DNA of 64,000 nucleotides from an uncultured Verrucomicrobiota bacterium (GCA_964519245.1 CAZFLK010000010.1:2612-66611); one strand, 5' to 3'; numbered from the stretch's first letter, positions 1-64,000 are shown. Notes: generated from the letters alone by a model not told the origin. Numbers and translations: made by a program.

Positions 1-96
1 AGCATGAAGCGTGTTCTACCCCACATCCCGATAAACGTCCCGCCAAAACACCCCGGCGACTGCCGCGGATCCTTGACGGTCTCCCTTCGCGCCCCG

Positions 97-1155
97 TTAG
101 TCCTCCGCCGAGGCGCCCCGATATTGGATGCGTTGTCGCATCTGCCTGTTGCGGGTGAAGTCCACGACCGCGTCATCATGGCAGATGAAGACCAACCGAT
201 CCTCGGCCTGAATGACCATGTCCGGCTTCGGATGCAGGACCCGCTCCCTATTCGCCCGATCCAAGGCCACCACCAGGAACTGCGCCTTGGACTGCGTCTC
301 CACCTCCGACAAATTCGAGCCGATCAACGTTGAATTCTCCGGAATCTGCATTTCGGCGAATTGAATGCCCAGTTCGCCCAACTGCGCGTCCAACTCCTTC
401 ATGGTCTCCTTGTCCGTCAGCAGACTGTCCGCGCTGGGATGCAGGATCTGATGCGCGATCCTTTCGGCGCCGATGTGCGCCGGCAACACCACCCGGTTCG
501 CTCCCGCCTGCACAAGCTTGCCTTCCGTCGAGGGCGTCTCGCCCCGGGCGATGATCTCGACCTGCGGATTGAGATTGCGGGCGCTCAGTGTGATGAAGAC
601 ATTGGCCGCGTCGTTCGGCAACACGGTTGCCAGCACTCTCGCCCGAGCGACGCCCGCCTTCTCCAGCGCGCTCTCCTCGGTCGCGTCCCCAACACAGACC
701 AGCCAGCCATTCTGCTCCGCCTCCTCCACCCGGCCCGGTTCCGACTCGATGATGACAAAGGCATGCTTCGCCTGGCTCAACTCCTCCGCCAGCATCCGGC
801 CGATCCGGCCGACCCCGCAGATAATGACATGGTCCGTCAGCTTCTCGATTTCCGCATTCATACGCCGCTTTCCCAATACCCGTTGAATTTCGCCTTCCGT
901 CAGAAACTGGATGAAGCCGCCGATCAGGTAGATCAACGACGTGCAGCCCGACAGGATCACCCCCATGGTAAACACCCGCAAGCCCGGGCTCTCCTCATGC
1001 ACCTCGCCATACCCCACCCCGAAGATCGTGATGATCACCATGAAGATGGCGTCGATGAACGGCCACCCCGCAATCATGTAGCCCGCGACGCCCACGGTCA
1101 CCGTGACCAACATGATGATGCCGCCAATCTTGAGCGCTCGCAAAGACGTCTTCAT
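97..1155 (-). CDS. Two-TM potassium channel with cytoplasmic RCK (TrkA-N/TrkA-C) domains
   Basis: ORF 97..1224 (-). Two hydrophobic helices flank a pore loop with a K+-filter-like GVGYGE. A Rossmann motif ICGVGRIGR and a TrkA-C-like tail follow. The ATG at 1155 (MKTSLRAL...) is preferred over the GTG at 1224. Confidence 0.8.
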   Translation of the reverse strand: MKTSLRALKIGGIIMLVTVTVGVAGYMIAGWPFIDAIFMVIITIFGVGYGEVHEESPGLRVFTMGVILSGCTSLIYLIGGFIQFLTEGEIQRVLGKRRMNAEIEKLTDHVIICGVGRIGRMLAEELSQAKHAFVIIESEPGRVEEAEQNGWLVCVGDATEESALEKAGVARARVLATVLPNDAANVFITLSARNLNPQVEIIARGETPSTEGKLVQAGANRVVLPAHIGAERIAHQILHPSADSLLTDKETMKELDAQLGELGIQFAEMQIPENSTLIGSNLSEVETQSKAQFLVVALDRANRERVLHPKPDMVIQAEDRLVFICHDDAVVDFTRNRQMRQRIQYRGASAED

Positions 1156-1269
1156 TTCATCCGCACCGAAGCCTAGTTCCTTCACGGCGACCGTCAAAAC
1201 TAATAGGCGTTTACCTGTCGACACCCTGATTCACTTGCCGCACGGCGGTTTTCCGCGCAACCTCGGGGC

Positions 1270-2268
1270 ATGAAGGCCCTTGTCCTGAATGAGATCAAAC
1301 AGCCGCTCAACCTCGAAGAACGCCCGCCCCTGGAAGCGGGACCAGGCGAGGTCGTCGTGCGGCTGAACGCGGCGGCGTTGAATCGCCGCGATTTTTGGAT
1401 CACCCGCGGCATGTATCCCGGAATCGTCACGCCGATCGTGCCAGGCTCCGATGGCGCAGGCGTGGTTAACCGGGTGGGCGACGGCGTCGACGACTCCTGG
1501 CTGGGACAGGAGGTCCTGATCAATCCGGGACTGGACTGGGGCACGAACGAGGCCGCGCAGTCGGACGCGTTCACCATTCTCGGCCTACCGCGGAACGGGA
1601 CCTTTGGGACCGAGGTCGCCGTTCCTGTCGGGCAGTTGCACGCGAAACCGGAATCGTTCAGTTGGGAGGAAGCGGCGGCGCTGCCCCTCGCCGGACTGAC
1701 GGCCTACCGGGCGCTGTTCTCCCAGGGCGGGCTGAAGGCCGGCGAGAACGTGCTGATCACGGGCATCGGCGGCGGCGTGGCCACCTTCGCCCTGCAATTC
1801 GCGGTCGCCGCGGGCGCGAACGTCTGGGTGACCTCCTCCTCGGGCGGGAAACGGGAGCGCGCCATCGAACTGGGAGCCAAGGGCGGATTCGATTACCTCG
1901 AGGACGACTGGGGCAAGGCCTGCCTCAAGTCGGCGGGCGCGCCCAACCTGATCATCGACAGCGCAGGCGGTCCGGGCTACGCGACGCTGCTCGACATCGC
2001 GGCGCCCGGCGGCCGAATCGTCAACTACGGCGCCACCGCCGGACCGCCCGAGAAGCTGGATCTCTTCAAGGTCTTCTGGAAACAACTGCGCCTCCTCGGC
2101 TCCACCATGGGTTCACCGGCGGACTTCGCCGCCATGCTGAACTTTGTCGCCGAACACAGCCTCAAGCCCGTGGTGGATGATGTCGTCCCGCTGACCGAGG
2201 GGCCGGAAGCCGTGGAGCGGATGAAGAACTCCCCGCAGTTCGGGAAGATCGTCCTGCGGATCGACTGA
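1270..2268 (+). CDS. Zinc-type alcohol dehydrogenase / quinone oxidoreductase (MDR superfamily)
   Basis: 332 aa with the typical MDR layout: MKALVL..., GSDGAGVV, nucleotide-binding ITGIGGGVATFALQFA, and a C-terminal GKIVL. Confidence 0.85.
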   Translation: MKALVLNEIKQPLNLEERPPLEAGPGEVVVRLNAAALNRRDFWITRGMYPGIVTPIVPGSDGAGVVNRVGDGVDDSWLGQEVLINPGLDWGTNEAAQSDAFTILGLPRNGTFGTEVAVPVGQLHAKPESFSWEEAAALPLAGLTAYRALFSQGGLKAGENVLITGIGGGVATFALQFAVAAGANVWVTSSSGGKRERAIELGAKGGFDYLEDDWGKACLKSAGAPNLIIDSAGGPGYATLLDIAAPGGRIVNYGATAGPPEKLDLFKVFWKQLRLLGSTMGSPADFAAMLNFVAEHSLKPVVDDVVPLTEGPEAVERMKNSPQFGKIVLRID

Positions 2269-2592
2269 GGGCATCGGGCCTGGCCGCGTCGCCAAGAGAG
2301 AATACGGGGACATCCAACTCGCCAACCGCGCCCGCACAAGAGCAACCGGAGCGCGGACATCCCTGTCCGCCTGTTGGCGCGACGCTGCGACCAAGCAATC
2401 GACTCGCCGAAGCCCGTTGACGCGGGCAACACGATCGGTTGTAACCAAAGCCGCATTTCTTGCGTCGAATCTCGCAACGCCGCCCACCGCGCGCGCCGTT
2501 GCACGCACCGGCTGCGGAACGGCGAGGCTGGCGAGTTCGCCCGCCTGCGCGGGCGACCTGAAAGCGCGACCGACCTGACCATCGATTTGCCC

Positions 2593-5127
<2,535 letters not shown>

Positions 5128-5135
5128 ACCACCCG

Positions 5136-6572
5136 ATGAAAACTGGAATCCATTCGCAAGCTCCCGGCCTCAACGGCGGAGTCCCCCCTCGCGACCAGCC
5201 GCTGCCGGGGCTCCACTCCCGCCGCTCCATGCTGCAGACCCTGTCCGGCGGCTTCGGCTGGATGGCCTTCTCCGCGCTGGCGGCGCAACAGGCCAACGCC
5301 AACACGACCAATCCACTGGCTCCCCGCGCCCCCCACTTCACGCCACGGGCCAAGCGCGTGATTTTCCTCTGCATGCGCGGCGGACCGTCACACGTCGACA
5401 CCTTCGATTACAAGCCCAAGCTGAAACAGGACAACGGCAAGACGGTCGAGGCGCGCCGCGCCGCACGATTGCTGGCATCGCCCTGGGAGTTCAACCAGAA
5501 CGGCCAAAGCGGCCTCCGCATCTCGGAGCTGTTTCCGGAAGTGTCCCGTCACGCCGATGATCTCTGCCTGCTCAACGGGATGAAGACCGACCTGCCGGCG
5601 CACCCGCAGGCCTTCGTCGCAATGCACACCGGCAATCCCCAGTTCGTCCGCCCCTCCATGGGAGCCTGGGCGCTCTATGGACTGGGGACGGAAAACCAGA
5701 ACCTGCCCGGCTTCATCACGCTCAGCCCCCCGGTCGGTCTCGGCGGCGCGCAGAACTATGGCTCGTCCTTCCTCCCCGCCATCTATCAAGGCACGCCGAT
5801 CGGCCGTGAACGACTGCCCATCACCCGGGCGCAGGTCAACAACATCGCCAACCGCCGCCTCGGCTCCAAGGCCCAGCGCGTCCAACTCGACCTGGTGCAG
5901 GCCATGAACCGGGAACGCCTGACGAAGGACGAGTTCAATCCCGAGATCGAGGGCGTGATCGAATCCTATGAACTCGCGTTCCGCATGCAGGCGGAACTGC
6001 CCGGCGTGCTGGATCTCGCTGGCGAATCCGAATCCACGCGCCGACTCTACGGCATCGGCGAGCAACAGACGGACGATTTCGGCCGACAATGTCTCCTGGC
6101 GCGTCGCATGGTGGAGAAGGGCGTCCGCTTCGTGGAGGTCACGCACGGCAACTGGGACCAACACCAGAACCTGGAGCAGGCTCTCGCCCGCAATTGCGGC
6201 GCCACCGACAAGCCGATCGCCGGCCTGCTCGCCGACCTGAAAAGCCGCGACATGCTCAAGGACACCCTGGTCATCTGGGGCGGGGAGTTCGGCCGCACGC
6301 CTTACGCGCAAAACAACAATGGCCGGGATCACAACAACCGCGGCTACACCATGTGGCTGGCCGGCGGCGGAGTGAGGGGCGGCATGACCTACGGCAGCAC
6401 CGACGACTACGGCTACGAGGCCGTGGAGAACAAATTGCACACCCACGATTTCCACGCGACCGTGCTCCACCTGCTCGGGCTGGACCACGAGCGCCTGACC
6501 TACAACTACGCCGGACGCGACTTCCGCCTCACCGACGTCTACGGGAACGTGGCCAAGGAAATCATGGCCTGA
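5136..6572 (+). CDS. DUF1501 domain protein (sulfatase/alkaline-phosphatase fold), Tat-type signal
   Basis: The ATG at 5136 lies 8 nt after the upstream stop. Twin-arginine-like HSRRSMLQTLSGGFGWMAFSALAA, then FLCMRGGPSHVDTFDYKP and a WGGEFGRTP block typical of DUF1501. Confidence 0.85.
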   Translation: MKTGIHSQAPGLNGGVPPRDQPLPGLHSRRSMLQTLSGGFGWMAFSALAAQQANANTTNPLAPRAPHFTPRAKRVIFLCMRGGPSHVDTFDYKPKLKQDNGKTVEARRAARLLASPWEFNQNGQSGLRISELFPEVSRHADDLCLLNGMKTDLPAHPQAFVAMHTGNPQFVRPSMGAWALYGLGTENQNLPGFITLSPPVGLGGAQNYGSSFLPAIYQGTPIGRERLPITRAQVNNIANRRLGSKAQRVQLDLVQAMNRERLTKDEFNPEIEGVIESYELAFRMQAELPGVLDLAGESESTRRLYGIGEQQTDDFGRQCLLARRMVEKGVRFVEVTHGNWDQHQNLEQALARNCGATDKPIAGLLADLKSRDMLKDTLVIWGGEFGRTPYAQNNNGRDHNNRGYTMWLAGGGVRGGMTYGSTDDYGYEAVENKLHTHDFHATVLHLLGLDHERLTYNYAGRDFRLTDVYGNVAKEIMA

Positions 6573-6575
6573 GTC

Positions 6576-7439
6576 CTACAAGACCGCGCTGTCGATCAGC
6601 CTGGCCTTGCCGATTCTGGCGGCCAACGCGATGTGGATGCCGGGCGCGACCGTCTTGACCGGCTTCAGCGTCTCGGAATCAAAGAATTCCACGTAGTCCA
6701 GTTCGGCGTCGGGTTGGGCGTTCACCATGCACTTGACGTTGTGCTTCAACTTGTCCGCAGCAATGGAATCGGTGGTGGCCAACATCTCCTTCACGAGAAA
6801 GATCGCCCGCGAAACGACCGGAGCCTGTTCACGCTGGTCGCGAGTCAGGTAGGCGTTGCGCGAACTCATGGCCACGCCGTCAATCTCCCGGACTGTCGGA
6901 GCCACATCGATCTCCACGGGAAAATTCAAATCCCGGACCATGCGTCTGATCACGGCGGCCTGCTGAAAGTCCTTCGCCCCGAAGACCGCGACATCCGGTT
7001 GCGTCAGATTGAAGAGCTTGGCGACCACCGTGGTCACGCCCCGAAAATGAACCGGCCGGGAGTCGCCTTCCATCCCCTTTGAAAGCGTCGTTTCCTCAAC
7101 AAACGAGCTGAACTCGCGTCCCTTGTCCGCGCAAAACATGTCGCTGTCCTCAGGAGCGAAGACCACGTCCACCCCGCACTCGCGACACAACGCCAGATCG
7201 CGCTTCTCATCCCTGGGGTAGCGTTTGAAATCCTCGCCCGGGCCGAACTGGGTCCGGTTGACGAACAGGGTCGCCACCACCAGACCATCCTTCCCCGCCC
7301 GTTTGCGCGCGCGTTCGACCAGACTGAGGTGCCCGGAGTGAAGATATCCCATGGTCGGCACGACCACAATGCGCCTGCCCTCGCGCCGCTGCTTCAGCGC
7401 GAAACGCTGCATCTGATCCGGTTTCCTAATGGTCCGCAT
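6576..7439 (-). CDS. panC: Pantoate--beta-alanine ligase
   Basis: VVVPTMGYLHSGHLSLV (PTMGxLHxGH), FGxKDxQQ (FGAKDFQQ), SSRN. The ATG at 7439 (MRTIRK...) is preferred over the upstream TTG at 7475. Confidence 0.93.
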   Translation of the reverse strand: MRTIRKPDQMQRFALKQRREGRRIVVVPTMGYLHSGHLSLVERARKRAGKDGLVVATLFVNRTQFGPGEDFKRYPRDEKRDLALCRECGVDVVFAPEDSDMFCADKGREFSSFVEETTLSKGMEGDSRPVHFRGVTTVVAKLFNLTQPDVAVFGAKDFQQAAVIRRMVRDLNFPVEIDVAPTVREIDGVAMSSRNAYLTRDQREQAPVVSRAIFLVKEMLATTDSIAADKLKHNVKCMVNAQPDAELDYVEFFDSETLKPVKTVAPGIHIALAARIGKARLIDSAVL

Positions 7440-7528
7440 AAACGGAATCTTTCCGTTCGCCAAGGACTTCCTCAAACAAAAAAAGCCGCGAGGAATCGTT
7501 TTCCTCGCGGCTTCCGGAAAGGAGCTGT

Positions 7529-7876
7529 TCAGCTCTGCTTGAAGAACATCGGCGACCCTTGGGGCGGATGCATCTCGTGGGCGCAGGGTTGATTCGTCGG
7601 AGCGCTGGCCTCGCGGGCGTTCGGCTCGATCAGTTTGTTGGCCAGCATGTAGGCCTCGACCTCCTCGCCGCTGACGTCGGCCAGCATCTTGCCGCCGACT
7701 TCCACACAGGGGCTGAGCATCTGGCCGCTTTTCTCGATCATCTCCTGACGCTGGACCGGATCGTTGATGATGTCACGGTCCTCATACTGGAGGTCATACT
7801 TCTGCATGATGGCGCGGACCCCCATGCTCCAACCGCAGGAGGGCTTCAGGTAGGCGATTATTTTCGGTTGTTCCAT
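7529..7876 (-). CDS. Glutaredoxin-like (thioredoxin-fold) protein
   Basis: MEQPKIIAYLKPSCGWS... has a Grx-like beta-alpha start with a CxxS active-site position, then SPCVEVGGKML (the Grx 'P.vfi.g' position). The ATG at 7876 is preferred over the TTG at 7897. Confidence 0.6.
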   Translation of the reverse strand: MEQPKIIAYLKPSCGWSMGVRAIMQKYDLQYEDRDIINDPVQRQEMIEKSGQMLSPCVEVGGKMLADVSGEEVEAYMLANKLIEPNAREASAPTNQPCAHEMHPPQGSPMFFKQS

Positions 7877-8006
7877 GACGTTTCGAGTGGTTTGCAAATC
7901 TTGCTATTAATTGATCGCAAGTTTAACCACAGCGCAAGTGGCGACGTCAACAAAAGTTGGAAACCGGGTTGACGCGCAAGCCACTTTTAAGCTGCAACCA
8001 GCGGGC

Positions 8007-8681
8007 TCAAAGGGGAAAACTGGCGCGCAAGGCATGCAGATACTTTGAATACCGGGTGTTTCGCACCGGAAAGCGGTCGACAATATCGGCGATCAGGCCG
8101 TCCGGAGCGGCGGCGGGATATTTGAACTCCAGCACGACGTTTCCTGCCTTTGCCGCGAGACGAAAGGCCGCGCCCCCCGGCGCGGGTCCGTGCCAGGTCA
8201 TCCGGGTATCGATGGTGAGACGACAATCGCAGGCGGCCACTTGATAATACTGGCGGTGGTAACGCACCAGGGTCAACGGGGCCACATTCAGGGTCAGCCG
8301 CTTGATCGGATCGGCATCTTTGACTTCCGCCAGCCAGCGCCGCGTCTGCGCGGGAAGGCCCGCGAGCTCAACGCGGGCAGGCGAAAGGCTCGCGCGCCGC
8401 TTCCCATTCTGCAGGTTCACCTTCACTTTGGCCTCCAACTGCGGCTCCGCCACGTCCCCTTCCAGATCGCCATACCAGCGAATGCGGAGCTTGCTTCTCC
8501 GGGATGCCCCCTCCACATGGCGGTGAAAATCCGCGAAATCCGGCGTGTCCAGATAAACCGAATTCACCCAGCGGGGGGGATAGGCCCGACGAACCGCCTC
8601 CGGATGAAGCTTCAGGAACAACTCCAGGTCGCGCCCCAACTCCTCGGGCAGGGTGTATTTGCGTTCGAATCGCAGTTCCAT
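8007..8681 (-). CDS. VTC-domain (polyphosphate-polymerase-like, triphosphate-tunnel fold) protein
   Basis: 224 aa starting MELRFERKYTLP... (the RFERKY tunnel-enzyme start), followed by YLDTPDF..., LRIRWYG and alternating beta-strand charge patterns. It is the last gene of a tight 3-gene operon. Confidence 0.8.
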   Translation of the reverse strand: MELRFERKYTLPEELGRDLELFLKLHPEAVRRAYPPRWVNSVYLDTPDFADFHRHVEGASRRSKLRIRWYGDLEGDVAEPQLEAKVKVNLQNGKRRASLSPARVELAGLPAQTRRWLAEVKDADPIKRLTLNVAPLTLVRYHRQYYQVAACDCRLTIDTRMTWHGPAPGGAAFRLAAKAGNVVLEFKYPAAAPDGLIADIVDRFPVRNTRYSKYLHALRASFPL

Positions 8682-8693
8682 CAGTCTGTCGGT

Positions 8694-11600
8694 TCAAAAG
8701 TCGAGCGACGCCCCGATCCGCCGCAACCGGGTGGATCCTTCCAGACCATGCCCTGACATGGGGTCGCCGCTCCCGGATCGGACCAACCGCGCGGCGGCGC
8801 CGGCCGGATCATCGCCGGCCAGCACGTTCCCTTCGCCGGCCAGGGTCGTTTCGGCCGCATTGAAACGGGCGCTGTAGGTCGATCCTTCATCGGTCCTGAG
8901 GTCCCGAAGATTCCCGCAGAGGAGATTGTTGACGAGGGTCGCCCGGGCCGGCCCGAAGGACGACTTCTTCTGATAGAGCGCCACGCCGGTTCGATTGTTC
9001 ACGAGCGTGTTGTTCAGGATCACGGCGTCCGACAAGTCCTTCACCGCAATGCCGCTGACCGCGCCGGAAATGTGGTTGTTGAAAATTATTGGCCGCGACT
9101 TCTCGCCCACGGAGACGCCCTTGTCGCCGCCGCTGATGATCCGATTCCCGGCCACCGTCGCCCAAGAAGAGGAAAGATCGATGCAGTCGTCACGGTTGTT
9201 GCGGAACAGGCTGTTCGTCACCACACCCCCGCCAAAATCGATGTCGATCGCATCCAGATTGCCCTCAAAGCGACAGCCGGAAATCGTCGGCGAGACATAC
9301 TTGGAGTTGAAGGCGTCATCCGAGACATTGTCCTGAAAGACGCAGTTGTGCAGAACACAGGGCGCATTGTAGGCCGCCAACGCCGCGGAGAAGGGAATGC
9401 CGTCCACAACCGCATTGGAGCCTCGCTCGAAGACGCAATGCCTGAGCCGATTGGTCCATTGCAGGCCGGAATTCAACACAACCGCGCCTCGATAGGCGTC
9501 CGACCGCGCCGAGGTGAAGCGGATCGGCCGGCCGGGCTCTCCCTCGGCAATGAGCCGCCCCCTCACCATCAGCGAGGCGCCTTCAGCGAAGCGCAACTCC
9601 GCTCCCGCTTCAACCCGGAGGGTTTCATTCCAAGGCACATGGAGGGTCTCGTCGACCTCCATGATTCCCGCCGGGACAATCCGCTCCTTCCGCTCCGCCT
9701 CGGCAGGAGGCTCCCCGAGATGGACGCCATCCGGCCGCAGGAAATCAAGCGTTTGCGACACCCTCGTCGCACAGGGCATGGGCTCGGGGCACAACATCTC
9801 GCCTGCCTCCTTCGAATACCCCGGTTTCCATTCAGCGAACGTCGCGCCGTCCGACAGCGCCGCCCCCTCGACCGCAACCGGATGCCTCGTCACCGGATTC
9901 CGGGCCGACGCCCGAATTCGCCCGTTGAAAGCAGGCACCCCATCCATCGAACGGAAAATCAGAAAAAACGTGTTCGTCGTCGGCCGCGGAACATACTCCC
10001 GCGCCTGCTTTACCTTCGGGCCGAGAAACTCAAAATCCGCCGCGGGAACCGCCCGCGGCAACTGGGTCAGGGCCAATCCCGTTCCCAGCGGAATCGGCCG
10101 GGCGGCAAAATCCTGTTTCAACTCGATTCCCGGCGCAAACGTCAACCCGGCTCTGTCGTCGGTTTCCTCCGGCCGGAACTCGCGACTGCGTGTCGGGTCA
10201 ACCAGAACGCAGCTCCGATGCGCCCGCGATCCGCCTGCTTCCAACCCGAAAGCCAACGTCTCCAGAATGGGCGCGACGTGATTGGTTCCGACGATCTCGA
10301 TCCGGGCCGCCACGCGTTCGCCCTCGCGCAACCAACTCGGAGCCGGCCCAGCCAAACCGCCGCCTTGCTCCAGGACCGCCACCCGCAACGGACCTCCCTG
10401 CAACTTCCGCGCCAGATACCCGATCCTGTCCGGAATCATCCGGCGCATTCTCGCCAGCGTCGCCCGCCACTCCTCATTGCCGACATAACGTTCCATCAGC
10501 GCCCCGTAATGCATGTGCGAATCCGCCAGCGCATCCGCCTCAATCAGGGCTTCCAGCGCCGCCACGCGCTGCAACAGGACATCCGGATGATGCGTCGACT
10601 CAAGCATCTCGCCCAACCGACGAAAGAAGATCTTCCGGAACGCCGCATGCCGGAACAGGCCGTCGGCGGCGTCGTTGATGGCCGTCAAAAGGGGGTGAAA
10701 GTCCCAACCGCGCCGACGCCACAATGCTTCGTATCCCTCCAGCGTGAAGGTGGTGGGCGCCTGGTACCAGGGCACGATCTGAAATCTCCCGACCCCGGGA
10801 TCGAGCGACCACCTCATGTTGTGACTGGACGGGTTCAACTGGCAGTTGATCGCGCCATGCGCCAAGTACCTGAGGCACTGATCCACATCCAGGACGCTGC
10901 GAATGCGCTCCGGATAATCGGCATCACCCATCGCAAACAGGGTTTGAAACAGGCCAAACAAGGATTCGTAATCCTCCTGGTCATCCCAATGAGAGTGCTG
11001 CTGCCAGTTGTTTCGATCGAGGAAGTCCGCTTCCGTAAACACCGGTCGTTCCTCGCCGAACATCTGCGCCAACCCGCGATTGTGCCGCTCATAGAAATAC
11101 TCATCCGGCTGTTCGAGGAATGTCTGCACGCCCTGGAAGGCATCGTTGATCCGGAGATGAACCAGGAACTGGGAGGGGACCAGAACGCCGGATTCACGCA
11201 GGGCCCAACTCCACAGGATGTCATTGACCAACGAATGATCGCGTTGATTGACGAGGTTGAACTCCCGCCGCCCATAAAAGAATTCCTCCTTCAGGAAGCG
11301 GATGCGCCAGGAGGTCTTGGCTCCGAGGTAGTGATCAAAATTCCATCCCCGCGGCCGGACGGACACGGGATACAAGCGCCCTTCATACCGGAAGAACGCC
11401 GGCGTGAACGACCAACGGAAGTTCTGGAGAAACAGGGTGCTGTAGCCGCCCTCCAGATTGAATCCCTCCGGCAGGCGCGGCAACTGCGCCTCAAGCGCGG
11501 CCCGACTGACCTCGGGCAGGGCCAGCTCCATGACCGGCAGCCTCGTCTCGCCGCGACTATCCCCGTGCGGCTCGGGCGCCGGGCGAACCGAGGGGCGGCG

Positions 11601-12059
11601 CACCGGTAAAATGGAACGACTCACTTTCTGCCCCGCCGTCTGCAGTTCCTGCCGCGCCGCCGTCGTCAAGGCCACCCTCCCCTCCCGGGGCGTCAGCATG
11701 ACCAAGACCAGGAACAAGGGGGGAAAGGCCACCCCGACCCCGAGCACATGCCCCTGCCGAACCACCCGCTCGGGACGTTTGGCGGCAGAACCGACCAACG
11801 GAGCCGCCGCCCCGTCGCGAGCAAGCGCGATCCACCGATTCACCCGCTCATACCGGGCGATCCACCACAGGCCGGCCAAGGTCATCGCCGAACCCGCCTG
11901 CAACAACGCCAACAATGCCGGATCCGCGCTTGCCAGGGGCATCCGCTTCAAACCCGGCTGTTCCCAGACAAACCATTGCGCAACCGAGACCGCAACCAGG
12001 TAGAAGAACACCGCCAGATGAAAGCCCGTCAGGAGAACCAGACTGCGTCTCGCGCTCAT
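8694..12059 (-). CDS. CotH-kinase-family protein with N-terminal TM segments and C-terminal right-handed parallel beta-helix repeats
   Basis: 1121 aa. About 3 hydrophobic segments lie in the first 130 aa. A CotH-like core follows (YLGAKTSWRIRFLKEEFFYGRREFNLVNQRDHSLVNDILWSW...LVHLRINDAFQGVQTFLEQPDE). The C-terminal ~330 aa carry PbH1-type repeats (NCVFQDN..., GCRFEGN..., NSLFRNN..., GNRIISGGDKG..., NNTLVNN...). Confidence 0.8.
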   Translation of the reverse strand: MSARRSLVLLTGFHLAVFFYLVAVSVAQWFVWEQPGLKRMPLASADPALLALLQAGSAMTLAGLWWIARYERVNRWIALARDGAAAPLVGSAAKRPERVVRQGHVLGVGVAFPPLFLVLVMLTPREGRVALTTAARQELQTAGQKVSRSILPVRRPSVRPAPEPHGDSRGETRLPVMELALPEVSRAALEAQLPRLPEGFNLEGGYSTLFLQNFRWSFTPAFFRYEGRLYPVSVRPRGWNFDHYLGAKTSWRIRFLKEEFFYGRREFNLVNQRDHSLVNDILWSWALRESGVLVPSQFLVHLRINDAFQGVQTFLEQPDEYFYERHNRGLAQMFGEERPVFTEADFLDRNNWQQHSHWDDQEDYESLFGLFQTLFAMGDADYPERIRSVLDVDQCLRYLAHGAINCQLNPSSHNMRWSLDPGVGRFQIVPWYQAPTTFTLEGYEALWRRRGWDFHPLLTAINDAADGLFRHAAFRKIFFRRLGEMLESTHHPDVLLQRVAALEALIEADALADSHMHYGALMERYVGNEEWRATLARMRRMIPDRIGYLARKLQGGPLRVAVLEQGGGLAGPAPSWLREGERVAARIEIVGTNHVAPILETLAFGLEAGGSRAHRSCVLVDPTRSREFRPEETDDRAGLTFAPGIELKQDFAARPIPLGTGLALTQLPRAVPAADFEFLGPKVKQAREYVPRPTTNTFFLIFRSMDGVPAFNGRIRASARNPVTRHPVAVEGAALSDGATFAEWKPGYSKEAGEMLCPEPMPCATRVSQTLDFLRPDGVHLGEPPAEAERKERIVPAGIMEVDETLHVPWNETLRVEAGAELRFAEGASLMVRGRLIAEGEPGRPIRFTSARSDAYRGAVVLNSGLQWTNRLRHCVFERGSNAVVDGIPFSAALAAYNAPCVLHNCVFQDNVSDDAFNSKYVSPTISGCRFEGNLDAIDIDFGGGVVTNSLFRNNRDDCIDLSSSWATVAGNRIISGGDKGVSVGEKSRPIIFNNHISGAVSGIAVKDLSDAVILNNTLVNNRTGVALYQKKSSFGPARATLVNNLLCGNLRDLRTDEGSTYSARFNAAETTLAGEGNVLAGDDPAGAAARLVRSGSGDPMSGHGLEGSTRLRRIGASLDF

Positions 12060-12080
12060 GACATCTCCCCGCCGGCGGCC

Positions 12081-12872
12081 CTAATCCTCCACCAGCAATC
12101 CGGGCTCCAACAAGGTCAGGTTGACCGCCGCATGCTTCGCCCTGACCGCCTGCTTGAAGGTTTCAAAGGCATCCAACCCGGCAAACGCCACGACAAAGAC
12201 GACCTCCACCCGGTCCGGCGATTCATCCAAACGCCGCAGGGAATACTGACTCGTCGACTCTCCCAACAAGTCCGTCAACCAGCGCAGCTCAAAATCCGGC
12301 TCCTCGACAAACTCCAGGCTGAGAATCTTGTGATCGATGTCCGCCCGGTCGCCGCCGCGCCGTTGCAAGCGGATGACCGCAAGACAAACGAGGCAGCCGA
12401 CCGTGGTGAACAGCGGCCGGTTGGCTCCCAGGCCAATGCCAATCCCAATCACCAGGAAAAGATGGACCAATTCCTCCGGGTCCTTGATCGCCGCGCGGAA
12501 GCGGACAATGGACAAGGCTCCGACCAGGCCGAGCGACAGGGCCAATGACGCGCTCACCGTCACAATGATCAGGGTCGTCACCACGGCCAGCAACACGAAG
12601 GTCTTGGCAAAGGCGCGCCGATTCGAAAGCGAACGCCCATAGGCCACGTAGAACCGCGCCACCAAGTTGCTCAGGACCAGGGCCAGGACCAGGTTCAGGA
12701 GAAACTGCGGCAGCGAGGCTATCGAACCGGCCCCTTGGTTCAGCCACTCGGAGGTGATCTTGTTGAATGAGTCCAAAACGTCGAAATGGTTGCCTCCGGC
12801 CGGCCCCGGTTTGCGCGTCGCCGACGCCCGGCGACTGAACGGACGATAGGCCTCCGTTCGAATCGCTGTCAA
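12081..12872 (-). CDS. DUF4956 domain membrane protein
   Basis: FLLNLVLALVLSNLVARFYV..., SLGLVGALSIVRFRAAIKDPEELVHLFLVIGIGIGLGA is a DUF4956-type core with a cytoplasmic C-terminal domain. The start is uncertain: 12872 is a TTG, and an internal TTG at 12776 (LDSFNKITSEW...) would give a more typical N-terminus. Confidence 0.75.
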   Translation of the reverse strand: MTAIRTEAYRPFSRRASATRKPGPAGGNHFDVLDSFNKITSEWLNQGAGSIASLPQFLLNLVLALVLSNLVARFYVAYGRSLSNRRAFAKTFVLLAVVTTLIIVTVSASLALSLGLVGALSIVRFRAAIKDPEELVHLFLVIGIGIGLGANRPLFTTVGCLVCLAVIRLQRRGGDRADIDHKILSLEFVEEPDFELRWLTDLLGESTSQYSLRRLDESPDRVEVVFVVAFAGLDAFETFKQAVRAKHAAVNLTLLEPGLLVED

Positions 12873-12929
12873 CCGCGCGCGGACAAGGAGGATTGACGAA
12901 GCGGCCCGCGTGGCTTCAATTCAGGCCGC

Positions 12930-14045
12930 ATGCCGCGCCGCGCGCTCATCATACCGGACAAGTTCAAAGGCACGCTCACCGCCGGGCAGGCCGCCGAGGC
13001 GATGGCCGAGGGCTGGCGGCGCGCCCACCCCGAGGACTCCCTCGAGTTGCTGCCCATGAGCGACGGCGGGGACGGCTTCGGCCAGATCCTCGGCGAGATC
13101 CTGGGGGCGGAAACGCGGACAGTCGACACGGTCGACGCAGCCCACCGCCCTTGCTCGGCTCCCTGGTGGTGGCTCGCCGGTTCCCGGACCGCCATCATTG
13201 AATCCGCCAGAATCATCGGCCTGGCCATGCTGCCCAAAGGCGCCTTCCACGCCAATGCGTTGGACACGCTGGGCCTGGCGGCTGTCTTGCGCGCGGCGGC
13301 TGGGTCCGGAGCCGAGCGTTGCGTGCTCGGAATCGGCGGCAGCGCCACCAACGACGCGGGAACCGGCCTGGCGCGTGGACTCGGGTGGCGCTTCAACGGG
13401 CAATCCACGATCGACCAGTGGCCCGACCTGACGGATCTGAGATCCATCGAGCGCCCCACGGCTTCCCTGGCCATTCCCCGATTGGAAGTCGCTGTCGATG
13501 TGCAGAACCCACTGACCGGAACGCAGGGCTGCAGCGCGATCTACGGCCCCCAGAAGGGACTGCTGCCCGGGGAGATCGAGCCGGCTGACGCGGCCTTGAG
13601 ACAACTCGCCGAAGTCGCCGCAGCAGACCTGGACCGGCCGGCAGACACCCCCGGCGACGGCGCCGCAGGCGGGCTGGGCTTCGGGTTGCGCTGTTTCGCC
13701 GACGGCGTTCTGCGCCCCGGATTCGACCTTTTCGCCGAACAGGTCAACCTGGATGAGCGCCTGAGGGGCATCGACCTCGTGATCACCGGCGAAGGCTCCA
13801 TCGATCCTTCTTCCTTGATGGGCAAGGGCGTCGGGGAATTGGCGGCCCACTGCCGCAGCCGGCGCCTTCCCTGCATCGGCCTTGGCGGCGTCGTCAGCAA
13901 TGCGCCGGAGGTCAACCAGGCCTTTTCGCTGACAGCAGGCGTGGTCAACGAGGTCGCCGATGCGGAAGCGTCCCAAGCCGATCCCGCGGACTGCCTCACC
14001 CGGTTGGCGGAGCGGGCTGCACGACGCTGGCCGCTCGAGGATTGA
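12930..14045 (+). CDS. Glycerate kinase
   Basis: IIPDKFKGTLTAGQAAEAMAEGW, PMSDGGDGF, ITGEGSIDPSSLMGKGVG are canonical glycerate kinase blocks. Confidence 0.9.
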   Translation: MPRRALIIPDKFKGTLTAGQAAEAMAEGWRRAHPEDSLELLPMSDGGDGFGQILGEILGAETRTVDTVDAAHRPCSAPWWWLAGSRTAIIESARIIGLAMLPKGAFHANALDTLGLAAVLRAAAGSGAERCVLGIGGSATNDAGTGLARGLGWRFNGQSTIDQWPDLTDLRSIERPTASLAIPRLEVAVDVQNPLTGTQGCSAIYGPQKGLLPGEIEPADAALRQLAEVAAADLDRPADTPGDGAAGGLGFGLRCFADGVLRPGFDLFAEQVNLDERLRGIDLVITGEGSIDPSSLMGKGVGELAAHCRSRRLPCIGLGGVVSNAPEVNQAFSLTAGVVNEVADAEASQADPADCLTRLAERAARRWPLED

Positions 14046-14150
14046 GATCAGGCCGGGACATTCAGCCGGATCGGCGCCGTCCGCAGTTCATGCTCCCGCC
14101 GCCCGGACAATCGCCTTGCCCGTGGCCGAAGCGCCGCCTACGGTCCGGGC

Positions 14151-15389
14151 ATGCTCAAGCTTCTCAGCCTGATCGGGTTGTGCAGTTTCATCGCGGTGGC
14201 CTGGACGCTTTCCTCGGACCGCAAGCGCTTCCCTTGGAGAACCGTCCTGAGCGGTCTCGGCCTGCAGTTCCTTTTCGGGGTGTTCATCCTCAAGACCGCA
14301 GTCGGGGCCCGGCTGTTTGCCTTGGCGCACATTGGCGCCACCGAGTTTCTCGGCGTGGCCAATGAGGGAGCGCTGCTGGTGTTCGGCCATCTCGCCGATG
14401 GCAACCTGGTCGCCGAGGCCTACCCTTCCCGCCCCGTTGTCCTCGCCATCACGATCACCGCGACGATCATTCTCGTTTCCGCCATTTCATCGCTGCTCTA
14501 CCATTGGGGCATCCTTCAACGCGTCGTCCAGGGATTCGCGGTGGTCATGCAACGCGCCATGGGCTTGAGCGGCAGTGAAAGCCTCGCCGCCGCCGGAAAC
14601 ATCTTCATGGGCCAGACCGAGGCTCCACTCCTCGTGAAACCCTACTTGAACGCCATGACCCGCAGTGAGTTGATGGCCTTGATGACAGGCGGCATGGCGA
14701 CCATCGCCGGCGGCGTGCTGGCGGTCTACGTCGGCCTCGGCGTCGAGGCCGGCCATCTGATCACCGCCTCGGTCATGAGCGCGCCCGCAGCCCTCCTGAT
14801 CGCCAAGGTCATGCTGCCCGAAACGGAGTCCAGCCCCACCGCTGCCGGCTCCAGGACCACCGTCGAGATCACCTCCACGAACAGCCTCGACGCGCTCTGC
14901 AAGGGAACCAGCGACGGCATGAAACTCAGCATCAACGTCATCGCCATGCTGATCGGATTCACCGCGATCGTGGCCCTGGTCAACCTGCTGCTCGCCTGGT
15001 TCCAATCCTGGTTCGGCGTGGAAACGCCGATCACCCTGCAAATCATGCTGGGGTGGCTGAACGCCCCCTTCGCCTTTCTCATGGGCGTCGCCTGGGAGGA
15101 TTGCGCCGCGGTGGGCCGCATGCTGGGCGAGCGCATCGTGTTGAACGAGTTCATCGGTTACCTGTCCCTCGCCGAGCTCGGGGAGAGTCTTTCGCCCCGC
15201 AGCCGCGTCCTCGCCACCTATGCGCTTTGCGGTTTCGCAAACTTCGCCAGCATTGCGATTCAGCTGGGCGGCATCGGCGCCCTCGCCCCGGAACGCCGCA
15301 AGGATCTCGCCGAGCTGGGCGCCCGGGCCATGATCGGAGGCGTGCTGGCCAGCTACCTGACCGCAACCATGGTCGGCATCATCACTTGA
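14151..15389 (+). CDS. NupC/CNT-family nucleoside transporter
   Basis: 412 aa polytopic protein. Blocks: WRTVLSGLGLQFLFGVFILKT, NIFMGQTEAPLLVKPY, GGMATIAGGVLAVY, GFANFASIAIQLGGIG. Confidence 0.9.
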   Translation: MLKLLSLIGLCSFIAVAWTLSSDRKRFPWRTVLSGLGLQFLFGVFILKTAVGARLFALAHIGATEFLGVANEGALLVFGHLADGNLVAEAYPSRPVVLAITITATIILVSAISSLLYHWGILQRVVQGFAVVMQRAMGLSGSESLAAAGNIFMGQTEAPLLVKPYLNAMTRSELMALMTGGMATIAGGVLAVYVGLGVEAGHLITASVMSAPAALLIAKVMLPETESSPTAAGSRTTVEITSTNSLDALCKGTSDGMKLSINVIAMLIGFTAIVALVNLLLAWFQSWFGVETPITLQIMLGWLNAPFAFLMGVAWEDCAAVGRMLGERIVLNEFIGYLSLAELGESLSPRSRVLATYALCGFANFASIAIQLGGIGALAPERRKDLAELGARAMIGGVLASYLTATMVGIIT

Positions 15390-15405
15390 TCCCAGCAACC
15401 GGGCC

Positions 15406-16506
15406 ATGAACCAGGATGCTGAAATCCCAGCAGGCCCCAAACCGGATGCGATCACGGAATCATCCGTTGACGGCGCGAGGCCAACGCGCCGGAAGACTCA
15501 ACTTATTCGTCAGGCGAGGCGCGCGGGCAGGTGGGCATGGTCTCTATCCTGCGCCGCGCTTTGGCTGTGGTCCCTCGCCGCGCTCTGGCATTTTCCCGCA
15601 TGGCCTGGCTGGTTGGGCGCACTGGCGGCGATGATTTGGGCGGGCGCCGGCCTGGTCGTCTTTCGAACGCTGGCGTCCGATCGGATTCCCGTCGCCATGT
15701 TGGGCGCATTTCTATTGGTCCGCCTCATATGGGGATTCAAAAGCCCAAGCAACGATCGCGATTGGCAGGAACTTTCCCGAACACTGCCCACGGCGGCATT
15801 CGAGGGCCGGCGCGTCCACATCCGCAACGTGCGCAACGTCGCGTGGCGGAGCGAGACCGATTTCGATCTGAAATGGGAAGACCGCGAGTACGACCTCGAT
15901 CGGATTCAACGCGCGGATTTCATCGTCGTCCCCTTCGCCTTCGGACGCGCCCTGGCCCATGTCTTCGTGAGCTTTGGTTTCGACGACGGGGAACAGATCG
16001 CCCTCTCCGTCGAGATCCGCAAGGAACGGAACGAAACCTACTCTCCGGTCCGGGGCATGTTTCGCCACTACGAGATCACCTATGTGATCGGCGACAAAAT
16101 GGATCTGATCGGCCTGCGCGCCAACGTATTGCGGGAACCGGTCCACCTCTATCCGATCAAGGCGACCCCGGAACAGGCCCGACTGATGTTCACCGACATG
16201 TTGGAGCGGGCAAACGACCTTGCGGCCAAACCCCGATTCTACAACACGCTGTTACACAACTGCACCACGACCGTGGCACAGCACGCAAACGAACTGCGCC
16301 GGGACAAGGTCAGTCTGTGGAATTGGAGGATCGTCCTGCCGGGCTACTCCGACGGATTGGTTCAAGAACTCGACCTGCTCGACTACGACGGCTCGCTGGA
16401 CGATGCCCGAAAGCGATTCCTGATAAACGACCGGGCGGCCTTCCTACCCGACAGCCGGATGTGGTCGCGTCAGATCCGGGAAGTCGCGGCGCCATCGGCC
16501 GAATGA
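15406..16506 (+). CDS. DUF4105 (Lnb N-terminal periplasmic domain-like) membrane protein
   Basis: N-terminal TM helices, then a DUF4105-like core: FIVVPFAFGRALAHVFVSFGFDDGEQIALSVEIRKERNETYSPVRGMFRHYEITYVIGDKMDLIGLR. Confidence 0.7.
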   Translation: MNQDAEIPAGPKPDAITESSVDGARPTRRKTQLIRQARRAGRWAWSLSCAALWLWSLAALWHFPAWPGWLGALAAMIWAGAGLVVFRTLASDRIPVAMLGAFLLVRLIWGFKSPSNDRDWQELSRTLPTAAFEGRRVHIRNVRNVAWRSETDFDLKWEDREYDLDRIQRADFIVVPFAFGRALAHVFVSFGFDDGEQIALSVEIRKERNETYSPVRGMFRHYEITYVIGDKMDLIGLRANVLREPVHLYPIKATPEQARLMFTDMLERANDLAAKPRFYNTLLHNCTTTVAQHANELRRDKVSLWNWRIVLPGYSDGLVQELDLLDYDGSLDDARKRFLINDRAAFLPDSRMWSRQIREVAAPSAE

Positions 16507-16580
16507 CCCGGCCCGTTTGGCGCAGGCAGAATGGCCTGGGCAGAAGTGGCTCTCCCCGTTGGCCGGAGCCATGCTCAGTC

Positions 16581-17051
16581 ATGGGCATGCAACGCACGCC
16601 CGCATTCTTCAAAGCCGCCTCCCATGTCGTCCTGGCCTTGCGCGCCGCGACATTCTTCCAGCAGTTCAAACATAGCGTCCGAACCCACGATGCCGCGACG
16701 GCGGCGCCCTCCGCGGAGCGAACCGTCGAGCAGACCTACGTCGATTCCGAAACCGTCCGCACACTCAAGTTTCTCGTTCTTTCCCTTGTCTCAGGTGTTG
16801 CGCTTGCCTTTCTGCTCGCCTGGGATTTCCGCCCGTCACCGTCGGTTCGCCAGCGCGACCGCGACCAGAACGACGGAGTGAGGAGACATCCCGACTGGAC
16901 CGCAACATCGCAGATTGCCGGCCCGCGCGTAATCGGGGGACAGTTGCGAGAGCGCGCTCTCGCTTGCATCGGGCGGGGCGTGTCTGTATTTTCCGCGCCT
17001 TGTAATTTTTCCGAGAAGATCCAACTGATCACAAAGCAATGGCATATCTGA
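16581..17051 (+). CDS. Possible unannotated small membrane protein (hypothetical)
   Basis: This is the tail of the 15531..17051 ORF, after the DUF4105 stop. From the ATG at 16581, 48 of the first 60 codons end in G/C (hand count). One clear TM helix is predicted ([20 protein letters not shown]). A minus-strand frame shares the same third-position phase, so the strand is not proven. No family recognised. Confidence 0.25.
16964..16992 (+). promoter_or_regulatory. Candidate sigma-70-type promoter for dapL
   Basis: TTGCAT (16964-16969), a 17-nt spacer, then TATTTT (16987-16992), about 47 nt upstream of the dapL ATG. An 18-bp perfect palindrome abuts the -35 element. Confidence 0.35.
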
Positions 17052-18277
17052 ACGACAACTACCTGAAGCTGCAGGCGGGCTACCTGTTCCCCGAGATCGC
17101 TCGCCGCGTGACGCAGTTCACCGAGAACAATCCTGAAGCGGCGCAGAAGCTGATTCGCTGCGGCATTGGCGACGTCACCGAACCGCTGCCCCAGGCCGTC
17201 CTCGACGCGCTGCACAAGGCGGTCGACGAGATGGGCTCCCGGGAAAGCTTCCGCGGCTATGGCCCCGAGCAGGGCTACGGCTTTCTCCGTGAAGCCATCG
17301 CCAAGAACGACTTCCGCGACCGCGGCATCGAGATCGCGGACGACGAGATCTTTGTCTCCGACGGCGCCAAGTGCGACAGCGCCAACTTCCTCGACGTGCT
17401 CGGCCACAACAACAAGATCGCGCTGATGGATCCGGTCTATCCGGTCTACCTCGACACCAATGTCATGGTCGGCCACACCGGCCCCGCCGGCGAATCCGGA
17501 CGCTATTCAGGCCTCGTTTACCTCGATTGCACGGCCGAGAACGGCTTCGTTCCCGCGATCCCGGAGGAGAAAGTTGACGTCGTCTACCTGTGCTACCCCA
17601 ACAACCCGACCGGCACGGTCGCCTCCCTCGAGCAGTTGACCAAATGGGTGGATTACGCAAAGGCGAACAACGCGATCATCCTGTACGACGCGGCCTACGA
17701 GGCTTACATCAGCGAGGACAATGTTCCCCGCTCCATCTTTGAGATTCCCGGAGCCAAGAGCTGCGCGGTGGAGTTCCGCAGTTTTTCCAAGAACGGCGGC
17801 TTCACCGGGACGCGCTGCGCCTACACCGTCGTGCCCAAGGAACTGAAGGCCCAGACCGCCGAAGGCGAATGGAAGGAACTGCACGCGCTCTGGAACCGCC
17901 GGATGAGCACCAAGTTCAACGGGGTGAGCTATCCGATCCAACGCGCCGCCGAGGCCCTCTATTCCGAGGAAGGCAAGGCGCAGGTGGCCGCCCTGGTGGA
18001 ACACTACATGGGCAACGCCAAGATTCTCCGGGAAGCGGCGACCGCGGCGGGCCTGACCGTCTTCGGCGGCGTCAACGCTCCCTACATCTGGGTGCGCTGC
18101 CCGGAGGGTGTTTCCAGCTGGGACGCCTTCGACAAAATGCTCAACGAGGCCAATGTGGTGATCACTCCCGGCAGCGGTTTCGGCAGCGCCGGCGAGGGTT
18201 ACTTCCGGATTTCCGCCTTCAACAACCGGGAGAACGCGGAGGAAGTCGCGCGCCGCATCCAGGATTTGAAGTGGTAA
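17039..18277 (+). CDS. dapL: LL-diaminopimelate aminotransferase
   Basis: [24 protein letters not shown]... is a DapL-type N-terminus. Class I aminotransferase blocks are present, including the PLP-lysine region [17 protein letters not shown]. Confidence 0.9.
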
Positions 18278-18290
18278 AAGCGTCCGCGCC

Positions 18291-19541
18291 TTGGACTTCA
18301 GCTCCCCCATCGTCCTGTCGGCGATTGGGCTCATCCTCGCGAGGTGGGCCGCGGAAGGTTGGCTGGACCGCCTGAACGAGAGGCACGTCCAGAAGCATTC
18401 AGGCAAGCTGCCCCGGGGTCTGGCCGGCGTCATGGGCGACGCCACCTACGCCAGGTCGGTGGCCTACACCCTCGCCAAGAGTCGCTTCGGCGCCATGGAG
18501 AACCTCGTCGACACGGTCATCCTGCTCGCCGCTCTCCTGTCAGGCGCGCTGCCCTGGTTGTTCGAACGCGGCGCGCACCTGCTGGGCGGCTCGGCCTGGT
18601 CCAACGCCGCCTACCTGGTCGTGGTCATGCTGTCCTTGGCGGCCATCCGACTGCCCCTGGATTGGATCGCGCAATTTCGCTTGGAGGAGCGCTTCGGGTT
18701 CAACAAGAACACGCAGCGAACCTGGTGGCTGGACCGAATCAAGGGAGCCGGGCTGCTGATCGTCCTGCTGTTGCCGGTCTTCGCGCTGCTGTTGAAGCTG
18801 ATTGATTGGGCCGGCGCCGCCTGGTGGATCTGGGGCTGGGCCAGCCTGTTGGGCATCCAGTTCCTGATGATGGTCCTGGCCCCGGTTCTGATCCTCCCCC
18901 TGTTCAACAAGTTCACCCCGCTGGATGACGGCCCGCTCAAGGACCGATTGATGGCCCTGGCCGAGCGCGCCAAATTCGACGCCCGCGAAATCCAGATCAT
19001 GGACGGCAGCCGCCGATCCGGGCACTCAAACGCATTCTTCACCGGCTTCGGCAAGGGACGGCGGATCGTCCTGTTCGACACCTTGATCGAACAGTTGAAC
19101 GGGGAGGAACTGGAGGCCGTGCTCGCCCATGAGATCGGGCACTACAAACGGAGACATATCGTCAAGATGCTGGCGTTTTCGGCGGTGTCCATGCTGCTGG
19201 GCTTCTGGGTCCTCGCCCGGCTCGCGGACTACGAGCCATTCGCGGCCGCATTCGGCTTTGAGGCCGCGAATCCAACGCCTTCGTTCCTGCTGTTCGGCCT
19301 CCTGAGCGGCTCGGTGGAGTTCTGGTTCTCGCCGCTGATGAACTGCCTTTCGCGGAAGCATGAGTACGAGGCCGACGCCTATGCCAAGGAGATTGTCGGA
19401 GCCTCGCGCCCCTTGAGCGACGCCCTGCGAAAGCTTCACGAGAAGAATCTCGGCAACCTCACTCCCCACCCCGCCTACAGCGGATTCCACTACTCCCATC
19501 CGACCCTGCTTGAGCGGGAAGCCGCGCTGGCCAAGGCCTGA
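18291..19541 (+). CDS. M48-family (Ste24/HtpX-like) zinc metalloprotease
   Basis: Polytopic N-terminal half, HEIGHYKRRH (HExxH), a downstream E in EYEADAYA, and a HPxxxxR tail (YSHPTLLER). TTG start at 18291. Confidence 0.88.
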   Translation: MDFSSPIVLSAIGLILARWAAEGWLDRLNERHVQKHSGKLPRGLAGVMGDATYARSVAYTLAKSRFGAMENLVDTVILLAALLSGALPWLFERGAHLLGGSAWSNAAYLVVVMLSLAAIRLPLDWIAQFRLEERFGFNKNTQRTWWLDRIKGAGLLIVLLLPVFALLLKLIDWAGAAWWIWGWASLLGIQFLMMVLAPVLILPLFNKFTPLDDGPLKDRLMALAERAKFDAREIQIMDGSRRSGHSNAFFTGFGKGRRIVLFDTLIEQLNGEELEAVLAHEIGHYKRRHIVKMLAFSAVSMLLGFWVLARLADYEPFAAAFGFEAANPTPSFLLFGLLSGSVEFWFSPLMNCLSRKHEYEADAYAKEIVGASRPLSDALRKLHEKNLGNLTPHPAYSGFHYSHPTLLEREAALAKA

Positions 19542-19544
19542 ATC

Positions 19545-19581
19545 GACAAGAAAAGCGCGATCCGCATCCGCGAATCGCGCT
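19545..19581 (-). terminator. Intrinsic terminator candidate downstream of the CBM48 gene
   Basis: Perfect 8-bp stem AGCGCGAT (19554-19561) / ATCGCGCT (19574-19581) with a 12-nt loop. On the minus strand the hairpin is followed by TTTTCTTG. Confidence 0.5.
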
Positions 19582-19612
19582 CCTCATAAAACAATCGATG
19601 TCGCTGGCCGCG

Positions 19613-19975
19613 TTATTCGACCACACAGACATCGTTCTCCTGCCCAAACGGATTGGGCTCGCGCAAGCGGGAATCCGGATCATTGATCCACTCCCCATCG
19701 ACCACGAACCGGTAGTGATACGCCCCGACCGGCAGGTAGACCGTCTTCTTCCAGGCGCCACTCTTGAGCTTGCGCATCGGCGCGAGATCCCGCTCCCAAT
19801 CGGTGAAATCCCCCGCCAACTTCACCTCGTCGGCCTCCGGCGCGTGAATCGAGAAATCAACCCGCTTCTTCTTCAGCTTGATGTTCTCCGTCTTCGTTTT
19901 GCTCTTCGTTTCAACCATTGCGTTGTTCTTCCTTACTTGCGGCGTCTGTTGCGACGCAGCTCTTTGTGGACTCAT
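19613..19975 (-). CDS. Glycogen-binding (CBM48 / AMPK-beta-like) domain protein
   Basis: VDFSIHAPEADEVKLAGDFTDWERDLAPMRKLKSGAWKKTVYLPVGAYHYRFVVDGEWINDP is a typical CBM48 pattern. An alternative ATG at 19918 has a good SD. Confidence 0.75.
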   Translation of the reverse strand: MSPQRAASQQTPQVRKNNAMVETKSKTKTENIKLKKKRVDFSIHAPEADEVKLAGDFTDWERDLAPMRKLKSGAWKKTVYLPVGAYHYRFVVDGEWINDPDSRLREPNPFGQENDVCVVE

Positions 19976-20296
19976 GTCCGGCTCCGACCTCGGCCGAAGG
20001 AGCGCAGGACGTTACGGAAACCGATTTCAAGTTCAATGGAAATTGAGTGACATTCAGGAAAAATTCCGTGTTGTCTTCAGGTTCGTGTCAAATTCCAGCC
20101 ACCAAGCTCTATATCAGACAGCCCGTGGCCCTTCTTCGCTCAAGTTTCGGGCTGCACCCAGCTTCAAGCCACAGAGCATTCCGCGGGCCAAAAAGCCAAA
20201 CTTCAGGGCAAAACCTTCAGGATTCACGCTGGCAAAAACCCAGGGATTCCACTTGAACACAGGCGCGCAGAGCGGCTTTCATACAGACTGAAAGCG

Positions 20297-22609
20297 ATGA
20301 AGAAGCTGATTGCCACTCTGATCGCCCTGGCGGGCGTGTCCGAAGCGCCCGCGACCGGCGCCGTCACGCCCAAGCAGCGGGTTTTCTTTGAGAACAAGAT
20401 CCGCCCCGTCCTGGTCCAGCATTGCTACGAATGCCACACGCCGGATGCCAAGAAGATTGGCGGCAAGCTGCTGCTGGATTCCCGGGCGAATCTGCTGAAA
20501 GGCGGCGAGTCCGGCTCGCCGATCGTCGCCGGAAATCCCGGGCAGAGCCTGCTCATCCAATCTCTCCACTGGAGCGGCGATCTCGAGATGCCGCCCAAGG
20601 CCCCGCTGCCGCCGCAGGTCATCGCCGACTTTGAAGCCTGGATCGCCATGGGCGCGCCCGACCCCCGCACCGGCGCCGCCACCGCATTGGGCGGGATCTC
20701 CTACGAGGAAGGCGACCTCTGGGCGCTGCAACCGATCATCGCCCCCGCGCTGCCAGCTGTCGCCGCTCGCGACTGGCCACGTGGACCCGTCGATCGCTTC
20801 GTCCTGGCCGGTCTGGAAAAGCGGGGACTGGAACCGGTCGCGGACGCCGCCCCCGAAGCGCTTGTCCGGCGACTCTATTACGACTTGATCGGGCTCCCGC
20901 CCAGCCTGCGCGAGGTGCGCTCGTTTGTCGCGGATCATCAGGCGCGCGGCGCGGCCGCCGTGGGGCGCTGGGTGGACGACCTGCTGGCCTCGCCGGCTTT
21001 CGGCGAGCGGTGGGGGCGACACTGGCTGGATGTGGCCCGCTACGCGGAGTCCAATGGCAATGACGGCCTCAGCCGCAACCCCACCTTTCCACACGCCTGG
21101 CGTTATCGGGATTACGTGATCAACGCCTTCAACGAGGACACCCCCTACGACCGCTTCCTCACCGAACAGATTGCCGGAGATCTGCTCCCCGCCGAATCCC
21201 CCGAACAACGGGACCGGGGCCTGATCGCCACCGGCTTCCTGGCCATGACCGCGAAACCGGCCAAGGCCATGAACAACAATTTCGCAATGGATGTGGTTGC
21301 CGATCAGATTGACCTGATCGGCTCGGGGATCATGGGCTTGAGCGTCGCCTGCGCGCGTTGCCACGACCACAAGTTCGACCCGGTCCCAACCCGGGATTAC
21401 TACGCCTTGGCGGGGATTTTCACCAGTTCGGAGACCATGTGGGGCGTCGCCGCCAACGAGAAACTCACCGCGCCCCCCACCGACCTTCACGTCCTGACGG
21501 CCGCCCCGAAAGCGGCCCCGCCGAAGGGCTGGAAGGAAACTGTGCTCGTCCTCGAATCCAACACCGGCAAGCCCAAGCCCGTTCCCAAGCCGAAATGGCC
21601 GGCCGGAACCCCGCTGGCCATGGGAGTACGAGACGTCAAGAAGCCCGCCAACGCCAAGATCAATATCAAGGGAGACGCCAAGAAACTGGGTGAACAGGTC
21701 CCCCGCGGTTTCGTGAGCGCCTGCAGATCCGGAACCGATATCACGATCGACCCCAAGCAAAGCGGCCGCCTGCAGCTGGCGGAATGGCTGACGGCCGCGG
21801 ATCACCCCCTGACCTCCCGAGTCATGGTCAACCGCGTCTGGCAGCGCCTCTTTGGTCGGGGCATCGTCGCCACCCCCAATGACTTCGGCGTCTACGGCGA
21901 TCGCCCCTCGCACCCCGAACTGGTGGATCACCTCGCCAGCCGATTCATGACGGAGGGCTGGTCCGTCAAACGCTTGATCCGGATGATCGTTCTCTCCCGC
22001 ACCTACCAACTCGCGAGCCACTCAACACCCGAGCTGGCACAAACCGACCCCGAGAACATCTGGTTGGCGCGCCACAGCCGCCGCCGACTGGACGCCGAGG
22101 CGTTGCGCGACGGAATGTTGTCGGTTTCCGGCGCATTGAATCCCAGCTTCATGGAAGGCTCCATTATCCGACATCGCGACATCCTGGTGAATCTCGCGGG
22201 CAATCTCCACCAGCCCAGCCGCCATCGCAGCGTCTACCTCTGCTATCTCCGCAGCTCGCCGCCACCGGAGTTGGCCGCCTTTGATCTGCCGGACTTCGTC
22301 ACTCCAGTCGCTCAACGCGAAACCAGCGTGCGTCCCGGACACGCGCTCTTCCTGCTCAACAATCCCTTTGTCGTAGAACAGGCAAACCGCCTCGCGGGGA
22401 TTCTCCAGGAAACGGCATCAAGGAAACCGGAGGAGCGGATCAAGCTCGCCTATCAACGGGCGCTGACCAGAAACCCCAGACCGGAAGAGCTGACCGGCGC
22501 CATGGAACTGGTGCGGGCGACCGCCTCGGATACCGGTTCGGAATCGAAGGCCTGGTCGAGCCTCTGTCAGGCCTTGCTCGCCTCCAGCGAATTCCGCTAT
22601 ATTGAATGA
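20297..22609 (+). CDS. PSCyt1/DUF1549/DUF1553 domain protein (second copy)
   Basis: Signal peptide, haem motif [32 protein letters not shown], tail [14 protein letters not shown]. Paralogue of 2593..5127. Confidence 0.85.
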
Positions 22610-22633
22610 CCTGAATCCGGAAAGAACCGCGCC

Positions 22634-23950
22634 ATGAATCCTGTTTCCCGTCGCCAGATGCTCCAGACCGCCTCGTGCGGTTTCGGTTACCTCGCCTTCT
22701 CCGCGCTCGCACAAGCCGCTAGCCCCGCGCCCAAGGCCCGCGCCAAACGCGTGATCTTCCTTTGCATGAGCGGAGGCCCGGCGCAGCTCGACACCTTTGA
22801 TTTCAAGCCCCAGATCGGCAAGAAGCCCCACCCCGGTTCGGTCTTCGACTTCAAGCGGCGGGGAGACAGCGGTCTTTGGGTCTCGGAACTCCTGCCGGAG
22901 ACCGCGCGCATGGCGGACAAACTCTGTGTCATCAACGGCATGCACGCCGACACTGGCATTCACGCCCAGTCATTCCTCCAGCTGCACACCGGCGACCGCT
23001 TGCGCGAACGTCCCAGCCTGGGTTCCTGGATCAGCTACGGACTCGGCACGGAGAACCAGAATCTCCCCGGGTTCATCAGCATGAACACCTCGAAGCCGGC
23101 GGCCTACTCCAGCGCCTTTCTGCCCTCCGCCCACACCGGCACGCCCATCGGCGTCAACGGCGAAAACATGTCCAAGGCGACGATCAGCAATGTCCGGGGC
23201 GGACACCTCCCCCTCGCCGCCCAGCGCCGGCAGCTGCGATTCCTGCAGTCCATGAACCACAGCCACCTCGAGCGGCGCAACCACGACGCCACGCTGGAAA
23301 ACGTGATCAAATCCATGGAGCTCGGTTTCCGCATGCAGACCGAAGCGCCGGGCCTGCTCGATCTCAGCAGTGAATCCGCCGCAACGCTGGAGCGCTACCG
23401 CGTCGGAGCCCAGGAAAAGCCGGTCGGCACCTGCCGCATGTCCGATTTCGGGCGACAATGTCTGCTGGCCAGGCGCTTCGCGGAAGCCGGCGTCCGCTTC
23501 ATCGAGCTCAACCATGGCAGCTGGGATCAACACAAGAATCATCGCCGCGACCTGCGCGCCAACTGTGAAGCGACCGACGCGCCCATTGCCGCCTTGTTGG
23601 AAGATCTTGAGCAACGCGGAATGCTCGACGACACCCTGGTCGTCTGGGGAGGTGAATTCGGGCGCCCAGGGCTGACCCCCGGCAACAAGAAGGATGAGAC
23701 CGGACACAACGCCAACGGCTTCACCTTCTGGCTGGCAGGCGGCGGCGTCAAGGCGGGCCACGTCCACGGCAAGACCGACGCCAAGGGAGCGCGGGCGGTC
23801 GAAGGCAAGGTGCATTTTCGCGACCTGCACGCGACCATCCTCGACCTCATGGGCCTGCCGGCAAACGACCTCAAATACGCCCATGCCGGTCGCGAGCACC
23901 GACTGACCGGCCCCGAGGGCGGCAAGGTGGTCCGGGAAATCTATTCCTGA
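22634..23950 (+). CDS. DUF1501 domain protein (second copy), Tat-type signal
   Basis: [50 protein letters not shown]. Paralogue of 5136..6572. It starts 24 nt after the upstream stop. Confidence 0.85.
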
Positions 23951-23959
23951 CGGGAAACG

Positions 23960-24670
23960 TCACTTGTCGGGCCGCCGGTCCCCGGGGGCATTCCCGGGAC
24001 GTCGTTGCCGCCCGATTCCTTTCATTCGCTCCAACTGGCGGCTTTCCTCGGCCGTGATCACGCCCTCGGTCTTCTTCCGCTCCAGCTCGGCCAGTCGCGC
24101 CTGAAACGCGCGACGCATCCGGTCATTCCGTTGCGGCTGTTCGGGCGCCCCTGGCTTGGAAACGCCCGCCTTCTCAAAGAATTCGCGAAACCGGGCCATC
24201 CGCTCCTCCTCGGGCTGCCCCTGGAGTTGGCGTCTGAGCTTGAGGAACTCCTCCCGTTGCATCGGAGTCAACCGGCTGAAGAGAGCCGCTCCGTCCTTGC
24301 CCGGGCGGTCCACCTCATTGAATGCGCCCCGGCGGCGCATCTCGGCCAGACGTGCGCGCCGCTCATCCGCCGGCAGATTCCGCATCTCCCTTTGCAGCCG
24401 TTCCATTCGCTGCCGGGCGCCACGATTCATGGCTCCATAGGGCCCGACGCCGGTAGCTGACGAGGAAGACACGCCGTACTCGCGGCGGAGTGCGTTGATT
24501 CCCGCTTCACGATCCGCAGGACTCATCTGCCGAAGTTGCTCACGCACCTCGGCGCGCGACGGCAGTTGCTTGTGCAACGGCGCCTTTTCCGCCGCAGCCC
24601 CGGCCACAACTGCGACAAAAAAGCACAGAACCGCGCGCAGCTGGAATCTGGATTCAGAATGTTTCATCAT
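23960..24670 (-). CDS. Secreted Arg/Glu-rich helical protein (hypothetical; one LTxxQ-like motif)
   Basis: Signal peptide MMKHSESRFQLRAVLCFFVAVVAGAAA, then a highly charged helical sequence. RLTPMQREEF resembles the LTxxQ motif of CpxP/Spy-type periplasmic proteins. The family call is weak. Confidence 0.55.
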   Translation of the reverse strand: MMKHSESRFQLRAVLCFFVAVVAGAAAEKAPLHKQLPSRAEVREQLRQMSPADREAGINALRREYGVSSSSATGVGPYGAMNRGARQRMERLQREMRNLPADERRARLAEMRRRGAFNEVDRPGKDGAALFSRLTPMQREEFLKLRRQLQGQPEEERMARFREFFEKAGVSKPGAPEQPQRNDRMRRAFQARLAELERKKTEGVITAEESRQLERMKGIGRQRRPGNAPGDRRPDK

Positions 24671-24815
24671 CGAGAGCGTTGCATACAGGATTTGAAACGC
24701 TTGTCAGGGCTAGACGCCGACCACACAGGCGCGGTTACAAGCCCAAGCCTTGTCGGGCGGCCCGCACCGTTCTTTTGGTGGCCAGATCGTTCCAAATTTG
24801 ATCTAAATCCTGGCC

Positions 24816-25208
24816 ATGCCGACCTTTCTCGAATGTCAGCGCTGTGCCGCATGCTGCCGCTGGCCCGGTTTTGTTCAAGTCAACGAGGCCGAGATCACGG
24901 CTTTGGCCGCCCAGCTGAAAATCCCCGAAACGGTTTTCATTGCCCGATTTACCCGGCTACGCCCCGATCGACAGGGACTCGCATTGACCGATAAAGAGAA
25001 CGGCGAATGCGTCTTTCTGCAGGAAGGCGGCTGCAGCGTGCAGGCTGCCAAACCTCAGCAATGCCGGGATTTCCCCAATTTATGGAAGAACCCCGGAATG
25101 GAAGCCCAATGTCAGGCAATTGCTCGCGAAGTCTCGGCGAAGGACTACATAGCGCTTGTCGCGAAAGCCACCGGACGCCCTCAGGAACACATCCGCTCGT
25201 CGCGCTAA
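24816..25208 (+). CDS. YkgJ-family cysteine-cluster (zinc/iron-chelating) protein
   Basis: MPTFLECQRCAACCRWPGFV (CxxCxxCC) plus a downstream C...C cluster (GECVFLQEGGCSV...QQCRDFP). Confidence 0.8.
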   Translation: MPTFLECQRCAACCRWPGFVQVNEAEITALAAQLKIPETVFIARFTRLRPDRQGLALTDKENGECVFLQEGGCSVQAAKPQQCRDFPNLWKNPGMEAQCQAIAREVSAKDYIALVAKATGRPQEHIRSSR

Positions 25209-25456
25209 TCCCGATCCAAATCGAGATATTCCTCCAAATTGGCCAAAAAACCCCTTAAGTCCGCCTCGATTCGTTCCTGTTGATCCAGAATTTGATCGGC
25301 GAACCGGACGGCCTCGTCGGGCTTTAGTTTGATCAACTCGGCCGCGGACGAGATCATGAACAGCGCGTTATTCACATTATGCCGCATCATTCGGAAACTC
25401 CCATAGAGACTGTTCTCTGAGGCCGAATTTCCGCCATTTTCCGCTGAATCAACCAT
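25205..25456 (-). CDS. Small hypothetical protein with DHp/HisKA-like helix (no ATPase domain)
   Basis: 83 aa. FRMMRHNVNNALFMISSAAELI resembles a histidine-kinase H-box helix, and a second helix follows. Its stop overlaps the ykgJ stop (CTAA, convergent). Confidence 0.5.
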   Translation of the reverse strand: MVDSAENGGNSASENSLYGSFRMMRHNVNNALFMISSAAELIKLKPDEAVRFADQILDQQERIEADLRGFLANLEEYLDLDRD

Positions 25457-25628
25457 TATTCCCCGATGGAATCAGCGAACGCGCCCGATGACAAGCTGGA
25501 TTCCGGTTGAATAAGACCGCGGGCCGCGGGGTCCGATCGCTGTTCTCAGGTGAGAAACGGAGACCGGGCGGCCCGTCCGGTCCGAGATTCGGGCGCGCAA
25601 CCCTGCCTGAAATATCATGAATTGCTGA

Positions 25629-25657
25629 TTGACACCCAGGGTCCCGAGTCCTAGGCT
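25629..25657 (+). promoter_or_regulatory. Candidate sigma-70-type promoter for rpsU
   Basis: TTGACA (25629-25634), a 17-nt spacer, then TAGGCT (25652-25657). A purine-rich SD (GAGAGGAAG) precedes the rpsU start. Confidence 0.4.
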
Positions 25658-25743
25658 CCCCGCCCTGATTTTGAGAGAAACCCGAGTCAGCCTGAAGCGT
25701 TTACACGCCTCGGAGACCATACCAGAGAGGAAGTGAAGTAGTT

Positions 25744-25941
25744 TTGGTAGAAATTAAATTGAAAAAAGGCGAGCCGGTCGAGAAGGCCTTGCGTCGGTTG
25801 AAGAAGAAGATCGACCGCGAGGGCACTCTCAAGGAAGTGCGCAATCACCGCCACTTTGAGAAGCCCAGCGAGAAGCGTCGCCGCCGGATGAAGGTCGCGA
25901 AGTTTTCAGCGATGCTGAGCGCCCGTTACGCGGACATGTAG
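25744..25941 (+). CDS. rpsU: 30S ribosomal protein S21
   Basis: (M)VEIKLKKGEPVEKALRRLKKKIDREGTLKEVRNHRHFEKPSEKRRRR... is a canonical S21. TTG start. Confidence 0.9.
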   Translation: MVEIKLKKGEPVEKALRRLKKKIDREGTLKEVRNHRHFEKPSEKRRRRMKVAKFSAMLSARYADM

Positions 25942-26024
25942 GCCGTTCCCGACTGCGTTGTCCAAGACGTCCCATTTAGGGCAATTTTCAGCGGCAATAC
26001 GGTTGCTGAACAAAAATCAAGAGG

Positions 26025-26059
26025 ACGGGGTTGCCTGTTTGGGCGGCCCCGTTTTTTTG
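26025..26059 (+). terminator. Rho-independent terminator after rpsU
   Basis: 11-bp stem ACGGGGTTGCC (26025-26035) / GGCGGCCCCGT (26042-26052, two G-U pairs), a 6-nt loop, then a T7 run. Confidence 0.75.
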
Positions 26060-26208
26060 TGGGCGGTCGTGCCGGTGGAAGGTCGATTCGCTCGGTGGGC
26101 GGACGGCAAGCGTTGGCCCCGCGCCACGAACGACTGCTTGGTTTCAACTTCCAAGCCGCCCGACCAGGAAAGTAGATCAACCACCCGCCTGCCCAGTTTG
26201 AGTGTTCG

Positions 26209-27303
26209 ATGAAGGAGTCGAGTAAGACCGGTCGCCTCGCTGTGCGACTCGCCATTTGCGCCGCTTTGCTGGTCTGGATTTTTCATGTCATTTTCGTCCA
26301 GGAAGGGCGGCTGGCGGTCGAGGCCCAGGGAGGGAGCTGGGACGGCATGACTCGCCAGGAGCAGTTTCAGGCTGCCTGGAGTTTGGGGCCTTCCGCAGTC
26401 TGGGGGACCCTGCGCGCGGTCAGCCCCTCCCTTTATGCGTTGTCGCTCCTGTTGGTGGGAGCGACGCTCGTCATAGGCGCCCGTCGGTGGCAGTTGGCTC
26501 TTCGCGAACAGGGCCTGAACCTCCCGTTTGCCCGCGCTTTGGAAATTTCGCTGATCGCGCATTTTTTCAATTCCTTTTTGCTGGGATCGACCGGCGGCGA
26601 TCTCCTGAAAGCCTTTTACGCCGCCCGGGAGACCCATCACAAGAAGACAGAGGCGGTGACGACGGTATTCGTGGACCGCCTGATCGGACTGTTTTCCATG
26701 CTGCTGTTCGCAGTCGCCTTTGCGGCGCCCCAAATTGGCGCCATCCGGGCGCATGAGTTTACAGGACTGGTCTTTCTCACCGTCCTGGGCATGCTGGGAG
26801 CGTGCGGGGTTCTGGTCTATGCCGCGTTCTGGGGCAGAGGGTCCGGCGGTGAGTCGTGGGTGGGAGGGTGGTTGCGGCGACTACCCCGGGGCGAGTATCT
26901 GGAACGTTCGTTGCTATCCTGCCGTATCTACGGCGGCAGGCCCCTGTTTCTGGTTCAGTCACTGGCGCTGTCAATGGCGCTGAACCTGTTCTGCGTGCTT
27001 CAGTTTCATGCGATCTCCCAAGGGCTAGGGTTGTCAATTCCTCTGGGATTATTGCTGTTTCTGGCGCCCGCAATCATTTGCATTTCAGCCCTGCCGATCA
27101 CCCCCAACGGGCTCGGTGTCCGCGAACATCTGTTCGTGGGCGCGCTTTCAGCCGCCGCAGTCGGCATCTCGGCCAAAGCGGCCCTGTCGCTTTCCCTGCT
27201 GGCTTATTCCGGCAGTTTGATCTGGAGCGTCATTGGTGGCGTTGTCTACGTGAATCTGAAGGAATCCAGACATCTTGACGAGGTGGCCAACGCCGGAACC
27301 TGA
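26209..27303 (+). CDS. Flippase-like / lysyl-phosphatidylglycerol-synthase-TM-type (UPF0104) membrane protein
   Basis: 364 aa, about 8 TM segments. The N-terminus MKESSKTGRLAVRLAICAALLVWIFHVIF and the FFNSFLLGSTGGDLLKAFY block are typical of this family. Confidence 0.75.
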   Translation: MKESSKTGRLAVRLAICAALLVWIFHVIFVQEGRLAVEAQGGSWDGMTRQEQFQAAWSLGPSAVWGTLRAVSPSLYALSLLLVGATLVIGARRWQLALREQGLNLPFARALEISLIAHFFNSFLLGSTGGDLLKAFYAARETHHKKTEAVTTVFVDRLIGLFSMLLFAVAFAAPQIGAIRAHEFTGLVFLTVLGMLGACGVLVYAAFWGRGSGGESWVGGWLRRLPRGEYLERSLLSCRIYGGRPLFLVQSLALSMALNLFCVLQFHAISQGLGLSIPLGLLLFLAPAIICISALPITPNGLGVREHLFVGALSAAAVGISAKAALSLSLLAYSGSLIWSVIGGVVYVNLKESRHLDEVANAGT

Positions 27304-27379
27304 GGCCTGAGCTGTTCGGCGGGCGGGGTCCTGGCATTGCTTTTCACGCGATGCTCGCGTATCTGTCGTCGAAATTCAT

Positions 27380-28840
27380 ATGGATAAGATATTGTTGGTG
27401 GATGATGAGTCGGACGTCCTGTATTCGTTCAAACGGATATTTGATACCCCGGACATTGAGATCAGCACCGCGTCGAGCGGTGAGGCGGCGCTTGAGGCTA
27501 TTCCCGGGGTTAAGCCTCATCTGGTCATCATGGACGTGCGTATGGGCGGCATCAATGGGTTGGAAACATTGCGCCGGATTCGCCAACAAGATGGGAAACT
27601 TCCGGTAATCATGATGACGGCCTATGGCACAACCCAGACAGCCATCGAAGCCATGAAACTGGGCGCCTATGACTACCTGCTGAAACCGTTCGAAGTGCCC
27701 AAGCTCAAGGAGATCGTGCACGGCGCGTTGGACGCCTCCCGGGCCATGCGACAAGTTGTTTCCTACGAGCCCCTGCTTGAATCCGAGGATTACGATATCG
27801 GCATTGTGGGCCGCAGCGCGCCCATGCAGGACGTGTTCAAACTGATCGGCCAATTGGCCACATCGGACGCAACCTGCCTAATCACCGGGGAAAGCGGCAC
27901 TGGCAAAGAGTTGGTTGCCCGGGCGATCTATAGTCACGGACGCCGTTCGGAACAGCCCTTTCTGGCCATCAATTGCGCCGCGATCCCTGAGAACCTGTTG
28001 GAAAGTGAGCTTTTCGGCCACGAGAAGGGAGCCTTCACCGGGGCCAACACCCAACGCATTGGCAAGTTCGAACAATGCGACAAAGGCACCCTGTTCCTGG
28101 ATGAAATTGGGGATATGAGCCTGCCGACGCAGACCAAGATACTTCGAGTGCTTCAGTCCGGCGCCTTTGAGCGCGTGGGAGGCAACAAGCCGGTCAACGT
28201 TGACGTCCGAATCATCGCCGCCACAAACAAACCGCTCGACAAGGCAGTGGCGGAACGGGAGTTCCGCGAGGATTTGTTTTACCGCTTGAATGTCGTGCAA
28301 GTTCGCACCCCTCCGCTAAGGGAGCGGAGGGGCGACATACGCCTGTTGGTGAATTATTTCTTGAACAAGTTCGCGTCGGATTCCGGGCAACGGCCGAAAG
28401 CTATTCTCCCCGAGGTGATCACCCGCTTCGAGGAGTACGCTTGGCCGGGGAACGTGCGCGAGCTGGAGAACGCCGTACAGCGCGCCTTGGTCGTCAGCAA
28501 AGGTGACGCGATCATGCTCAATGATCTGCCCGATAATATTCGGGCGGGAGAACGGGTGATGCCGCTGTCCGAGCCGGAAGACGAGCAGGTCCAGGAACAC
28601 GGCGGGGAATCCACAACCCGTTCCGGCCTGGAGGATATCGCGCGGCAACTATTTGAGTGGGCTCGCGAAGACGCGGATCTGAAAATACTGCCCGCAGTGG
28701 AGCGCCAATTGATCATTCATGCGCTGAAGGATACCGGCGGCAACCAAGTCAAGGCGGCGAAATTGCTGGGAATCACCCGCGCAACGCTGCGAAAAAGGAT
28801 CGACAAATTCGAGATTCGACGCGAACTGGAAATCCGTTGA
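27380..28840 (+). CDS. Sigma-54-dependent response regulator (NtrC/PilR-type: REC - AAA+ - Fis HTH)
   Basis: REC domain (ILLVDDE..., acceptor D in VIMDVRM). AAA+ domain with GESGTGKE (Walker A), GAFTGA (sigma-54 contact loop), LFLDEIG (Walker B). C-terminal HTH (NQVKAAKLLGITRATLRKRI). Confidence 0.93.
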   Translation: MDKILLVDDESDVLYSFKRIFDTPDIEISTASSGEAALEAIPGVKPHLVIMDVRMGGINGLETLRRIRQQDGKLPVIMMTAYGTTQTAIEAMKLGAYDYLLKPFEVPKLKEIVHGALDASRAMRQVVSYEPLLESEDYDIGIVGRSAPMQDVFKLIGQLATSDATCLITGESGTGKELVARAIYSHGRRSEQPFLAINCAAIPENLLESELFGHEKGAFTGANTQRIGKFEQCDKGTLFLDEIGDMSLPTQTKILRVLQSGAFERVGGNKPVNVDVRIIAATNKPLDKAVAEREFREDLFYRLNVVQVRTPPLRERRGDIRLLVNYFLNKFASDSGQRPKAILPEVITRFEEYAWPGNVRELENAVQRALVVSKGDAIMLNDLPDNIRAGERVMPLSEPEDEQVQEHGGESTTRSGLEDIARQLFEWAREDADLKILPAVERQLIIHALKDTGGNQVKAAKLLGITRATLRKRIDKFEIRRELEIR

Positions 28841-28873
28841 CCCCCGAAGCCGCGTCAACGCCCGCTCGCACGC

Positions 28874-31800
28874 TCATTCCACCAGCCGAATGCGGTAGAA
28901 GCGGGGTTCCGCGCCAGCGCTGTCGGTGTAAGTCATCTCGTCGCCGTCGCCGGAAAGCGTCGGCGACACCACGGTCCAATCGCCACCCGCCATCGAGGGG
29001 GAGCATTCAATGACATAGTTCTTGCCATCGACAGTCGGCCAACGAAGCGTAACGCGATCACCGGCAGCGCTCGGCCCGGCTCCTCGCATCCGGAGGGCCG
29101 ACGAGGAGTCATTCGGATGAGTGCCCGCACGATGCTCAGCCCAGTTCGGGATGCCGTCGCCATCAGCGTCGGCGTCCTCATGAGAAAGCAAATTGTTCAG
29201 CGTTCCGAAGTGACGCAAACGCCAGGTGTCAGGTATGCTGTCGCCCAAGGACGAATACGACCGATCTTTCATGGTCACCAACCCATCCCTGATTCGTTTC
29301 GGAAGGAGTCCATATCCGTTCGGTGAACCAGACGCATGCGCGAAACGCACGGCATATGCCGCATTCTGATCTACGCCCTCCGGCAAAGTAACCACCAGGG
29401 TTCCGATCAACGCCTCGCCGCTGATACCCGCCACCGAGGCGTCCAGCCAAATTCCGGCATAGTTCCAAGGCAGTGACTGCGGGTTGATGTCTGGCTCACC
29501 CAATCCCGCGGCATTGAAGGCCACCGGTTCCGTCAGCAGTGGTGCGCCATCAAGCGGCACGACACTGAGATTCAGCATCAAGGTCCGCAATGGGTAATCT
29601 CCTCTAACCTTGGCGGTGATCGGAATCAGCGCCTGATTGCCGTCCGGGCTCGGCATCGCGTCGCCAGCGACAAAATGGACGAAGGGCCTCTCCCCCGAAA
29701 GCGCGGGCGCGGGCGTATTCGCCCTGCGGGCCGGGCTCAAAGACTTCGCCGCAAGGTTGGCCAACAGGCTGTTGGTGTCTCCTCTGAACTGATTGGGCAC
29801 TTCCTGAACCATGCGAGCCCCTCCGGACCAGAATCGACGATACCACTTGAGGTTGGGGTCCAGCGAGCGCCGGAAGGTGACGAAAACATCGTCGATGTTC
29901 AAGGCCCCGTCGCCAAACATGATCGCGTCGATCGCGGCGTTATCCAAGCCGTCGAACGTCTGCGCGGCGCTGCCATCGGAAGAGTCCATGGCGTCAAAGA
30001 AGTCGCTCCCCGCGGGCGGCGCATTAACGCCGTAGATAGCCGATTGATAGACCTGTATAAGGTCGTTCACCAAGAGGTTCGTGTCGCCGAAATCGCCGGC
30101 GTTATACCATCCAAAGGGCATGACATCGCCCACCACGTAGCCGGGTTCTCCGACTGTGATCTCCTTGACGGCGCTGATGGGAGCGCCGCCCGCCAGAGCC
30201 CCGTTGGTTGGAGCGACAAGCAGCACATCCTGCTCGAGTCCGAAGACGGCGGAAGGTCGGGAGATGGCGGCGCGATACTTGTCGCCGACTGCGGCGGCCG
30301 CGGGAATCGTGATGCCATAAGCTCCGACCAACACCTTGCCCTCGCCGCCAAGGAACTGGTTGTTGTGGGCGCGGGAGAACGCGATCAGGTCATGGGTGGT
30401 GGTGTCATAAACCTGGTCGCCGCCAAGACGCTCCACATAGCCGACCAACAACTGATTCAAATCACCGCCAGTGACCGCCGTGATGTTGGTGACCAAGAGA
30501 TTGGTCAACCCGGTGCGAAATCGAGCCTGTTGGTTGGTGAAGGAGCGATCGACGGCGGTTATGGTGGGGCTCAACGGGACATAGACAGGCGGATCCGTCT
30601 CCGGGATCAACGCCTCCAAACGAGTTTGATACAACTGGGTTCCCGTCAATTTTGGAGCAGCGCCGAGGTTGGTGGAACTAAGCGAGAACTGCATTGCGTG
30701 AATGCTGACTTCGTTGAGCAGATCCAAGGTCACCGGGGCGTAGAATGTCTGTCCGGAAGCCGCCAGGAACTGACTGGAGCCCTCGCCCGAATCGAAGCCG
30801 AAGGTGATCTTGTTCGCGGAAAAATTGGACCTGGAAAACTCTCTGGTGGTGATGCCGCTGGGCTCGAAATTCTCGGCGTAGGCCCGAATCTTCACAGTCA
30901 GTGTGTCATTGGTCCCGAAATCGAGTGAGACGGAAGCGCCCCCGCTGATCGGCCCGAAGACATTGGCTGCCGTCGTCGCGGCGGCCGCCGTATCAGGCGG
31001 CTCGCTGAGGTCGAGGGTGTAGTACATCTGTGCGTTCGTCGTAATATTGTTCAACACGAACTGGGCGGCGTTATCGCCGGCGACGGAAGGATTCGCGGTT
31101 TTGAACTGGAATCGCGCAGACACGACATCGCTGGACATGCGATTATCGGCGAAACTACGCATTTTCACGGTAAGGTCCGGCTGGATCGGATCGACCAGGC
31201 GATCGGGAAAGGCAAATCCTCCATCCCAAACGGGAGGGCTTTGGTCGCCGTCGGCCGGATCAGGAACGGCGTTACTGAACGGGTCGGCCGGTGTCTGGCC
31301 GAACGTGTAGCGTGATTCCACCCCATCCTCGGCCTTGACCGCGAGGAAGACCTCATTGTTAAAAATGGACTGGACGACGGGATTGAAAACCGTGATGACG
31401 ACATTCGCCTCGTTGGTCATCCGCTCCAAGTAGCCAATTTCCGGGTTTTGCACCTTCGGGAGCGGTTCGGAAGTCTGGATGAGGCGCAACGCGCCACCGC
31501 TATCCACCGGACCTGCGGAATCAGCAACCAGGACGGTTCCGGCCCCGATGTCGGAGGCAAGGCCGATTGGCGCATTGAAGGACGCCGCGTCCATGCTGCC
31601 ATCCGCCCTTCCGGCGGTTCCCGCCATTCCCGCAACGGTCTCGACGCTGAAGACACCCAACGCGGAGTTCGTGTAGACCCGGCGAATCAGATTGTTGCCT
31701 GTATCGGCAACCAAAACGCCGCCGCTGGCGCTGAGGAAGACGACGCCTCGGGGTTGATTGAATTGCGCCGCACTCCCGACGAGTGAGTTCAGTGAGCCGG

Positions 31801-32488
31801 AAGTTCCATCGCCAACCGTCGCGATCAAGGACTTGGCGACAGGATCAATCAACTTGAGCTGGTGGTTGCGGGTATCCGTCACCCACAGATTCGTGTTTTG
31901 ATCGACGGCGATCGCATTCGGCTGAAAGAACCCCATGGCTCCGTCTGACACCGTGGTCACGTCGTTGGCCGTGTCGATCTTACGAATGGCATGGTTCAAT
32001 GAGTCCGCGACATAGATATTGCCTGCGGTATCGACGGCCAACCCGGTCGGAAACCGAAAACGCGCGTCCGCCGGAGTCATCGAATCCACGTTGCCAGCCA
32101 TTCCCTGGGCGCCGGCGATATTGGTCACGACACCAGAGAGGGAGACATATCGGATGAGGTGGTTCGCCGAGTCCGCGACCACCAATCCGTTCCGGGCCGA
32201 CACCAATCCCTGAGGGTCATTGAACGACGCAAAAATTCCCGTGCCGTTCGCGAAGCCTTCCTTGCCGGTGGCGTCGCCCGCCAAAATGCGAAGTTCGCCG
32301 GTGGCGGGGACGAATGCCTTGATCTGGTTCAGAGCCCGATCGGTCACATAGTAGGTCCCGTTGCCTGCGACGACGACGCTATTGGGTTCCAACAGGTCAT
32401 CAACGACCAGGGTATTGACCGACTGGGCGGAGGCCTGCCCGGTCAGCAGGCCGATGGCCGCGATACCCAGTAGTGTTTTCAACTTCAT
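28874..32488 (-). CDS. Giant secreted protein: NHL-type beta-propeller, chitobiase/Hex-C-like module, cohesin-like / dockerin-like / cohesin-like modules, TSP3-type repeat, C-terminal beta-sandwich
   Basis: 1204 aa with signal peptide MKLKTLLGIAAIGLLTGQASA. About 6 NHL-like blades (VADSANHLIRYV, VADSLNHAIRKI, VTDTRNHQLKLI, VADTGNNLIRRV...). MYYTLDLSEP. Cohesin-like FYAPVTLDLLNEVSIHAMQFSLS and LIPITAKVRGDYPLRTLMLNLSV. Dockerin-like YVVGDVMPFGWYNAGDFGDTNLLVNDL...GDGALNIDDVFVTFRRSL. Also DADADGDGIPNWAE, and it ends RFYRIRLVE. Confidence 0.75.
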   Translation of the reverse strand: MKLKTLLGIAAIGLLTGQASAQSVNTLVVDDLLEPNSVVVAGNGTYYVTDRALNQIKAFVPATGELRILAGDATGKEGFANGTGIFASFNDPQGLVSARNGLVVADSANHLIRYVSLSGVVTNIAGAQGMAGNVDSMTPADARFRFPTGLAVDTAGNIYVADSLNHAIRKIDTANDVTTVSDGAMGFFQPNAIAVDQNTNLWVTDTRNHQLKLIDPVAKSLIATVGDGTSGSLNSLVGSAAQFNQPRGVVFLSASGGVLVADTGNNLIRRVYTNSALGVFSVETVAGMAGTAGRADGSMDAASFNAPIGLASDIGAGTVLVADSAGPVDSGGALRLIQTSEPLPKVQNPEIGYLERMTNEANVVITVFNPVVQSIFNNEVFLAVKAEDGVESRYTFGQTPADPFSNAVPDPADGDQSPPVWDGGFAFPDRLVDPIQPDLTVKMRSFADNRMSSDVVSARFQFKTANPSVAGDNAAQFVLNNITTNAQMYYTLDLSEPPDTAAAATTAANVFGPISGGASVSLDFGTNDTLTVKIRAYAENFEPSGITTREFSRSNFSANKITFGFDSGEGSSQFLAASGQTFYAPVTLDLLNEVSIHAMQFSLSSTNLGAAPKLTGTQLYQTRLEALIPETDPPVYVPLSPTITAVDRSFTNQQARFRTGLTNLLVTNITAVTGGDLNQLLVGYVERLGGDQVYDTTTHDLIAFSRAHNNQFLGGEGKVLVGAYGITIPAAAAVGDKYRAAISRPSAVFGLEQDVLLVAPTNGALAGGAPISAVKEITVGEPGYVVGDVMPFGWYNAGDFGDTNLLVNDLIQVYQSAIYGVNAPPAGSDFFDAMDSSDGSAAQTFDGLDNAAIDAIMFGDGALNIDDVFVTFRRSLDPNLKWYRRFWSGGARMVQEVPNQFRGDTNSLLANLAAKSLSPARRANTPAPALSGERPFVHFVAGDAMPSPDGNQALIPITAKVRGDYPLRTLMLNLSVVPLDGAPLLTEPVAFNAAGLGEPDINPQSLPWNYAGIWLDASVAGISGEALIGTLVVTLPEGVDQNAAYAVRFAHASGSPNGYGLLPKRIRDGLVTMKDRSYSSLGDSIPDTWRLRHFGTLNNLLSHEDADADGDGIPNWAEHRAGTHPNDSSSALRMRGAGPSAAGDRVTLRWPTVDGKNYVIECSPSMAGGDWTVVSPTLSGDGDEMTYTDSAGAEPRFYRIRLVE

Positions 32489-32546
32489 GACGTTCTTTTA
32501 GTGGCTCCAGACCTTGTCTGGCGCGTTCTGCACTGCCGCCGCCCAA

Positions 32547-35500
32547 TCAGGGCTGCAGCCGGATGCGGTAAAAGCGCTGGTCGCCCGAGTTTTCGGCGAT
32601 AATTTCCTGCGCATTGCCGTCGCCATTGACGGTTCCAATCTCGGTCCAAGGTCCCGTGGCGGGGTTGTCCGAACATTCGACGACGTAGGTTTTTCCTGGC
32701 GCGGTGATCCATTCGAGCCGCAGGTTGCCAGACGGGTCGGGCGCAGCAAGTTTGGAGCCGATGAACTCCAACCGAGAGCGGATATTGGTCGGATCCGTGC
32801 CGGCGAGAAACTCCTTGAGGTTGGAAACGCCATCACCATCCGAGTCCATGTTGGCCGCGACCAGGGCGCGGTCAACCCGATTGAAGAAGCGGGTCAACCA
32901 TTCGTCGGAAACAGCCGGCTCGTCCGGCAACGCCTCCAGGATGCGAACTCTACCGCCAAAGGATTCAACCAAGGAAGCTCCCTCGTTGGAAAAGACGCCT
33001 GCGAGCCCAAACTTCAGACGATAGGCGGCGCCCTGCCCCGCCTGCTGCGGCGCCACGAAACTGATTGTTCCGATGACGGTTTCGCCGGACAGTTGCAGGC
33101 CCAACCAGCCTTTGCCCATCTCGTTCAGTCCCATGGGAATAGTTTGTCCGACCCCAATCCCCGCAGGAGTCCAAACGATCGGGCTCGTGAGCGCCGGAGC
33201 CGATTCTTCCGCAATCACCTTGGCGCGGAATCCGAGCGCCTCCACGGTCACGCCTTCCTTGACCTTGACCGTGACCGGCAAGGTGACGACTGAACCGGGT
33301 TGCGCATTCTCGACGCTGCCAGCCGAGATCTGGACAGACGTTGACCAGATATCGCCGGGAGCGGGTGGCGTCAGCGCGGACGCAGGCGTGTTGGGCAAGG
33401 CGGTGGTGTCGTTGGTGTGGACGCCGCCGGTGGACCAGGCGCGCACGAAGTTGTTGCCATCCTCCCGCAACGAGCGTTTTGAGATCAGCGCCCAGTCGGC
33501 GATGGTGATGACGCCGTCGCCTTCGGGACTGCCGCCGGCGTTCTCATCGGGATAGGCGTCCATGGCGTTGAAAACATCACTGAATGTGTAGGGCACCCGA
33601 ATACCGAGTGAGGCAAGGAAGGCGTTGTTGACATCGCTGTTCAGCAGGTCTCCGTTGCCGAACTGCCCGGCGTTATACCACGCGCCTGGCGAAGTATCGC
33701 CGACCACGTAGGCGATGTTCGTTACAAGGATGGTTCGATCCGCCATGGGCGCGAGCGTGACATCATCCTGCAAACCATCGGCCGTTCCGGAAGGATTCAT
33801 GACGCTGACGATGAACTTGTCGCCCACCACCGCGGTGTTGGGAATTTTTATCGAGAGCATCGCAACTGCGGCAAAGCTGGAGATATTGAAGTCGGATTGC
33901 CCCAGGCTGGAGACGCTGAGCAGACGGGCGGCGGCGTCGCTGCTTTCATTAACCACATAGGAAACCGTCTGCCCATCCATGGCCACGGGTCCCGCGACTT
34001 GAATGAAGTCGTTGGTTCCGGTCGCGAGGAAATCAAAACCTCCTGCGGGAACCCCCAAAGCGGGCGCGGCGTTGCCGGGATCCGGCTTGACGGAGACGCG
34101 GAATTGCAACGAGCGGAGGCTGTCATTGGTGTTCAGGTTGACAACCAACGGGACAATCGCCGTGGCGCCCACACCGGCCTGAATGTCCGAAGTGACGCCA
34201 ATCTGATTCACGGTCGAAGAGGCGCCCGCGACGTTGGTGCTGACGACATTGGTCCCGCTGAAGAGGAAAGCGCTGACTCGCAGCGCGGTCAGATCGCGCA
34301 GTGGTTCGAACCATTTGATGGTGCCTGTGCCGCCGCTCATCGCCACCCGGGTGTCGTTGGTGGTCACATCGGACCCGTCAGTGCGGAAGTAGACGTTCGT
34401 GCTCGAACTGGTGACCGTGATGTCGACGCCCATGGGGTAGTAGCCGGAGGTCGGGGAGAAGGCGATCGAAGGCGGGTTCGGCAGAGCGTCCGCGCCATCG
34501 CCGGAAGCGGCGCCGGCGGGGCCGGAGAGGCCTGTTCCAGTCGTCTCGCGAATGATGTTGTAGTAGAGTTCAGTGGACACCACCGTGCCATCGCCCAGCA
34601 CAGCGACGCCGGATGGCACGCGGGAGGAGGCCACGTCGCCCGCGGCATCTTCCCATCCCGGATGGATCTCAAACGACAACCCGGGAAACTGGGTTTCCAA
34701 CTCCAGCCATGTGGCCGGGTCAATGCCATAGAGCAGGCTGACTTCCCCGTCGGGAGCAATGGAGACCACCCGATGGTTCTGGGTGTCCGCGACCACAGCG
34801 ACATTGTCACCGCCATTGGCGACATGCATCGGAAAATTGAAGGAGGCCAGGGTCTTACTGCCCAACGTTCGTCCGGGAGCGCCCGTGCCGACTTCGTTCG
34901 TCAGCGCGCCGCTGGGAGCGAGGTATCGGATCATGTGGTTGCCAGTGTCAGAAATCACCAATGCGCCGTTGTCGAGCACGGCAATGCCTCGCGGGGAGGA
35001 TAATGCCGCACCCACCGTCGAACCGCCGGCGATCATGTCGGTGATGGTGATTGTGGATACGATTCCGCTGCTGACCTTCTTGAGGGCGCCTCCCAATTCC
35101 ACAACGTAGATATCAGATGACGCGTCCAGAGCCATTGCGGTGGGGGCTGTCAAGCCGACCGCGGCAAAGCCGAGAAAATTGGTGTTTTTGTCGTAACGGC
35201 GGATCATGCCGTCGCCCTGCGACAACACGTAGACGTTGGTGGCGGCGTCCACCTTCACATCGACCGGCGTGGTTCCGGCAGGGTAGAGGGCCACGGTCGA
35301 AACCGTCGACTTGTCCCGATCGAGCATCCGGACCCGCTCATTGAGCATGTCGGCGATGAAGAGCTTGGTTCCGCTGGGATCAGCGGCGATCGCCACTGGT
35401 TGATTGAATTGGGCGACATCACCGACGCCGTTGATGACCTCGCCGATCGTTTTTCCATCCCGGAAACCGGCGTAGGAATTGGTCGTCGTGCCGTTGGGCG

Positions 35501-35678
35501 AGCCCGCGATGGTAGTGACCGTGGCGGATGCGCCCTGAGCCAGGGCCGATGCCGCCCCGCCGATCAGCGCGATGGACGCAACGGCAATCGCGAGGCTCTC
35601 CCGCAGCGGGTTGCGACGGCCCGACCGACGGATGCCGCCTTTTCGGGATCTTGCGGTTGTTTTCAACATTGAAATCAT
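32547..35678 (-). CDS. Giant secreted protein, tandem paralogue of 28874..32488 (same module order)
   Basis: 1043 aa. Signal/anchor ...LAIAVASIALIGGAASALA. NHL-like blades (IADMLNERVRML, ISDTGNHMIRYL, VADTQNHRVVSI). VYFRTDGSD. Cohesin-like AIVPLVVNLNTNDSLRSLQFRVSV and VVTLPVTVKVKEGVTVEALGFRAKV. Dockerin-like YVVGDTSPGAWYNAGQFGNGDLLNSDV...EGDGVITIADWALISKRSL. Also DSDGDGVSNLKEF, and it ends RFYRIRLQP. Confidence 0.75.
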   Translation of the reverse strand: MISMLKTTARSRKGGIRRSGRRNPLRESLAIAVASIALIGGAASALAQGASATVTTIAGSPNGTTTNSYAGFRDGKTIGEVINGVGDVAQFNQPVAIAADPSGTKLFIADMLNERVRMLDRDKSTVSTVALYPAGTTPVDVKVDAATNVYVLSQGDGMIRRYDKNTNFLGFAAVGLTAPTAMALDASSDIYVVELGGALKKVSSGIVSTITITDMIAGGSTVGAALSSPRGIAVLDNGALVISDTGNHMIRYLAPSGALTNEVGTGAPGRTLGSKTLASFNFPMHVANGGDNVAVVADTQNHRVVSIAPDGEVSLLYGIDPATWLELETQFPGLSFEIHPGWEDAAGDVASSRVPSGVAVLGDGTVVSTELYYNIIRETTGTGLSGPAGAASGDGADALPNPPSIAFSPTSGYYPMGVDITVTSSSTNVYFRTDGSDVTTNDTRVAMSGGTGTIKWFEPLRDLTALRVSAFLFSGTNVVSTNVAGASSTVNQIGVTSDIQAGVGATAIVPLVVNLNTNDSLRSLQFRVSVKPDPGNAAPALGVPAGGFDFLATGTNDFIQVAGPVAMDGQTVSYVVNESSDAAARLLSVSSLGQSDFNISSFAAVAMLSIKIPNTAVVGDKFIVSVMNPSGTADGLQDDVTLAPMADRTILVTNIAYVVGDTSPGAWYNAGQFGNGDLLNSDVNNAFLASLGIRVPYTFSDVFNAMDAYPDENAGGSPEGDGVITIADWALISKRSLREDGNNFVRAWSTGGVHTNDTTALPNTPASALTPPAPGDIWSTSVQISAGSVENAQPGSVVTLPVTVKVKEGVTVEALGFRAKVIAEESAPALTSPIVWTPAGIGVGQTIPMGLNEMGKGWLGLQLSGETVIGTISFVAPQQAGQGAAYRLKFGLAGVFSNEGASLVESFGGRVRILEALPDEPAVSDEWLTRFFNRVDRALVAANMDSDGDGVSNLKEFLAGTDPTNIRSRLEFIGSKLAAPDPSGNLRLEWITAPGKTYVVECSDNPATGPWTEIGTVNGDGNAQEIIAENSGDQRFYRIRLQP

Positions 35679-35724
35679 GGCTCGGAGAGCTGTTTTCAGG
35701 CCAACCGGCGCGGCTGGCCCCGGT

Positions 35725-37335
35725 TTATTTGCCCTGGTTCAACAAGTGAGCCGGCTTTCCGCGGTCAATCATCTTGGAATTCTCACGCCCGGCGCCATCC
35801 CAAGCCTGCGGGGCTTCGCTGGAACGCAGCGAGTTACGCATGAAATCACTGGGCGAGTATTGGTAATCATAATCCTGCACAATGGTCGGCGTGATGAAGA
35901 TGATCAGATTGGCCTTGGTTTTCTGTTTGGACTCGCGGCGAAACAGCAAACCGAGCCCGGGAATGTCACCCAAGAGCGGCACCTTGGTGTATTGGTCGCT
36001 TTCCGTGTTGCTCATCAAACCACCCATCACCAGCGTGTTGCCATTAGGGATCTCCACGGATGTTTCGATTCGACGAATCGCATAAACGTTGGCTTCGAAG
36101 ACTTCGCCGGCGATGGTTTGAGTGTCTTTGGAATCGATATTGGAGACCTCGGGCACCACGGTCATGTAGATGTTGCTGCTGGCCGAGACCCGCGGAGTCA
36201 CCTCGAGGATCGTGCCAAGGTTGGTGTAGGTCACCGAAGCGGCCGCCGGGGTGTTGGCGGAACCGGGGGTCACTTCAAAAATCGGGAAGGCCCGAGTGAC
36301 TTCCAGTCGCGCAGTCTGATTGTCCTTGGTCACGGTCCTGGGGGTCGCAACCACGCGGGTGTCCGCTTCCGTGTTCAGGAATGAGAGGGTGGCGCTGACG
36401 CCATCCGCATTGAGGAACGCGGTGGCGGGGCTCCAACCCGAGAGCGTGTTGAGTGAAAGTCCGCCATTGCCAAGGGTGGTCACGAGGTCCGTGGCGGAGG
36501 TTGAACCGGCCGTGCGGGTGGTGGTGATCTGATTGCCGCCCGGCGTGGTGAAGGTCGAGGTGCTCGTGGCGCCCGGGCGGGAGGTCGTGGTCGTTCCTGT
36601 CGTGTTTCCGTTACCGAAGACGACGCGTTGGTTGGCGAGCGTTCCGGACCAATCGACGCCGCGAATGGCGGTCGGGTTCATGGATGTTTCGATCACCTGC
36701 GCCTCGATGAGGACCTGCTTGGTCACGATGTCCAATTTCTCGATCAGGTCCTTGATCGCTTCCTGCTCATCCTCGGTGGCGATGACAACCAACTGGCTCG
36801 TACGGTAGTCGGGAATCACGGATCCGCGCTCGGAGATGCTGGCCGTGATGGCCGCAACCAGGTTGGTGGGGCTCGAGTTCTTGAGCTGCACGATCTTCGT
36901 CACCAACGGAGGAAGGGCGGCCGGGTCTTTGATGGTCACCCGGGCAATGCCGGTCTTGAGATTCGGCGTCATCTGCAGACCGTAGTTGTCCAAAATCGTC
37001 AACAAGGCGCCTTCCGCGCTGACATTCTCGAAGCGCACGGAAATGACGGTCGGCGGCAACTGCGTTCCATCCGGCGCCATCTTCGGAGCGGTCACCTCCG
37101 GCGCGAAGACGAAGTTGATCCCGGCCTGGCGCGCCAACATGCTGACGACGTCGGTGAGCGGGGTGTCTTCGAACACGATGCTGGGAATGACCTCCGCGTC
37201 ATCCATCGCCACTCCGACTTCGATTGCAGCCGGCGTTGACGGATCAGCGGAATCTGAGGCCTGGCCCTGTGCCGACGCCGCTGGGAGCCATACGACAAGC
37301 CCGGCAGCAAGGAGGATTGCAAGTTTCGTTTTCAT
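35725..37335 (-). CDS. pilQ: Secretin (PilQ/GspD family outer-membrane channel)
   Basis: Signal peptide MKTKLAILLAAGLVVWLPAASA. N0/N1-like domains (TPLTDVVSMLARQAGINFVF; IVQLKNSSPTNLV...EDEQEAIKDLIEKLD). Secretin core VLIEAQVIETS...VPLLGDIPGLGLLFRRESKQKTKANLIIFITPTIV. Confidence 0.88.
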   Translation of the reverse strand: MKTKLAILLAAGLVVWLPAASAQGQASDSADPSTPAAIEVGVAMDDAEVIPSIVFEDTPLTDVVSMLARQAGINFVFAPEVTAPKMAPDGTQLPPTVISVRFENVSAEGALLTILDNYGLQMTPNLKTGIARVTIKDPAALPPLVTKIVQLKNSSPTNLVAAITASISERGSVIPDYRTSQLVVIATEDEQEAIKDLIEKLDIVTKQVLIEAQVIETSMNPTAIRGVDWSGTLANQRVVFGNGNTTGTTTTSRPGATSTSTFTTPGGNQITTTRTAGSTSATDLVTTLGNGGLSLNTLSGWSPATAFLNADGVSATLSFLNTEADTRVVATPRTVTKDNQTARLEVTRAFPIFEVTPGSANTPAAASVTYTNLGTILEVTPRVSASSNIYMTVVPEVSNIDSKDTQTIAGEVFEANVYAIRRIETSVEIPNGNTLVMGGLMSNTESDQYTKVPLLGDIPGLGLLFRRESKQKTKANLIIFITPTIVQDYDYQYSPSDFMRNSLRSSEAPQAWDGAGRENSKMIDRGKPAHLLNQGK

Positions 37336-37378
37336 GAATTCAGTTTGGCTTGTTAAAGAAATACGCTTCGACGCAAGC

Positions 37379-38002
37379 TTAGTTGCCGATGGGTTTCATC
37401 GGCAGCTTCAAGGGGCGAACCTCGTCCTTGTTGTCAATTTTCAGCGTCACACCTTTGGAGGACACCGAGACACATTCCAAGCGGACCATGCGCTGGCCGC
37501 CTTCGATGTGGTTGGGCACCAACACCATGCGCCATTCGCCGGGCGCAAAATAGTAATTCTTGACCGAGGTGCCGATGGTCGCCATTGGCCGACTGCCGCC
37601 GATAACAGCCCTCAAAGTCAGATCATCAAACGGATCCGGCGGGGGCGGGGGCGCGGTCGACTTCTCCTTCTCTTCCTGCTCCTTTTTCAGCCGCTCCATT
37701 TCAGCCAACTCCTCCGGAGTCGGTCCTTTCGGAATCGGATCGCGTCGCTTTGAAGCAGGGAAAAAGGGATCGACGCCCTCCTTGGGTGATTTGTCGCGCG
37801 GTTCGGAAAGGAAGACGGATTCGGGAATCGTGAACGCCCCACCCTCAACTTCGGCTTCGGCTTCAGGTTTCGCATCGCTGTCAGGCGCGTCCTGGGCGGC
37901 AACAACCCCGGTGAGGGCGAAGACGGCGGCGGCGAATCCGATACTGCCAAAGATTGAGCGCGCGGAGCTTTGCGTGAAGAACTTGGGTTTCATGCTTGTC
38001 AT
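37379..38002 (-). CDS. PilP-like pilus/secretion assembly protein (hypothetical)
   Basis: Signal/anchor, a Pro/Glu-rich linker with DPF motifs, and a C-terminal small beta domain (LTLRAVIGGSRPMATIG...YFAPGEW...VRLECVSVSSKGVTLKID). It sits in the PilP position between pilO and the secretin. Its ATG overlaps the pilO stop (ATGA). Confidence 0.5.
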   Translation of the reverse strand: MTSMKPKFFTQSSARSIFGSIGFAAAVFALTGVVAAQDAPDSDAKPEAEAEVEGGAFTIPESVFLSEPRDKSPKEGVDPFFPASKRRDPIPKGPTPEELAEMERLKKEQEEKEKSTAPPPPPDPFDDLTLRAVIGGSRPMATIGTSVKNYYFAPGEWRMVLVPNHIEGGQRMVRLECVSVSSKGVTLKIDNKDEVRPLKLPMKPIGN

Positions 38003-38598
38003 TCTCCTTCCGCTTCCTCGACCGGCTTGATCAGGGCAACGAGTTCCATCGAAAAGGAAAGCTTCTCAGATACCTCACCTGACTCCGATTCTCCCATTGG
38101 CTGCAAGGTCACGTTCTGGACCCGGATGTAGGGATGCTCGTTTTCAAAGGTCTTGATGTAGGAGCCCAGATCGTGGAAATGTCCGGTTCCGGCGACGCGA
38201 AACTTGGCGGCCTCGTAGGGGAATTCCGGAATGGCGCCGATCGTCACCCGCTGTTCCCTGCCGACGGAAGGGATTTCAACGTCGAATTGCTTGTGCTCGG
38301 ACTTGAATTTGTTCAGGAGCAGGTTGATCCAGAGAAATATATCCCCCTCGGCCATCTGGTCCTCAATCTCGGTCAGGCGAGCCTTGACCGCGTCCATGTC
38401 GGCATTGAATTGATCCTCTTTCGCAATCAACGTCTCCGCTTGGGCTTTCTTGTCGCCGTACTCGGTCTTGATGGTCTCGTTTTCGACCATCTTGGCCCGT
38501 TGAGGACTGATGACCAACATGTAGGTCGCCACGACCAGCATCGCGGCCACCAGGCCGACCATGACCATTTGCTGCTGCTTTTGTGTGAGATTGCTCAT
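37999..38598 (-). CDS. pilO: PilO-like type IV pilus biogenesis protein
   Basis: Single TM (MVMVGLVAAMLVVATYMLVI), a coiled coil, then a ferredoxin-like C-terminal domain (FRVAGTGHFHDLGSYIKTFENEHPYIRVQNVTLQP). The ATG at 38598 overlaps the pilN stop (ATGA). Confidence 0.7.
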   Translation of the reverse strand: MSNLTQKQQQMVMVGLVAAMLVVATYMLVISPQRAKMVENETIKTEYGDKKAQAETLIAKEDQFNADMDAVKARLTEIEDQMAEGDIFLWINLLLNKFKSEHKQFDVEIPSVGREQRVTIGAIPEFPYEAAKFRVAGTGHFHDLGSYIKTFENEHPYIRVQNVTLQPMGESESGEVSEKLSFSMELVALIKPVEEAEGE

Positions 38599-39251
38599 GG
38601 TTCCCGGGTTACGCTGGGGTAACGGCACTGGATGACGATGGCCCGGTAGGTTCCGCTTCCATCAGCGGCGTCAATCGGGTCGGACAGGGTCTGCAGCGAG
38701 ACGCCGTCGCGCTTACGCAACCTGCCGTCGAACCGATCCGCAATTTTTGCCATAAACTCGTTGTATTGACCGGCGCTGTCGTCGGCATAAATTTGGAAGG
38801 AGACATGCTCGATGGATTTGGCCGGAATCCCTTTCTCGTTGGTGTCAGGGGGCGGCGGAATGGCCGCATACTCCTCAAACCGCTGTTCCATCACGAACTG
38901 GGTGAAACGAATGCCGTCAAGCACGCAGAACTGCAACTCGTTCAGGACCGGGGCGCAAAGAAAACGGTTGGTTGCGAGACGTTGCAAGGAATTGATGTTG
39001 GACTCAAGGCGACCGGTCATGGCCCGAATCTCCTTCAATTTGAGCTCCTTGTCCTTGATGTCCTCATAAGCCTGCCGAATCGCATTCGCTTCCGAGGTCG
39101 AGGCCTTCACCCTCATCGTGTTGAATCCGGCGAAGACAATCACAACGGCAACCACGGCGCCAGCAATGATGATGGCGCGTTTGAGCGGATCCTTGCGGCG
39201 CAACTCTTCAGCCGCCTGCTCTTCCGCCAGTAGATTGATCCTGATTGGCAT
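38595..39251 (-). CDS. pilN: PilN-like type IV pilus biogenesis protein
   Basis: MPIRINLLAEE... (the conserved INLL start), a single TM (AIIIAGAVVAVVIVFAGF), and a periplasmic coiled-coil/ferredoxin-like part. Confidence 0.8.
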   Translation of the reverse strand: MPIRINLLAEEQAAEELRRKDPLKRAIIIAGAVVAVVIVFAGFNTMRVKASTSEANAIRQAYEDIKDKELKLKEIRAMTGRLESNINSLQRLATNRFLCAPVLNELQFCVLDGIRFTQFVMEQRFEEYAAIPPPPDTNEKGIPAKSIEHVSFQIYADDSAGQYNEFMAKIADRFDGRLRKRDGVSLQTLSDPIDAADGSGTYRAIVIQCRYPSVTREP

Positions 39252-39254
39252 GAT

Positions 39255-40319
39255 TCAAAAGCTCATCGCTGCGGCCCCGACGGCAACCGTAAGTTGTGGC
39301 GCAATCTGTTCGATTTCACCCATCCGCTGAGGCGCAATGTCCAAAGTAAAGGAGCCGGCTGGATTCCAACTCTTGCAGGGCACCATCAATTCCGACTGCA
39401 GCGCCTGAATGATGTGATCCGAGATGGAAGAACCTCCCGAGAAGAACACCTGGCTGACGGTCTTGTCCTGCTGATGTTCAAAAAAGTCGATGGAGGCGCG
39501 CAACTCCCGGCCGAGCGGCGTCAACAGGGGCTGGATCGTCTCCTCCACTTCCTGAGGCATGCCCACCTTGATGCCTTCCGCCTCCGCCTGACTGACTCCC
39601 AACGATTCGGCGATGCCCGTCGTCAGCTTGGCGGCGCCAAAACCAACGACACGACTGAGGCTCAACTCCCCCAGCATCATGATGCTGATGAACGAATGCT
39701 TGTAGCCGAAATCAACCAGGGCCACGACCTCCTTCTCGAAGACTTCCGGCATTGCCTGCTCGAAGGCGTTGGCCGGTTGCACCAGGCTGGTGGTGACCAA
39801 ATCGGCGGTCAACCCCGCCTGCCGCGCGGCGGCTTTCAGGTTTTCGACGTGCTCACGCTTGGCTCCGCCGACCAGAGCCGGTTGATTGCCTCCGCTTGCG
39901 GCGCCGCCCTCAGCGGCGGCGTCCGCCCCGCCCTGGAAGTGGCAATCGAACAGATGATCCTTGAGCTCCTGCTGGAGAAACTTCTTCGAATTGACCTTCA
40001 GGAGAGGCAGCAACTGGGAGAGGGGCGCGTTGGGAATTTCAGCTGGACGCAACACGGAGTCCCCGGGACCAATGGCGAGGGTCACCTGCTTCGTCTTGCC
40101 GCCGCCCATGTCGTCCATGATCATCTTGAGATGATCCGCGAGTTTTTCCGCGGACAAGGTGCGGTCGTAGACCGGCGCATCCTTCAACACGAAATCGTTG
40201 AGGGAAAATCCCCCCCCTTTCCGTTGTACAGACACCGCCTTGGTAACCCGTGTTCCCAAATCGATGGCGACAACGTGATCCTTGGTTTGGGAGCCTTTGC
40301 TCAGAAAGGAAAACGCCAT
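39255..40319 (-). CDS. pilM: PilM (actin-like ATPase-fold type IV pilus assembly protein)
   Basis: The ATG at 40319 (MAFSFLSKGSQTKDHVVAIDLGTRVTKAV...) gives the typical PilM start. Also VDFGYKHSFISIM and a FFSGGSS block (FtsA/PilM fold). The stop lies 3 nt before the pilN start. Confidence 0.88.
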   Translation of the reverse strand: MAFSFLSKGSQTKDHVVAIDLGTRVTKAVSVQRKGGGFSLNDFVLKDAPVYDRTLSAEKLADHLKMIMDDMGGGKTKQVTLAIGPGDSVLRPAEIPNAPLSQLLPLLKVNSKKFLQQELKDHLFDCHFQGGADAAAEGGAASGGNQPALVGGAKREHVENLKAAARQAGLTADLVTTSLVQPANAFEQAMPEVFEKEVVALVDFGYKHSFISIMMLGELSLSRVVGFGAAKLTTGIAESLGVSQAEAEGIKVGMPQEVEETIQPLLTPLGRELRASIDFFEHQQDKTVSQVFFSGGSSISDHIIQALQSELMVPCKSWNPAGSFTLDIAPQRMGEIEQIAPQLTVAVGAAAMSF

Positions 40320-40434
40320 GACGAAAAATTTCTTAAACAGTTCGATTTCCAAATGCAAGTTGCAAACTGACAATTTCTTACCTATGCGACACCCCTCCGC
40401 AAAGCTGGTTCGGCGCCACCTCCGTCCCGCAATG

Positions 40435-42078
40435 TCAATCCTTCTCATACATTTTTTTCAGGGTCTCCGGCCTGACGCCCAAATAGTAGAGAATCGTCAC
40501 TCGCCACATGCGAAAGTAGGTGCGCGCCGGGCCAAGCTTCCTGAAGCGACGGGCAGAAGTGAGAACCGTGGCTCCGGCCAAAGCCAGGCGCCCCGCCCCG
40601 TTCAACAACTCGCACATTCGAAACTCCTCCATCAGCGGCATGTCCGGCGCGCCGCCCACGCTTTCCAATACGTTGCGCCGGACAAACAGTCCCTGATCAC
40701 CCAGGATGCGTCGAAATAGAAACAATCGCGTCGCGCAACGCCAACGCGAGCCAGCCATCATCCACATCCCGTCACGAAATTCCTTCCAGAAGCCGCCCCC
40801 AACAACCGTGGGATCCCTCAAGGCCCGCAAGACAGCCGCCCCGGCGTCCGGGGGCGCCCAGGTGTCCGCATGCAGGATCAACACCACGTCACCGGTCGCG
40901 ACCTGCGCTCCCGCGCGAATTTGCTTCCCCCGCCCCGCGCCCGTTTGAACGAGTCGACACCCCGCCTCGCCGGCCAACGTCGCCGTCTGGTCCGAACTTC
41001 CGCCATCGGCCACGATGATCTCCTCCACTTCGGGGACGGCGCGCAGCCGCCTCAGGGTTTCAGGCAAGGCGCTTTCCTCATTCCAGGTCGGAATCACCAC
41101 CGAAATGCCGCGCGGCGCCGACCGCGAGGAAACCTTCGTCATGCGAGCGGTTTCCCGCCACAACCAAACGCCGCCAAAAACTGCCCAGCAAACATAACAT
41201 CCCGCAAAGGACAGCGAGGCGGCAACCGCATCGGATCCGGAAATGCCATACCACCCCAGCAGGGTCATCGCAGCGGCCTCCCTGAGCCCGACGCCCGCGA
41301 CCGAAGGCATCGAGGTCAACACGGTAATCGCCGGAAAGACCCAGACCATCCGGAGCAGCGCCCCCGACTCCGGATTGACCGCCTTGAAACAGGCGGCCAA
41401 CGCGGCGCCCATGCTCGCCTGAACGAGGAATCCCAGGAACAACCCCCTTAGGGCGCGCCGAGGATGCCTCCAAAGCGTTCTGACCGCGTCTAGGAAATGG
41501 CCCCATACCCGGCCGACCGGGGACCCGGGCAGCACGCGCGCCACCCCCATGACCAACGCAGCGAGGCCTCCCGCCGCCACACAACCACCCAACAACCATG
41601 CGCCAGTGATCCCGCCGAACGCGCCCGCCGCGCCGGAAATCGTGGCGCCCGCTCCCACAAGGATCAGCAACCCCGCCAGGCCGAGCAATCGATCCAGAGG
41701 CGCAGCCGCAATGACCCGGGACAACGGCATCCGGAACCAGCGGCTGTATAGCGCCGATCTCGCCAAGTCCCCGGCGACCGGTCCGCACAGGAGCAGGTTG
41801 AAGAAACGCCCAATGTGCGCCAGGCGGATCGTGGCTCCCGGGTGAACGTCGCCGCCGGTCAGCGACAGCATGAGATGCAACCGCGCGGCCGCCAACAGCC
41901 CGCCCAAGCCAAAGAACATCAACCCCGCGAGCAACCACCCCAAATCCGCCCCCGCCAGCGCGGTCATCAATTCCGCTCCGCGGACACGACGCAACGCCGC
42001 CCAAAGGAAGCCACAGGAGACCAAGACCGAGAGCGTCGTCTTCCACGAAAACCGGAATCTGCTGGGAAAGGCGTCCAC
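40435..42078 (-). CDS. Fusion protein: flippase-like/LPG-synthase-TM (UPF0104) membrane domain + family-2 glycosyltransferase
   Basis: 547 aa with a GTG start. About 320 aa of polytopic membrane domain, then GT2 blocks: VVIPTWNEESALPETL, IIVADGGSSDQT, VVLILHADTW, GDQGLFVRRNVLESVGGAPDMPLMEEF, LTSARRFRKLG. Confidence 0.8.
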   Translation of the reverse strand: MDAFPSRFRFSWKTTLSVLVSCGFLWAALRRVRGAELMTALAGADLGWLLAGLMFFGLGGLLAAARLHLMLSLTGGDVHPGATIRLAHIGRFFNLLLCGPVAGDLARSALYSRWFRMPLSRVIAAAPLDRLLGLAGLLILVGAGATISGAAGAFGGITGAWLLGGCVAAGGLAALVMGVARVLPGSPVGRVWGHFLDAVRTLWRHPRRALRGLFLGFLVQASMGAALAACFKAVNPESGALLRMVWVFPAITVLTSMPSVAGVGLREAAAMTLLGWYGISGSDAVAASLSFAGCYVCWAVFGGVWLWRETARMTKVSSRSAPRGISVVIPTWNEESALPETLRRLRAVPEVEEIIVADGGSSDQTATLAGEAGCRLVQTGAGRGKQIRAGAQVATGDVVLILHADTWAPPDAGAAVLRALRDPTVVGGGFWKEFRDGMWMMAGSRWRCATRLFLFRRILGDQGLFVRRNVLESVGGAPDMPLMEEFRMCELLNGAGRLALAGATVLTSARRFRKLGPARTYFRMWRVTILYYLGVRPETLKKMYEKD

Positions 42079-42139
42079 GATCGTGGCGGCGCGGCCGCTT
42101 CACCGGGACGAGGCGGCCATTTCACCGCCGGCGCCGGGT

Positions 42140-43351
42140 TCACTTCTTGGCGTCGAACTCGGCATACGCCCCGAAATCGGAGTAAAAGTGCTTCTTGGCA
42201 AAACGATAAGCCCAGCTGCGCTCGGGGATATCCTCTGCCAGACTGGCTTGAGAAGGCCGCGACTCAAGCGCCTCCAACTCCCGCATGGCCGTCTTGCGCG
42301 CGGTGTCATCCTTCGCTCCGTGACGGTCGACGACCTCCTTCAGAAGATCGGGACGATCCAACACGATGCAGCCCCGGGTCGCCCCCGCCGCCGTTTCCCG
42401 AAAATCCTTGAGATAACTGGAACTGGAAATCGTCTCCTTCAGGCCGCGTTCGTCGTCGATCTTCTCGGTGGCAAACTGAATGATCGGACACGGCTCAATG
42501 TCGCCCCACGGGCTGATGTGGTGGCTGATACCCGTCGCCGCCGGACACAACGCCTTGCCCTCGCCGTCGTAGTAAGCGTCGATGATGCCAATGGGTTTCT
42601 TCGTCCGCATCTCGACGACAAATTCCCGAATGCGGCGTTGCTGTTCCGGGGTCAAGGCGAGTTGTTCATTCGGCTCGGGCCCGATCGGCCGGTAGGTGTG
42701 ATACCACATGTACATCACCCCCATCTCGATTAGGCGATCCACCCATTCCTCGCGAACCAGGTCGTCAATATTGGTCCGGCAGACACTCGTGCACACCCCG
42801 GTGATCAGCTTGTTCTTCAGGCAATTCTCAATGCCCGCCATCGTCTTCCCGTAGACATCCTTCCCGCGACGCCGCTCTTCGCTGACGATCTCCGAACCCT
42901 CCACACTGATCAGGGGCGTCACATTGCCCATGCGACGCAACCGCCGGGCGATCTCATCCGTGATGAACTGCCCGTTGGTAAAGACTTGGAAATAGCAGTC
43001 CGGATGGGACTCCAGAATATCCAACAGCTCGCGATGCATGAACGGCTCGCCGCCCAGGATGCCGAAGAAACTGTTGCCCGCATCCACCGCCTCCCGGATC
43101 ATCCGGTTCATCCGATCCACCGGAATGCGCTCCTGCTTGGCCGCGACATCCACCCAGCATCCCTGGCAGCGCAGGTTGCAGCTGTTGATGACCGAAATGT
43201 AGAGAAACGGCGGAAAATAGTCCCCTTGGCGAAGACGGCTCTTGAACCGCTGCACCGAACGCATGCCCTTGTAGCCGAAATTCCACGCCAGCTTCCACAG
43301 CAGGCGTTTGTCGGTCTCCATAAGGAGACGCTTGCTCATTTTCAAATACAT
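42140..43351 (-). CDS. Radical SAM enzyme with non-SPASM C-terminal auxiliary domain
   Basis: SCNLRCQGCW (CX3CX2C), GILGGEPF. The C-terminal half has scattered Cys (ALCPAATGISHHISPWGDIEPCPIIQF). The ORF track starts at the TTG at 43384. The ATG at 43351 (MYLKMSKRLL...) is preferred. Confidence 0.85.
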   Translation of the reverse strand: MYLKMSKRLLMETDKRLLWKLAWNFGYKGMRSVQRFKSRLRQGDYFPPFLYISVINSCNLRCQGCWVDVAAKQERIPVDRMNRMIREAVDAGNSFFGILGGEPFMHRELLDILESHPDCYFQVFTNGQFITDEIARRLRRMGNVTPLISVEGSEIVSEERRRGKDVYGKTMAGIENCLKNKLITGVCTSVCRTNIDDLVREEWVDRLIEMGVMYMWYHTYRPIGPEPNEQLALTPEQQRRIREFVVEMRTKKPIGIIDAYYDGEGKALCPAATGISHHISPWGDIEPCPIIQFATEKIDDERGLKETISSSSYLKDFRETAAGATRGCIVLDRPDLLKEVVDRHGAKDDTARKTAMRELEALESRPSQASLAEDIPERSWAYRFAKKHFYSDFGAYAEFDAKK

Positions 43352-43423
43352 CGCTTCAGATCCACTCAGACGTTCAGGACTCAAGGGACGCGAACCACGC
43401 CAACTCGATTCATCGGTCAGCGG

Positions 43424-43451
43424 AATATAGCCGCCTCGCCAAACAAGCCAA
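43424..43451 (-). promoter_or_regulatory. Candidate sigma-70-type promoter for the radical SAM gene
   Basis: Minus strand: TTGGCT (43451-43446), a 16-nt spacer, then TATATT (43429-43424). It lies immediately downstream (minus sense) of the heptamer repeat tract. Confidence 0.3.
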
Positions 43452-43460
43452 GCCTCGGAG

Positions 43461-43491
43461 TTCTTGGTTCTTGGTTCTTGGTTCTTGGTTC
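43461..43491. repeat. Perfect heptanucleotide tandem repeat (TTCTTGG) x4 plus a partial unit
   Basis: Read directly: ttcttgg at 43461-67, 43468-74, 43475-81 and 43482-88, then ttc. It lies in the divergent intergenic region between the radical SAM gene and the DASS transporter. Confidence 0.9.
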
Positions 43492-43539
43492 CCTTTCAGC
43501 GTCGACAGTTCGCAATCGAGTCGTTACGCCTTAGCGACG

Positions 43540-45090
43540 ATGTCACCCCTGCGCGCCAAGATCCAGTGGGCGGGCCTCTTTCTTGGCCCCGCCCTGGCCC
43601 TGCTTGTTTTCCTGATTCTTCCCGACACCTACCGCTCCGCCGACGGCGCGCAATCGCCGTTCGATTTTGCCGGCCGGGCCGTCTTGGCGGGCATGATCTG
43701 GATGGCTGTCTGGTGGTTGACCGAGGCGGTTGAAGTGACCACGACCGCCCTGCTCCCTTTGGTTGTCTTCCCGTTGACGGGCGCCGTCTCGATCAAGGCG
43801 GCCGCGGCGCCCTATGCGCATCATCTGATTTTCCTGTTCATGGGCGGATTCATCATCGCGCTGTCCATGCAACGCTGGGGGCTCGACCGGCGAATCGCCC
43901 TGGCGACGCTGCGAATCGTCGGAACCACGCCGGCTCGAATGGTGGGAGGCTTCATGATCGCGACGGCGGGGTTGAGCGCCTTCATCTCGAATACCGCCAC
44001 CACCGCCATGATGCTGCCGATCGCGATGAGCGTCGTCGCCCTGCTGAACGATCAACAGGAAAACAGACGCGAGGACGGAGACGCCGACGCGGGCGGCGGC
44101 TTCGGGGTCTGCCTCATGCTGGGCATCGCCTACTCGGCCACGCTGGGCGGACTTTGCACACTGATTGGAACGCCGCCCAACGGGTTCTTTCGCAGCTTCG
44201 TGGAGGACACCATTTCCGAGCCCTACCGGATGGAGATCGGATTCGATCGCTGGCTGATGCTGGGTCTGCCCGTCACCCTGATCATGCTGCCCTTGACCTG
44301 GGCTCTGCTGACGCACTGGCTGTTCCCGGTGAAACGGGAATCCCTCGAGGGCGGGGCGGAGCTGATTCACTCCGAATGGCGCAAGCTGGGCTCCATGAGC
44401 CGCGGCGAGAAAAACACGATGACTGTCTTCCTCCTGACCGCCCTGTTCTGGATCACCCGCAAGCTGTGGGCAAAGATCGGCATTCCCTGGGGGGACGGCG
44501 AGGCGCACCCCTTTGCCGGGCTTTCCGACCCGGGCATCGCCATGACCGCGGCGCTCGCCTTGTTCGCCCTCCCGGTGAACGCGACCAAGCGCGAATTCAC
44601 CATGAACTGGAAAACCGCTCGGAAAATGCCCTGGGACATCCTCGTCCTCTTTGGCGGCGGCATGAGTCTCGCGGCGGCGGTCGACGCCACCGGGGTGGCC
44701 CGGTTTCTAGGGAGCCAGGCCGGACATTTTGCGGGAATGCCGCCCTTTGTCATCATGTTGGCCGTGGCCGTGACGGTCGTGCTGCTGACCGAGTTGACCT
44801 CCAATCTCGCCACCACGGCAACGCTGCTGCCCGTGCTGGCCGCCCTCGCTCCCGGATTGGGCGTCCACCCCTACCTCTTGATCTTTCCCGCGACCATTGC
44901 GGCGAGCTGCGCCTTCATGATGCCCGTTGCCACTCCCCCTAACGCCATCGTGTTCGGGTCCGGCCAAGTCCGACTGCCCCACATGATGAAGGCGGGTGTC
45001 TGGCTGAATGTCCTCGGCGTCATTGTGATCATGGTTGTTTCCTGGTTCCTCCTCGAACCGGTGGTTGGCGTGGAGTTGTTCGGGGAATGA
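43540..45090 (+). CDS. DASS/SLC13-family anion (sulfate/di-tricarboxylate):Na+ symporter
   Basis: Polytopic protein of about 516 aa from the ATG at 43540 (MSPLRAKIQWAGLFLGPAL...). SNTATTAMMLPI and TPPNAIVFGSG hairpin motifs are typical of DASS transporters. Confidence 0.88.
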   Translation: MSPLRAKIQWAGLFLGPALALLVFLILPDTYRSADGAQSPFDFAGRAVLAGMIWMAVWWLTEAVEVTTTALLPLVVFPLTGAVSIKAAAAPYAHHLIFLFMGGFIIALSMQRWGLDRRIALATLRIVGTTPARMVGGFMIATAGLSAFISNTATTAMMLPIAMSVVALLNDQQENRREDGDADAGGGFGVCLMLGIAYSATLGGLCTLIGTPPNGFFRSFVEDTISEPYRMEIGFDRWLMLGLPVTLIMLPLTWALLTHWLFPVKRESLEGGAELIHSEWRKLGSMSRGEKNTMTVFLLTALFWITRKLWAKIGIPWGDGEAHPFAGLSDPGIAMTAALALFALPVNATKREFTMNWKTARKMPWDILVLFGGGMSLAAAVDATGVARFLGSQAGHFAGMPPFVIMLAVAVTVVLLTELTSNLATTATLLPVLAALAPGLGVHPYLLIFPATIAASCAFMMPVATPPNAIVFGSGQVRLPHMMKAGVWLNVLGVIVIMVVSWFLLEPVVGVELFGE

Positions 45091-45120
45091 GTCAGCAGTC
45101 ATCAGTCATCAGAAGTCAGA
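45091..45120. repeat. Degenerate heptanucleotide repeat (GTCAKCA x3, then GAA GTCAGAA)
   Basis: gtcagca gtcatca gtcatca gaa gtcagaa, starting 1 nt after the DASS transporter stop codon. Confidence 0.7.
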
Positions 45121-45184
45121 ATCTGCCGATTGATCGCCAATCACCCATCATCGCCTACTGAGCGCTGATTTCTGCCGGCTGAGT

Positions 45185-45562
45185 TCACCGATTCGCCATC
45201 CAAATCAGCAGGCCGACATGCAGGACCGTGCTGAGAGTCAGCACGGTCAGGAACGAGCGCTTCCGCGTCTTGTGCCGAAACGCCGCGCGTCCAGCCCAAC
45301 CACCCGCAAAACCTCCCGCCAAGGACAACGCGTGCAACACGACCTCCGGAATCCGCTGCTTCTCGAATCGCGCGGTCAGCTTGTCGAAGCCGTAGAACAA
45401 AAAATTCACGACACTCAGACTGAACAGCGCGATGACATAAAGATTCCAACGCGTGTAATGCCAGATCGCCCAACTGGCTCCGAGCGTCAGCGTCACCGCC
45501 ACGACCAGGAAAAATTTCTGCGGCCGGCGCAATCCCTTGGGTCTGTTCAATTCTTCAGGCAT
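45185..45562 (-). CDS. DUF1294 domain membrane protein
   Basis: FLFYGFDKLTARFEKQRIPEVVLHALSLAGGFAGGWAGRAAFRHKTRK is the DUF1294 core. The ATG at 45562 is preferred over the GTG at 45631. Confidence 0.8.
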   Translation of the reverse strand: MPEELNRPKGLRRPQKFFLVVAVTLTLGASWAIWHYTRWNLYVIALFSLSVVNFLFYGFDKLTARFEKQRIPEVVLHALSLAGGFAGGWAGRAAFRHKTRKRSFLTVLTLSTVLHVGLLIWMANR

Positions 45563-45942
45563 TAGGCGGCCAGCTTGGCGCCATCGGCTGAATCTGAAAA
45601 CGTGAATCCAACCAAAAATACGTAGAGCCACGTATGGATTGCCGGCGAATCCGCGCTACTCTGGAATGAAGAACACAACATGTTTCTCATCTCGACAACC
45701 TTGATCGGACTCACGGCCTTCGGATGCATTCTGAAGGCGACGCTCGATCATTTTCGCGAAGAAATGGGAACCCGCGACTAAACCAACCTCGAACGGCAAA
45801 CCCCATCCAGCTTGATGGAAAAACGGATCATCATTCTCAAAGCGTGGCTGATCGCCGGCAGGTGACAACAACGCGCTTCCGGAGCCGATCCCAAAACGGT
45901 CGTTGCGGAACATCCGCCGCCCATGCTATCGGATGCCGCAAC

Positions 45943-47334
45943 ATGAGAATCTTTCCCGCCCTTCTTTTGTTCGCCGCTTCCGCGGCCTTCGCCGCGCCGA
46001 TCCATTCCACGCTCGATCAGATTCCGGATCTGAAGACGATGCCTGACTCGACGGCGACGTTGCAGTCGATGATCGACAACACCGACGGCAACCTGAAGCT
46101 CGGCGACCGCAACACCTACCGGATCACCCGGCCGCTCGTCGTCGATCTTGCCAAACACAAGGCGGTCAAAGTCTTCTCCGAGGGCGGCGCGACGATCGTC
46201 ATGGACGGACCCGGGCCGGCGATCCGGATCCAAGGGTCACACGAGGGAACCGCCGGCCCCAAAACCTTCAAGGCGGCCACCTGGAACGAGAACATGCCGA
46301 TTGTCAGCGGCATTGAGATCCTGGGCAATCATCCCGAAGCGGACGGCATCGAACTTTTCCAGACCGTGGGCGCGATTGTGAGCCGGGTCTCCATCCGCTG
46401 GGCGCGCCACGGCGTCCACCTGGTCACCCGCAACCGCAACGTGCTCATCTCCGATTGCCACTTCTACGAAAACCAGGGCGTCGGCGTCTACCTGGACGAT
46501 GTCAACCTCCACCAGATCAACGTGGCCAACTCGCACATCTCCTACAATCGACAGGGAGGCATCGTGGTGCGCGACGGAAACGTGCGAAACCTCCAGGTCT
46601 CCGGTTGCGACATCGAGGCCAACATGCCCGGCGACGAAACCCCGACCCGGACCGCCAACATCCTGATCGATGTCTCCGGCTCACCCGACACCCGCGCCAA
46701 ATCCATCGCCGAAATCTCGATCACCGGCTGCACGATCCAACACTCTGCCAACTATGGCGGCCAGGAGGGCAAGACCGTCGCGCCCGGCGGCGCCAACATC
46801 CGACTCGCCGGCAAGGCAATCTACCCCATCGATTCGGTCACCATCTCAGGCAATGTGCTGAGCGACACCACCACCAACATCGACATCATGCACGCCATGG
46901 ACGTCGCCATCTCAGCCAACAATTTCTTCGCGCCCAAGCCGAACAACCTCCGCGTGACTCACTCGGCCCGCGTGGTCGTGACAGGCAACACCTTCAACCC
47001 GCGACAATTCGAACGCCCGGGAACGATCCTCTTTCAGGACAGCGTCGACTGCGTCATCGCCAACTCGACCCTGCACAAGTTCTCCACGCCCGACGGCGGG
47101 TTGATCCTGGAGCGCTGTTCCGGCTTTTCGCTCAACGGCCTGCTCATGAGCGACTGCGGTTCCGGCATCGTGCTCCGCAGGACCAGCGACACCAGCATCT
47201 CCAACTGCCGGGTCAACCGGACCGCCAACGGGGCCCTGGACCTCATGATCGGCGGGTCGAACAAGAACATCATGCTGAGCGGAAACGTCTTTACGGGACC
47301 AACCAAGGTCGAGAAGTCGACGTTGAAAAAGTAG
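45943..47334 (+). CDS. Secreted right-handed parallel beta-helix repeat protein (pectate-lyase-fold)
   Basis: The signal peptide starts at the ATG at 45943 (MRIFPALLLFAASAAFAAP). Repeated PbH1-like turns: NVLISDCHFYENQGVGVYL, NSHISYNRQGGIVV, VSGCDIEAN, ITGCTIQHS, ISGNVLSD, VTGNTFN. Confidence 0.75.
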   Translation: MRIFPALLLFAASAAFAAPIHSTLDQIPDLKTMPDSTATLQSMIDNTDGNLKLGDRNTYRITRPLVVDLAKHKAVKVFSEGGATIVMDGPGPAIRIQGSHEGTAGPKTFKAATWNENMPIVSGIEILGNHPEADGIELFQTVGAIVSRVSIRWARHGVHLVTRNRNVLISDCHFYENQGVGVYLDDVNLHQINVANSHISYNRQGGIVVRDGNVRNLQVSGCDIEANMPGDETPTRTANILIDVSGSPDTRAKSIAEISITGCTIQHSANYGGQEGKTVAPGGANIRLAGKAIYPIDSVTISGNVLSDTTTNIDIMHAMDVAISANNFFAPKPNNLRVTHSARVVVTGNTFNPRQFERPGTILFQDSVDCVIANSTLHKFSTPDGGLILERCSGFSLNGLLMSDCGSGIVLRRTSDTSISNCRVNRTANGALDLMIGGSNKNIMLSGNVFTGPTKVEKSTLKK

Positions 47335-47341
47335 CGCCGAC

Positions 47342-48295
47342 CTACGCCAGCAGATACCCGAACTGGTCCTTCGCCGCCTCGCGCTTCTTCTCATCCTCCA
47401 CGAAGCGCAACAGCGTGTGGAAGCCATAGAGCGTCTTGATCCGGTGAGTGAGCCAGGCTCCCCATTGCTTGGATTTCGTGCGCTTCCAATACGCGGGCTG
47501 GAACGGATCTTCCGCGGTGTGCTCCAACTCCCCCAACTCCTCTGTCAAAATGGGCAAGGCGCGGTAAAGCCGAAGGTGCTGACGATGGGCCGCCAGACCT
47601 TTTCGCGCCAGCGCTTCAAAGCCCAGGCGATCCAACTCGGTCAACGCCGCGGCGTGGTTCGTCAGATGAAACAGGCCGCCGAATCCCTGCCGGCGCTCCG
47701 ACGCCGTCGCAATCATCTGATCGATCATCACTTCCGCCATGTCGTTCAGCGACTTGTAGACCGGGGTCGATTCCGCATCGGCCAGCGGCGCCTGATTGCC
47801 GCTCTTCCAGCCCACGCTCTTGCCATAGTAGCCGCGGCCCGGATGCTGATTGTCAAACGCCCGAATCAACTTCTCAATGCCGGACACAAGCTTCGGCGTC
47901 GCATGGTCGGGATGCTCCTTCAACGCCCGCAACGCAATCGAGGCGAAGATGACATTGTGGCCGGATTGCCGCGCCTTGGAAACGTTGTTCGCCAGGGCGT
48001 CGGCGATCGACTCGATCGATTCCGGCCGGGCCTTCTCTTCGGGCAGCGCCTGAAACAACTCACTGGCGGTGATGCCGGCCTTCTTGGGATTGAACCAGAT
48101 GGATTCCTCGCCGCCGGTGATGCGGTCGAGGTCCCGCTCAATGCCCGCCACCACGCCGTCGGGCAGGTCCGCGTGATCCTCGCCAATGAAATAACCCGCA
48201 ACGACCGCGGCTCCCAAGTGCCCGGCCATGGAGCTGGCCTTGGGGGAATTGGCCATCCCGCACAGGCCACGATAGAGATATTCAAAATCGACCAT
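47342..48295 (-). CDS. Hypothetical protein (all-helical, no confident family)
   Basis: 317-aa ORF with high GC3. It lies downstream of and co-directional with NnrS (62-nt gap). No diagnostic motif recognised. Confidence 0.6.
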   Translation of the reverse strand: MVDFEYLYRGLCGMANSPKASSMAGHLGAAVVAGYFIGEDHADLPDGVVAGIERDLDRITGGEESIWFNPKKAGITASELFQALPEEKARPESIESIADALANNVSKARQSGHNVIFASIALRALKEHPDHATPKLVSGIEKLIRAFDNQHPGRGYYGKSVGWKSGNQAPLADAESTPVYKSLNDMAEVMIDQMIATASERRQGFGGLFHLTNHAAALTELDRLGFEALARKGLAAHRQHLRLYRALPILTEELGELEHTAEDPFQPAYWKRTKSKQWGAWLTHRIKTLYGFHTLLRFVEDEKKREAAKDQFGYLLA

Positions 48296-48357
48296 GTCTC
48301 AGCAACCTACGCCTCCCGCCACGATTAGCCAAGCCCGAGAACCGGCCCTTCCACTTC

Positions 48358-49599
48358 TCAAGGATCCGGATCCGGGACGAGAACATTCGGGATCACCTTC
48401 CAAGCCCAGACCAACAGGCCTATGCCCCAGCAGAGCGCGCCATAATTGTAGTGGGTGATCAGGATCTTGGGAATGAAGTCGCCGATCATCCGCGACGTCA
48501 CACCGAACAACAGCATCACAATCGCGATGACGAACCACCCCTTCTTGGCCAACAGGATGTCGTTGCGCCCCGCGTGCCGCAACACGATGCGGCTGGCAAT
48601 GGACAACGTCACCAGGCCCAGGCCGCCCGCCAGCGACAAGTGCAGCCACGCGATCCGCCAAGCCGGAAACAAGGTCAATGTCAGGTAACCCAGCGGAATG
48701 GAGAGCAATCCGAACTTGATGCCGAACACGATCGCGTCGCGCTTCAGCGGACGCCAGATCCCGGGCACCAGAAAGAAGATGTATCCCCCGATCGCGACGA
48801 ACCGGATGGCGTAGGCCGGCCGGAACTGACCGCCCGCTTCCAGAAAGAACGAGCCGATGATCGCGCCCGCCGCCGCCAGCAAGATCCAAACGCGCCGCCA
48901 CCAACCCGGTTGCGGGTCGCGCGATTCCGGAAAGTCATCGTGACAGGGAAGTTTGAGAAAGCGCGGCAGGAGAAAGCCGCCGACCCCCATCAACGGCAGA
49001 AGCTGGAATCCCTGAAACGCGATCAAGGGACGCAACTGCAGCCAGAAGAAATCCACCTCGCCCCGGGATTCCAGGATCGTGATCACTGCGCCGCCCGCCG
49101 CGCAGACAAACGCGAAAGGCATCAGGACAAACCCCGGCGGAGGCAGGTCGTCCCGCAAAATGAAATGCCGTAGTCCGATTCCGAACAGACTGACCAGCCA
49201 AACGATCAGGACCATCTCGCCCGCGACCACCTTACCCGCCAACAGACAGCCCGCCACGCCCCAGTAAAGCCCGAAGAGCAGAAACAACTCGGGAGCGCGC
49301 AGCGGCCGCGCCGAAAGCAACCGCGGCCCCGCCGTCCCCAGGAACCCGGCAATGAAACCGCCGAAGAAACCGAACGCCATCAACCGCGAATGCGTCATGC
49401 CCGGATACATCGCCAGGTGGCCGCCGAAGTGCAATGGCCACTGCGCACCCCCCAGCAACCCCACCAGAACCGCCGAGGGAAAGAACAAGCGATACGGCTC
49501 CTGACACAGGTCATCCAGTCTGAGCTTGCGGCGAGGCGCCTTTGCATCGCCCTCCCCGCGGGATTTGGCGTGACGACAACGGGGTTGAGACTTGGCCAT
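48358..49599 (-). CDS. NnrS-family haem/copper membrane protein (NO-stress associated family)
   Basis: 413 aa, about 12 TM. N-terminal EPYRLFFPSAVLVGLLGGAQWPL..., HSRLMAFGFFGGFIAGFLGTAGPRL are typical NnrS blocks. Confidence 0.78.
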   Translation of the reverse strand: MAKSQPRCRHAKSRGEGDAKAPRRKLRLDDLCQEPYRLFFPSAVLVGLLGGAQWPLHFGGHLAMYPGMTHSRLMAFGFFGGFIAGFLGTAGPRLLSARPLRAPELFLLFGLYWGVAGCLLAGKVVAGEMVLIVWLVSLFGIGLRHFILRDDLPPPGFVLMPFAFVCAAGGAVITILESRGEVDFFWLQLRPLIAFQGFQLLPLMGVGGFLLPRFLKLPCHDDFPESRDPQPGWWRRVWILLAAAGAIIGSFFLEAGGQFRPAYAIRFVAIGGYIFFLVPGIWRPLKRDAIVFGIKFGLLSIPLGYLTLTLFPAWRIAWLHLSLAGGLGLVTLSIASRIVLRHAGRNDILLAKKGWFVIAIVMLLFGVTSRMIGDFIPKILITHYNYGALCWGIGLLVWAWKVIPNVLVPDPDP

Positions 49600-49612
49600 G
49601 ATCGATGACGGG

Positions 49613-50524
49613 CTAATTCCTTTGTCGTTGGTGGCAGGCCGCGCAGGAGCGCTTCAGTTCGTCTCCCAGCGCCGCCGCCTGTTCAAGTCGCCCGTCGCCG
49701 AGCGCCCGCCCCAAAGCCCTTGCGTTAGCTTCCGCCTGGTTCAAACCGGACCGCAGCGACGGCTCCCCATCAGCCCCCAACGCGCGAACCGACTCACGGA
49801 ACCCTTCCTCAAGCAGCAACGCCTCACGGGCCGCGGTGATATCCGGATGTCCCGCCAACGGCTTCCAGCCATTGCGACGCAGGCTGTTCAACCGGTCCCA
49901 GGCGCGGTCCAAGCCGGCCATCGCCGCCGTCAGAGAATCCACCTCCGCGACCGGGACCAATTCAGGCAAGAGCTCCTGCGCCAACGGCTGACGGAAGCCC
50001 TTCACATCACGCCACAAGCCGACATAGTCGCGGCTTGTGCCGGCGTCCGCCAGGTAGTCGATCGCTTGGGAACGACTCATCGCTTTTCCCGCCATGCAAA
50101 CAATGGCCGCCGCCGCCGGAGCCCGATGCCGCCCGTGGTGACAATGGATGTAAACCGTCCCATCCGCCTCCAGCGCGACCCGCGCCAATTGTCGCCGCGC
50201 CGCCTCAGGAATTCCATCATAGCCAATGGGGATATGAACATACCGCAAGCCCTCGCTCCGCGCGCCGATCACATCCGGCCGGGCGCCATCGACGCTGACC
50301 ACCATGCTCACCCCCATGGCCCGCAAACGCCGAAACGCCTCCCCACCAGCAGGCGCGCCCCCAGACCAGACGCCCGCAACCGCCCGCCTCAGATTCGGCA
50401 GCGGATCCCCGGCCGAAGCGACCTCGACCGCGGATTCCGATGCCGTTCGGCAACCGAACGCCAGGAACAGGCAGAACATCGCCAGCGCCACTGCCAGCGA
50501 TCGCCAAATGACCGAAGAAAACAT
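49613..50524 (-). CDS. Lipoprotein fusing a CX5R phosphatase-like (DSP/PTP-like) domain to a C-terminal helical CxxCH (class-II cytochrome c-like) domain
   Basis: The ATG at 50524 gives MFSSVIWRSLAVALAMFCLFLAFGC (lipobox-like). P-loop VYIHCHHGRHRAPAAA (C-X5-R). The helical C-terminal ~130 aa end in ...LKRSCAACHQRQRN. The ORF track's TTG start at 50557 is less likely. Confidence 0.65.
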   Translation of the reverse strand: MFSSVIWRSLAVALAMFCLFLAFGCRTASESAVEVASAGDPLPNLRRAVAGVWSGGAPAGGEAFRRLRAMGVSMVVSVDGARPDVIGARSEGLRYVHIPIGYDGIPEAARRQLARVALEADGTVYIHCHHGRHRAPAAAAIVCMAGKAMSRSQAIDYLADAGTSRDYVGLWRDVKGFRQPLAQELLPELVPVAEVDSLTAAMAGLDRAWDRLNSLRRNGWKPLAGHPDITAAREALLLEEGFRESVRALGADGEPSLRSGLNQAEANARALGRALGDGRLEQAAALGDELKRSCAACHQRQRN

Positions 50525-50683
50525 CCGGGGCAGTATCAACAGCGTTGCCCGGACCAATCCAACATTTTCTGCGTGTCAGCGGACAGCTCCCCGAACAGAC
50601 TTGCCGCAACCGCAATCCGCGGCGAGTCTTGAACGCCACGTCGCTCCGGTCCGATCGGGACTGCCGACACAAAGAATCACCCC

Positions 50684-51328
50684 GTGTACTCCGAAGTTCA
50701 TGCCACCGTGGGTTGGTTGCTCGCGCAACCGGTCGACGCGGATCGAAACTTCCGCGCATCGGTCACGCTCGCGGGACTCGCTCCCGATCTGGACGCGGCG
50801 ACCTACCTGCTCGGACCCAACTGGTTCTCCCGCTACCACCACGTCTGGACGCACAATCTGTTTTTCGGGTTGGCGGTGTCCTGCATCGCAGCCAGCTGTT
50901 CCCGCGAGCGAAGAACCCGGACCTTTCTCTTCACCCAACTCGCGTTCTGGGCCCACTATTTCGGAGACTATTTCTTTTCCAGAATGCCCATCGCCGCATT
51001 CTGGCCGTTGTCGGACGCCAAGTTCGGCTACGTCGGCGCGCTGGCCTTGTGGCATCCTTTCAATCACCTTCTGGTCTGGGTGAGCCTGGTCGCACTGGCG
51101 CTGGTTGCGCTGCGCTTGAAACGAACGCCGCTGGAAATCCTCTCGCCGAACCTCGACGCGCGTTTCGTGAACTTCTTCTTCCGACGCCGCGACACCCCTT
51201 GCGGCGATTGCGGCAAGTTGGGCAACGAAACCTGCGCAACGTGTGGCAAGCCAGTCTGCGGGAACCATGCCGCAATGGGCGAGGGATTCGAAGCAGTGTG
51301 CGTGGATTGCAAGGGAACGCGCGACTAA
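50684..51328 (+). CDS. DUF457/YdjM-type membrane-bound metal-dependent hydrolase with C-terminal zinc-ribbon
   Basis: HATVGWLLA..., LAPDLDA..., HHVWTHNLFFGL are DUF457-like His blocks. The C-terminus has CGDCGKLGNETCATCGKPVCGNH...CVDCKG (4 CxxC pairs). GTG start. Confidence 0.7.
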   Translation: MYSEVHATVGWLLAQPVDADRNFRASVTLAGLAPDLDAATYLLGPNWFSRYHHVWTHNLFFGLAVSCIAASCSRERRTRTFLFTQLAFWAHYFGDYFFSRMPIAAFWPLSDAKFGYVGALALWHPFNHLLVWVSLVALALVALRLKRTPLEILSPNLDARFVNFFFRRRDTPCGDCGKLGNETCATCGKPVCGNHAAMGEGFEAVCVDCKGTRD

Positions 51329-51373
51329 TTCCCGACTCGCAAATCCGAGGCAATTGGCCAGACTGCGGGCTCC

Positions 51374-53548
51374 ATGAAACGAACCGTCCTGCTCACGCTC
51401 TGCCTTGCGCCGTTGCTTTCGTTCGCCGCCCGCCTGCAAGGCGCGGAGACGCCGCCCCCCAACATCATCTTCATGATGGCCGACGACATGGGCATGGGCG
51501 ACACCAGCGCCTACCAGGACTTCACCGGCAATGCGGACAATGTCCAACTCCGCACGCCCAACCTGGAGCGACTTGCGAGCATGGGTGTGCGATTTACCGA
51601 CGCCCACACCTCCTCCTCGCGCTGCACGCCGACGCGCTATGGCCTCCTGACCGGCCGTTACCCCTGGCGTAGCCGCATGAAATGGTGGGTGCTGTTCGGC
51701 TCGCAGGGCGATCCGATGATCGAGGCCGACCGCCCGACGATCGCCACGATGCTGCGCGACAATGGTTACCGAACCGCCCTGTTCGGCAAGTGGCACGTCG
51801 GCCTGCGCTACCGGCAGACCACCGACTCCCCGGCCGCCGGCTGGGAGGACGCGGACCTGACGCAACCCCTGCATACAACGCCTCTGGATCACGGATTCGA
51901 CATCGCGATGTTCACCTCCCGCTCCCACGGAACCTCCGGCCCGGACGCCGGCGCCCAACCGAATCAAGGCAAGAAAAGCAGGGGCAAGGCCAACGGTCCG
52001 AAGCAAAATGTCGGCCCGGGGCATATCCACGGCCGCGCGGCCATCGGCGCCACAAAGAACGGAAAACAACTGGTCGCCAAGGGGCCGAACGCCTACGTGC
52101 TGACCGAGTTGGGCGGAAGACACTCCGACCACGCCGTCCAGTTTCTCGAGGATCATACGAGCGGCGCCTCAACCCGCGACAAGCCCTTCTTCGTCTACTA
52201 CCCCGCCAACGCCAATCACGGGCCCTACACGCCTGACGACGAGATCGCCGGTCAACCGGTCAAGGGGGCGGCGCGCACCGTCGCCGGAACGCCGATGGAT
52301 GCCCGCCACGACTACATCTACGAGAATGACGTCGCGCTCGGACGCCTGCTGGACTGGCTGGCGGCCAACGAAGACCCGCGCCGCCCGGGGCACAAATTGC
52401 TCGCCAACACCCTCGTGATTTTCACCAGCGACAACGGCGCCGAGAAGAACAGCGACCTTGCCACCGGCCCCTTCCGCAGCCACAAGGGCAGTTGCTATGA
52501 GGGAGGACATCGCGTGCCCTTCATCGCCGCCTGGCCCGCCGGCAAGGTCGGCGATGGCAGCGCCAACACCCCCGGGCAAACCAACGCCTCGCCGCTGGGT
52601 TTGCAGGACATGTACGCAACCTTCGCTGAGATGGTCGGCGCGCGACTGCCGGATCTCCGCGCCGGACAGAAGGGAGCGGAGGACAGCGTCAGCGTTCTGG
52701 CGGCCTTCCGGGGAGAACGGATCTCCAAGCGCCCTCCCCTGTTCTTCAACGATCACAAGGAAAAGAAGGACGACCCCGCCGCCGCAGCCATGCGACTGGA
52801 CTCGCCAACCGTCGACGGCCGGGTCTTCAAGGGACAATGGAAAGTCTTCTATGACGCCTCCTTGCTGCGAGCAGGAAAGGCCGCTCCCTACGAACTCTTC
52901 GATCTCGCGGCCGACCAATGGGAGAAGGAAAACCTCATCGAGCATCCAGAGCTGCAACCGCTGATCAAACACCTCAATCAGCAGGCCCTGCTGCATCGCA
53001 ACGCAGGCGGCCACCGCATGGTCGCATTCGCCGGAACCAAGAGTGCGACCTTCGATTGGCGCGAAGGCGGCCCCTTGCATGATATCGTCAAGCAACAGAC
53101 CGGTCGGAGCGACATCCGTATGCGCGGATCCCTGAGCGGCGAGACGATCCACATGACGATCGACGCCCTGGGACCGAAGGGCGCGACCAAGACCGCGACA
53201 ATCAGCCCCAACTTTCGCGGGATAGGCATCAGCGGCGGAACGTTTGAACAGGTCGATGACGGCGAGGCCTTCACCGTCCGCTTCGACCGCGATGTGATCG
53301 TGGACAACGTCGCCATCGTCGCCGGCAACGGCGTCTGCGGCGGATTCTACCAGGTCGGCGACAACGCCCCGCTCGCAATCTACTGCGTGGATGCCGACAA
53401 CGACGCCAAGACCCAAGAAGGCGTCATCAGCGATATCGGCTTGCTCCGGGCCGGGGAACGACTGCGCCTGGACAGCTCCCCGCATCTCGGGGTCGAGGCG
53501 GCCGGCCGCTGGCGATTGGGAGCGATCACGTTCCGTGCCGCCCGGTAG
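51374..53548 (+). CDS. Sulfatase (formylglycine-dependent) with ~220-aa C-terminal extension
   Basis: Signal peptide, NIIFMMADDMGMGD, SSRCTPTRYGLLTGRY (C-x-P-x-R), GKWHVG, FTSDNG. The extra C-terminal domain belongs to no recognised family. Confidence 0.9.
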   Translation: MKRTVLLTLCLAPLLSFAARLQGAETPPPNIIFMMADDMGMGDTSAYQDFTGNADNVQLRTPNLERLASMGVRFTDAHTSSSRCTPTRYGLLTGRYPWRSRMKWWVLFGSQGDPMIEADRPTIATMLRDNGYRTALFGKWHVGLRYRQTTDSPAAGWEDADLTQPLHTTPLDHGFDIAMFTSRSHGTSGPDAGAQPNQGKKSRGKANGPKQNVGPGHIHGRAAIGATKNGKQLVAKGPNAYVLTELGGRHSDHAVQFLEDHTSGASTRDKPFFVYYPANANHGPYTPDDEIAGQPVKGAARTVAGTPMDARHDYIYENDVALGRLLDWLAANEDPRRPGHKLLANTLVIFTSDNGAEKNSDLATGPFRSHKGSCYEGGHRVPFIAAWPAGKVGDGSANTPGQTNASPLGLQDMYATFAEMVGARLPDLRAGQKGAEDSVSVLAAFRGERISKRPPLFFNDHKEKKDDPAAAAMRLDSPTVDGRVFKGQWKVFYDASLLRAGKAAPYELFDLAADQWEKENLIEHPELQPLIKHLNQQALLHRNAGGHRMVAFAGTKSATFDWREGGPLHDIVKQQTGRSDIRMRGSLSGETIHMTIDALGPKGATKTATISPNFRGIGISGGTFEQVDDGEAFTVRFDRDVIVDNVAIVAGNGVCGGFYQVGDNAPLAIYCVDADNDAKTQEGVISDIGLLRAGERLRLDSSPHLGVEAAGRWRLGAITFRAAR

Positions 53549-53572
53549 CGACGGCGACCGTCCCTGACAACC

Positions 53573-55009
53573 ATGAATCCGGCAATGAACGAATCGAACC
53601 GCCCCAACATCCTCTGGCTCTGCACCGACCAACAGCGTTACGACACCATCAAGGCGCTGGGCAACAAGCTGGCGCGCACGCCGAACATCGACGGCCTGAT
53701 GGCCGACGGCGTGACCTTCAAGCGAGCCTACTGCCAAAGCCCGGTTTGCACGCCGAGCCGGGCGTCCTTCCTCACCGGACGCTACCCGCGCACGACCCGT
53801 TGCCGGCAGAACGGACAGAAGATCCCGGACGACGAACGGCTGATCAGCCGGCTCCTCGCCGACGCCGGCTACACCTGCGGCCTCGCCGGCAAACTGCACC
53901 TCGCCTCCTGCGCCAACAATCGCGTGGAGGAACGCATCGACGACGGTTACTCGACCTTTCACTGGTCGCATCATCCACAGCCCGACTGGCCCGAGAACGC
54001 CTACACCCGGTGGTTGGCCAGCAAGGGCAAGACCTGGGAAGAATTGAACCGGAATGAGGGCTCCGCCTACGTGAAACCCGGCCCGCCCGCGGAGTTCCAC
54101 CAGACCACCTGGTGCGCCGAGATGGCAATCGACTTCCTACAAGAAAACAAGGGACGCCCCTGGATGTTCAGCTTCAACTGCTTCGATCCGCACCACCCCT
54201 TCGACCCGCCCAAAGAGTATCTCGATCGCTACGATCCGGCCGAGATGCCCCTGCCCAAATACCGCGAGGGCGAACTCGACAACAAGCCCAGCTTCCAACG
54301 TCTCGACCACGCGTGGGCGCACAACGAACCCGGCTATTTCCATGTCGCGGGCATGAGCGACGACGACAAACGCCAAGTGACCGCGGCCAATCATGCCATG
54401 TGCGAACTGATCGACGACCAGGTCGGGCGGATTCTCAGGGCCCTGGAGGATTCCGGCCAGCGCGACAACACCATCGTCATCTTCATGTCCGATCACGGTG
54501 AGATGCTCGGCGACCACGGACTCTACCTGAAGGGGCCGCACTTCTACGAGGAGGCCGTGCACGTGCCGCTGGTGATGTCCTGGCCTGGCCGGTTCGAATC
54601 CGGCTTGGCGGTCGACGGCCTGGTGGAACTGATCGACATCGCGCCAACCTTGATGGAGTGCGCCGGATTGGACGTTCCCGATCGCATGCAGGGAAGCTCA
54701 TTGGCGAAAGTTTGCCAAGGCCAAGCCCCCCCGGATCGGTTCCGAAATTTCGTCTACAGCGAGTACTACAACGCCTGGACCCATCACGAGGCCTACGGCT
54801 CCATGCTGCGGACGAATGATGAGAAGATCGTCGTCTACCACGGAACGGACCAGGGCGAACTCTACGACCTGAGGTCCGACCAGGACGAATTCATCAACCT
54901 CTGGGACGCGCCGGACCACCGCGAACAGAAACTGCGCCTGATGAAGATGTGCTTCGACGCGAGCGTCCTCAGCATGGATCCGCACCCCCCGCGAATGGGG
55001 CCCTTCTGA
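53573..55009 (+). CDS. Sulfatase (arylsulfatase A family)
   Basis: PNILWLCTDQQR, SPVCTPSRASFLTGRY (C-x-P-x-R), GKLHL, FMSDHGEMLGDHG. No obvious signal peptide. Confidence 0.92.
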   Translation: MNPAMNESNRPNILWLCTDQQRYDTIKALGNKLARTPNIDGLMADGVTFKRAYCQSPVCTPSRASFLTGRYPRTTRCRQNGQKIPDDERLISRLLADAGYTCGLAGKLHLASCANNRVEERIDDGYSTFHWSHHPQPDWPENAYTRWLASKGKTWEELNRNEGSAYVKPGPPAEFHQTTWCAEMAIDFLQENKGRPWMFSFNCFDPHHPFDPPKEYLDRYDPAEMPLPKYREGELDNKPSFQRLDHAWAHNEPGYFHVAGMSDDDKRQVTAANHAMCELIDDQVGRILRALEDSGQRDNTIVIFMSDHGEMLGDHGLYLKGPHFYEEAVHVPLVMSWPGRFESGLAVDGLVELIDIAPTLMECAGLDVPDRMQGSSLAKVCQGQAPPDRFRNFVYSEYYNAWTHHEAYGSMLRTNDEKIVVYHGTDQGELYDLRSDQDEFINLWDAPDHREQKLRLMKMCFDASVLSMDPHPPRMGPF

Positions 55010-55015
55010 GAGCTC

Positions 55016-55975
55016 CTATTCCTCCGCCGCCTTGCGCAGCATGTCGATCTGCCGCACCAGGTTGTCGACCTGCGCTTCCAGTAACTGGATGCGTTCCTCC
55101 GCGCCCTGGAAGGTCTTCAGCAGGGTGAGTCCGAGATCGGTGAGTTCGTAGGGGACCTTCTCGCCGTTGTCATCCTTTTGCGTGAGCAGGTCCACCAACG
55201 GCCCGAGACTGGACTTGCCCTCCTTGGGCTTGGCCGCGGCGATGCGCACATCGAGCATGTCATTGTACAGCTTCACCAAGGCGTCGAGCAGCTTGAGGCA
55301 TTCCGCGTGATCCAGCGTCAGCGGATCGGTCGCCTTCTGCCCGGGGCGGCGTTGCCCGCCGGTCTCCCCCAGCCCCTTCGCCTTGTCCGCGGCATCCGGG
55401 ATCTCCGTGCTCAGCATGCGGCTCCGACCGTCCGCGGTGACCATGACATTGCGCTTCGCCATCACCTGCAGAAAGGCGCCGATGACGCTGTAGTGCGTGG
55501 CCGAAGCGTCTCCCGGCGGAAGCGGGACGACCTTGCCGCCCTCCATCCGGGCGCAGATGACCTGCTTGCCGGCTTCATCGCGGCCTTTCACCCACCGTTC
55601 GCCGTCGCCGATGATCTCGCGAACCTCCTCGGTCAACTTGATCTTGAACTCCGTGGACAGCGAGGCGACCTGCTCCTCCTCGGGCGGCGCCAAGGCGAAA
55701 TCGGAAGGCGGCGGATCGGCCGTGTCCGGCGCCTCCTCCACTTCCGCCACCGCCGGGGCCGCGGGTTTCGCAGGGGCGGACTTGGCGGGAGCCGGAGACG
55801 GCTTGGGCTTTTCCGGCGTTTCGGCAGGCTTTTTCACTTCCTTCTCGACCGCGACCGGCGCCGGCACCTTGATCTTGCTGGAGCAATGCGGGCAATCGAT
55901 CTCCAGGCCGATATGCTCGGTTTCGGCGGCCATGCGGACGTCGCAGGACGGACAGTTGAACTTGAATGCGCTCAT
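55016..55975 (-). CDS. Hypothetical protein: N-terminal zinc ribbon, Pro/Ala/Lys-rich linker, unknown globular domain, C-terminal coiled coil
   Basis: MSAFKFNCPSCDVRMAAETEHIGLEIDCPHCSSKIKVP (CxxC...CxxC), a PEKPKPSPAPAKSAPAKPAAP linker, and a C-terminal heptad-like LLEAQVDNLVRQIDMLRKAAEE. Confidence 0.6.
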   Translation of the reverse strand: MSAFKFNCPSCDVRMAAETEHIGLEIDCPHCSSKIKVPAPVAVEKEVKKPAETPEKPKPSPAPAKSAPAKPAAPAVAEVEEAPDTADPPPSDFALAPPEEEQVASLSTEFKIKLTEEVREIIGDGERWVKGRDEAGKQVICARMEGGKVVPLPPGDASATHYSVIGAFLQVMAKRNVMVTADGRSRMLSTEIPDAADKAKGLGETGGQRRPGQKATDPLTLDHAECLKLLDALVKLYNDMLDVRIAAAKPKEGKSSLGPLVDLLTQKDDNGEKVPYELTDLGLTLLKTFQGAEERIQLLEAQVDNLVRQIDMLRKAAEE

Positions 55976-56016
55976 GACAACGTGGGAACTACGGTTTCAG
56001 TTTTGAGTTGAAAGAA

Positions 56017-57678
56017 CTATTCGAGGGCATCGGCGGCTTGGGACAAACAGGAGGTCAGAAACGGGAGCAATTGCTTCTTCCGCGAAACGATGCCATGAAA
56101 ATCGTAGATGCCCGGCTCCAATTCGGGATACTTGATCTGGTTGATCAGCCCCGGGTCGCCCACGATGACGAGCAATGAGTTCTGCTTGGTCACATCCGTC
56201 ACCAGCAGCGCCGAGAAGAAATAGCTGTTGGCGGAACGATATCGCTCCAAGGCCTCGACCACCTCGGTCTTGCGCTGCTTGAAATGATCGAACCCGATCT
56301 CCTCGATCTGCGCCACGCTGAACCTTGTGCCCGCTTCCTCGTAGGGCTTGCAGTCCGTGGTGATCGCTTCGTCGGCCGGCTTGGAAATCAACACGGACCC
56401 CGACGCGAACAACTGCTCGGTGAAACGCGTGGCGTCCACTTCCGCAATGCTTTCCAATCGTTTGAGAATCTCCGCGTCCCGATCCGTCGCGGTCGGGGAG
56501 GTCAGGTTCAAGGTGTCGGTCACCAACCCCGCCAACAACAAGCCCGCAATCTTCTTGGGCAACTCCACGTTGTGCCGGAAGAAACAGTCCGCGACGATGG
56601 AACTGGTGCTGCCCATGGGCTCGTTGCGGAACAGGATCGGTTGCGCGGTTGTCAACGCCCCGATGCGGTGATGGTCGATCACTTCGATGATGTCGACCTT
56701 GTCGGCTCCCTTCACCGCCTGAGACAACTCGTTGTGATCCACCAGGATGAGCTTGCGGTCGACCGACTTCAGGAAGTCCGACTTGGAAAGCGCGCCGACC
56801 ACCCGCTTGTTCTTGTCCACCACCGTGAAGGTGGAGGCCGCCGTGGCGGAGGCGCTGACCCGGGCCTTGTCCAACCGCTCGTCCTGGTCGAACGCGACAT
56901 AATCCTGCAGCAGGACGTGTTTGACCGGCGTGGCGGCGCGGCAGAGGCCCGCCGTCGTGGCCGTGTCGTGCGGCGAACTGATGACGGCGACCCCGTTCTC
57001 CTTGGCGGCGTCGAGCGTCTTGTCCTCCAGTTTCAGGCCGCCGGTGATGACCAGCGCGCGAACTTTCTCGCGAATGGCAAGATTCTGGACGTCCCATCGA
57101 TCGCCAACGATGACCACCACGCTGGAGGGATCGCGTTGGGCCATCCGTTGCCCGAAGGCCTCGACGCTCATGGCGCCAATCACCATGACCAACTCCTCCT
57201 CGTCCATCGGCCGCACGCCAAACTCAAAGGAGCCGCCCAAGGTTTGCGCCAAGCCGCCCAACGAAGTCAGCAGGCGGCGGGAATCCGCCTTGTCGCCGGT
57301 AGCCGGAAACACGGTCCGCCCGATCTTGAACAAGGAGATGATCCCCGCGCAGGTGCGGTTCGGATTGAACACGGGAAGCACCCGCAGGTTGCCCGCATCC
57401 ATCATTGCCATGGCCTGCGCGATCGTGGTGTCGGGCTCCACGGAGACGACGTTCGTCTGCATGACATCGCTCACCTTCGGCGAGACATCCGAGACAAATC
57501 GCGGCGGCGCGACGCCGAATGTCTCCAAGGTGAAGGCAATGCGATCGTTGATCTCCCCGCAGCGCGCGGCCACAGCGTCCATCATGCCCGTGCGGCGCTT
57601 GTATTCCGCGTAACCGATGGCCGAACAGATGGCGTCGTTGTCCGGATTCTTATGCCCGATGACCAGGATTTCACTCAT
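56017..57678 (-). CDS. CBS-domain-containing family II (DHH) inorganic pyrophosphatase
   Basis: The ATG at 57678 gives MSEILVIGHKNPDNDAICSAIGYAEY (DHH motif I-II). A CBS pair and a DRTGG-like insert follow (VVIVGDRWDVQNLAIREKVRALVITGG). Then LVDHNE, VIDHHR and a DHHA2 tail. Confidence 0.85.
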   Translation of the reverse strand: MSEILVIGHKNPDNDAICSAIGYAEYKRRTGMMDAVAARCGEINDRIAFTLETFGVAPPRFVSDVSPKVSDVMQTNVVSVEPDTTIAQAMAMMDAGNLRVLPVFNPNRTCAGIISLFKIGRTVFPATGDKADSRRLLTSLGGLAQTLGGSFEFGVRPMDEEELVMVIGAMSVEAFGQRMAQRDPSSVVVIVGDRWDVQNLAIREKVRALVITGGLKLEDKTLDAAKENGVAVISSPHDTATTAGLCRAATPVKHVLLQDYVAFDQDERLDKARVSASATAASTFTVVDKNKRVVGALSKSDFLKSVDRKLILVDHNELSQAVKGADKVDIIEVIDHHRIGALTTAQPILFRNEPMGSTSSIVADCFFRHNVELPKKIAGLLLAGLVTDTLNLTSPTATDRDAEILKRLESIAEVDATRFTEQLFASGSVLISKPADEAITTDCKPYEEAGTRFSVAQIEEIGFDHFKQRKTEVVEALERYRSANSYFFSALLVTDVTKQNSLLVIVGDPGLINQIKYPELEPGIYDFHGIVSRKKQLLPFLTSCLSQAADALE

Positions 57679-57885
57679 TAGATTGGGCGACAGGTGATAC
57701 CCCCAGCCGGCTGCGGGGGCAAGTTTGTTGCGGCAAAACGTGCTGCGTTCCGCGTGTTGGCGTGCTCGACCAACCTGCCCCCGGCCCGGATCACGCGACC
57801 GGCGCCCCGTCCCCCAAAAAAGCCCCGCCAACCTTACGATTGGCGGGGCCTTGAAAACGAGGCCGGCCGGAGGCGGCCTGACGGA

Positions 57886-59976
57886 TCACTTGTTCTTCGC
57901 TTCCTTGGCCTTCTGATACTCGGCGACAATCTCGTCGGAAATGTTCTTGGGGCACTCGGAGTAGTGCGAGAACTCCATGGAGAACTGCCCGCGTCCCGAG
58001 GTCATCGTGCGCAAGTCGCCGATATAGCCAAACATCTCGCTCAACGGGGCGTCCGCCTTGATGCGAACGCCGGTGGCGACCGGCTCCTGCGACTTGATCA
58101 TGCCACGACGACGGCTGACATCGCCAATCACATCGCCGACGTTGTCCTCGGGCGTGAAGACATCCAGCTTCATGATCGGTTCCAGCAGATAGGCGCCGGC
58201 CTTGGGGATCGACTGGCGGTAGGCCGCGCGGGCGGCCAACTCGAACGCCATGGCCGACGAGTCAACCACGTGGTAGCCGCCATCCCGCAGGGTAACCTTG
58301 AAGTCCAGGCAGGGAAACTCAGCGAGAACGCCCTTCTCGGACGAATTCCTGAAGCCGTTTTCAATCGCGTTCCAGTATTCGCGGGGCACGTTGCCGCCGG
58401 TGACGACCGATTCGAACTCGAAGCCGGAACCCGGCTCCAAGGGCTCGATCGTGTAGTCGATCTTGCCATACTGACCGGAACCGCCGGACTGCTTCTTGTG
58501 GGTGTAGGAATCGTCGATCTTGTTGCGGACGGTCTCCCGGTAGGCCACCTGCGGCTTGCCCGTTTGGACGTCCACCTTGTAGGTGCGCTTGAGGATGTCC
58601 ACCTTGATGTCCAGGTGAAGCTCGCCCATGCCCTTGATGATCGTCTCCTTGCTGTCCGGGTCCGTTTCGACGCGGAAGGAAGGATCTTCCTTCATCATCT
58701 TGGCCAACGCCTCGCCCATCTTGTCGACCGCGCCCTTCTCGGCGGGTTCGATCTTCATCGAGATGACCGGGTCCGGGAAGACCATCGGCTCGAGCGTGGC
58801 CGGATTCTTCGGATCGCAAAGCGTGTGACCCGTCTGGCAGTTCTTGAGACCGACCAACGCAACGATGTCGCCAGCCTGCGCGCTTTCCAACTCCTCGCGG
58901 GAATCAGCGTGCATTTCCACAATGCGACCCACGCGCTCTTCCTTGCCGGTGAAGGTGTTGAGCAGGTTCTGTCCCTTCTCAATCTTGCCGGAGTAAACAC
59001 GGGTGAAGGTCAGGGCGCCAAAACGATCGTCCATGATCTTGAACGCCAGCGCGCGGCAAGGACGCTCCGGATCAACGACGGCAAACTCGCCGGTCTCATT
59101 GCCTTCCAAGTCGACTTCCGGCTGCGGGTTGACCTCGGTCGGGTTCGGGAGGTAGTCGACAACCGCGTCCAGCACGAGCTGCACGCCCTTGTTCTTGAAA
59201 GAGGAGCCGCAATAGGTCGGGAAGAAGTCCAGCGCGATCGTGCCCTTGCGAATGCAACGCTTCAGGGTCTCGTCATCCGGCTCCTCGCCCTCGAGGTATT
59301 TCTCCATGACCTCATCATCCTGCTCGACAGCAGTCTCGATGAGGGCGGCGCGATACTCCTCGACCTTGTCCGCCATATCGGCCGGCACGTCCTGGATCTC
59401 GTAGTTCTGGGGTTCGCCGGAATCGTCCCACACCCAGGCCTTGCGGGTGATCAGGTCGACCACGCCCGTGAAATTCTCGTAGTTGCCGATCGGCAACACC
59501 ATGACCAGCGGCTTGGCGGCCAGGACATTCTTCACTTGGTCCACAACGCTGTAGAAGTCCGCGCCGACACGGTCAAGCTTGTTGACGTAGATGACGCGGG
59601 CGACCTTGGAGTCATTGGCGTAACGCCAGTTCGTCTCGGATTGGGGCTCCACGCCGCCGGAGCCGCAGAAGACGCCAATGCCGCCGTCGAGAACCTTCAA
59701 CGAACGGTAGACCTCGATGGTGAAGTCAACGTGCCCGGGGGTGTCGATGATGTTAAAGCGGTGTTCTTTCCAGAAACAGGTCGTGGCCGCGGATTGAATG
59801 GTAATGCCGCGCTCCTGCTCCTGATCCATGAAGTCGGTGGTTGCGGCGCCGTCATGCACCTCGCCGATCTTGTGGATTTTGCCGGTCAGCTTCAGGATGC
59901 GCTCGGTCGTCGTCGTTTTGCCGGCGTCCACGTGCGCAAAAATGCCGATATTCCGGTATTTCGTCAGGTCTGTCAT
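57886..59976 (-). CDS. fusA: Elongation factor G (stand-alone, EF-G2-like sequence type)
   Basis: [40 protein letters not shown]. Full five-domain length of 696 aa. Not adjacent to rpsL/rpsG/tuf. Confidence 0.97.
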
Positions 59977-60239
59977 AGTGTGTTAACTTCGTTGCCCTCC
60001 CGGCCAATTCCGAAAGGGAAAGCGGATACAACTAGAGATTTTATCCACCCATTCAAGTCTTGTTTGCGGTTTTTTTCCGCCGGTTCAACCGATCGACACA
60101 GCCCGGATTGCCGGGACCCGTTCGCAAATCTTGCCAATTCAAGGCGATTCGGCGAATTCCCCGCCAGGCAATGCGACCAAATCCCGATCGCAGCCAGTTG
60201 CGAAAATGGGGGCCGTGCACGGCGCAGGCAGCCCAGCAG

Positions 60240-61028
60240 TCACTTGCCCGGACCAAAAAACGAGGGAAACGCCTCCCGCGAGGCGGCGAGTCCGCGGACG
60301 AAGCAATCGATGTCGCCCGCCAGGCTGAATAGTCGGCAGCCAAGTTCACGACAATTCATGGCGAACGCCTCGGTCTTGGCCAACGCTCCCCAAGGTATGC
60401 GCGCAGCCTTGGCGGCGGCGGCAATCCGCTCAATTGCCGCCGTTACGACCGGAGCCCCGGGATCGCCCGGCTTGCCCAGGTTATTGCAAAGATCCGAGGG
60501 GCCGACGAACAGGCAGTCAACGCCAGTCACGGCAGCAATCTCCTCGACGCAGTCCAGCGCCTCGGCGGTTTCGATCTGGATCACGACCCAACGATCGCGG
60601 TTGGCGTCGGCGACATGCTGCGAGATCGGCTTGCCCCCAAAGCGAGCTTCGAAACTGCCAACGTAAAGACCGCGCTCTCCCTGGGGCGGATACTTGGCCC
60701 AGCGCACCGCCCGACCGACCTCCTCGACGCTTCTGACCTGCGCGATCATCACGCCGCTGGCGCCGCCCTCCATAGGACGCATGACCGTCGAATAATCCGT
60801 CGGCGCCACCCGCGCGAAGGAATCCAATCCGGCGGCGCGGCAGGCCATGAGCAGGAGTTCGAGATCCTGATTCGGCAGGCCGGAATGCTCCTGGTCGACC
60901 CAGACGCCGTCGAAACCGCCCGTCATCCCGACAATCTCGATCAGCTTGGGATTCGGGACGCCGCCCGATAGCATCACGCGAACCTCGCGACCTTCCGACA
61001 ACTTCTGCTTGAGCGTCTTGATGCCCAT
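60240..61028 (-). CDS. HpcH/HpaI-family aldolase (2-keto-3-deoxy-sugar-acid aldolase type)
   Basis: MGIKTLKQKLSEGREVRVML...GFDGVWVDQEHSG..., IQIETAEAL, LFVGPSDL are HpcH/HpaI blocks. The ATG at 61028 is preferred over the GTG at 61061. Confidence 0.85.
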   Translation of the reverse strand: MGIKTLKQKLSEGREVRVMLSGGVPNPKLIEIVGMTGGFDGVWVDQEHSGLPNQDLELLLMACRAAGLDSFARVAPTDYSTVMRPMEGGASGVMIAQVRSVEEVGRAVRWAKYPPQGERGLYVGSFEARFGGKPISQHVADANRDRWVVIQIETAEALDCVEEIAAVTGVDCLFVGPSDLCNNLGKPGDPGAPVVTAAIERIAAAAKAARIPWGALAKTEAFAMNCRELGCRLFSLAGDIDCFVRGLAASREAFPSFFGPGK

Positions 61029-61061
61029 GCCGTCCCGTCGTTCAACAAGCTTTGTTCCCAC

Positions 61062-61859
61062 TCAACGCCCGCCGTTCGAAGCGTGGCTCAGGAACCACTC
61101 ATAGAGCTTGGGATTGTCGTAAGTCTCCGTCCAGGAATCATGGTTGGCCTCGGGATAGACGGTCAGTTTCACATCCTGATTGCCGATCGACTTGAAGGCC
61201 TCGATCATGCGCTCGGACTCACTCAAGGGAACAACCGAGTCCTTGGCTCCATGGAAGGCCCAAACAGGCAATGTCTTCAATGGGTGCCCTTCGACCCGCC
61301 GGGCGAGGCGGACATCGATGGTGTTCCCGCCGCCGCATATGGGGGCGATCGCGGCAAATCTTTCCGGATGGGCCGCGCCAAGCTCCCAACTGCCATAGCC
61401 GCCCATGCTCAGCCCGGTCAAGTAGACCCGCTTGGGATCGACCTTGTGATCGCCCGTCACGTTGTCCAGCAACGCCAGCAACTCATCGGCGTGCCAACGC
61501 CCACCGGCCGGGGTTTGAGGCGCGATGACGATGAAGGGAAACTTGGGATCCCGCTTCGCCAACTTGGGCGGTCCGTGGACCAGGACCTTCTCCAGTTCAT
61601 CTCCCCGCTCACCCGCCCCGTGGAGAAACAGGATCGTGGGCCAAAGCTTGGAGGCCTTGGCGTCATAGCCCTCAGGCAGATGCAGGAGGTAATTGAGTTT
61701 GGTGACCGCCGGACGCGTCGTCCGGAACTGGTAGGCCGAGAAGGTCTGGCTGGCTTGCGTGTTCGCCTTGGCGGCCCCGACCTTGCCAGAGCCGGACTCG
61801 GCGGCGACCGCGGACACCGCCGCCAGGAACATCAAGAGGACTGTGGTCATTCGCTTCAT
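61062..61859 (-). CDS. Secreted alpha/beta-hydrolase (carboxylesterase / prolyl-oligopeptidase-type esterase)
   Basis: Signal peptide MKRMTTVLLMFLAAVSAVAA, LFLHGAGERG, nucleophile elbow GLSMGG, and a late HGAKD...NHD catalytic Asp/His region. Confidence 0.8.
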   Translation of the reverse strand: MKRMTTVLLMFLAAVSAVAAESGSGKVGAAKANTQASQTFSAYQFRTTRPAVTKLNYLLHLPEGYDAKASKLWPTILFLHGAGERGDELEKVLVHGPPKLAKRDPKFPFIVIAPQTPAGGRWHADELLALLDNVTGDHKVDPKRVYLTGLSMGGYGSWELGAAHPERFAAIAPICGGGNTIDVRLARRVEGHPLKTLPVWAFHGAKDSVVPLSESERMIEAFKSIGNQDVKLTVYPEANHDSWTETYDNPKLYEWFLSHASNGGR

Positions 61860-61892
61860 GGCCCGCGATTCCGGCCGAAGTATCCCGTCGCG

Positions 61893-63143
61893 TCAACAGA
61901 TTTTCCACAGGGCCAACCCGGCAAACGCCAGCAGGACCCGATAAGAAACCCTACCGAGGGCGGCGACCGCGCGCCCCGGACGGAGGGGAATCCCGCCCAC
62001 CGGACCGCGCACAAGCAACAACCCGAGCAACCAGCCGGTCACAATGCCGCCCACGTGAGCGCCATTGTCGACCAACCGGTGTAGAACCGCCCCCAATGCC
62101 AGGATGAACGCGACGTCAAACGTCAGCAACCGATGAAACCCTGTCGGCATGATGCCGAGCCGTCGACGCCCAATCGCCGCCAGGAAACCAAGCAATCCGA
62201 GAATGGCGCCGGAGAAACCGACGGACGCCACGTCAGGCAGCAAGACCTGGCTGCAGACGCTCCCGACGACGGCGGACGCCAACAAAACCAGCGCCAGCAG
62301 CTTCTCCCCCGCGAGCCGCTCGGTCAACCGCCCCAAGGCAAACAGGGCCACGGTGTTGACCAGGAGATGCGTCCACCCGCCATGCAGCAGCGTTCCGGTC
62401 AGCAACCGCCAATACTCGCCATCACGAACGGCCTGCTTGACCAGACCGGCATCTCGAATCGACGCGTCCAGCAGCGGAGCCGTCGCCCACTGCATGCCTC
62501 CGATGACCAACATGACAATACAAAGCGCCCATGTCGTCGGGGCGCGATCCCGGTTGATCCACTCCTGGAATCGCGTGGTTCGCCCAGACTCCCTCACCCG
62601 GGCTGCATCCCACCTGCGCGCCGTCAGCAGGGTCAGAACGCCCCGGATCGAGGGAATCACCCCGAAGATCAATGCCATGCAGAACATGCCCATCTCCAGG
62701 TCCCCGGGCTCGAAATCTTCCGCTCGACTCGACTGCCACAGCAATCCCGGCCAAAGAACCACGTGAATCAAGGCCCGCTTCAGGCCCGACTTCGCCTCGC
62801 GCCTCCGACGCGCCAGGAAGGCCTCCGCCAAGAAACCGACATCCCGGATGTTCTGGACGTAGGGACTCTCCGCCGTCCAGACGAAGTTCACCGCCGGGGC
62901 CTGCAGATCCGAACAGCGCGCCAACAATTCCTCCCGGTCACACGCCACCGGAACCAAACGACGTTGTCTGCCCTTCCCTCGGCGCTCAAAAAAGCCGTAA
63001 TCCCCCAACCACGGTTTGCCCCCCAGAAAATCCGCCCGATCCCACGGGAACGTCTCGGAATCTTCGGGCTGCGGATCGTAAACCATCGCGCGCAGCATCG
63101 CACGATCCATGGGGCCAGAGCAATACCCGGCGGCGCTCGCCAA
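61893..63143 (-). CDS. Rhomboid-family intramembrane serine protease with N-terminal cytoplasmic extension
   Basis: LLHGGWTHLLVNTVALFALG (HxxxN), GFSGAILGLLG (GxSG), HVGGIVTGWLLG (catalytic His region). Confidence 0.85.
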   Translation of the reverse strand: MASAAGYCSGPMDRAMLRAMVYDPQPEDSETFPWDRADFLGGKPWLGDYGFFERRGKGRQRRLVPVACDREELLARCSDLQAPAVNFVWTAESPYVQNIRDVGFLAEAFLARRRREAKSGLKRALIHVVLWPGLLWQSSRAEDFEPGDLEMGMFCMALIFGVIPSIRGVLTLLTARRWDAARVRESGRTTRFQEWINRDRAPTTWALCIVMLVIGGMQWATAPLLDASIRDAGLVKQAVRDGEYWRLLTGTLLHGGWTHLLVNTVALFALGRLTERLAGEKLLALVLLASAVVGSVCSQVLLPDVASVGFSGAILGLLGFLAAIGRRRLGIMPTGFHRLLTFDVAFILALGAVLHRLVDNGAHVGGIVTGWLLGLLLVRGPVGGIPLRPGRAVAALGRVSYRVLLAFAGLALWKIC

Positions 63144-63182
63144 GGACTGAACAAAGGGAGAACCGGAATGCTCCGGCGCGGT

Positions 63183-63989
63183 TCAATCCATCGTCGGATA
63201 CGACCCCAGGACCTTCACCAGGCTGCAGTGTTCGGCGAGGGAGGCGAGGGCATTGGAGACCTTGCGGTCCTGTTCATGGCCGTCGATGTCCACGAAAAAG
63301 AAATACTCCCAGGCTTTCCGCTTGCTGGGCCGGGATTCGATCTTGGTCATGTTGATGCGACGACGACGAAAGGGCTCCAGGGCCTTGTGCAAGGCGCCTG
63401 CCTTGTGGGCGATGCTGAACATCACGCTGGTGCGGTCATCGCCGGACGGATCCGGTGATTTTCGCCCCAGGACAAGAAAGCGGGTCATATTGCCGGCGCT
63501 GTCCTGGATGCCTGACTCAATCACCTTGAGCTTGTAGATCTCGGCCGCCAATGAGCTGGCGATCGCGGCCGACGCTTTTTCTTTCGAGGCGTGCTCCGCG
63601 GCCCGGGTGGTGGAGGAGGACTCGACGATTTCCGCCTTGGGAAGATGCGTTTGAATCCAACCGCGGCACTGAGCCAGGGCCTGCGGGTGGCTGAACAGTT
63701 TCTTCACCCCGGAAAGCGTCGTCCGCCCGATGACACAGTGATTGATGGGCATCAAGGCCTGGGCCACGATCTTGAGATCGCTGTCGACAAACATGTCGAG
63801 CGTGTGCGTGACCACGCCTTCAGTGGAATTCTCGACCGGGACGACGCCGTAGTCCGCGCTCGCGCGTTCCACCTCGGCAAAGACATCCGCGATGGTCTTC
63901 TGCGGCGCATAATTCAGGCTGGCCCCGAAACGGGTCAGCGCAGCCTGGTGGGTGTAGGTCGCCCGGGGCCCGAGATAGGCGATCGTCAT
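63183..63989 (-). CDS. pheA: Prephenate dehydratase (PDT + ACT domains); may continue upstream as a chorismate mutase fusion beyond the window
   Basis: IAYLGPRATYTHQAA, the TRF motif (GNMTRFLVLG), and an ACT domain with ESRP (MTKIESRPSK). There is no stop codon in the 11 nt between the ATG at 63989 and the window end, so the true N-terminus is unresolved. Confidence 0.88.
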   Translation of the reverse strand: MTIAYLGPRATYTHQAALTRFGASLNYAPQKTIADVFAEVERASADYGVVPVENSTEGVVTHTLDMFVDSDLKIVAQALMPINHCVIGRTTLSGVKKLFSHPQALAQCRGWIQTHLPKAEIVESSSTTRAAEHASKEKASAAIASSLAAEIYKLKVIESGIQDSAGNMTRFLVLGRKSPDPSGDDRTSVMFSIAHKAGALHKALEPFRRRRINMTKIESRPSKRKAWEYFFFVDIDGHEQDRKVSNALASLAEHCSLVKVLGSYPTMD

Positions 63990-64000
63990 CGTCTTGTGCT

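Follow-up and report, generated by a model that had tools for sequence, protein, structure and literature searches.

Results

Gene content and layout of the locus

The stretch of DNA analysed here, 64 kb in length and referred to as the window, originates from an uncultured marine, salt-marsh or estuarine Verrucomicrobiota bacterium of the Limisphaerales group. By re-deriving the open reading frames, a run of seven co-directional minus-strand genes could be delineated (Table 1), encoding in order a PilM homologue, PilN-, PilO- and PilP-like proteins, a secretin and two giant proteins, G1 and G2. From pilM to G2 the junctions consist of 3 nt, two successive ATGA overlaps, 43, 46 and 58 nt, and the junction lengths, like the sizes of the secretin and the giants, are exactly those given in a preliminary description of this DNA.

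Table 1. Positions of the seven-gene run (28874-40319) and of neighbouring features in the window
Feature	Position	Strand	Remarks
pilM	39255-40319	-	354 aa with the start at ATG 40319
pilN-like	38595-39251	-	starts MPIRINLL
pilO-like	37999-38598	-	199 aa with the start at ATG 38598; ATGA overlap with pilN
pilP-like	37379-38002	-	C-terminal beta domain; ATGA overlap with pilO-like
secretin	35725-37335	-	536 aa
G1 (giant 1)	32547-35678	-	1043 aa
G2 (giant 2)	28874-32488	-	1204 aa
upstream motif TTTGCAACTTGCATTTGG	40349-40366	-	lies roughly 30-50 nt upstream of the pilM ATG
NtrC/PilR-class sigma-54-dependent response regulator	27380-28840	+	convergent with G2

The actin-like ATPase fold of a cytoplasmic PilM protein is supported by the Pfam family PilM_2 (2.2e-23, 83 bits at a cutoff of 27 bits), with an additional match to FtsA at 1e-8. 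TIGR01175 (pilM) is matched over residues 13-350 (7.9e-26), at 90.9 bits and thus below the 133-bit cutoff. By tblastn, a pilM homologue is found 5' of the secretin in most of the related loci that reach that far. The PilN-like protein combines the INLL(P) PilM-binding motif, located in the N-terminus MPIRINLLAEE…, with a single hydrophobic transmembrane segment, IIIAGAVVAVVIVFAGF, and has the layout of a bitopic inner-membrane protein. It has no Pfam match and no profile above cutoff in Pfam or NCBIfam; weak similarity is seen to the C-terminal part of GspL (E=0.07) and, in Amuc_1101_fam, to the portion resembling PilN (E=0.0019). For the PilO-like protein, all matches stay below cutoff (NCBIfam GspM/XpsM 1e-4, Pfam T2SSM_b 0.02 and T2SSM 0.04). 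The PilP-like protein is built from a signal or anchor segment, a Pro/Glu-rich linker and a C-terminal beta domain, and matches no family in Pfam or NCBIfam. In profile searches with this domain, the top PDB match is the GspC HR domain 2lnv_A (E=0.19), and 3oss_C follows from the PilP-like profile at E=1.5, neither being significant. PilP and the GspC HR domain are beta-sandwiches and PilP is usually a lipoprotein; a lipobox cysteine is absent from the sequence of the PilP-like protein. Across the related loci the position of the pilN-like gene and the synteny of the pilO-like gene are kept, and the PilP position is filled by an ORF in 52 loci.

In the secretin, a signal peptide precedes an N0-like domain (Pfam STN, 1.9e-4), one Secretin_N domain corresponding to N1 (2.1e-11, 44.3 bits) and the secretin domain (3.2e-43, 147.7 bits), the latter two above cutoff, so that the N0-N1-secretin core is present; AMIN domains are absent by Pfam. 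The PilQ model TIGR02515 is covered end to end (5-428 of 428) with 193 bits, below its 284-bit cutoff, and only the C-terminal half of the GspD model TIGR02517 is matched, with 212 bits versus a cutoff of 351 bits. Since both PilM and the PilQ-type secretin fall below the TIGRFAM trusted cutoffs, the machine has to be regarded as divergent. The 64 kb window shows neither a pilotin nor a TsaP gene. Of the gene identities proposed earlier, PilM and the secretin are thus secured above Pfam cutoffs, and those of PilN, PilO and PilP are backed by weak or sub-threshold matches.

Domain structure of the giants

G1 comprises a signal peptide, an NHL beta-propeller (residues ~60-400), an Ig-like domain, a cohesin-fold domain (~492-652), a dockerin-like segment of Ca-loops and helices (~650-745) and a second cohesin-like sandwich (~782-913), followed by a TSP3 repeat (945-965; TSP3_bac, 1.4e-4) and a beta-sandwich (~986-1041) ending in RFYRIRLQP. 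About 35 full-length homologues were found. G2 is a paralogue with the same module order, sharing 32% identity with G1 over the C-terminal ~490 aa (BLASTP, E=1e-49), and additionally shows a weak Fn3_assoc match in Pfam. Sec-type signal peptides can be read from the sequences of both giants, that of G2 being cleavable (…GQASA/QS).

The NHL-repeat beta-propeller previously assigned to both giants is well founded, with Pfam NHL scores of 36 bits (5.7e-9) for G1 and 100 bits (2.9e-29, three repeats) for G2 at a cutoff of 20 bits, and with a match of the giant family profile to NHL propellers in the PDB at 1e-48. The cohesin assignment is supported at fold level only. Cohesins adopt a nine-stranded jelly-roll fold, and in an AlphaFold2 model of G1 residues 401-1043 with pLDDT 82, Foldseek recovers the cohesins 4uyp_C, 6kgd_A and the 5nrk series with probability 1.0 and TMt 0.60-0.72; the Pfam Cohesin threshold is not reached in the giants (best E=0.012, 16.2 bits versus 24.1 bits). 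The model therefore supports at least one domain of cohesin fold in the giants. Dockerins consist of a duplicated Ca-binding loop-helix (F-hand) motif, and here the proposed assignment is only suggestive. The giants have no Pfam Dockerin match, the top PDB match of the segment's profile is the dockerin 5nrk_B at E=0.83, and dockerins account for 8 of the 16 Foldseek matches of a pLDDT-62 model (best E=0.85, probability 0.57); the second loop, SPEGDGVITIAD, alone looks canonical. In sequence, the giants resemble neither PilY1 nor any known T2SS substrate, and their C-terminal beta-sandwich is a generic module with 13,772 cluster representatives.

Conservation of the linkage

For comparison, 76 Verrucomicrobiota loci were collected from species-representative genomes, most of these being metagenome-assembled genomes of Limisphaerales. 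The secretin gene lies directly upstream of a G1-type giant in 56 of 57 testable loci, which is more than chance would provide, and a second, G2-type giant follows G1 in 59 of 60. The order secretin, G1, G2, at times extended by G3 and G4, is near-universal, with 2 to 4 giant paralogues per locus; one unlinked G1-type copy (L060) and pseudogenised copies in two loci (L003, L005) were observed. In metagenome contigs, the linkage is kept at 26-61% protein identity. The genetic coupling of giants to PilMNOPQ-type genes claimed for this single locus thus extends to related genomes, down to 26-36% identity. Where called-gene tables were inspected, the junctions measure 22-58 nt. In related loci the machine proteins are far better conserved than the giants, with ~36-45% identity for G1 where PilM shows ~45-63% and the secretin ~42-59%. 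As far as the literature was searched, no earlier description of this pairing of frame and channel with giants was found.

Expression and flanking elements

The seven genes are co-expressed in situ. Contigs of three salt-marsh metatranscriptomes, which are strandless and may include some DNA, cover 28.73-40.43 kb almost continuously at a depth of mostly 1-8, and RNA depth is 0 in the flanks at 40.8-42.0 kb and 26.1-27.2 kb, which argues against DNA contamination. The secretin/G1 (35679-35724) and G1/G2 (32489-32546) junctions are each spanned by an RNA contig (35644-36437 and 32472-32928, respectively), and no terminator-like hairpins are found in either junction, in line with the continuous operon anticipated in the preliminary description. 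In the same runs, RNA depth over the operon is similar to that of rpsU and at least that of EF-G, and the giants reach about the depth of the secretin.

The RNA 5' edge lies at 40309-40435. The motif upstream of pilM, whose core CTTGCAWTT is invariant in an alignment of six loci including relatives down to ~42% G1 identity, is a candidate promoter or operator. On the other side of the operon, the response regulator (Pfam Response_reg 4e-31, Sigma54_activat 2e-73, HTH_8 2e-15) is found at the same position in L002, L003 and L084 and is kept in 10 of the 47 loci whose sequence extends far enough downstream. Its RNA depth is low, and it is best described as a conserved neighbour with a putative role in the system.

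Pilin, motor and platform genes

Neither a pilin N-terminus nor a GspE-type Walker A motif occurs in the six frames of the 64 kb window, and the ~45 other ORFs of the window match no pilin, ATPase, platform or prepilin-peptidase family, so that both searches agree with the earlier observation that these components are missing from this stretch. In most of the 76 loci, such genes are also missing from the ±10 kb surrounding the G1 match. The designation "pilin-less", however, could not be maintained for the machine as such. In four related species (L007, L018, L023, L027), pseudopilin cassettes adjoin the cluster, one of them with a gene above the TIGR02532 prepilin-domain cutoff. The cassette is widespread elsewhere in the lineage: its 584-aa protein has 1366 homologues, with 52-88% identity across the best 120 of these 1366, and in three additional contexts that were inspected it is not encoded near a secretin. 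In addition, the only known role of PilM in type IVa pili (T4aP) is to couple the alignment complex to the PilB/PilT/PilC motor, and its retention thus implies a cytoplasmic motor.

Discussion

In this study, we explored an operon in which the frame and channel of a type IV filament machine are followed by giant modular proteins. With modest confidence, we favour a reading in which the locus belongs to a split machine of this type and the lineage-specific giants are its exported partners, either as cargo or as pilus-associated adhesins. The locus would encode an envelope-spanning stator and channel of T4aP architecture, with PilM in the cytoplasm, the PilN-, PilO- and PilP-like proteins in the inner membrane and periplasm and the PilQ-type secretin in the outer membrane. 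Frame and channel would be transcribed together with the two paralogous giants, which would reach the periplasm by Sec export, and the genes for pilins, PilB/PilT-type ATPases, PilC platform and prepilin peptidase would lie at other places in the genome, which is the customary arrangement in T4aP. The giants would then probably cross the outer membrane through the operon's own secretin, where they could either ride on or prime the pilus tip as functional analogues of PilY1, or be driven out by a short pseudopilus as T2SS-like cargo. Outside the cell, the NHL propellers may bind ligands, and the Ca-binding dockerin-like and TSP3 segments might, together with the cohesin-fold domains, join G1, G2 and extra paralogues into a surface adhesin or scaffold. 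Since the dockerin identity is only suggestive, assembly by cohesin-dockerin contacts is speculative.

The constant placement of the giant genes immediately 3' of the secretin, at a similar expression depth, would also suit structural accessories of the secretin complex, which would surround the PilQ channel as a ring, cap or anchor in the periplasm or on the outer face. TsaP, FimV and pilotins play such a role in other T4aP systems, envelope scaffolds often contain beta-propellers and Ig-like strings, and the secretin described here is devoid of AMIN domains, with no pilotin or TsaP gene visible in the window. We nevertheless consider this unlikely. A number of 2 to 4 paralogues fits cargo or adhesin repertoires better than machine parts of fixed stoichiometry, for which pseudogenised copies would be unusual as well. 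The giants furthermore diverge much faster than the machine proteins, and their NHL, TSP3 and cohesin-like modules are of a kind typically met in extracellular adhesins.

It is similarly improbable that the linkage is transcriptional only, i.e. that G1 and G2 are ordinary adhesins which leave the cell by another export route and merely use a common promoter with pilMNOPQ as part of a surface-attachment regulon. Passage of the giants through the secretin is a prediction, their C-terminal beta-sandwich is generic and L060 holds an unlinked G1-type copy, all of which would be compatible with such an arrangement. However, the order is kept with tight junctions and over deep divergence in 56 of 57 species-level genomes, and gene order of this kind rarely lasts without functional or assembly coupling; in addition, no other signal or system for export across the outer membrane was seen in the window, be it an autotransporter barrel, T1SS genes, PEP-CTERM or a lipobox.

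A truly pilin-less machine, in which giants linked head to tail by cohesin-dockerin contacts replace pilins as the exported fibre or scaffold, has in its favour the lack of pilin, ATPase and platform genes in the window and around most related clusters, the cohesin-fold domains and dockerin-like segment in each giant and the constant presence of at least two paralogues, but is very unlikely, as it would lack an energy source and assembly platform despite retaining the PilB/PilT/PilC coupler PilM, pseudopilin cassettes adjoin the cluster in four species and are widespread in the lineage, split T4aP loci are the norm and the dockerin identity is only suggestive. Little credence is likewise given to a Limisphaerales secretin machine devoted to exporting and assembling a non-pilin surface polymer, in which Ca-dependent cohesin-dockerin contacts would link G1, G2 and extra paralogues into a modular scaffold or fibre and PilMNOPQ, helped at most by a short pseudopilus as primer, would thread this structure across the outer membrane.

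The usual description of type IV filament machines is that they polymerise pilins. If the non-pilin polymer were real, such a machine would have been repurposed for giant modular proteins, and cohesin-dockerin contacts, if real, would mean that cellulosome-type assembly also occurs in connection with a Gram-negative pilus. A lineage-wide, highly expressed operon uniting frame and channel with 2-4 giant NHL/cohesin-like proteins would be a sign of a novel class of adhesins, either associated with pili or exported through secretins. Verrucomicrobiota are abundant in water and soil and genetically poorly studied, and the giants may help to explain particle attachment by their polysaccharide-degrading members. 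For annotation, G1 and G2 provide named candidates for the unknown partners of PVC secretins.

Comparison with known systems

Large secreted PVC proteins with cohesin, dockerin and TSP3 modules have been proposed to form Ca-dependent surface complexes in the hypothetical "planctosome" (PMC6461901). The giants described here are likewise large and secreted, with cohesin at fold level only and dockerin only suggestive, whereas the planctosome proposal involves peptidase partners and no tie to a secretin or pilus operon (PMC6461901).

Within the same phylum, the pili-like cluster Amuc_1098-Amuc_1102 of Akkermansia muciniphila, which, like the operon described here, shows very high expression or abundance (PMC5332112), also groups a secretin, a PilM/FtsA-like gene and lineage-specific secreted proteins. 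The relationship suspected in the preliminary description is limited to these shared component types: membership in the Amuc_1098, Amuc_1099 and Amuc_1101 families was rejected at 94.6 versus 750, 18.1 versus 50 and 42.4 versus 650 bits (NCBIfam), with weak cross-matches of the Amuc families to PilM, PilN and the secretin. The Amuc_1101 model (608 positions) spans PilM-like and PilN-like parts and looks like a fusion of what is separate here, and the Amuc_1098 model has 805 positions compared to the 536-aa secretin. NHL giants are not reported for the Akkermansia cluster, and a TSP3-type repeat is the sole similarity to Amuc_1099. The present locus could still offer a comparative handle on this much-studied, mechanistically unclear cluster.

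A very large secreted or surface protein encoded in or beside the operon of its own exporter is also known from T2SS with built-in cargo. SslE is encoded inside the T2SS-beta operon of E. coli (yghJ/sslE-pppA-yghG-gspC-M), and Klebsiella pulA lies beside pulC-O. Here, in contrast, PilM, PilN, PilO and PilP replace GspC, GspL and GspM, the operon lacks GspE, F, G and O, and the cargo genes lie 3' of the secretin in paralogous sets. A T2SS (Gsp) identity, which calls for a GspD secretin with N0-N3 and for GspC, L, M, E, F and G in the operon, was rejected on the sub-cutoff half-match to GspD, the separate PilM and PilN in place of a GspL fusion and the absence of GspE, F and G.

On T4aP, PilY1 serves as a large adhesin that has a beta-propeller and an EF-hand-like Ca site. 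Like PilY1/PilC tip adhesins, the giants exceed 1000 aa, are secreted, carry a beta-propeller and putative EF-hand-like Ca sites and are tied to T4P genes, and in L007, L023 and L027 they directly adjoin minor-pilin-like genes, as pilY1 does. Neither giant matches the PilY1/Neisseria_PilC Pfam family at E<=0.01. Their propeller is N-terminal and of NHL type, compared to the C-terminal, PilY1-type propeller of PilY1, and they accompany the secretin operon and not normally a minor-pilin operon.

A similar layout is that of the T4aP pilMNOPQ operon, which in Pseudomonas aeruginosa, Myxococcus xanthus and Thermus thermophilus stands apart from pilin and ATPase genes. The gene order M, N, O-like, P-like, secretin is shared, as are a stand-alone PilM, the INLL N-terminus of PilN and a secretin matching the full PilQ model. 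The present operon differs in its secretin without AMIN domains, its PilP-like protein without a lipobox and PilM and PilQ scores below TIGRFAM cutoffs, and in the conserved appendage of two to four giant NHL/cohesin-like genes 3' of the secretin.

Results

Gene content and neighbourhood

The seven minus-strand reading frames of the cluster, together with their junctions, were recovered exactly as given in the preliminary description, with a 3-nt gap, two ATGA overlaps and gaps of 43, 46 and 58 nt in gene order. Codon-position GC (GC3 about 0.70–0.77 in all seven) identifies them as genuine genes, and with the data below the cluster is real, conserved and expressed.

Positions of the features discussed, in window coordinates unless a related locus (L number) is named
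Feature	Position	Strand	Length
pilM	39255-40319	-	354 aa
pilN	38595-39251	-	218 aa
pilO	37999-38598	-	199 aa
pilP-like	37379-38002	-	207 aa
secretin	35725-37335	-	536 aa
G1 (giant 1)	32547-35678	-	1043 aa
G2 (giant 2)	28874-32488	-	1204 aa
sigma-54-like element	40404-40418	-	
LPG_synthase_TM/GT2 fusion	40435-42078		
NtrC/PilR-class sigma-54 response regulator	27380-28840	+	
LPG_synthase_TM protein	26209-27303	+	
rpsU (ribosomal protein S21)	25744-25941	+	65 aa
three-gene group (VTC, CotH-kinase, DUF4956)	8007-12872	-	
PSCyt1/PSCyt2/PSD1 + DUF1501 pair 1	2374-6572	+	
PSCyt1/PSCyt2/PSD1 + DUF1501 pair 2	20297-23950	+	
cassette, L007	11608-15080		
cassette, L018	658-3353		
cassette, L023	16154-19002		
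cassette, L027	18344-21699		
split giant, L003	13045-16591		
split giant, L005	18637-22647		

Pfam matched PilM_2 (2e-23), Secretin (3e-43), Secretin_N and, in both giants, NHL repeats. PilN was recognised from its MPIRINLL N-terminus and one transmembrane segment, PilO from weak GspM/T2SSM similarity only. The protein at the PilP position, whose reading frame recurs in 52 related loci, gave no direct family match in Pfam or NCBIfam, and a profile of its C-terminal domain found the GspC HR domain as best PDB match at a non-significant E of 0.19. Permissive-threshold searches of both collections for cohesin, dockerin, PilN, PilO and PilP gave sub-threshold hints only. The secretin aligned along the whole of the PilQ TIGRFAM model, and with its C-terminal half alone to the GspD model; both scores lie below the trusted cutoffs, so that the architecture is T4aP-like but divergent.

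The orphan response regulator next to the cluster is convergent with G2, has no histidine kinase nearby and adjoins an LPG_synthase_TM gene. This pair, barely expressed in three metatranscriptomes, stands beside the cluster in 10 of 47 loci including the distant L003 and L084, so that the arrangement looks ancestral. Directly upstream of pilM, a GT2 glycosyltransferase is fused to another LPG_synthase_TM domain. Further away, three genes form a group whose products are a VTC-domain protein, a protein of 1121 aa with CotH-kinase and beta-helix/NosD domains and a DUF4956 membrane protein. Genomes of Planctomycetota and Verrucomicrobiota are characterised by the pairing of PSCyt1/PSCyt2/PSD1 with DUF1501 genes, and its two occurrences here are consistent with the taxonomic assignment.

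Conservation of the secretin–giant linkage

About 35 full-length homologues of G1 were found at 36–77% identity (61% in L002, 41% in L007, 39% in L003/L004, 36% in L005), and in every neighbourhood retrieved the giants come after PilM-N-O-(P)-secretin. The more distant L084 was retrieved via P0119, a 1168-aa giant with 26% identity to G1. Scanning one genome per bacterial species yielded 76 distinct loci, all in Verrucomicrobiota and in the majority labelled Limisphaerales or Pedosphaera, with a few labels evidently wrong: eight cluster-bearing MAG records (L016, L021, L023, L027, L046, L048, L065, L079) are titled Klebsiella, Akkermansia muciniphila, Bifidobacteriaceae or Proteobacteria and appear to be mislabelled. 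By tblastn, a same-strand secretin precedes the G1-type gene in 56 of the 57 loci whose upstream sequence extends to 4.5 kb or more, and a G2-type gene follows G1 in 59 of 60. The lone exception, L060, is an additional copy, the same MAG also carrying a full cluster (L045). The proposed genetic coupling of the giants to PilMNOPQ-type genes is thus upheld. Two G-type paralogues follow the secretin in 50 loci, three in 16 and four in 3. In L003 and L005 a giant is broken into several reading frames, which suggests frameshifts or pseudogenisation and speaks for turnover among the giant genes; the split giant of L005 has an IS110 transposase and part of a reverse transcriptase nearby.

Transcription and upstream region

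The sequence occurs in metagenomes from salt marsh, estuary and seawater. It also occurs in three salt-marsh metatranscriptomes, whose contigs cover 28.73–40.43 kb near-continuously at a depth of mostly 1–8, with one bin empty in one run. RNA edges lie at 40309-40435 (5') and at about 28734-28750 (3'). Depth is zero in all three runs over the upstream gene (40.8–42.0 kb) and the LPG-synthase gene (26.1–27.2 kb) and near zero over most of 12–22 kb and 44–55 kb; zero-depth flanks around a covered cluster are not the pattern expected of DNA carry-over. Both junctions that the preliminary description singled out for testing are spanned by RNA contigs, 35644-36437 bridging secretin and G1 and 32472-32928 bridging G1 and G2. 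Neither of these two junctions holds a terminator-like hairpin; counts in the terminator scan were at chance level. The depth of the cluster is similar to that of the ribosomal protein S21 gene and no lower than that of EF-G, which places it among the window's most expressed parts in situ.

Elsewhere in the window the RNA signal is strongest at rpsU (depth up to 13), which sits inside an apparent 750-nt intergenic gap, so that the RNA peak at 25.6–26.0 kb, considered as a non-coding RNA, is this small gene instead. Rfam and tRNA searches of the window gave no match. An S21 gene is also present in the same neighbourhood in L084. Contigs of the metatranscriptome runs X6 and X18 diverge from the window at about 38009 and at 38050-38052, at the pilO/pilP junction, into long unmatched tails, most likely reflecting the presence of a further strain whose pilP linker differs, and not RNA processing.

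Upstream of pilM, a core CTTGCAWTT motif at about 30–50 nt is conserved across six loci. The sigma-54-like element in this region reads TGGCGC-N5-CAGC (TGGCAC in L008). As a sigma-54 promoter that would tie in the neighbouring regulator it is no more than a candidate, since TGGCRC-N5-CAGC is confined to the window and the two relatives nearest to it and is absent in L002, L012 and L020.

Domains and folds of the giants

Each starting with a Sec-type signal peptide, G1 and G2 share 32% identity across their C-terminal ~490 residues (E=1e-49) and are paralogues. A sequence search of the C-terminal half of G1 against PDB gave no match, and with the full-family profile NHL matches swamped everything else. 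The AlphaFold2 model of G1 residues 401–1043, built from 31 homologues (mean pLDDT 82), is a chain of beta-sandwiches with two helical segments in between. In Foldseek searches against PDB it matched the cohesins 4uyp_C, 6kgd_A and 5nrm_A with a Foldseek probability of 1.0 and target TM-scores of 0.60–0.72, and generic multi-sandwich proteins as well. As Pfam Cohesin reached just E=0.012, cohesin is a fold-level assignment. Of the cohesin and dockerin modules initially proposed, the former therefore stands at fold level, while the latter is unproven. The dockerin candidate, G1 residues 650–745, holds one canonical calcium loop (SPEGDGVITIAD) and one degenerate loop; its family profile placed a type I dockerin top among PDB sequences (E=0.83), and in a separate model (pLDDT 62) dockerins made up 8 of 16 Foldseek matches. 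None of these being significant, the dockerin is still a lead. It is followed by a bacterial TSP3 calcium-binding repeat (1.4e-4, slightly below the Pfam cutoff).

G1 terminates in a beta-sandwich ending RFYRIRLQP. This domain, which has no Pfam family, has 13,772 cluster representatives in an exhaustive HMM search, often in tandem and at the extreme C-terminus, often also internal. It may act as a C-terminal signal; as a lineage-specific sorting tag it is too generic and was ruled out.

Pilin-like genes in relatives

A six-frame motif scan of the 64-kb window detected neither a pilin N-terminus or class-III signal nor a Walker A box of GspE type, and Pfam annotation of the ~45 other reading frames returned unrelated genes only (PSCyt/PSD1/DUF1501 pairs, sulfatases, EF-G, transporters and the like). 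In four related species the cluster borders on a pseudopilin-like cassette, which follows the giants in L007, L023 and L027 and precedes pilM in L018. It encodes two small proteins with AFTL.E-type N-termini, a large protein of about 525–585 aa and often a fourth; in Limisphaerales the sizes are roughly 155, 205, 525–600 and 214 aa. The product of an extra 118-aa gene in L027 resembles PilA/GspG and scores above the cutoff for the prepilin N-terminal domain. The large protein has 1366 homologues, the best 120 at 51–88% identity, and is hence better conserved than the giants. It stands away from any secretin in three further contexts examined, so that a split layout looks usual in the lineage. 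Cassette-protein homologues searched for on the long contigs of related clusters matched the already known L023 and L027 contigs alone. The cassette also occurs in L085, L086 and L087, in tandem in L085 and L087, with one copy including a DUF7305 protein. The large protein has local similarity to cyanobacterial HpsA (4e-14).

Discussion

The description of the operon as pilin-less holds for the 64-kb window and is incorrect, or at best unproven, for the machine. In T4aP, PilM connects PilN/O to the PilB/PilT/PilC motor, and its retention makes a motorless machine hard to rationalise. From this role and from the cassettes of relatives, the machine of the window organism is probably not pilin-less. 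We lean, with slightly better than even confidence, towards a complete, genetically split type IV filament machine with G1 and G2 as exported partners.

The giants would be exported by Sec, fold in the periplasm and then leave through the secretin. They could do so as pilus-tip or pilus-associated adhesins, PilY1-like in function, which is supported by the minor-pilin-like genes next to them in some relatives and by the beta-propeller and calcium-site make-up of the giants. Alternatively, they could be T2SS-like cargo, similar in function to SslE or PulA, whose genes are wired to the operon of their exporter. That the giants vary in number and diverge fast is in line with a repertoire of adhesins or cargo. 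Speculatively, the cohesin-fold and dockerin-like modules may keep the paralogues together.

The strict linkage to the secretin might instead mean that the giants are a structural accessory of it, which we consider unlikely; equally improbable is co-regulation alone, with the giants exported by another route. A truly pilin-less fibre built of giants would agree with the gene content of the window, but is very unlikely given PilM and the cassettes.

Full-text literature searches found no description of a secretin and NHL-giant cluster, though earlier mention elsewhere is possible. Cohesin/dockerin assemblies of a non-cellulosomal kind have been put forward for PVC bacteria, without a connection to a secretin (PMC6461901). 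Compared with known systems, the locus has the core features of a T4aP pilMNOPQ operon at sub-cutoff scores and is not a Gsp-type T2SS, and the giants are not homologues of PilY1. The suggested relationship to the Akkermansia pili-like cluster did not extend to membership, since the window proteins score far below the cutoffs of the Amuc_1098, Amuc_1099 and Amuc_1101 families. The proteins of the Akkermansia cluster are highly abundant (PMC5332112), which the high RNA depth of the cluster described here mirrors.
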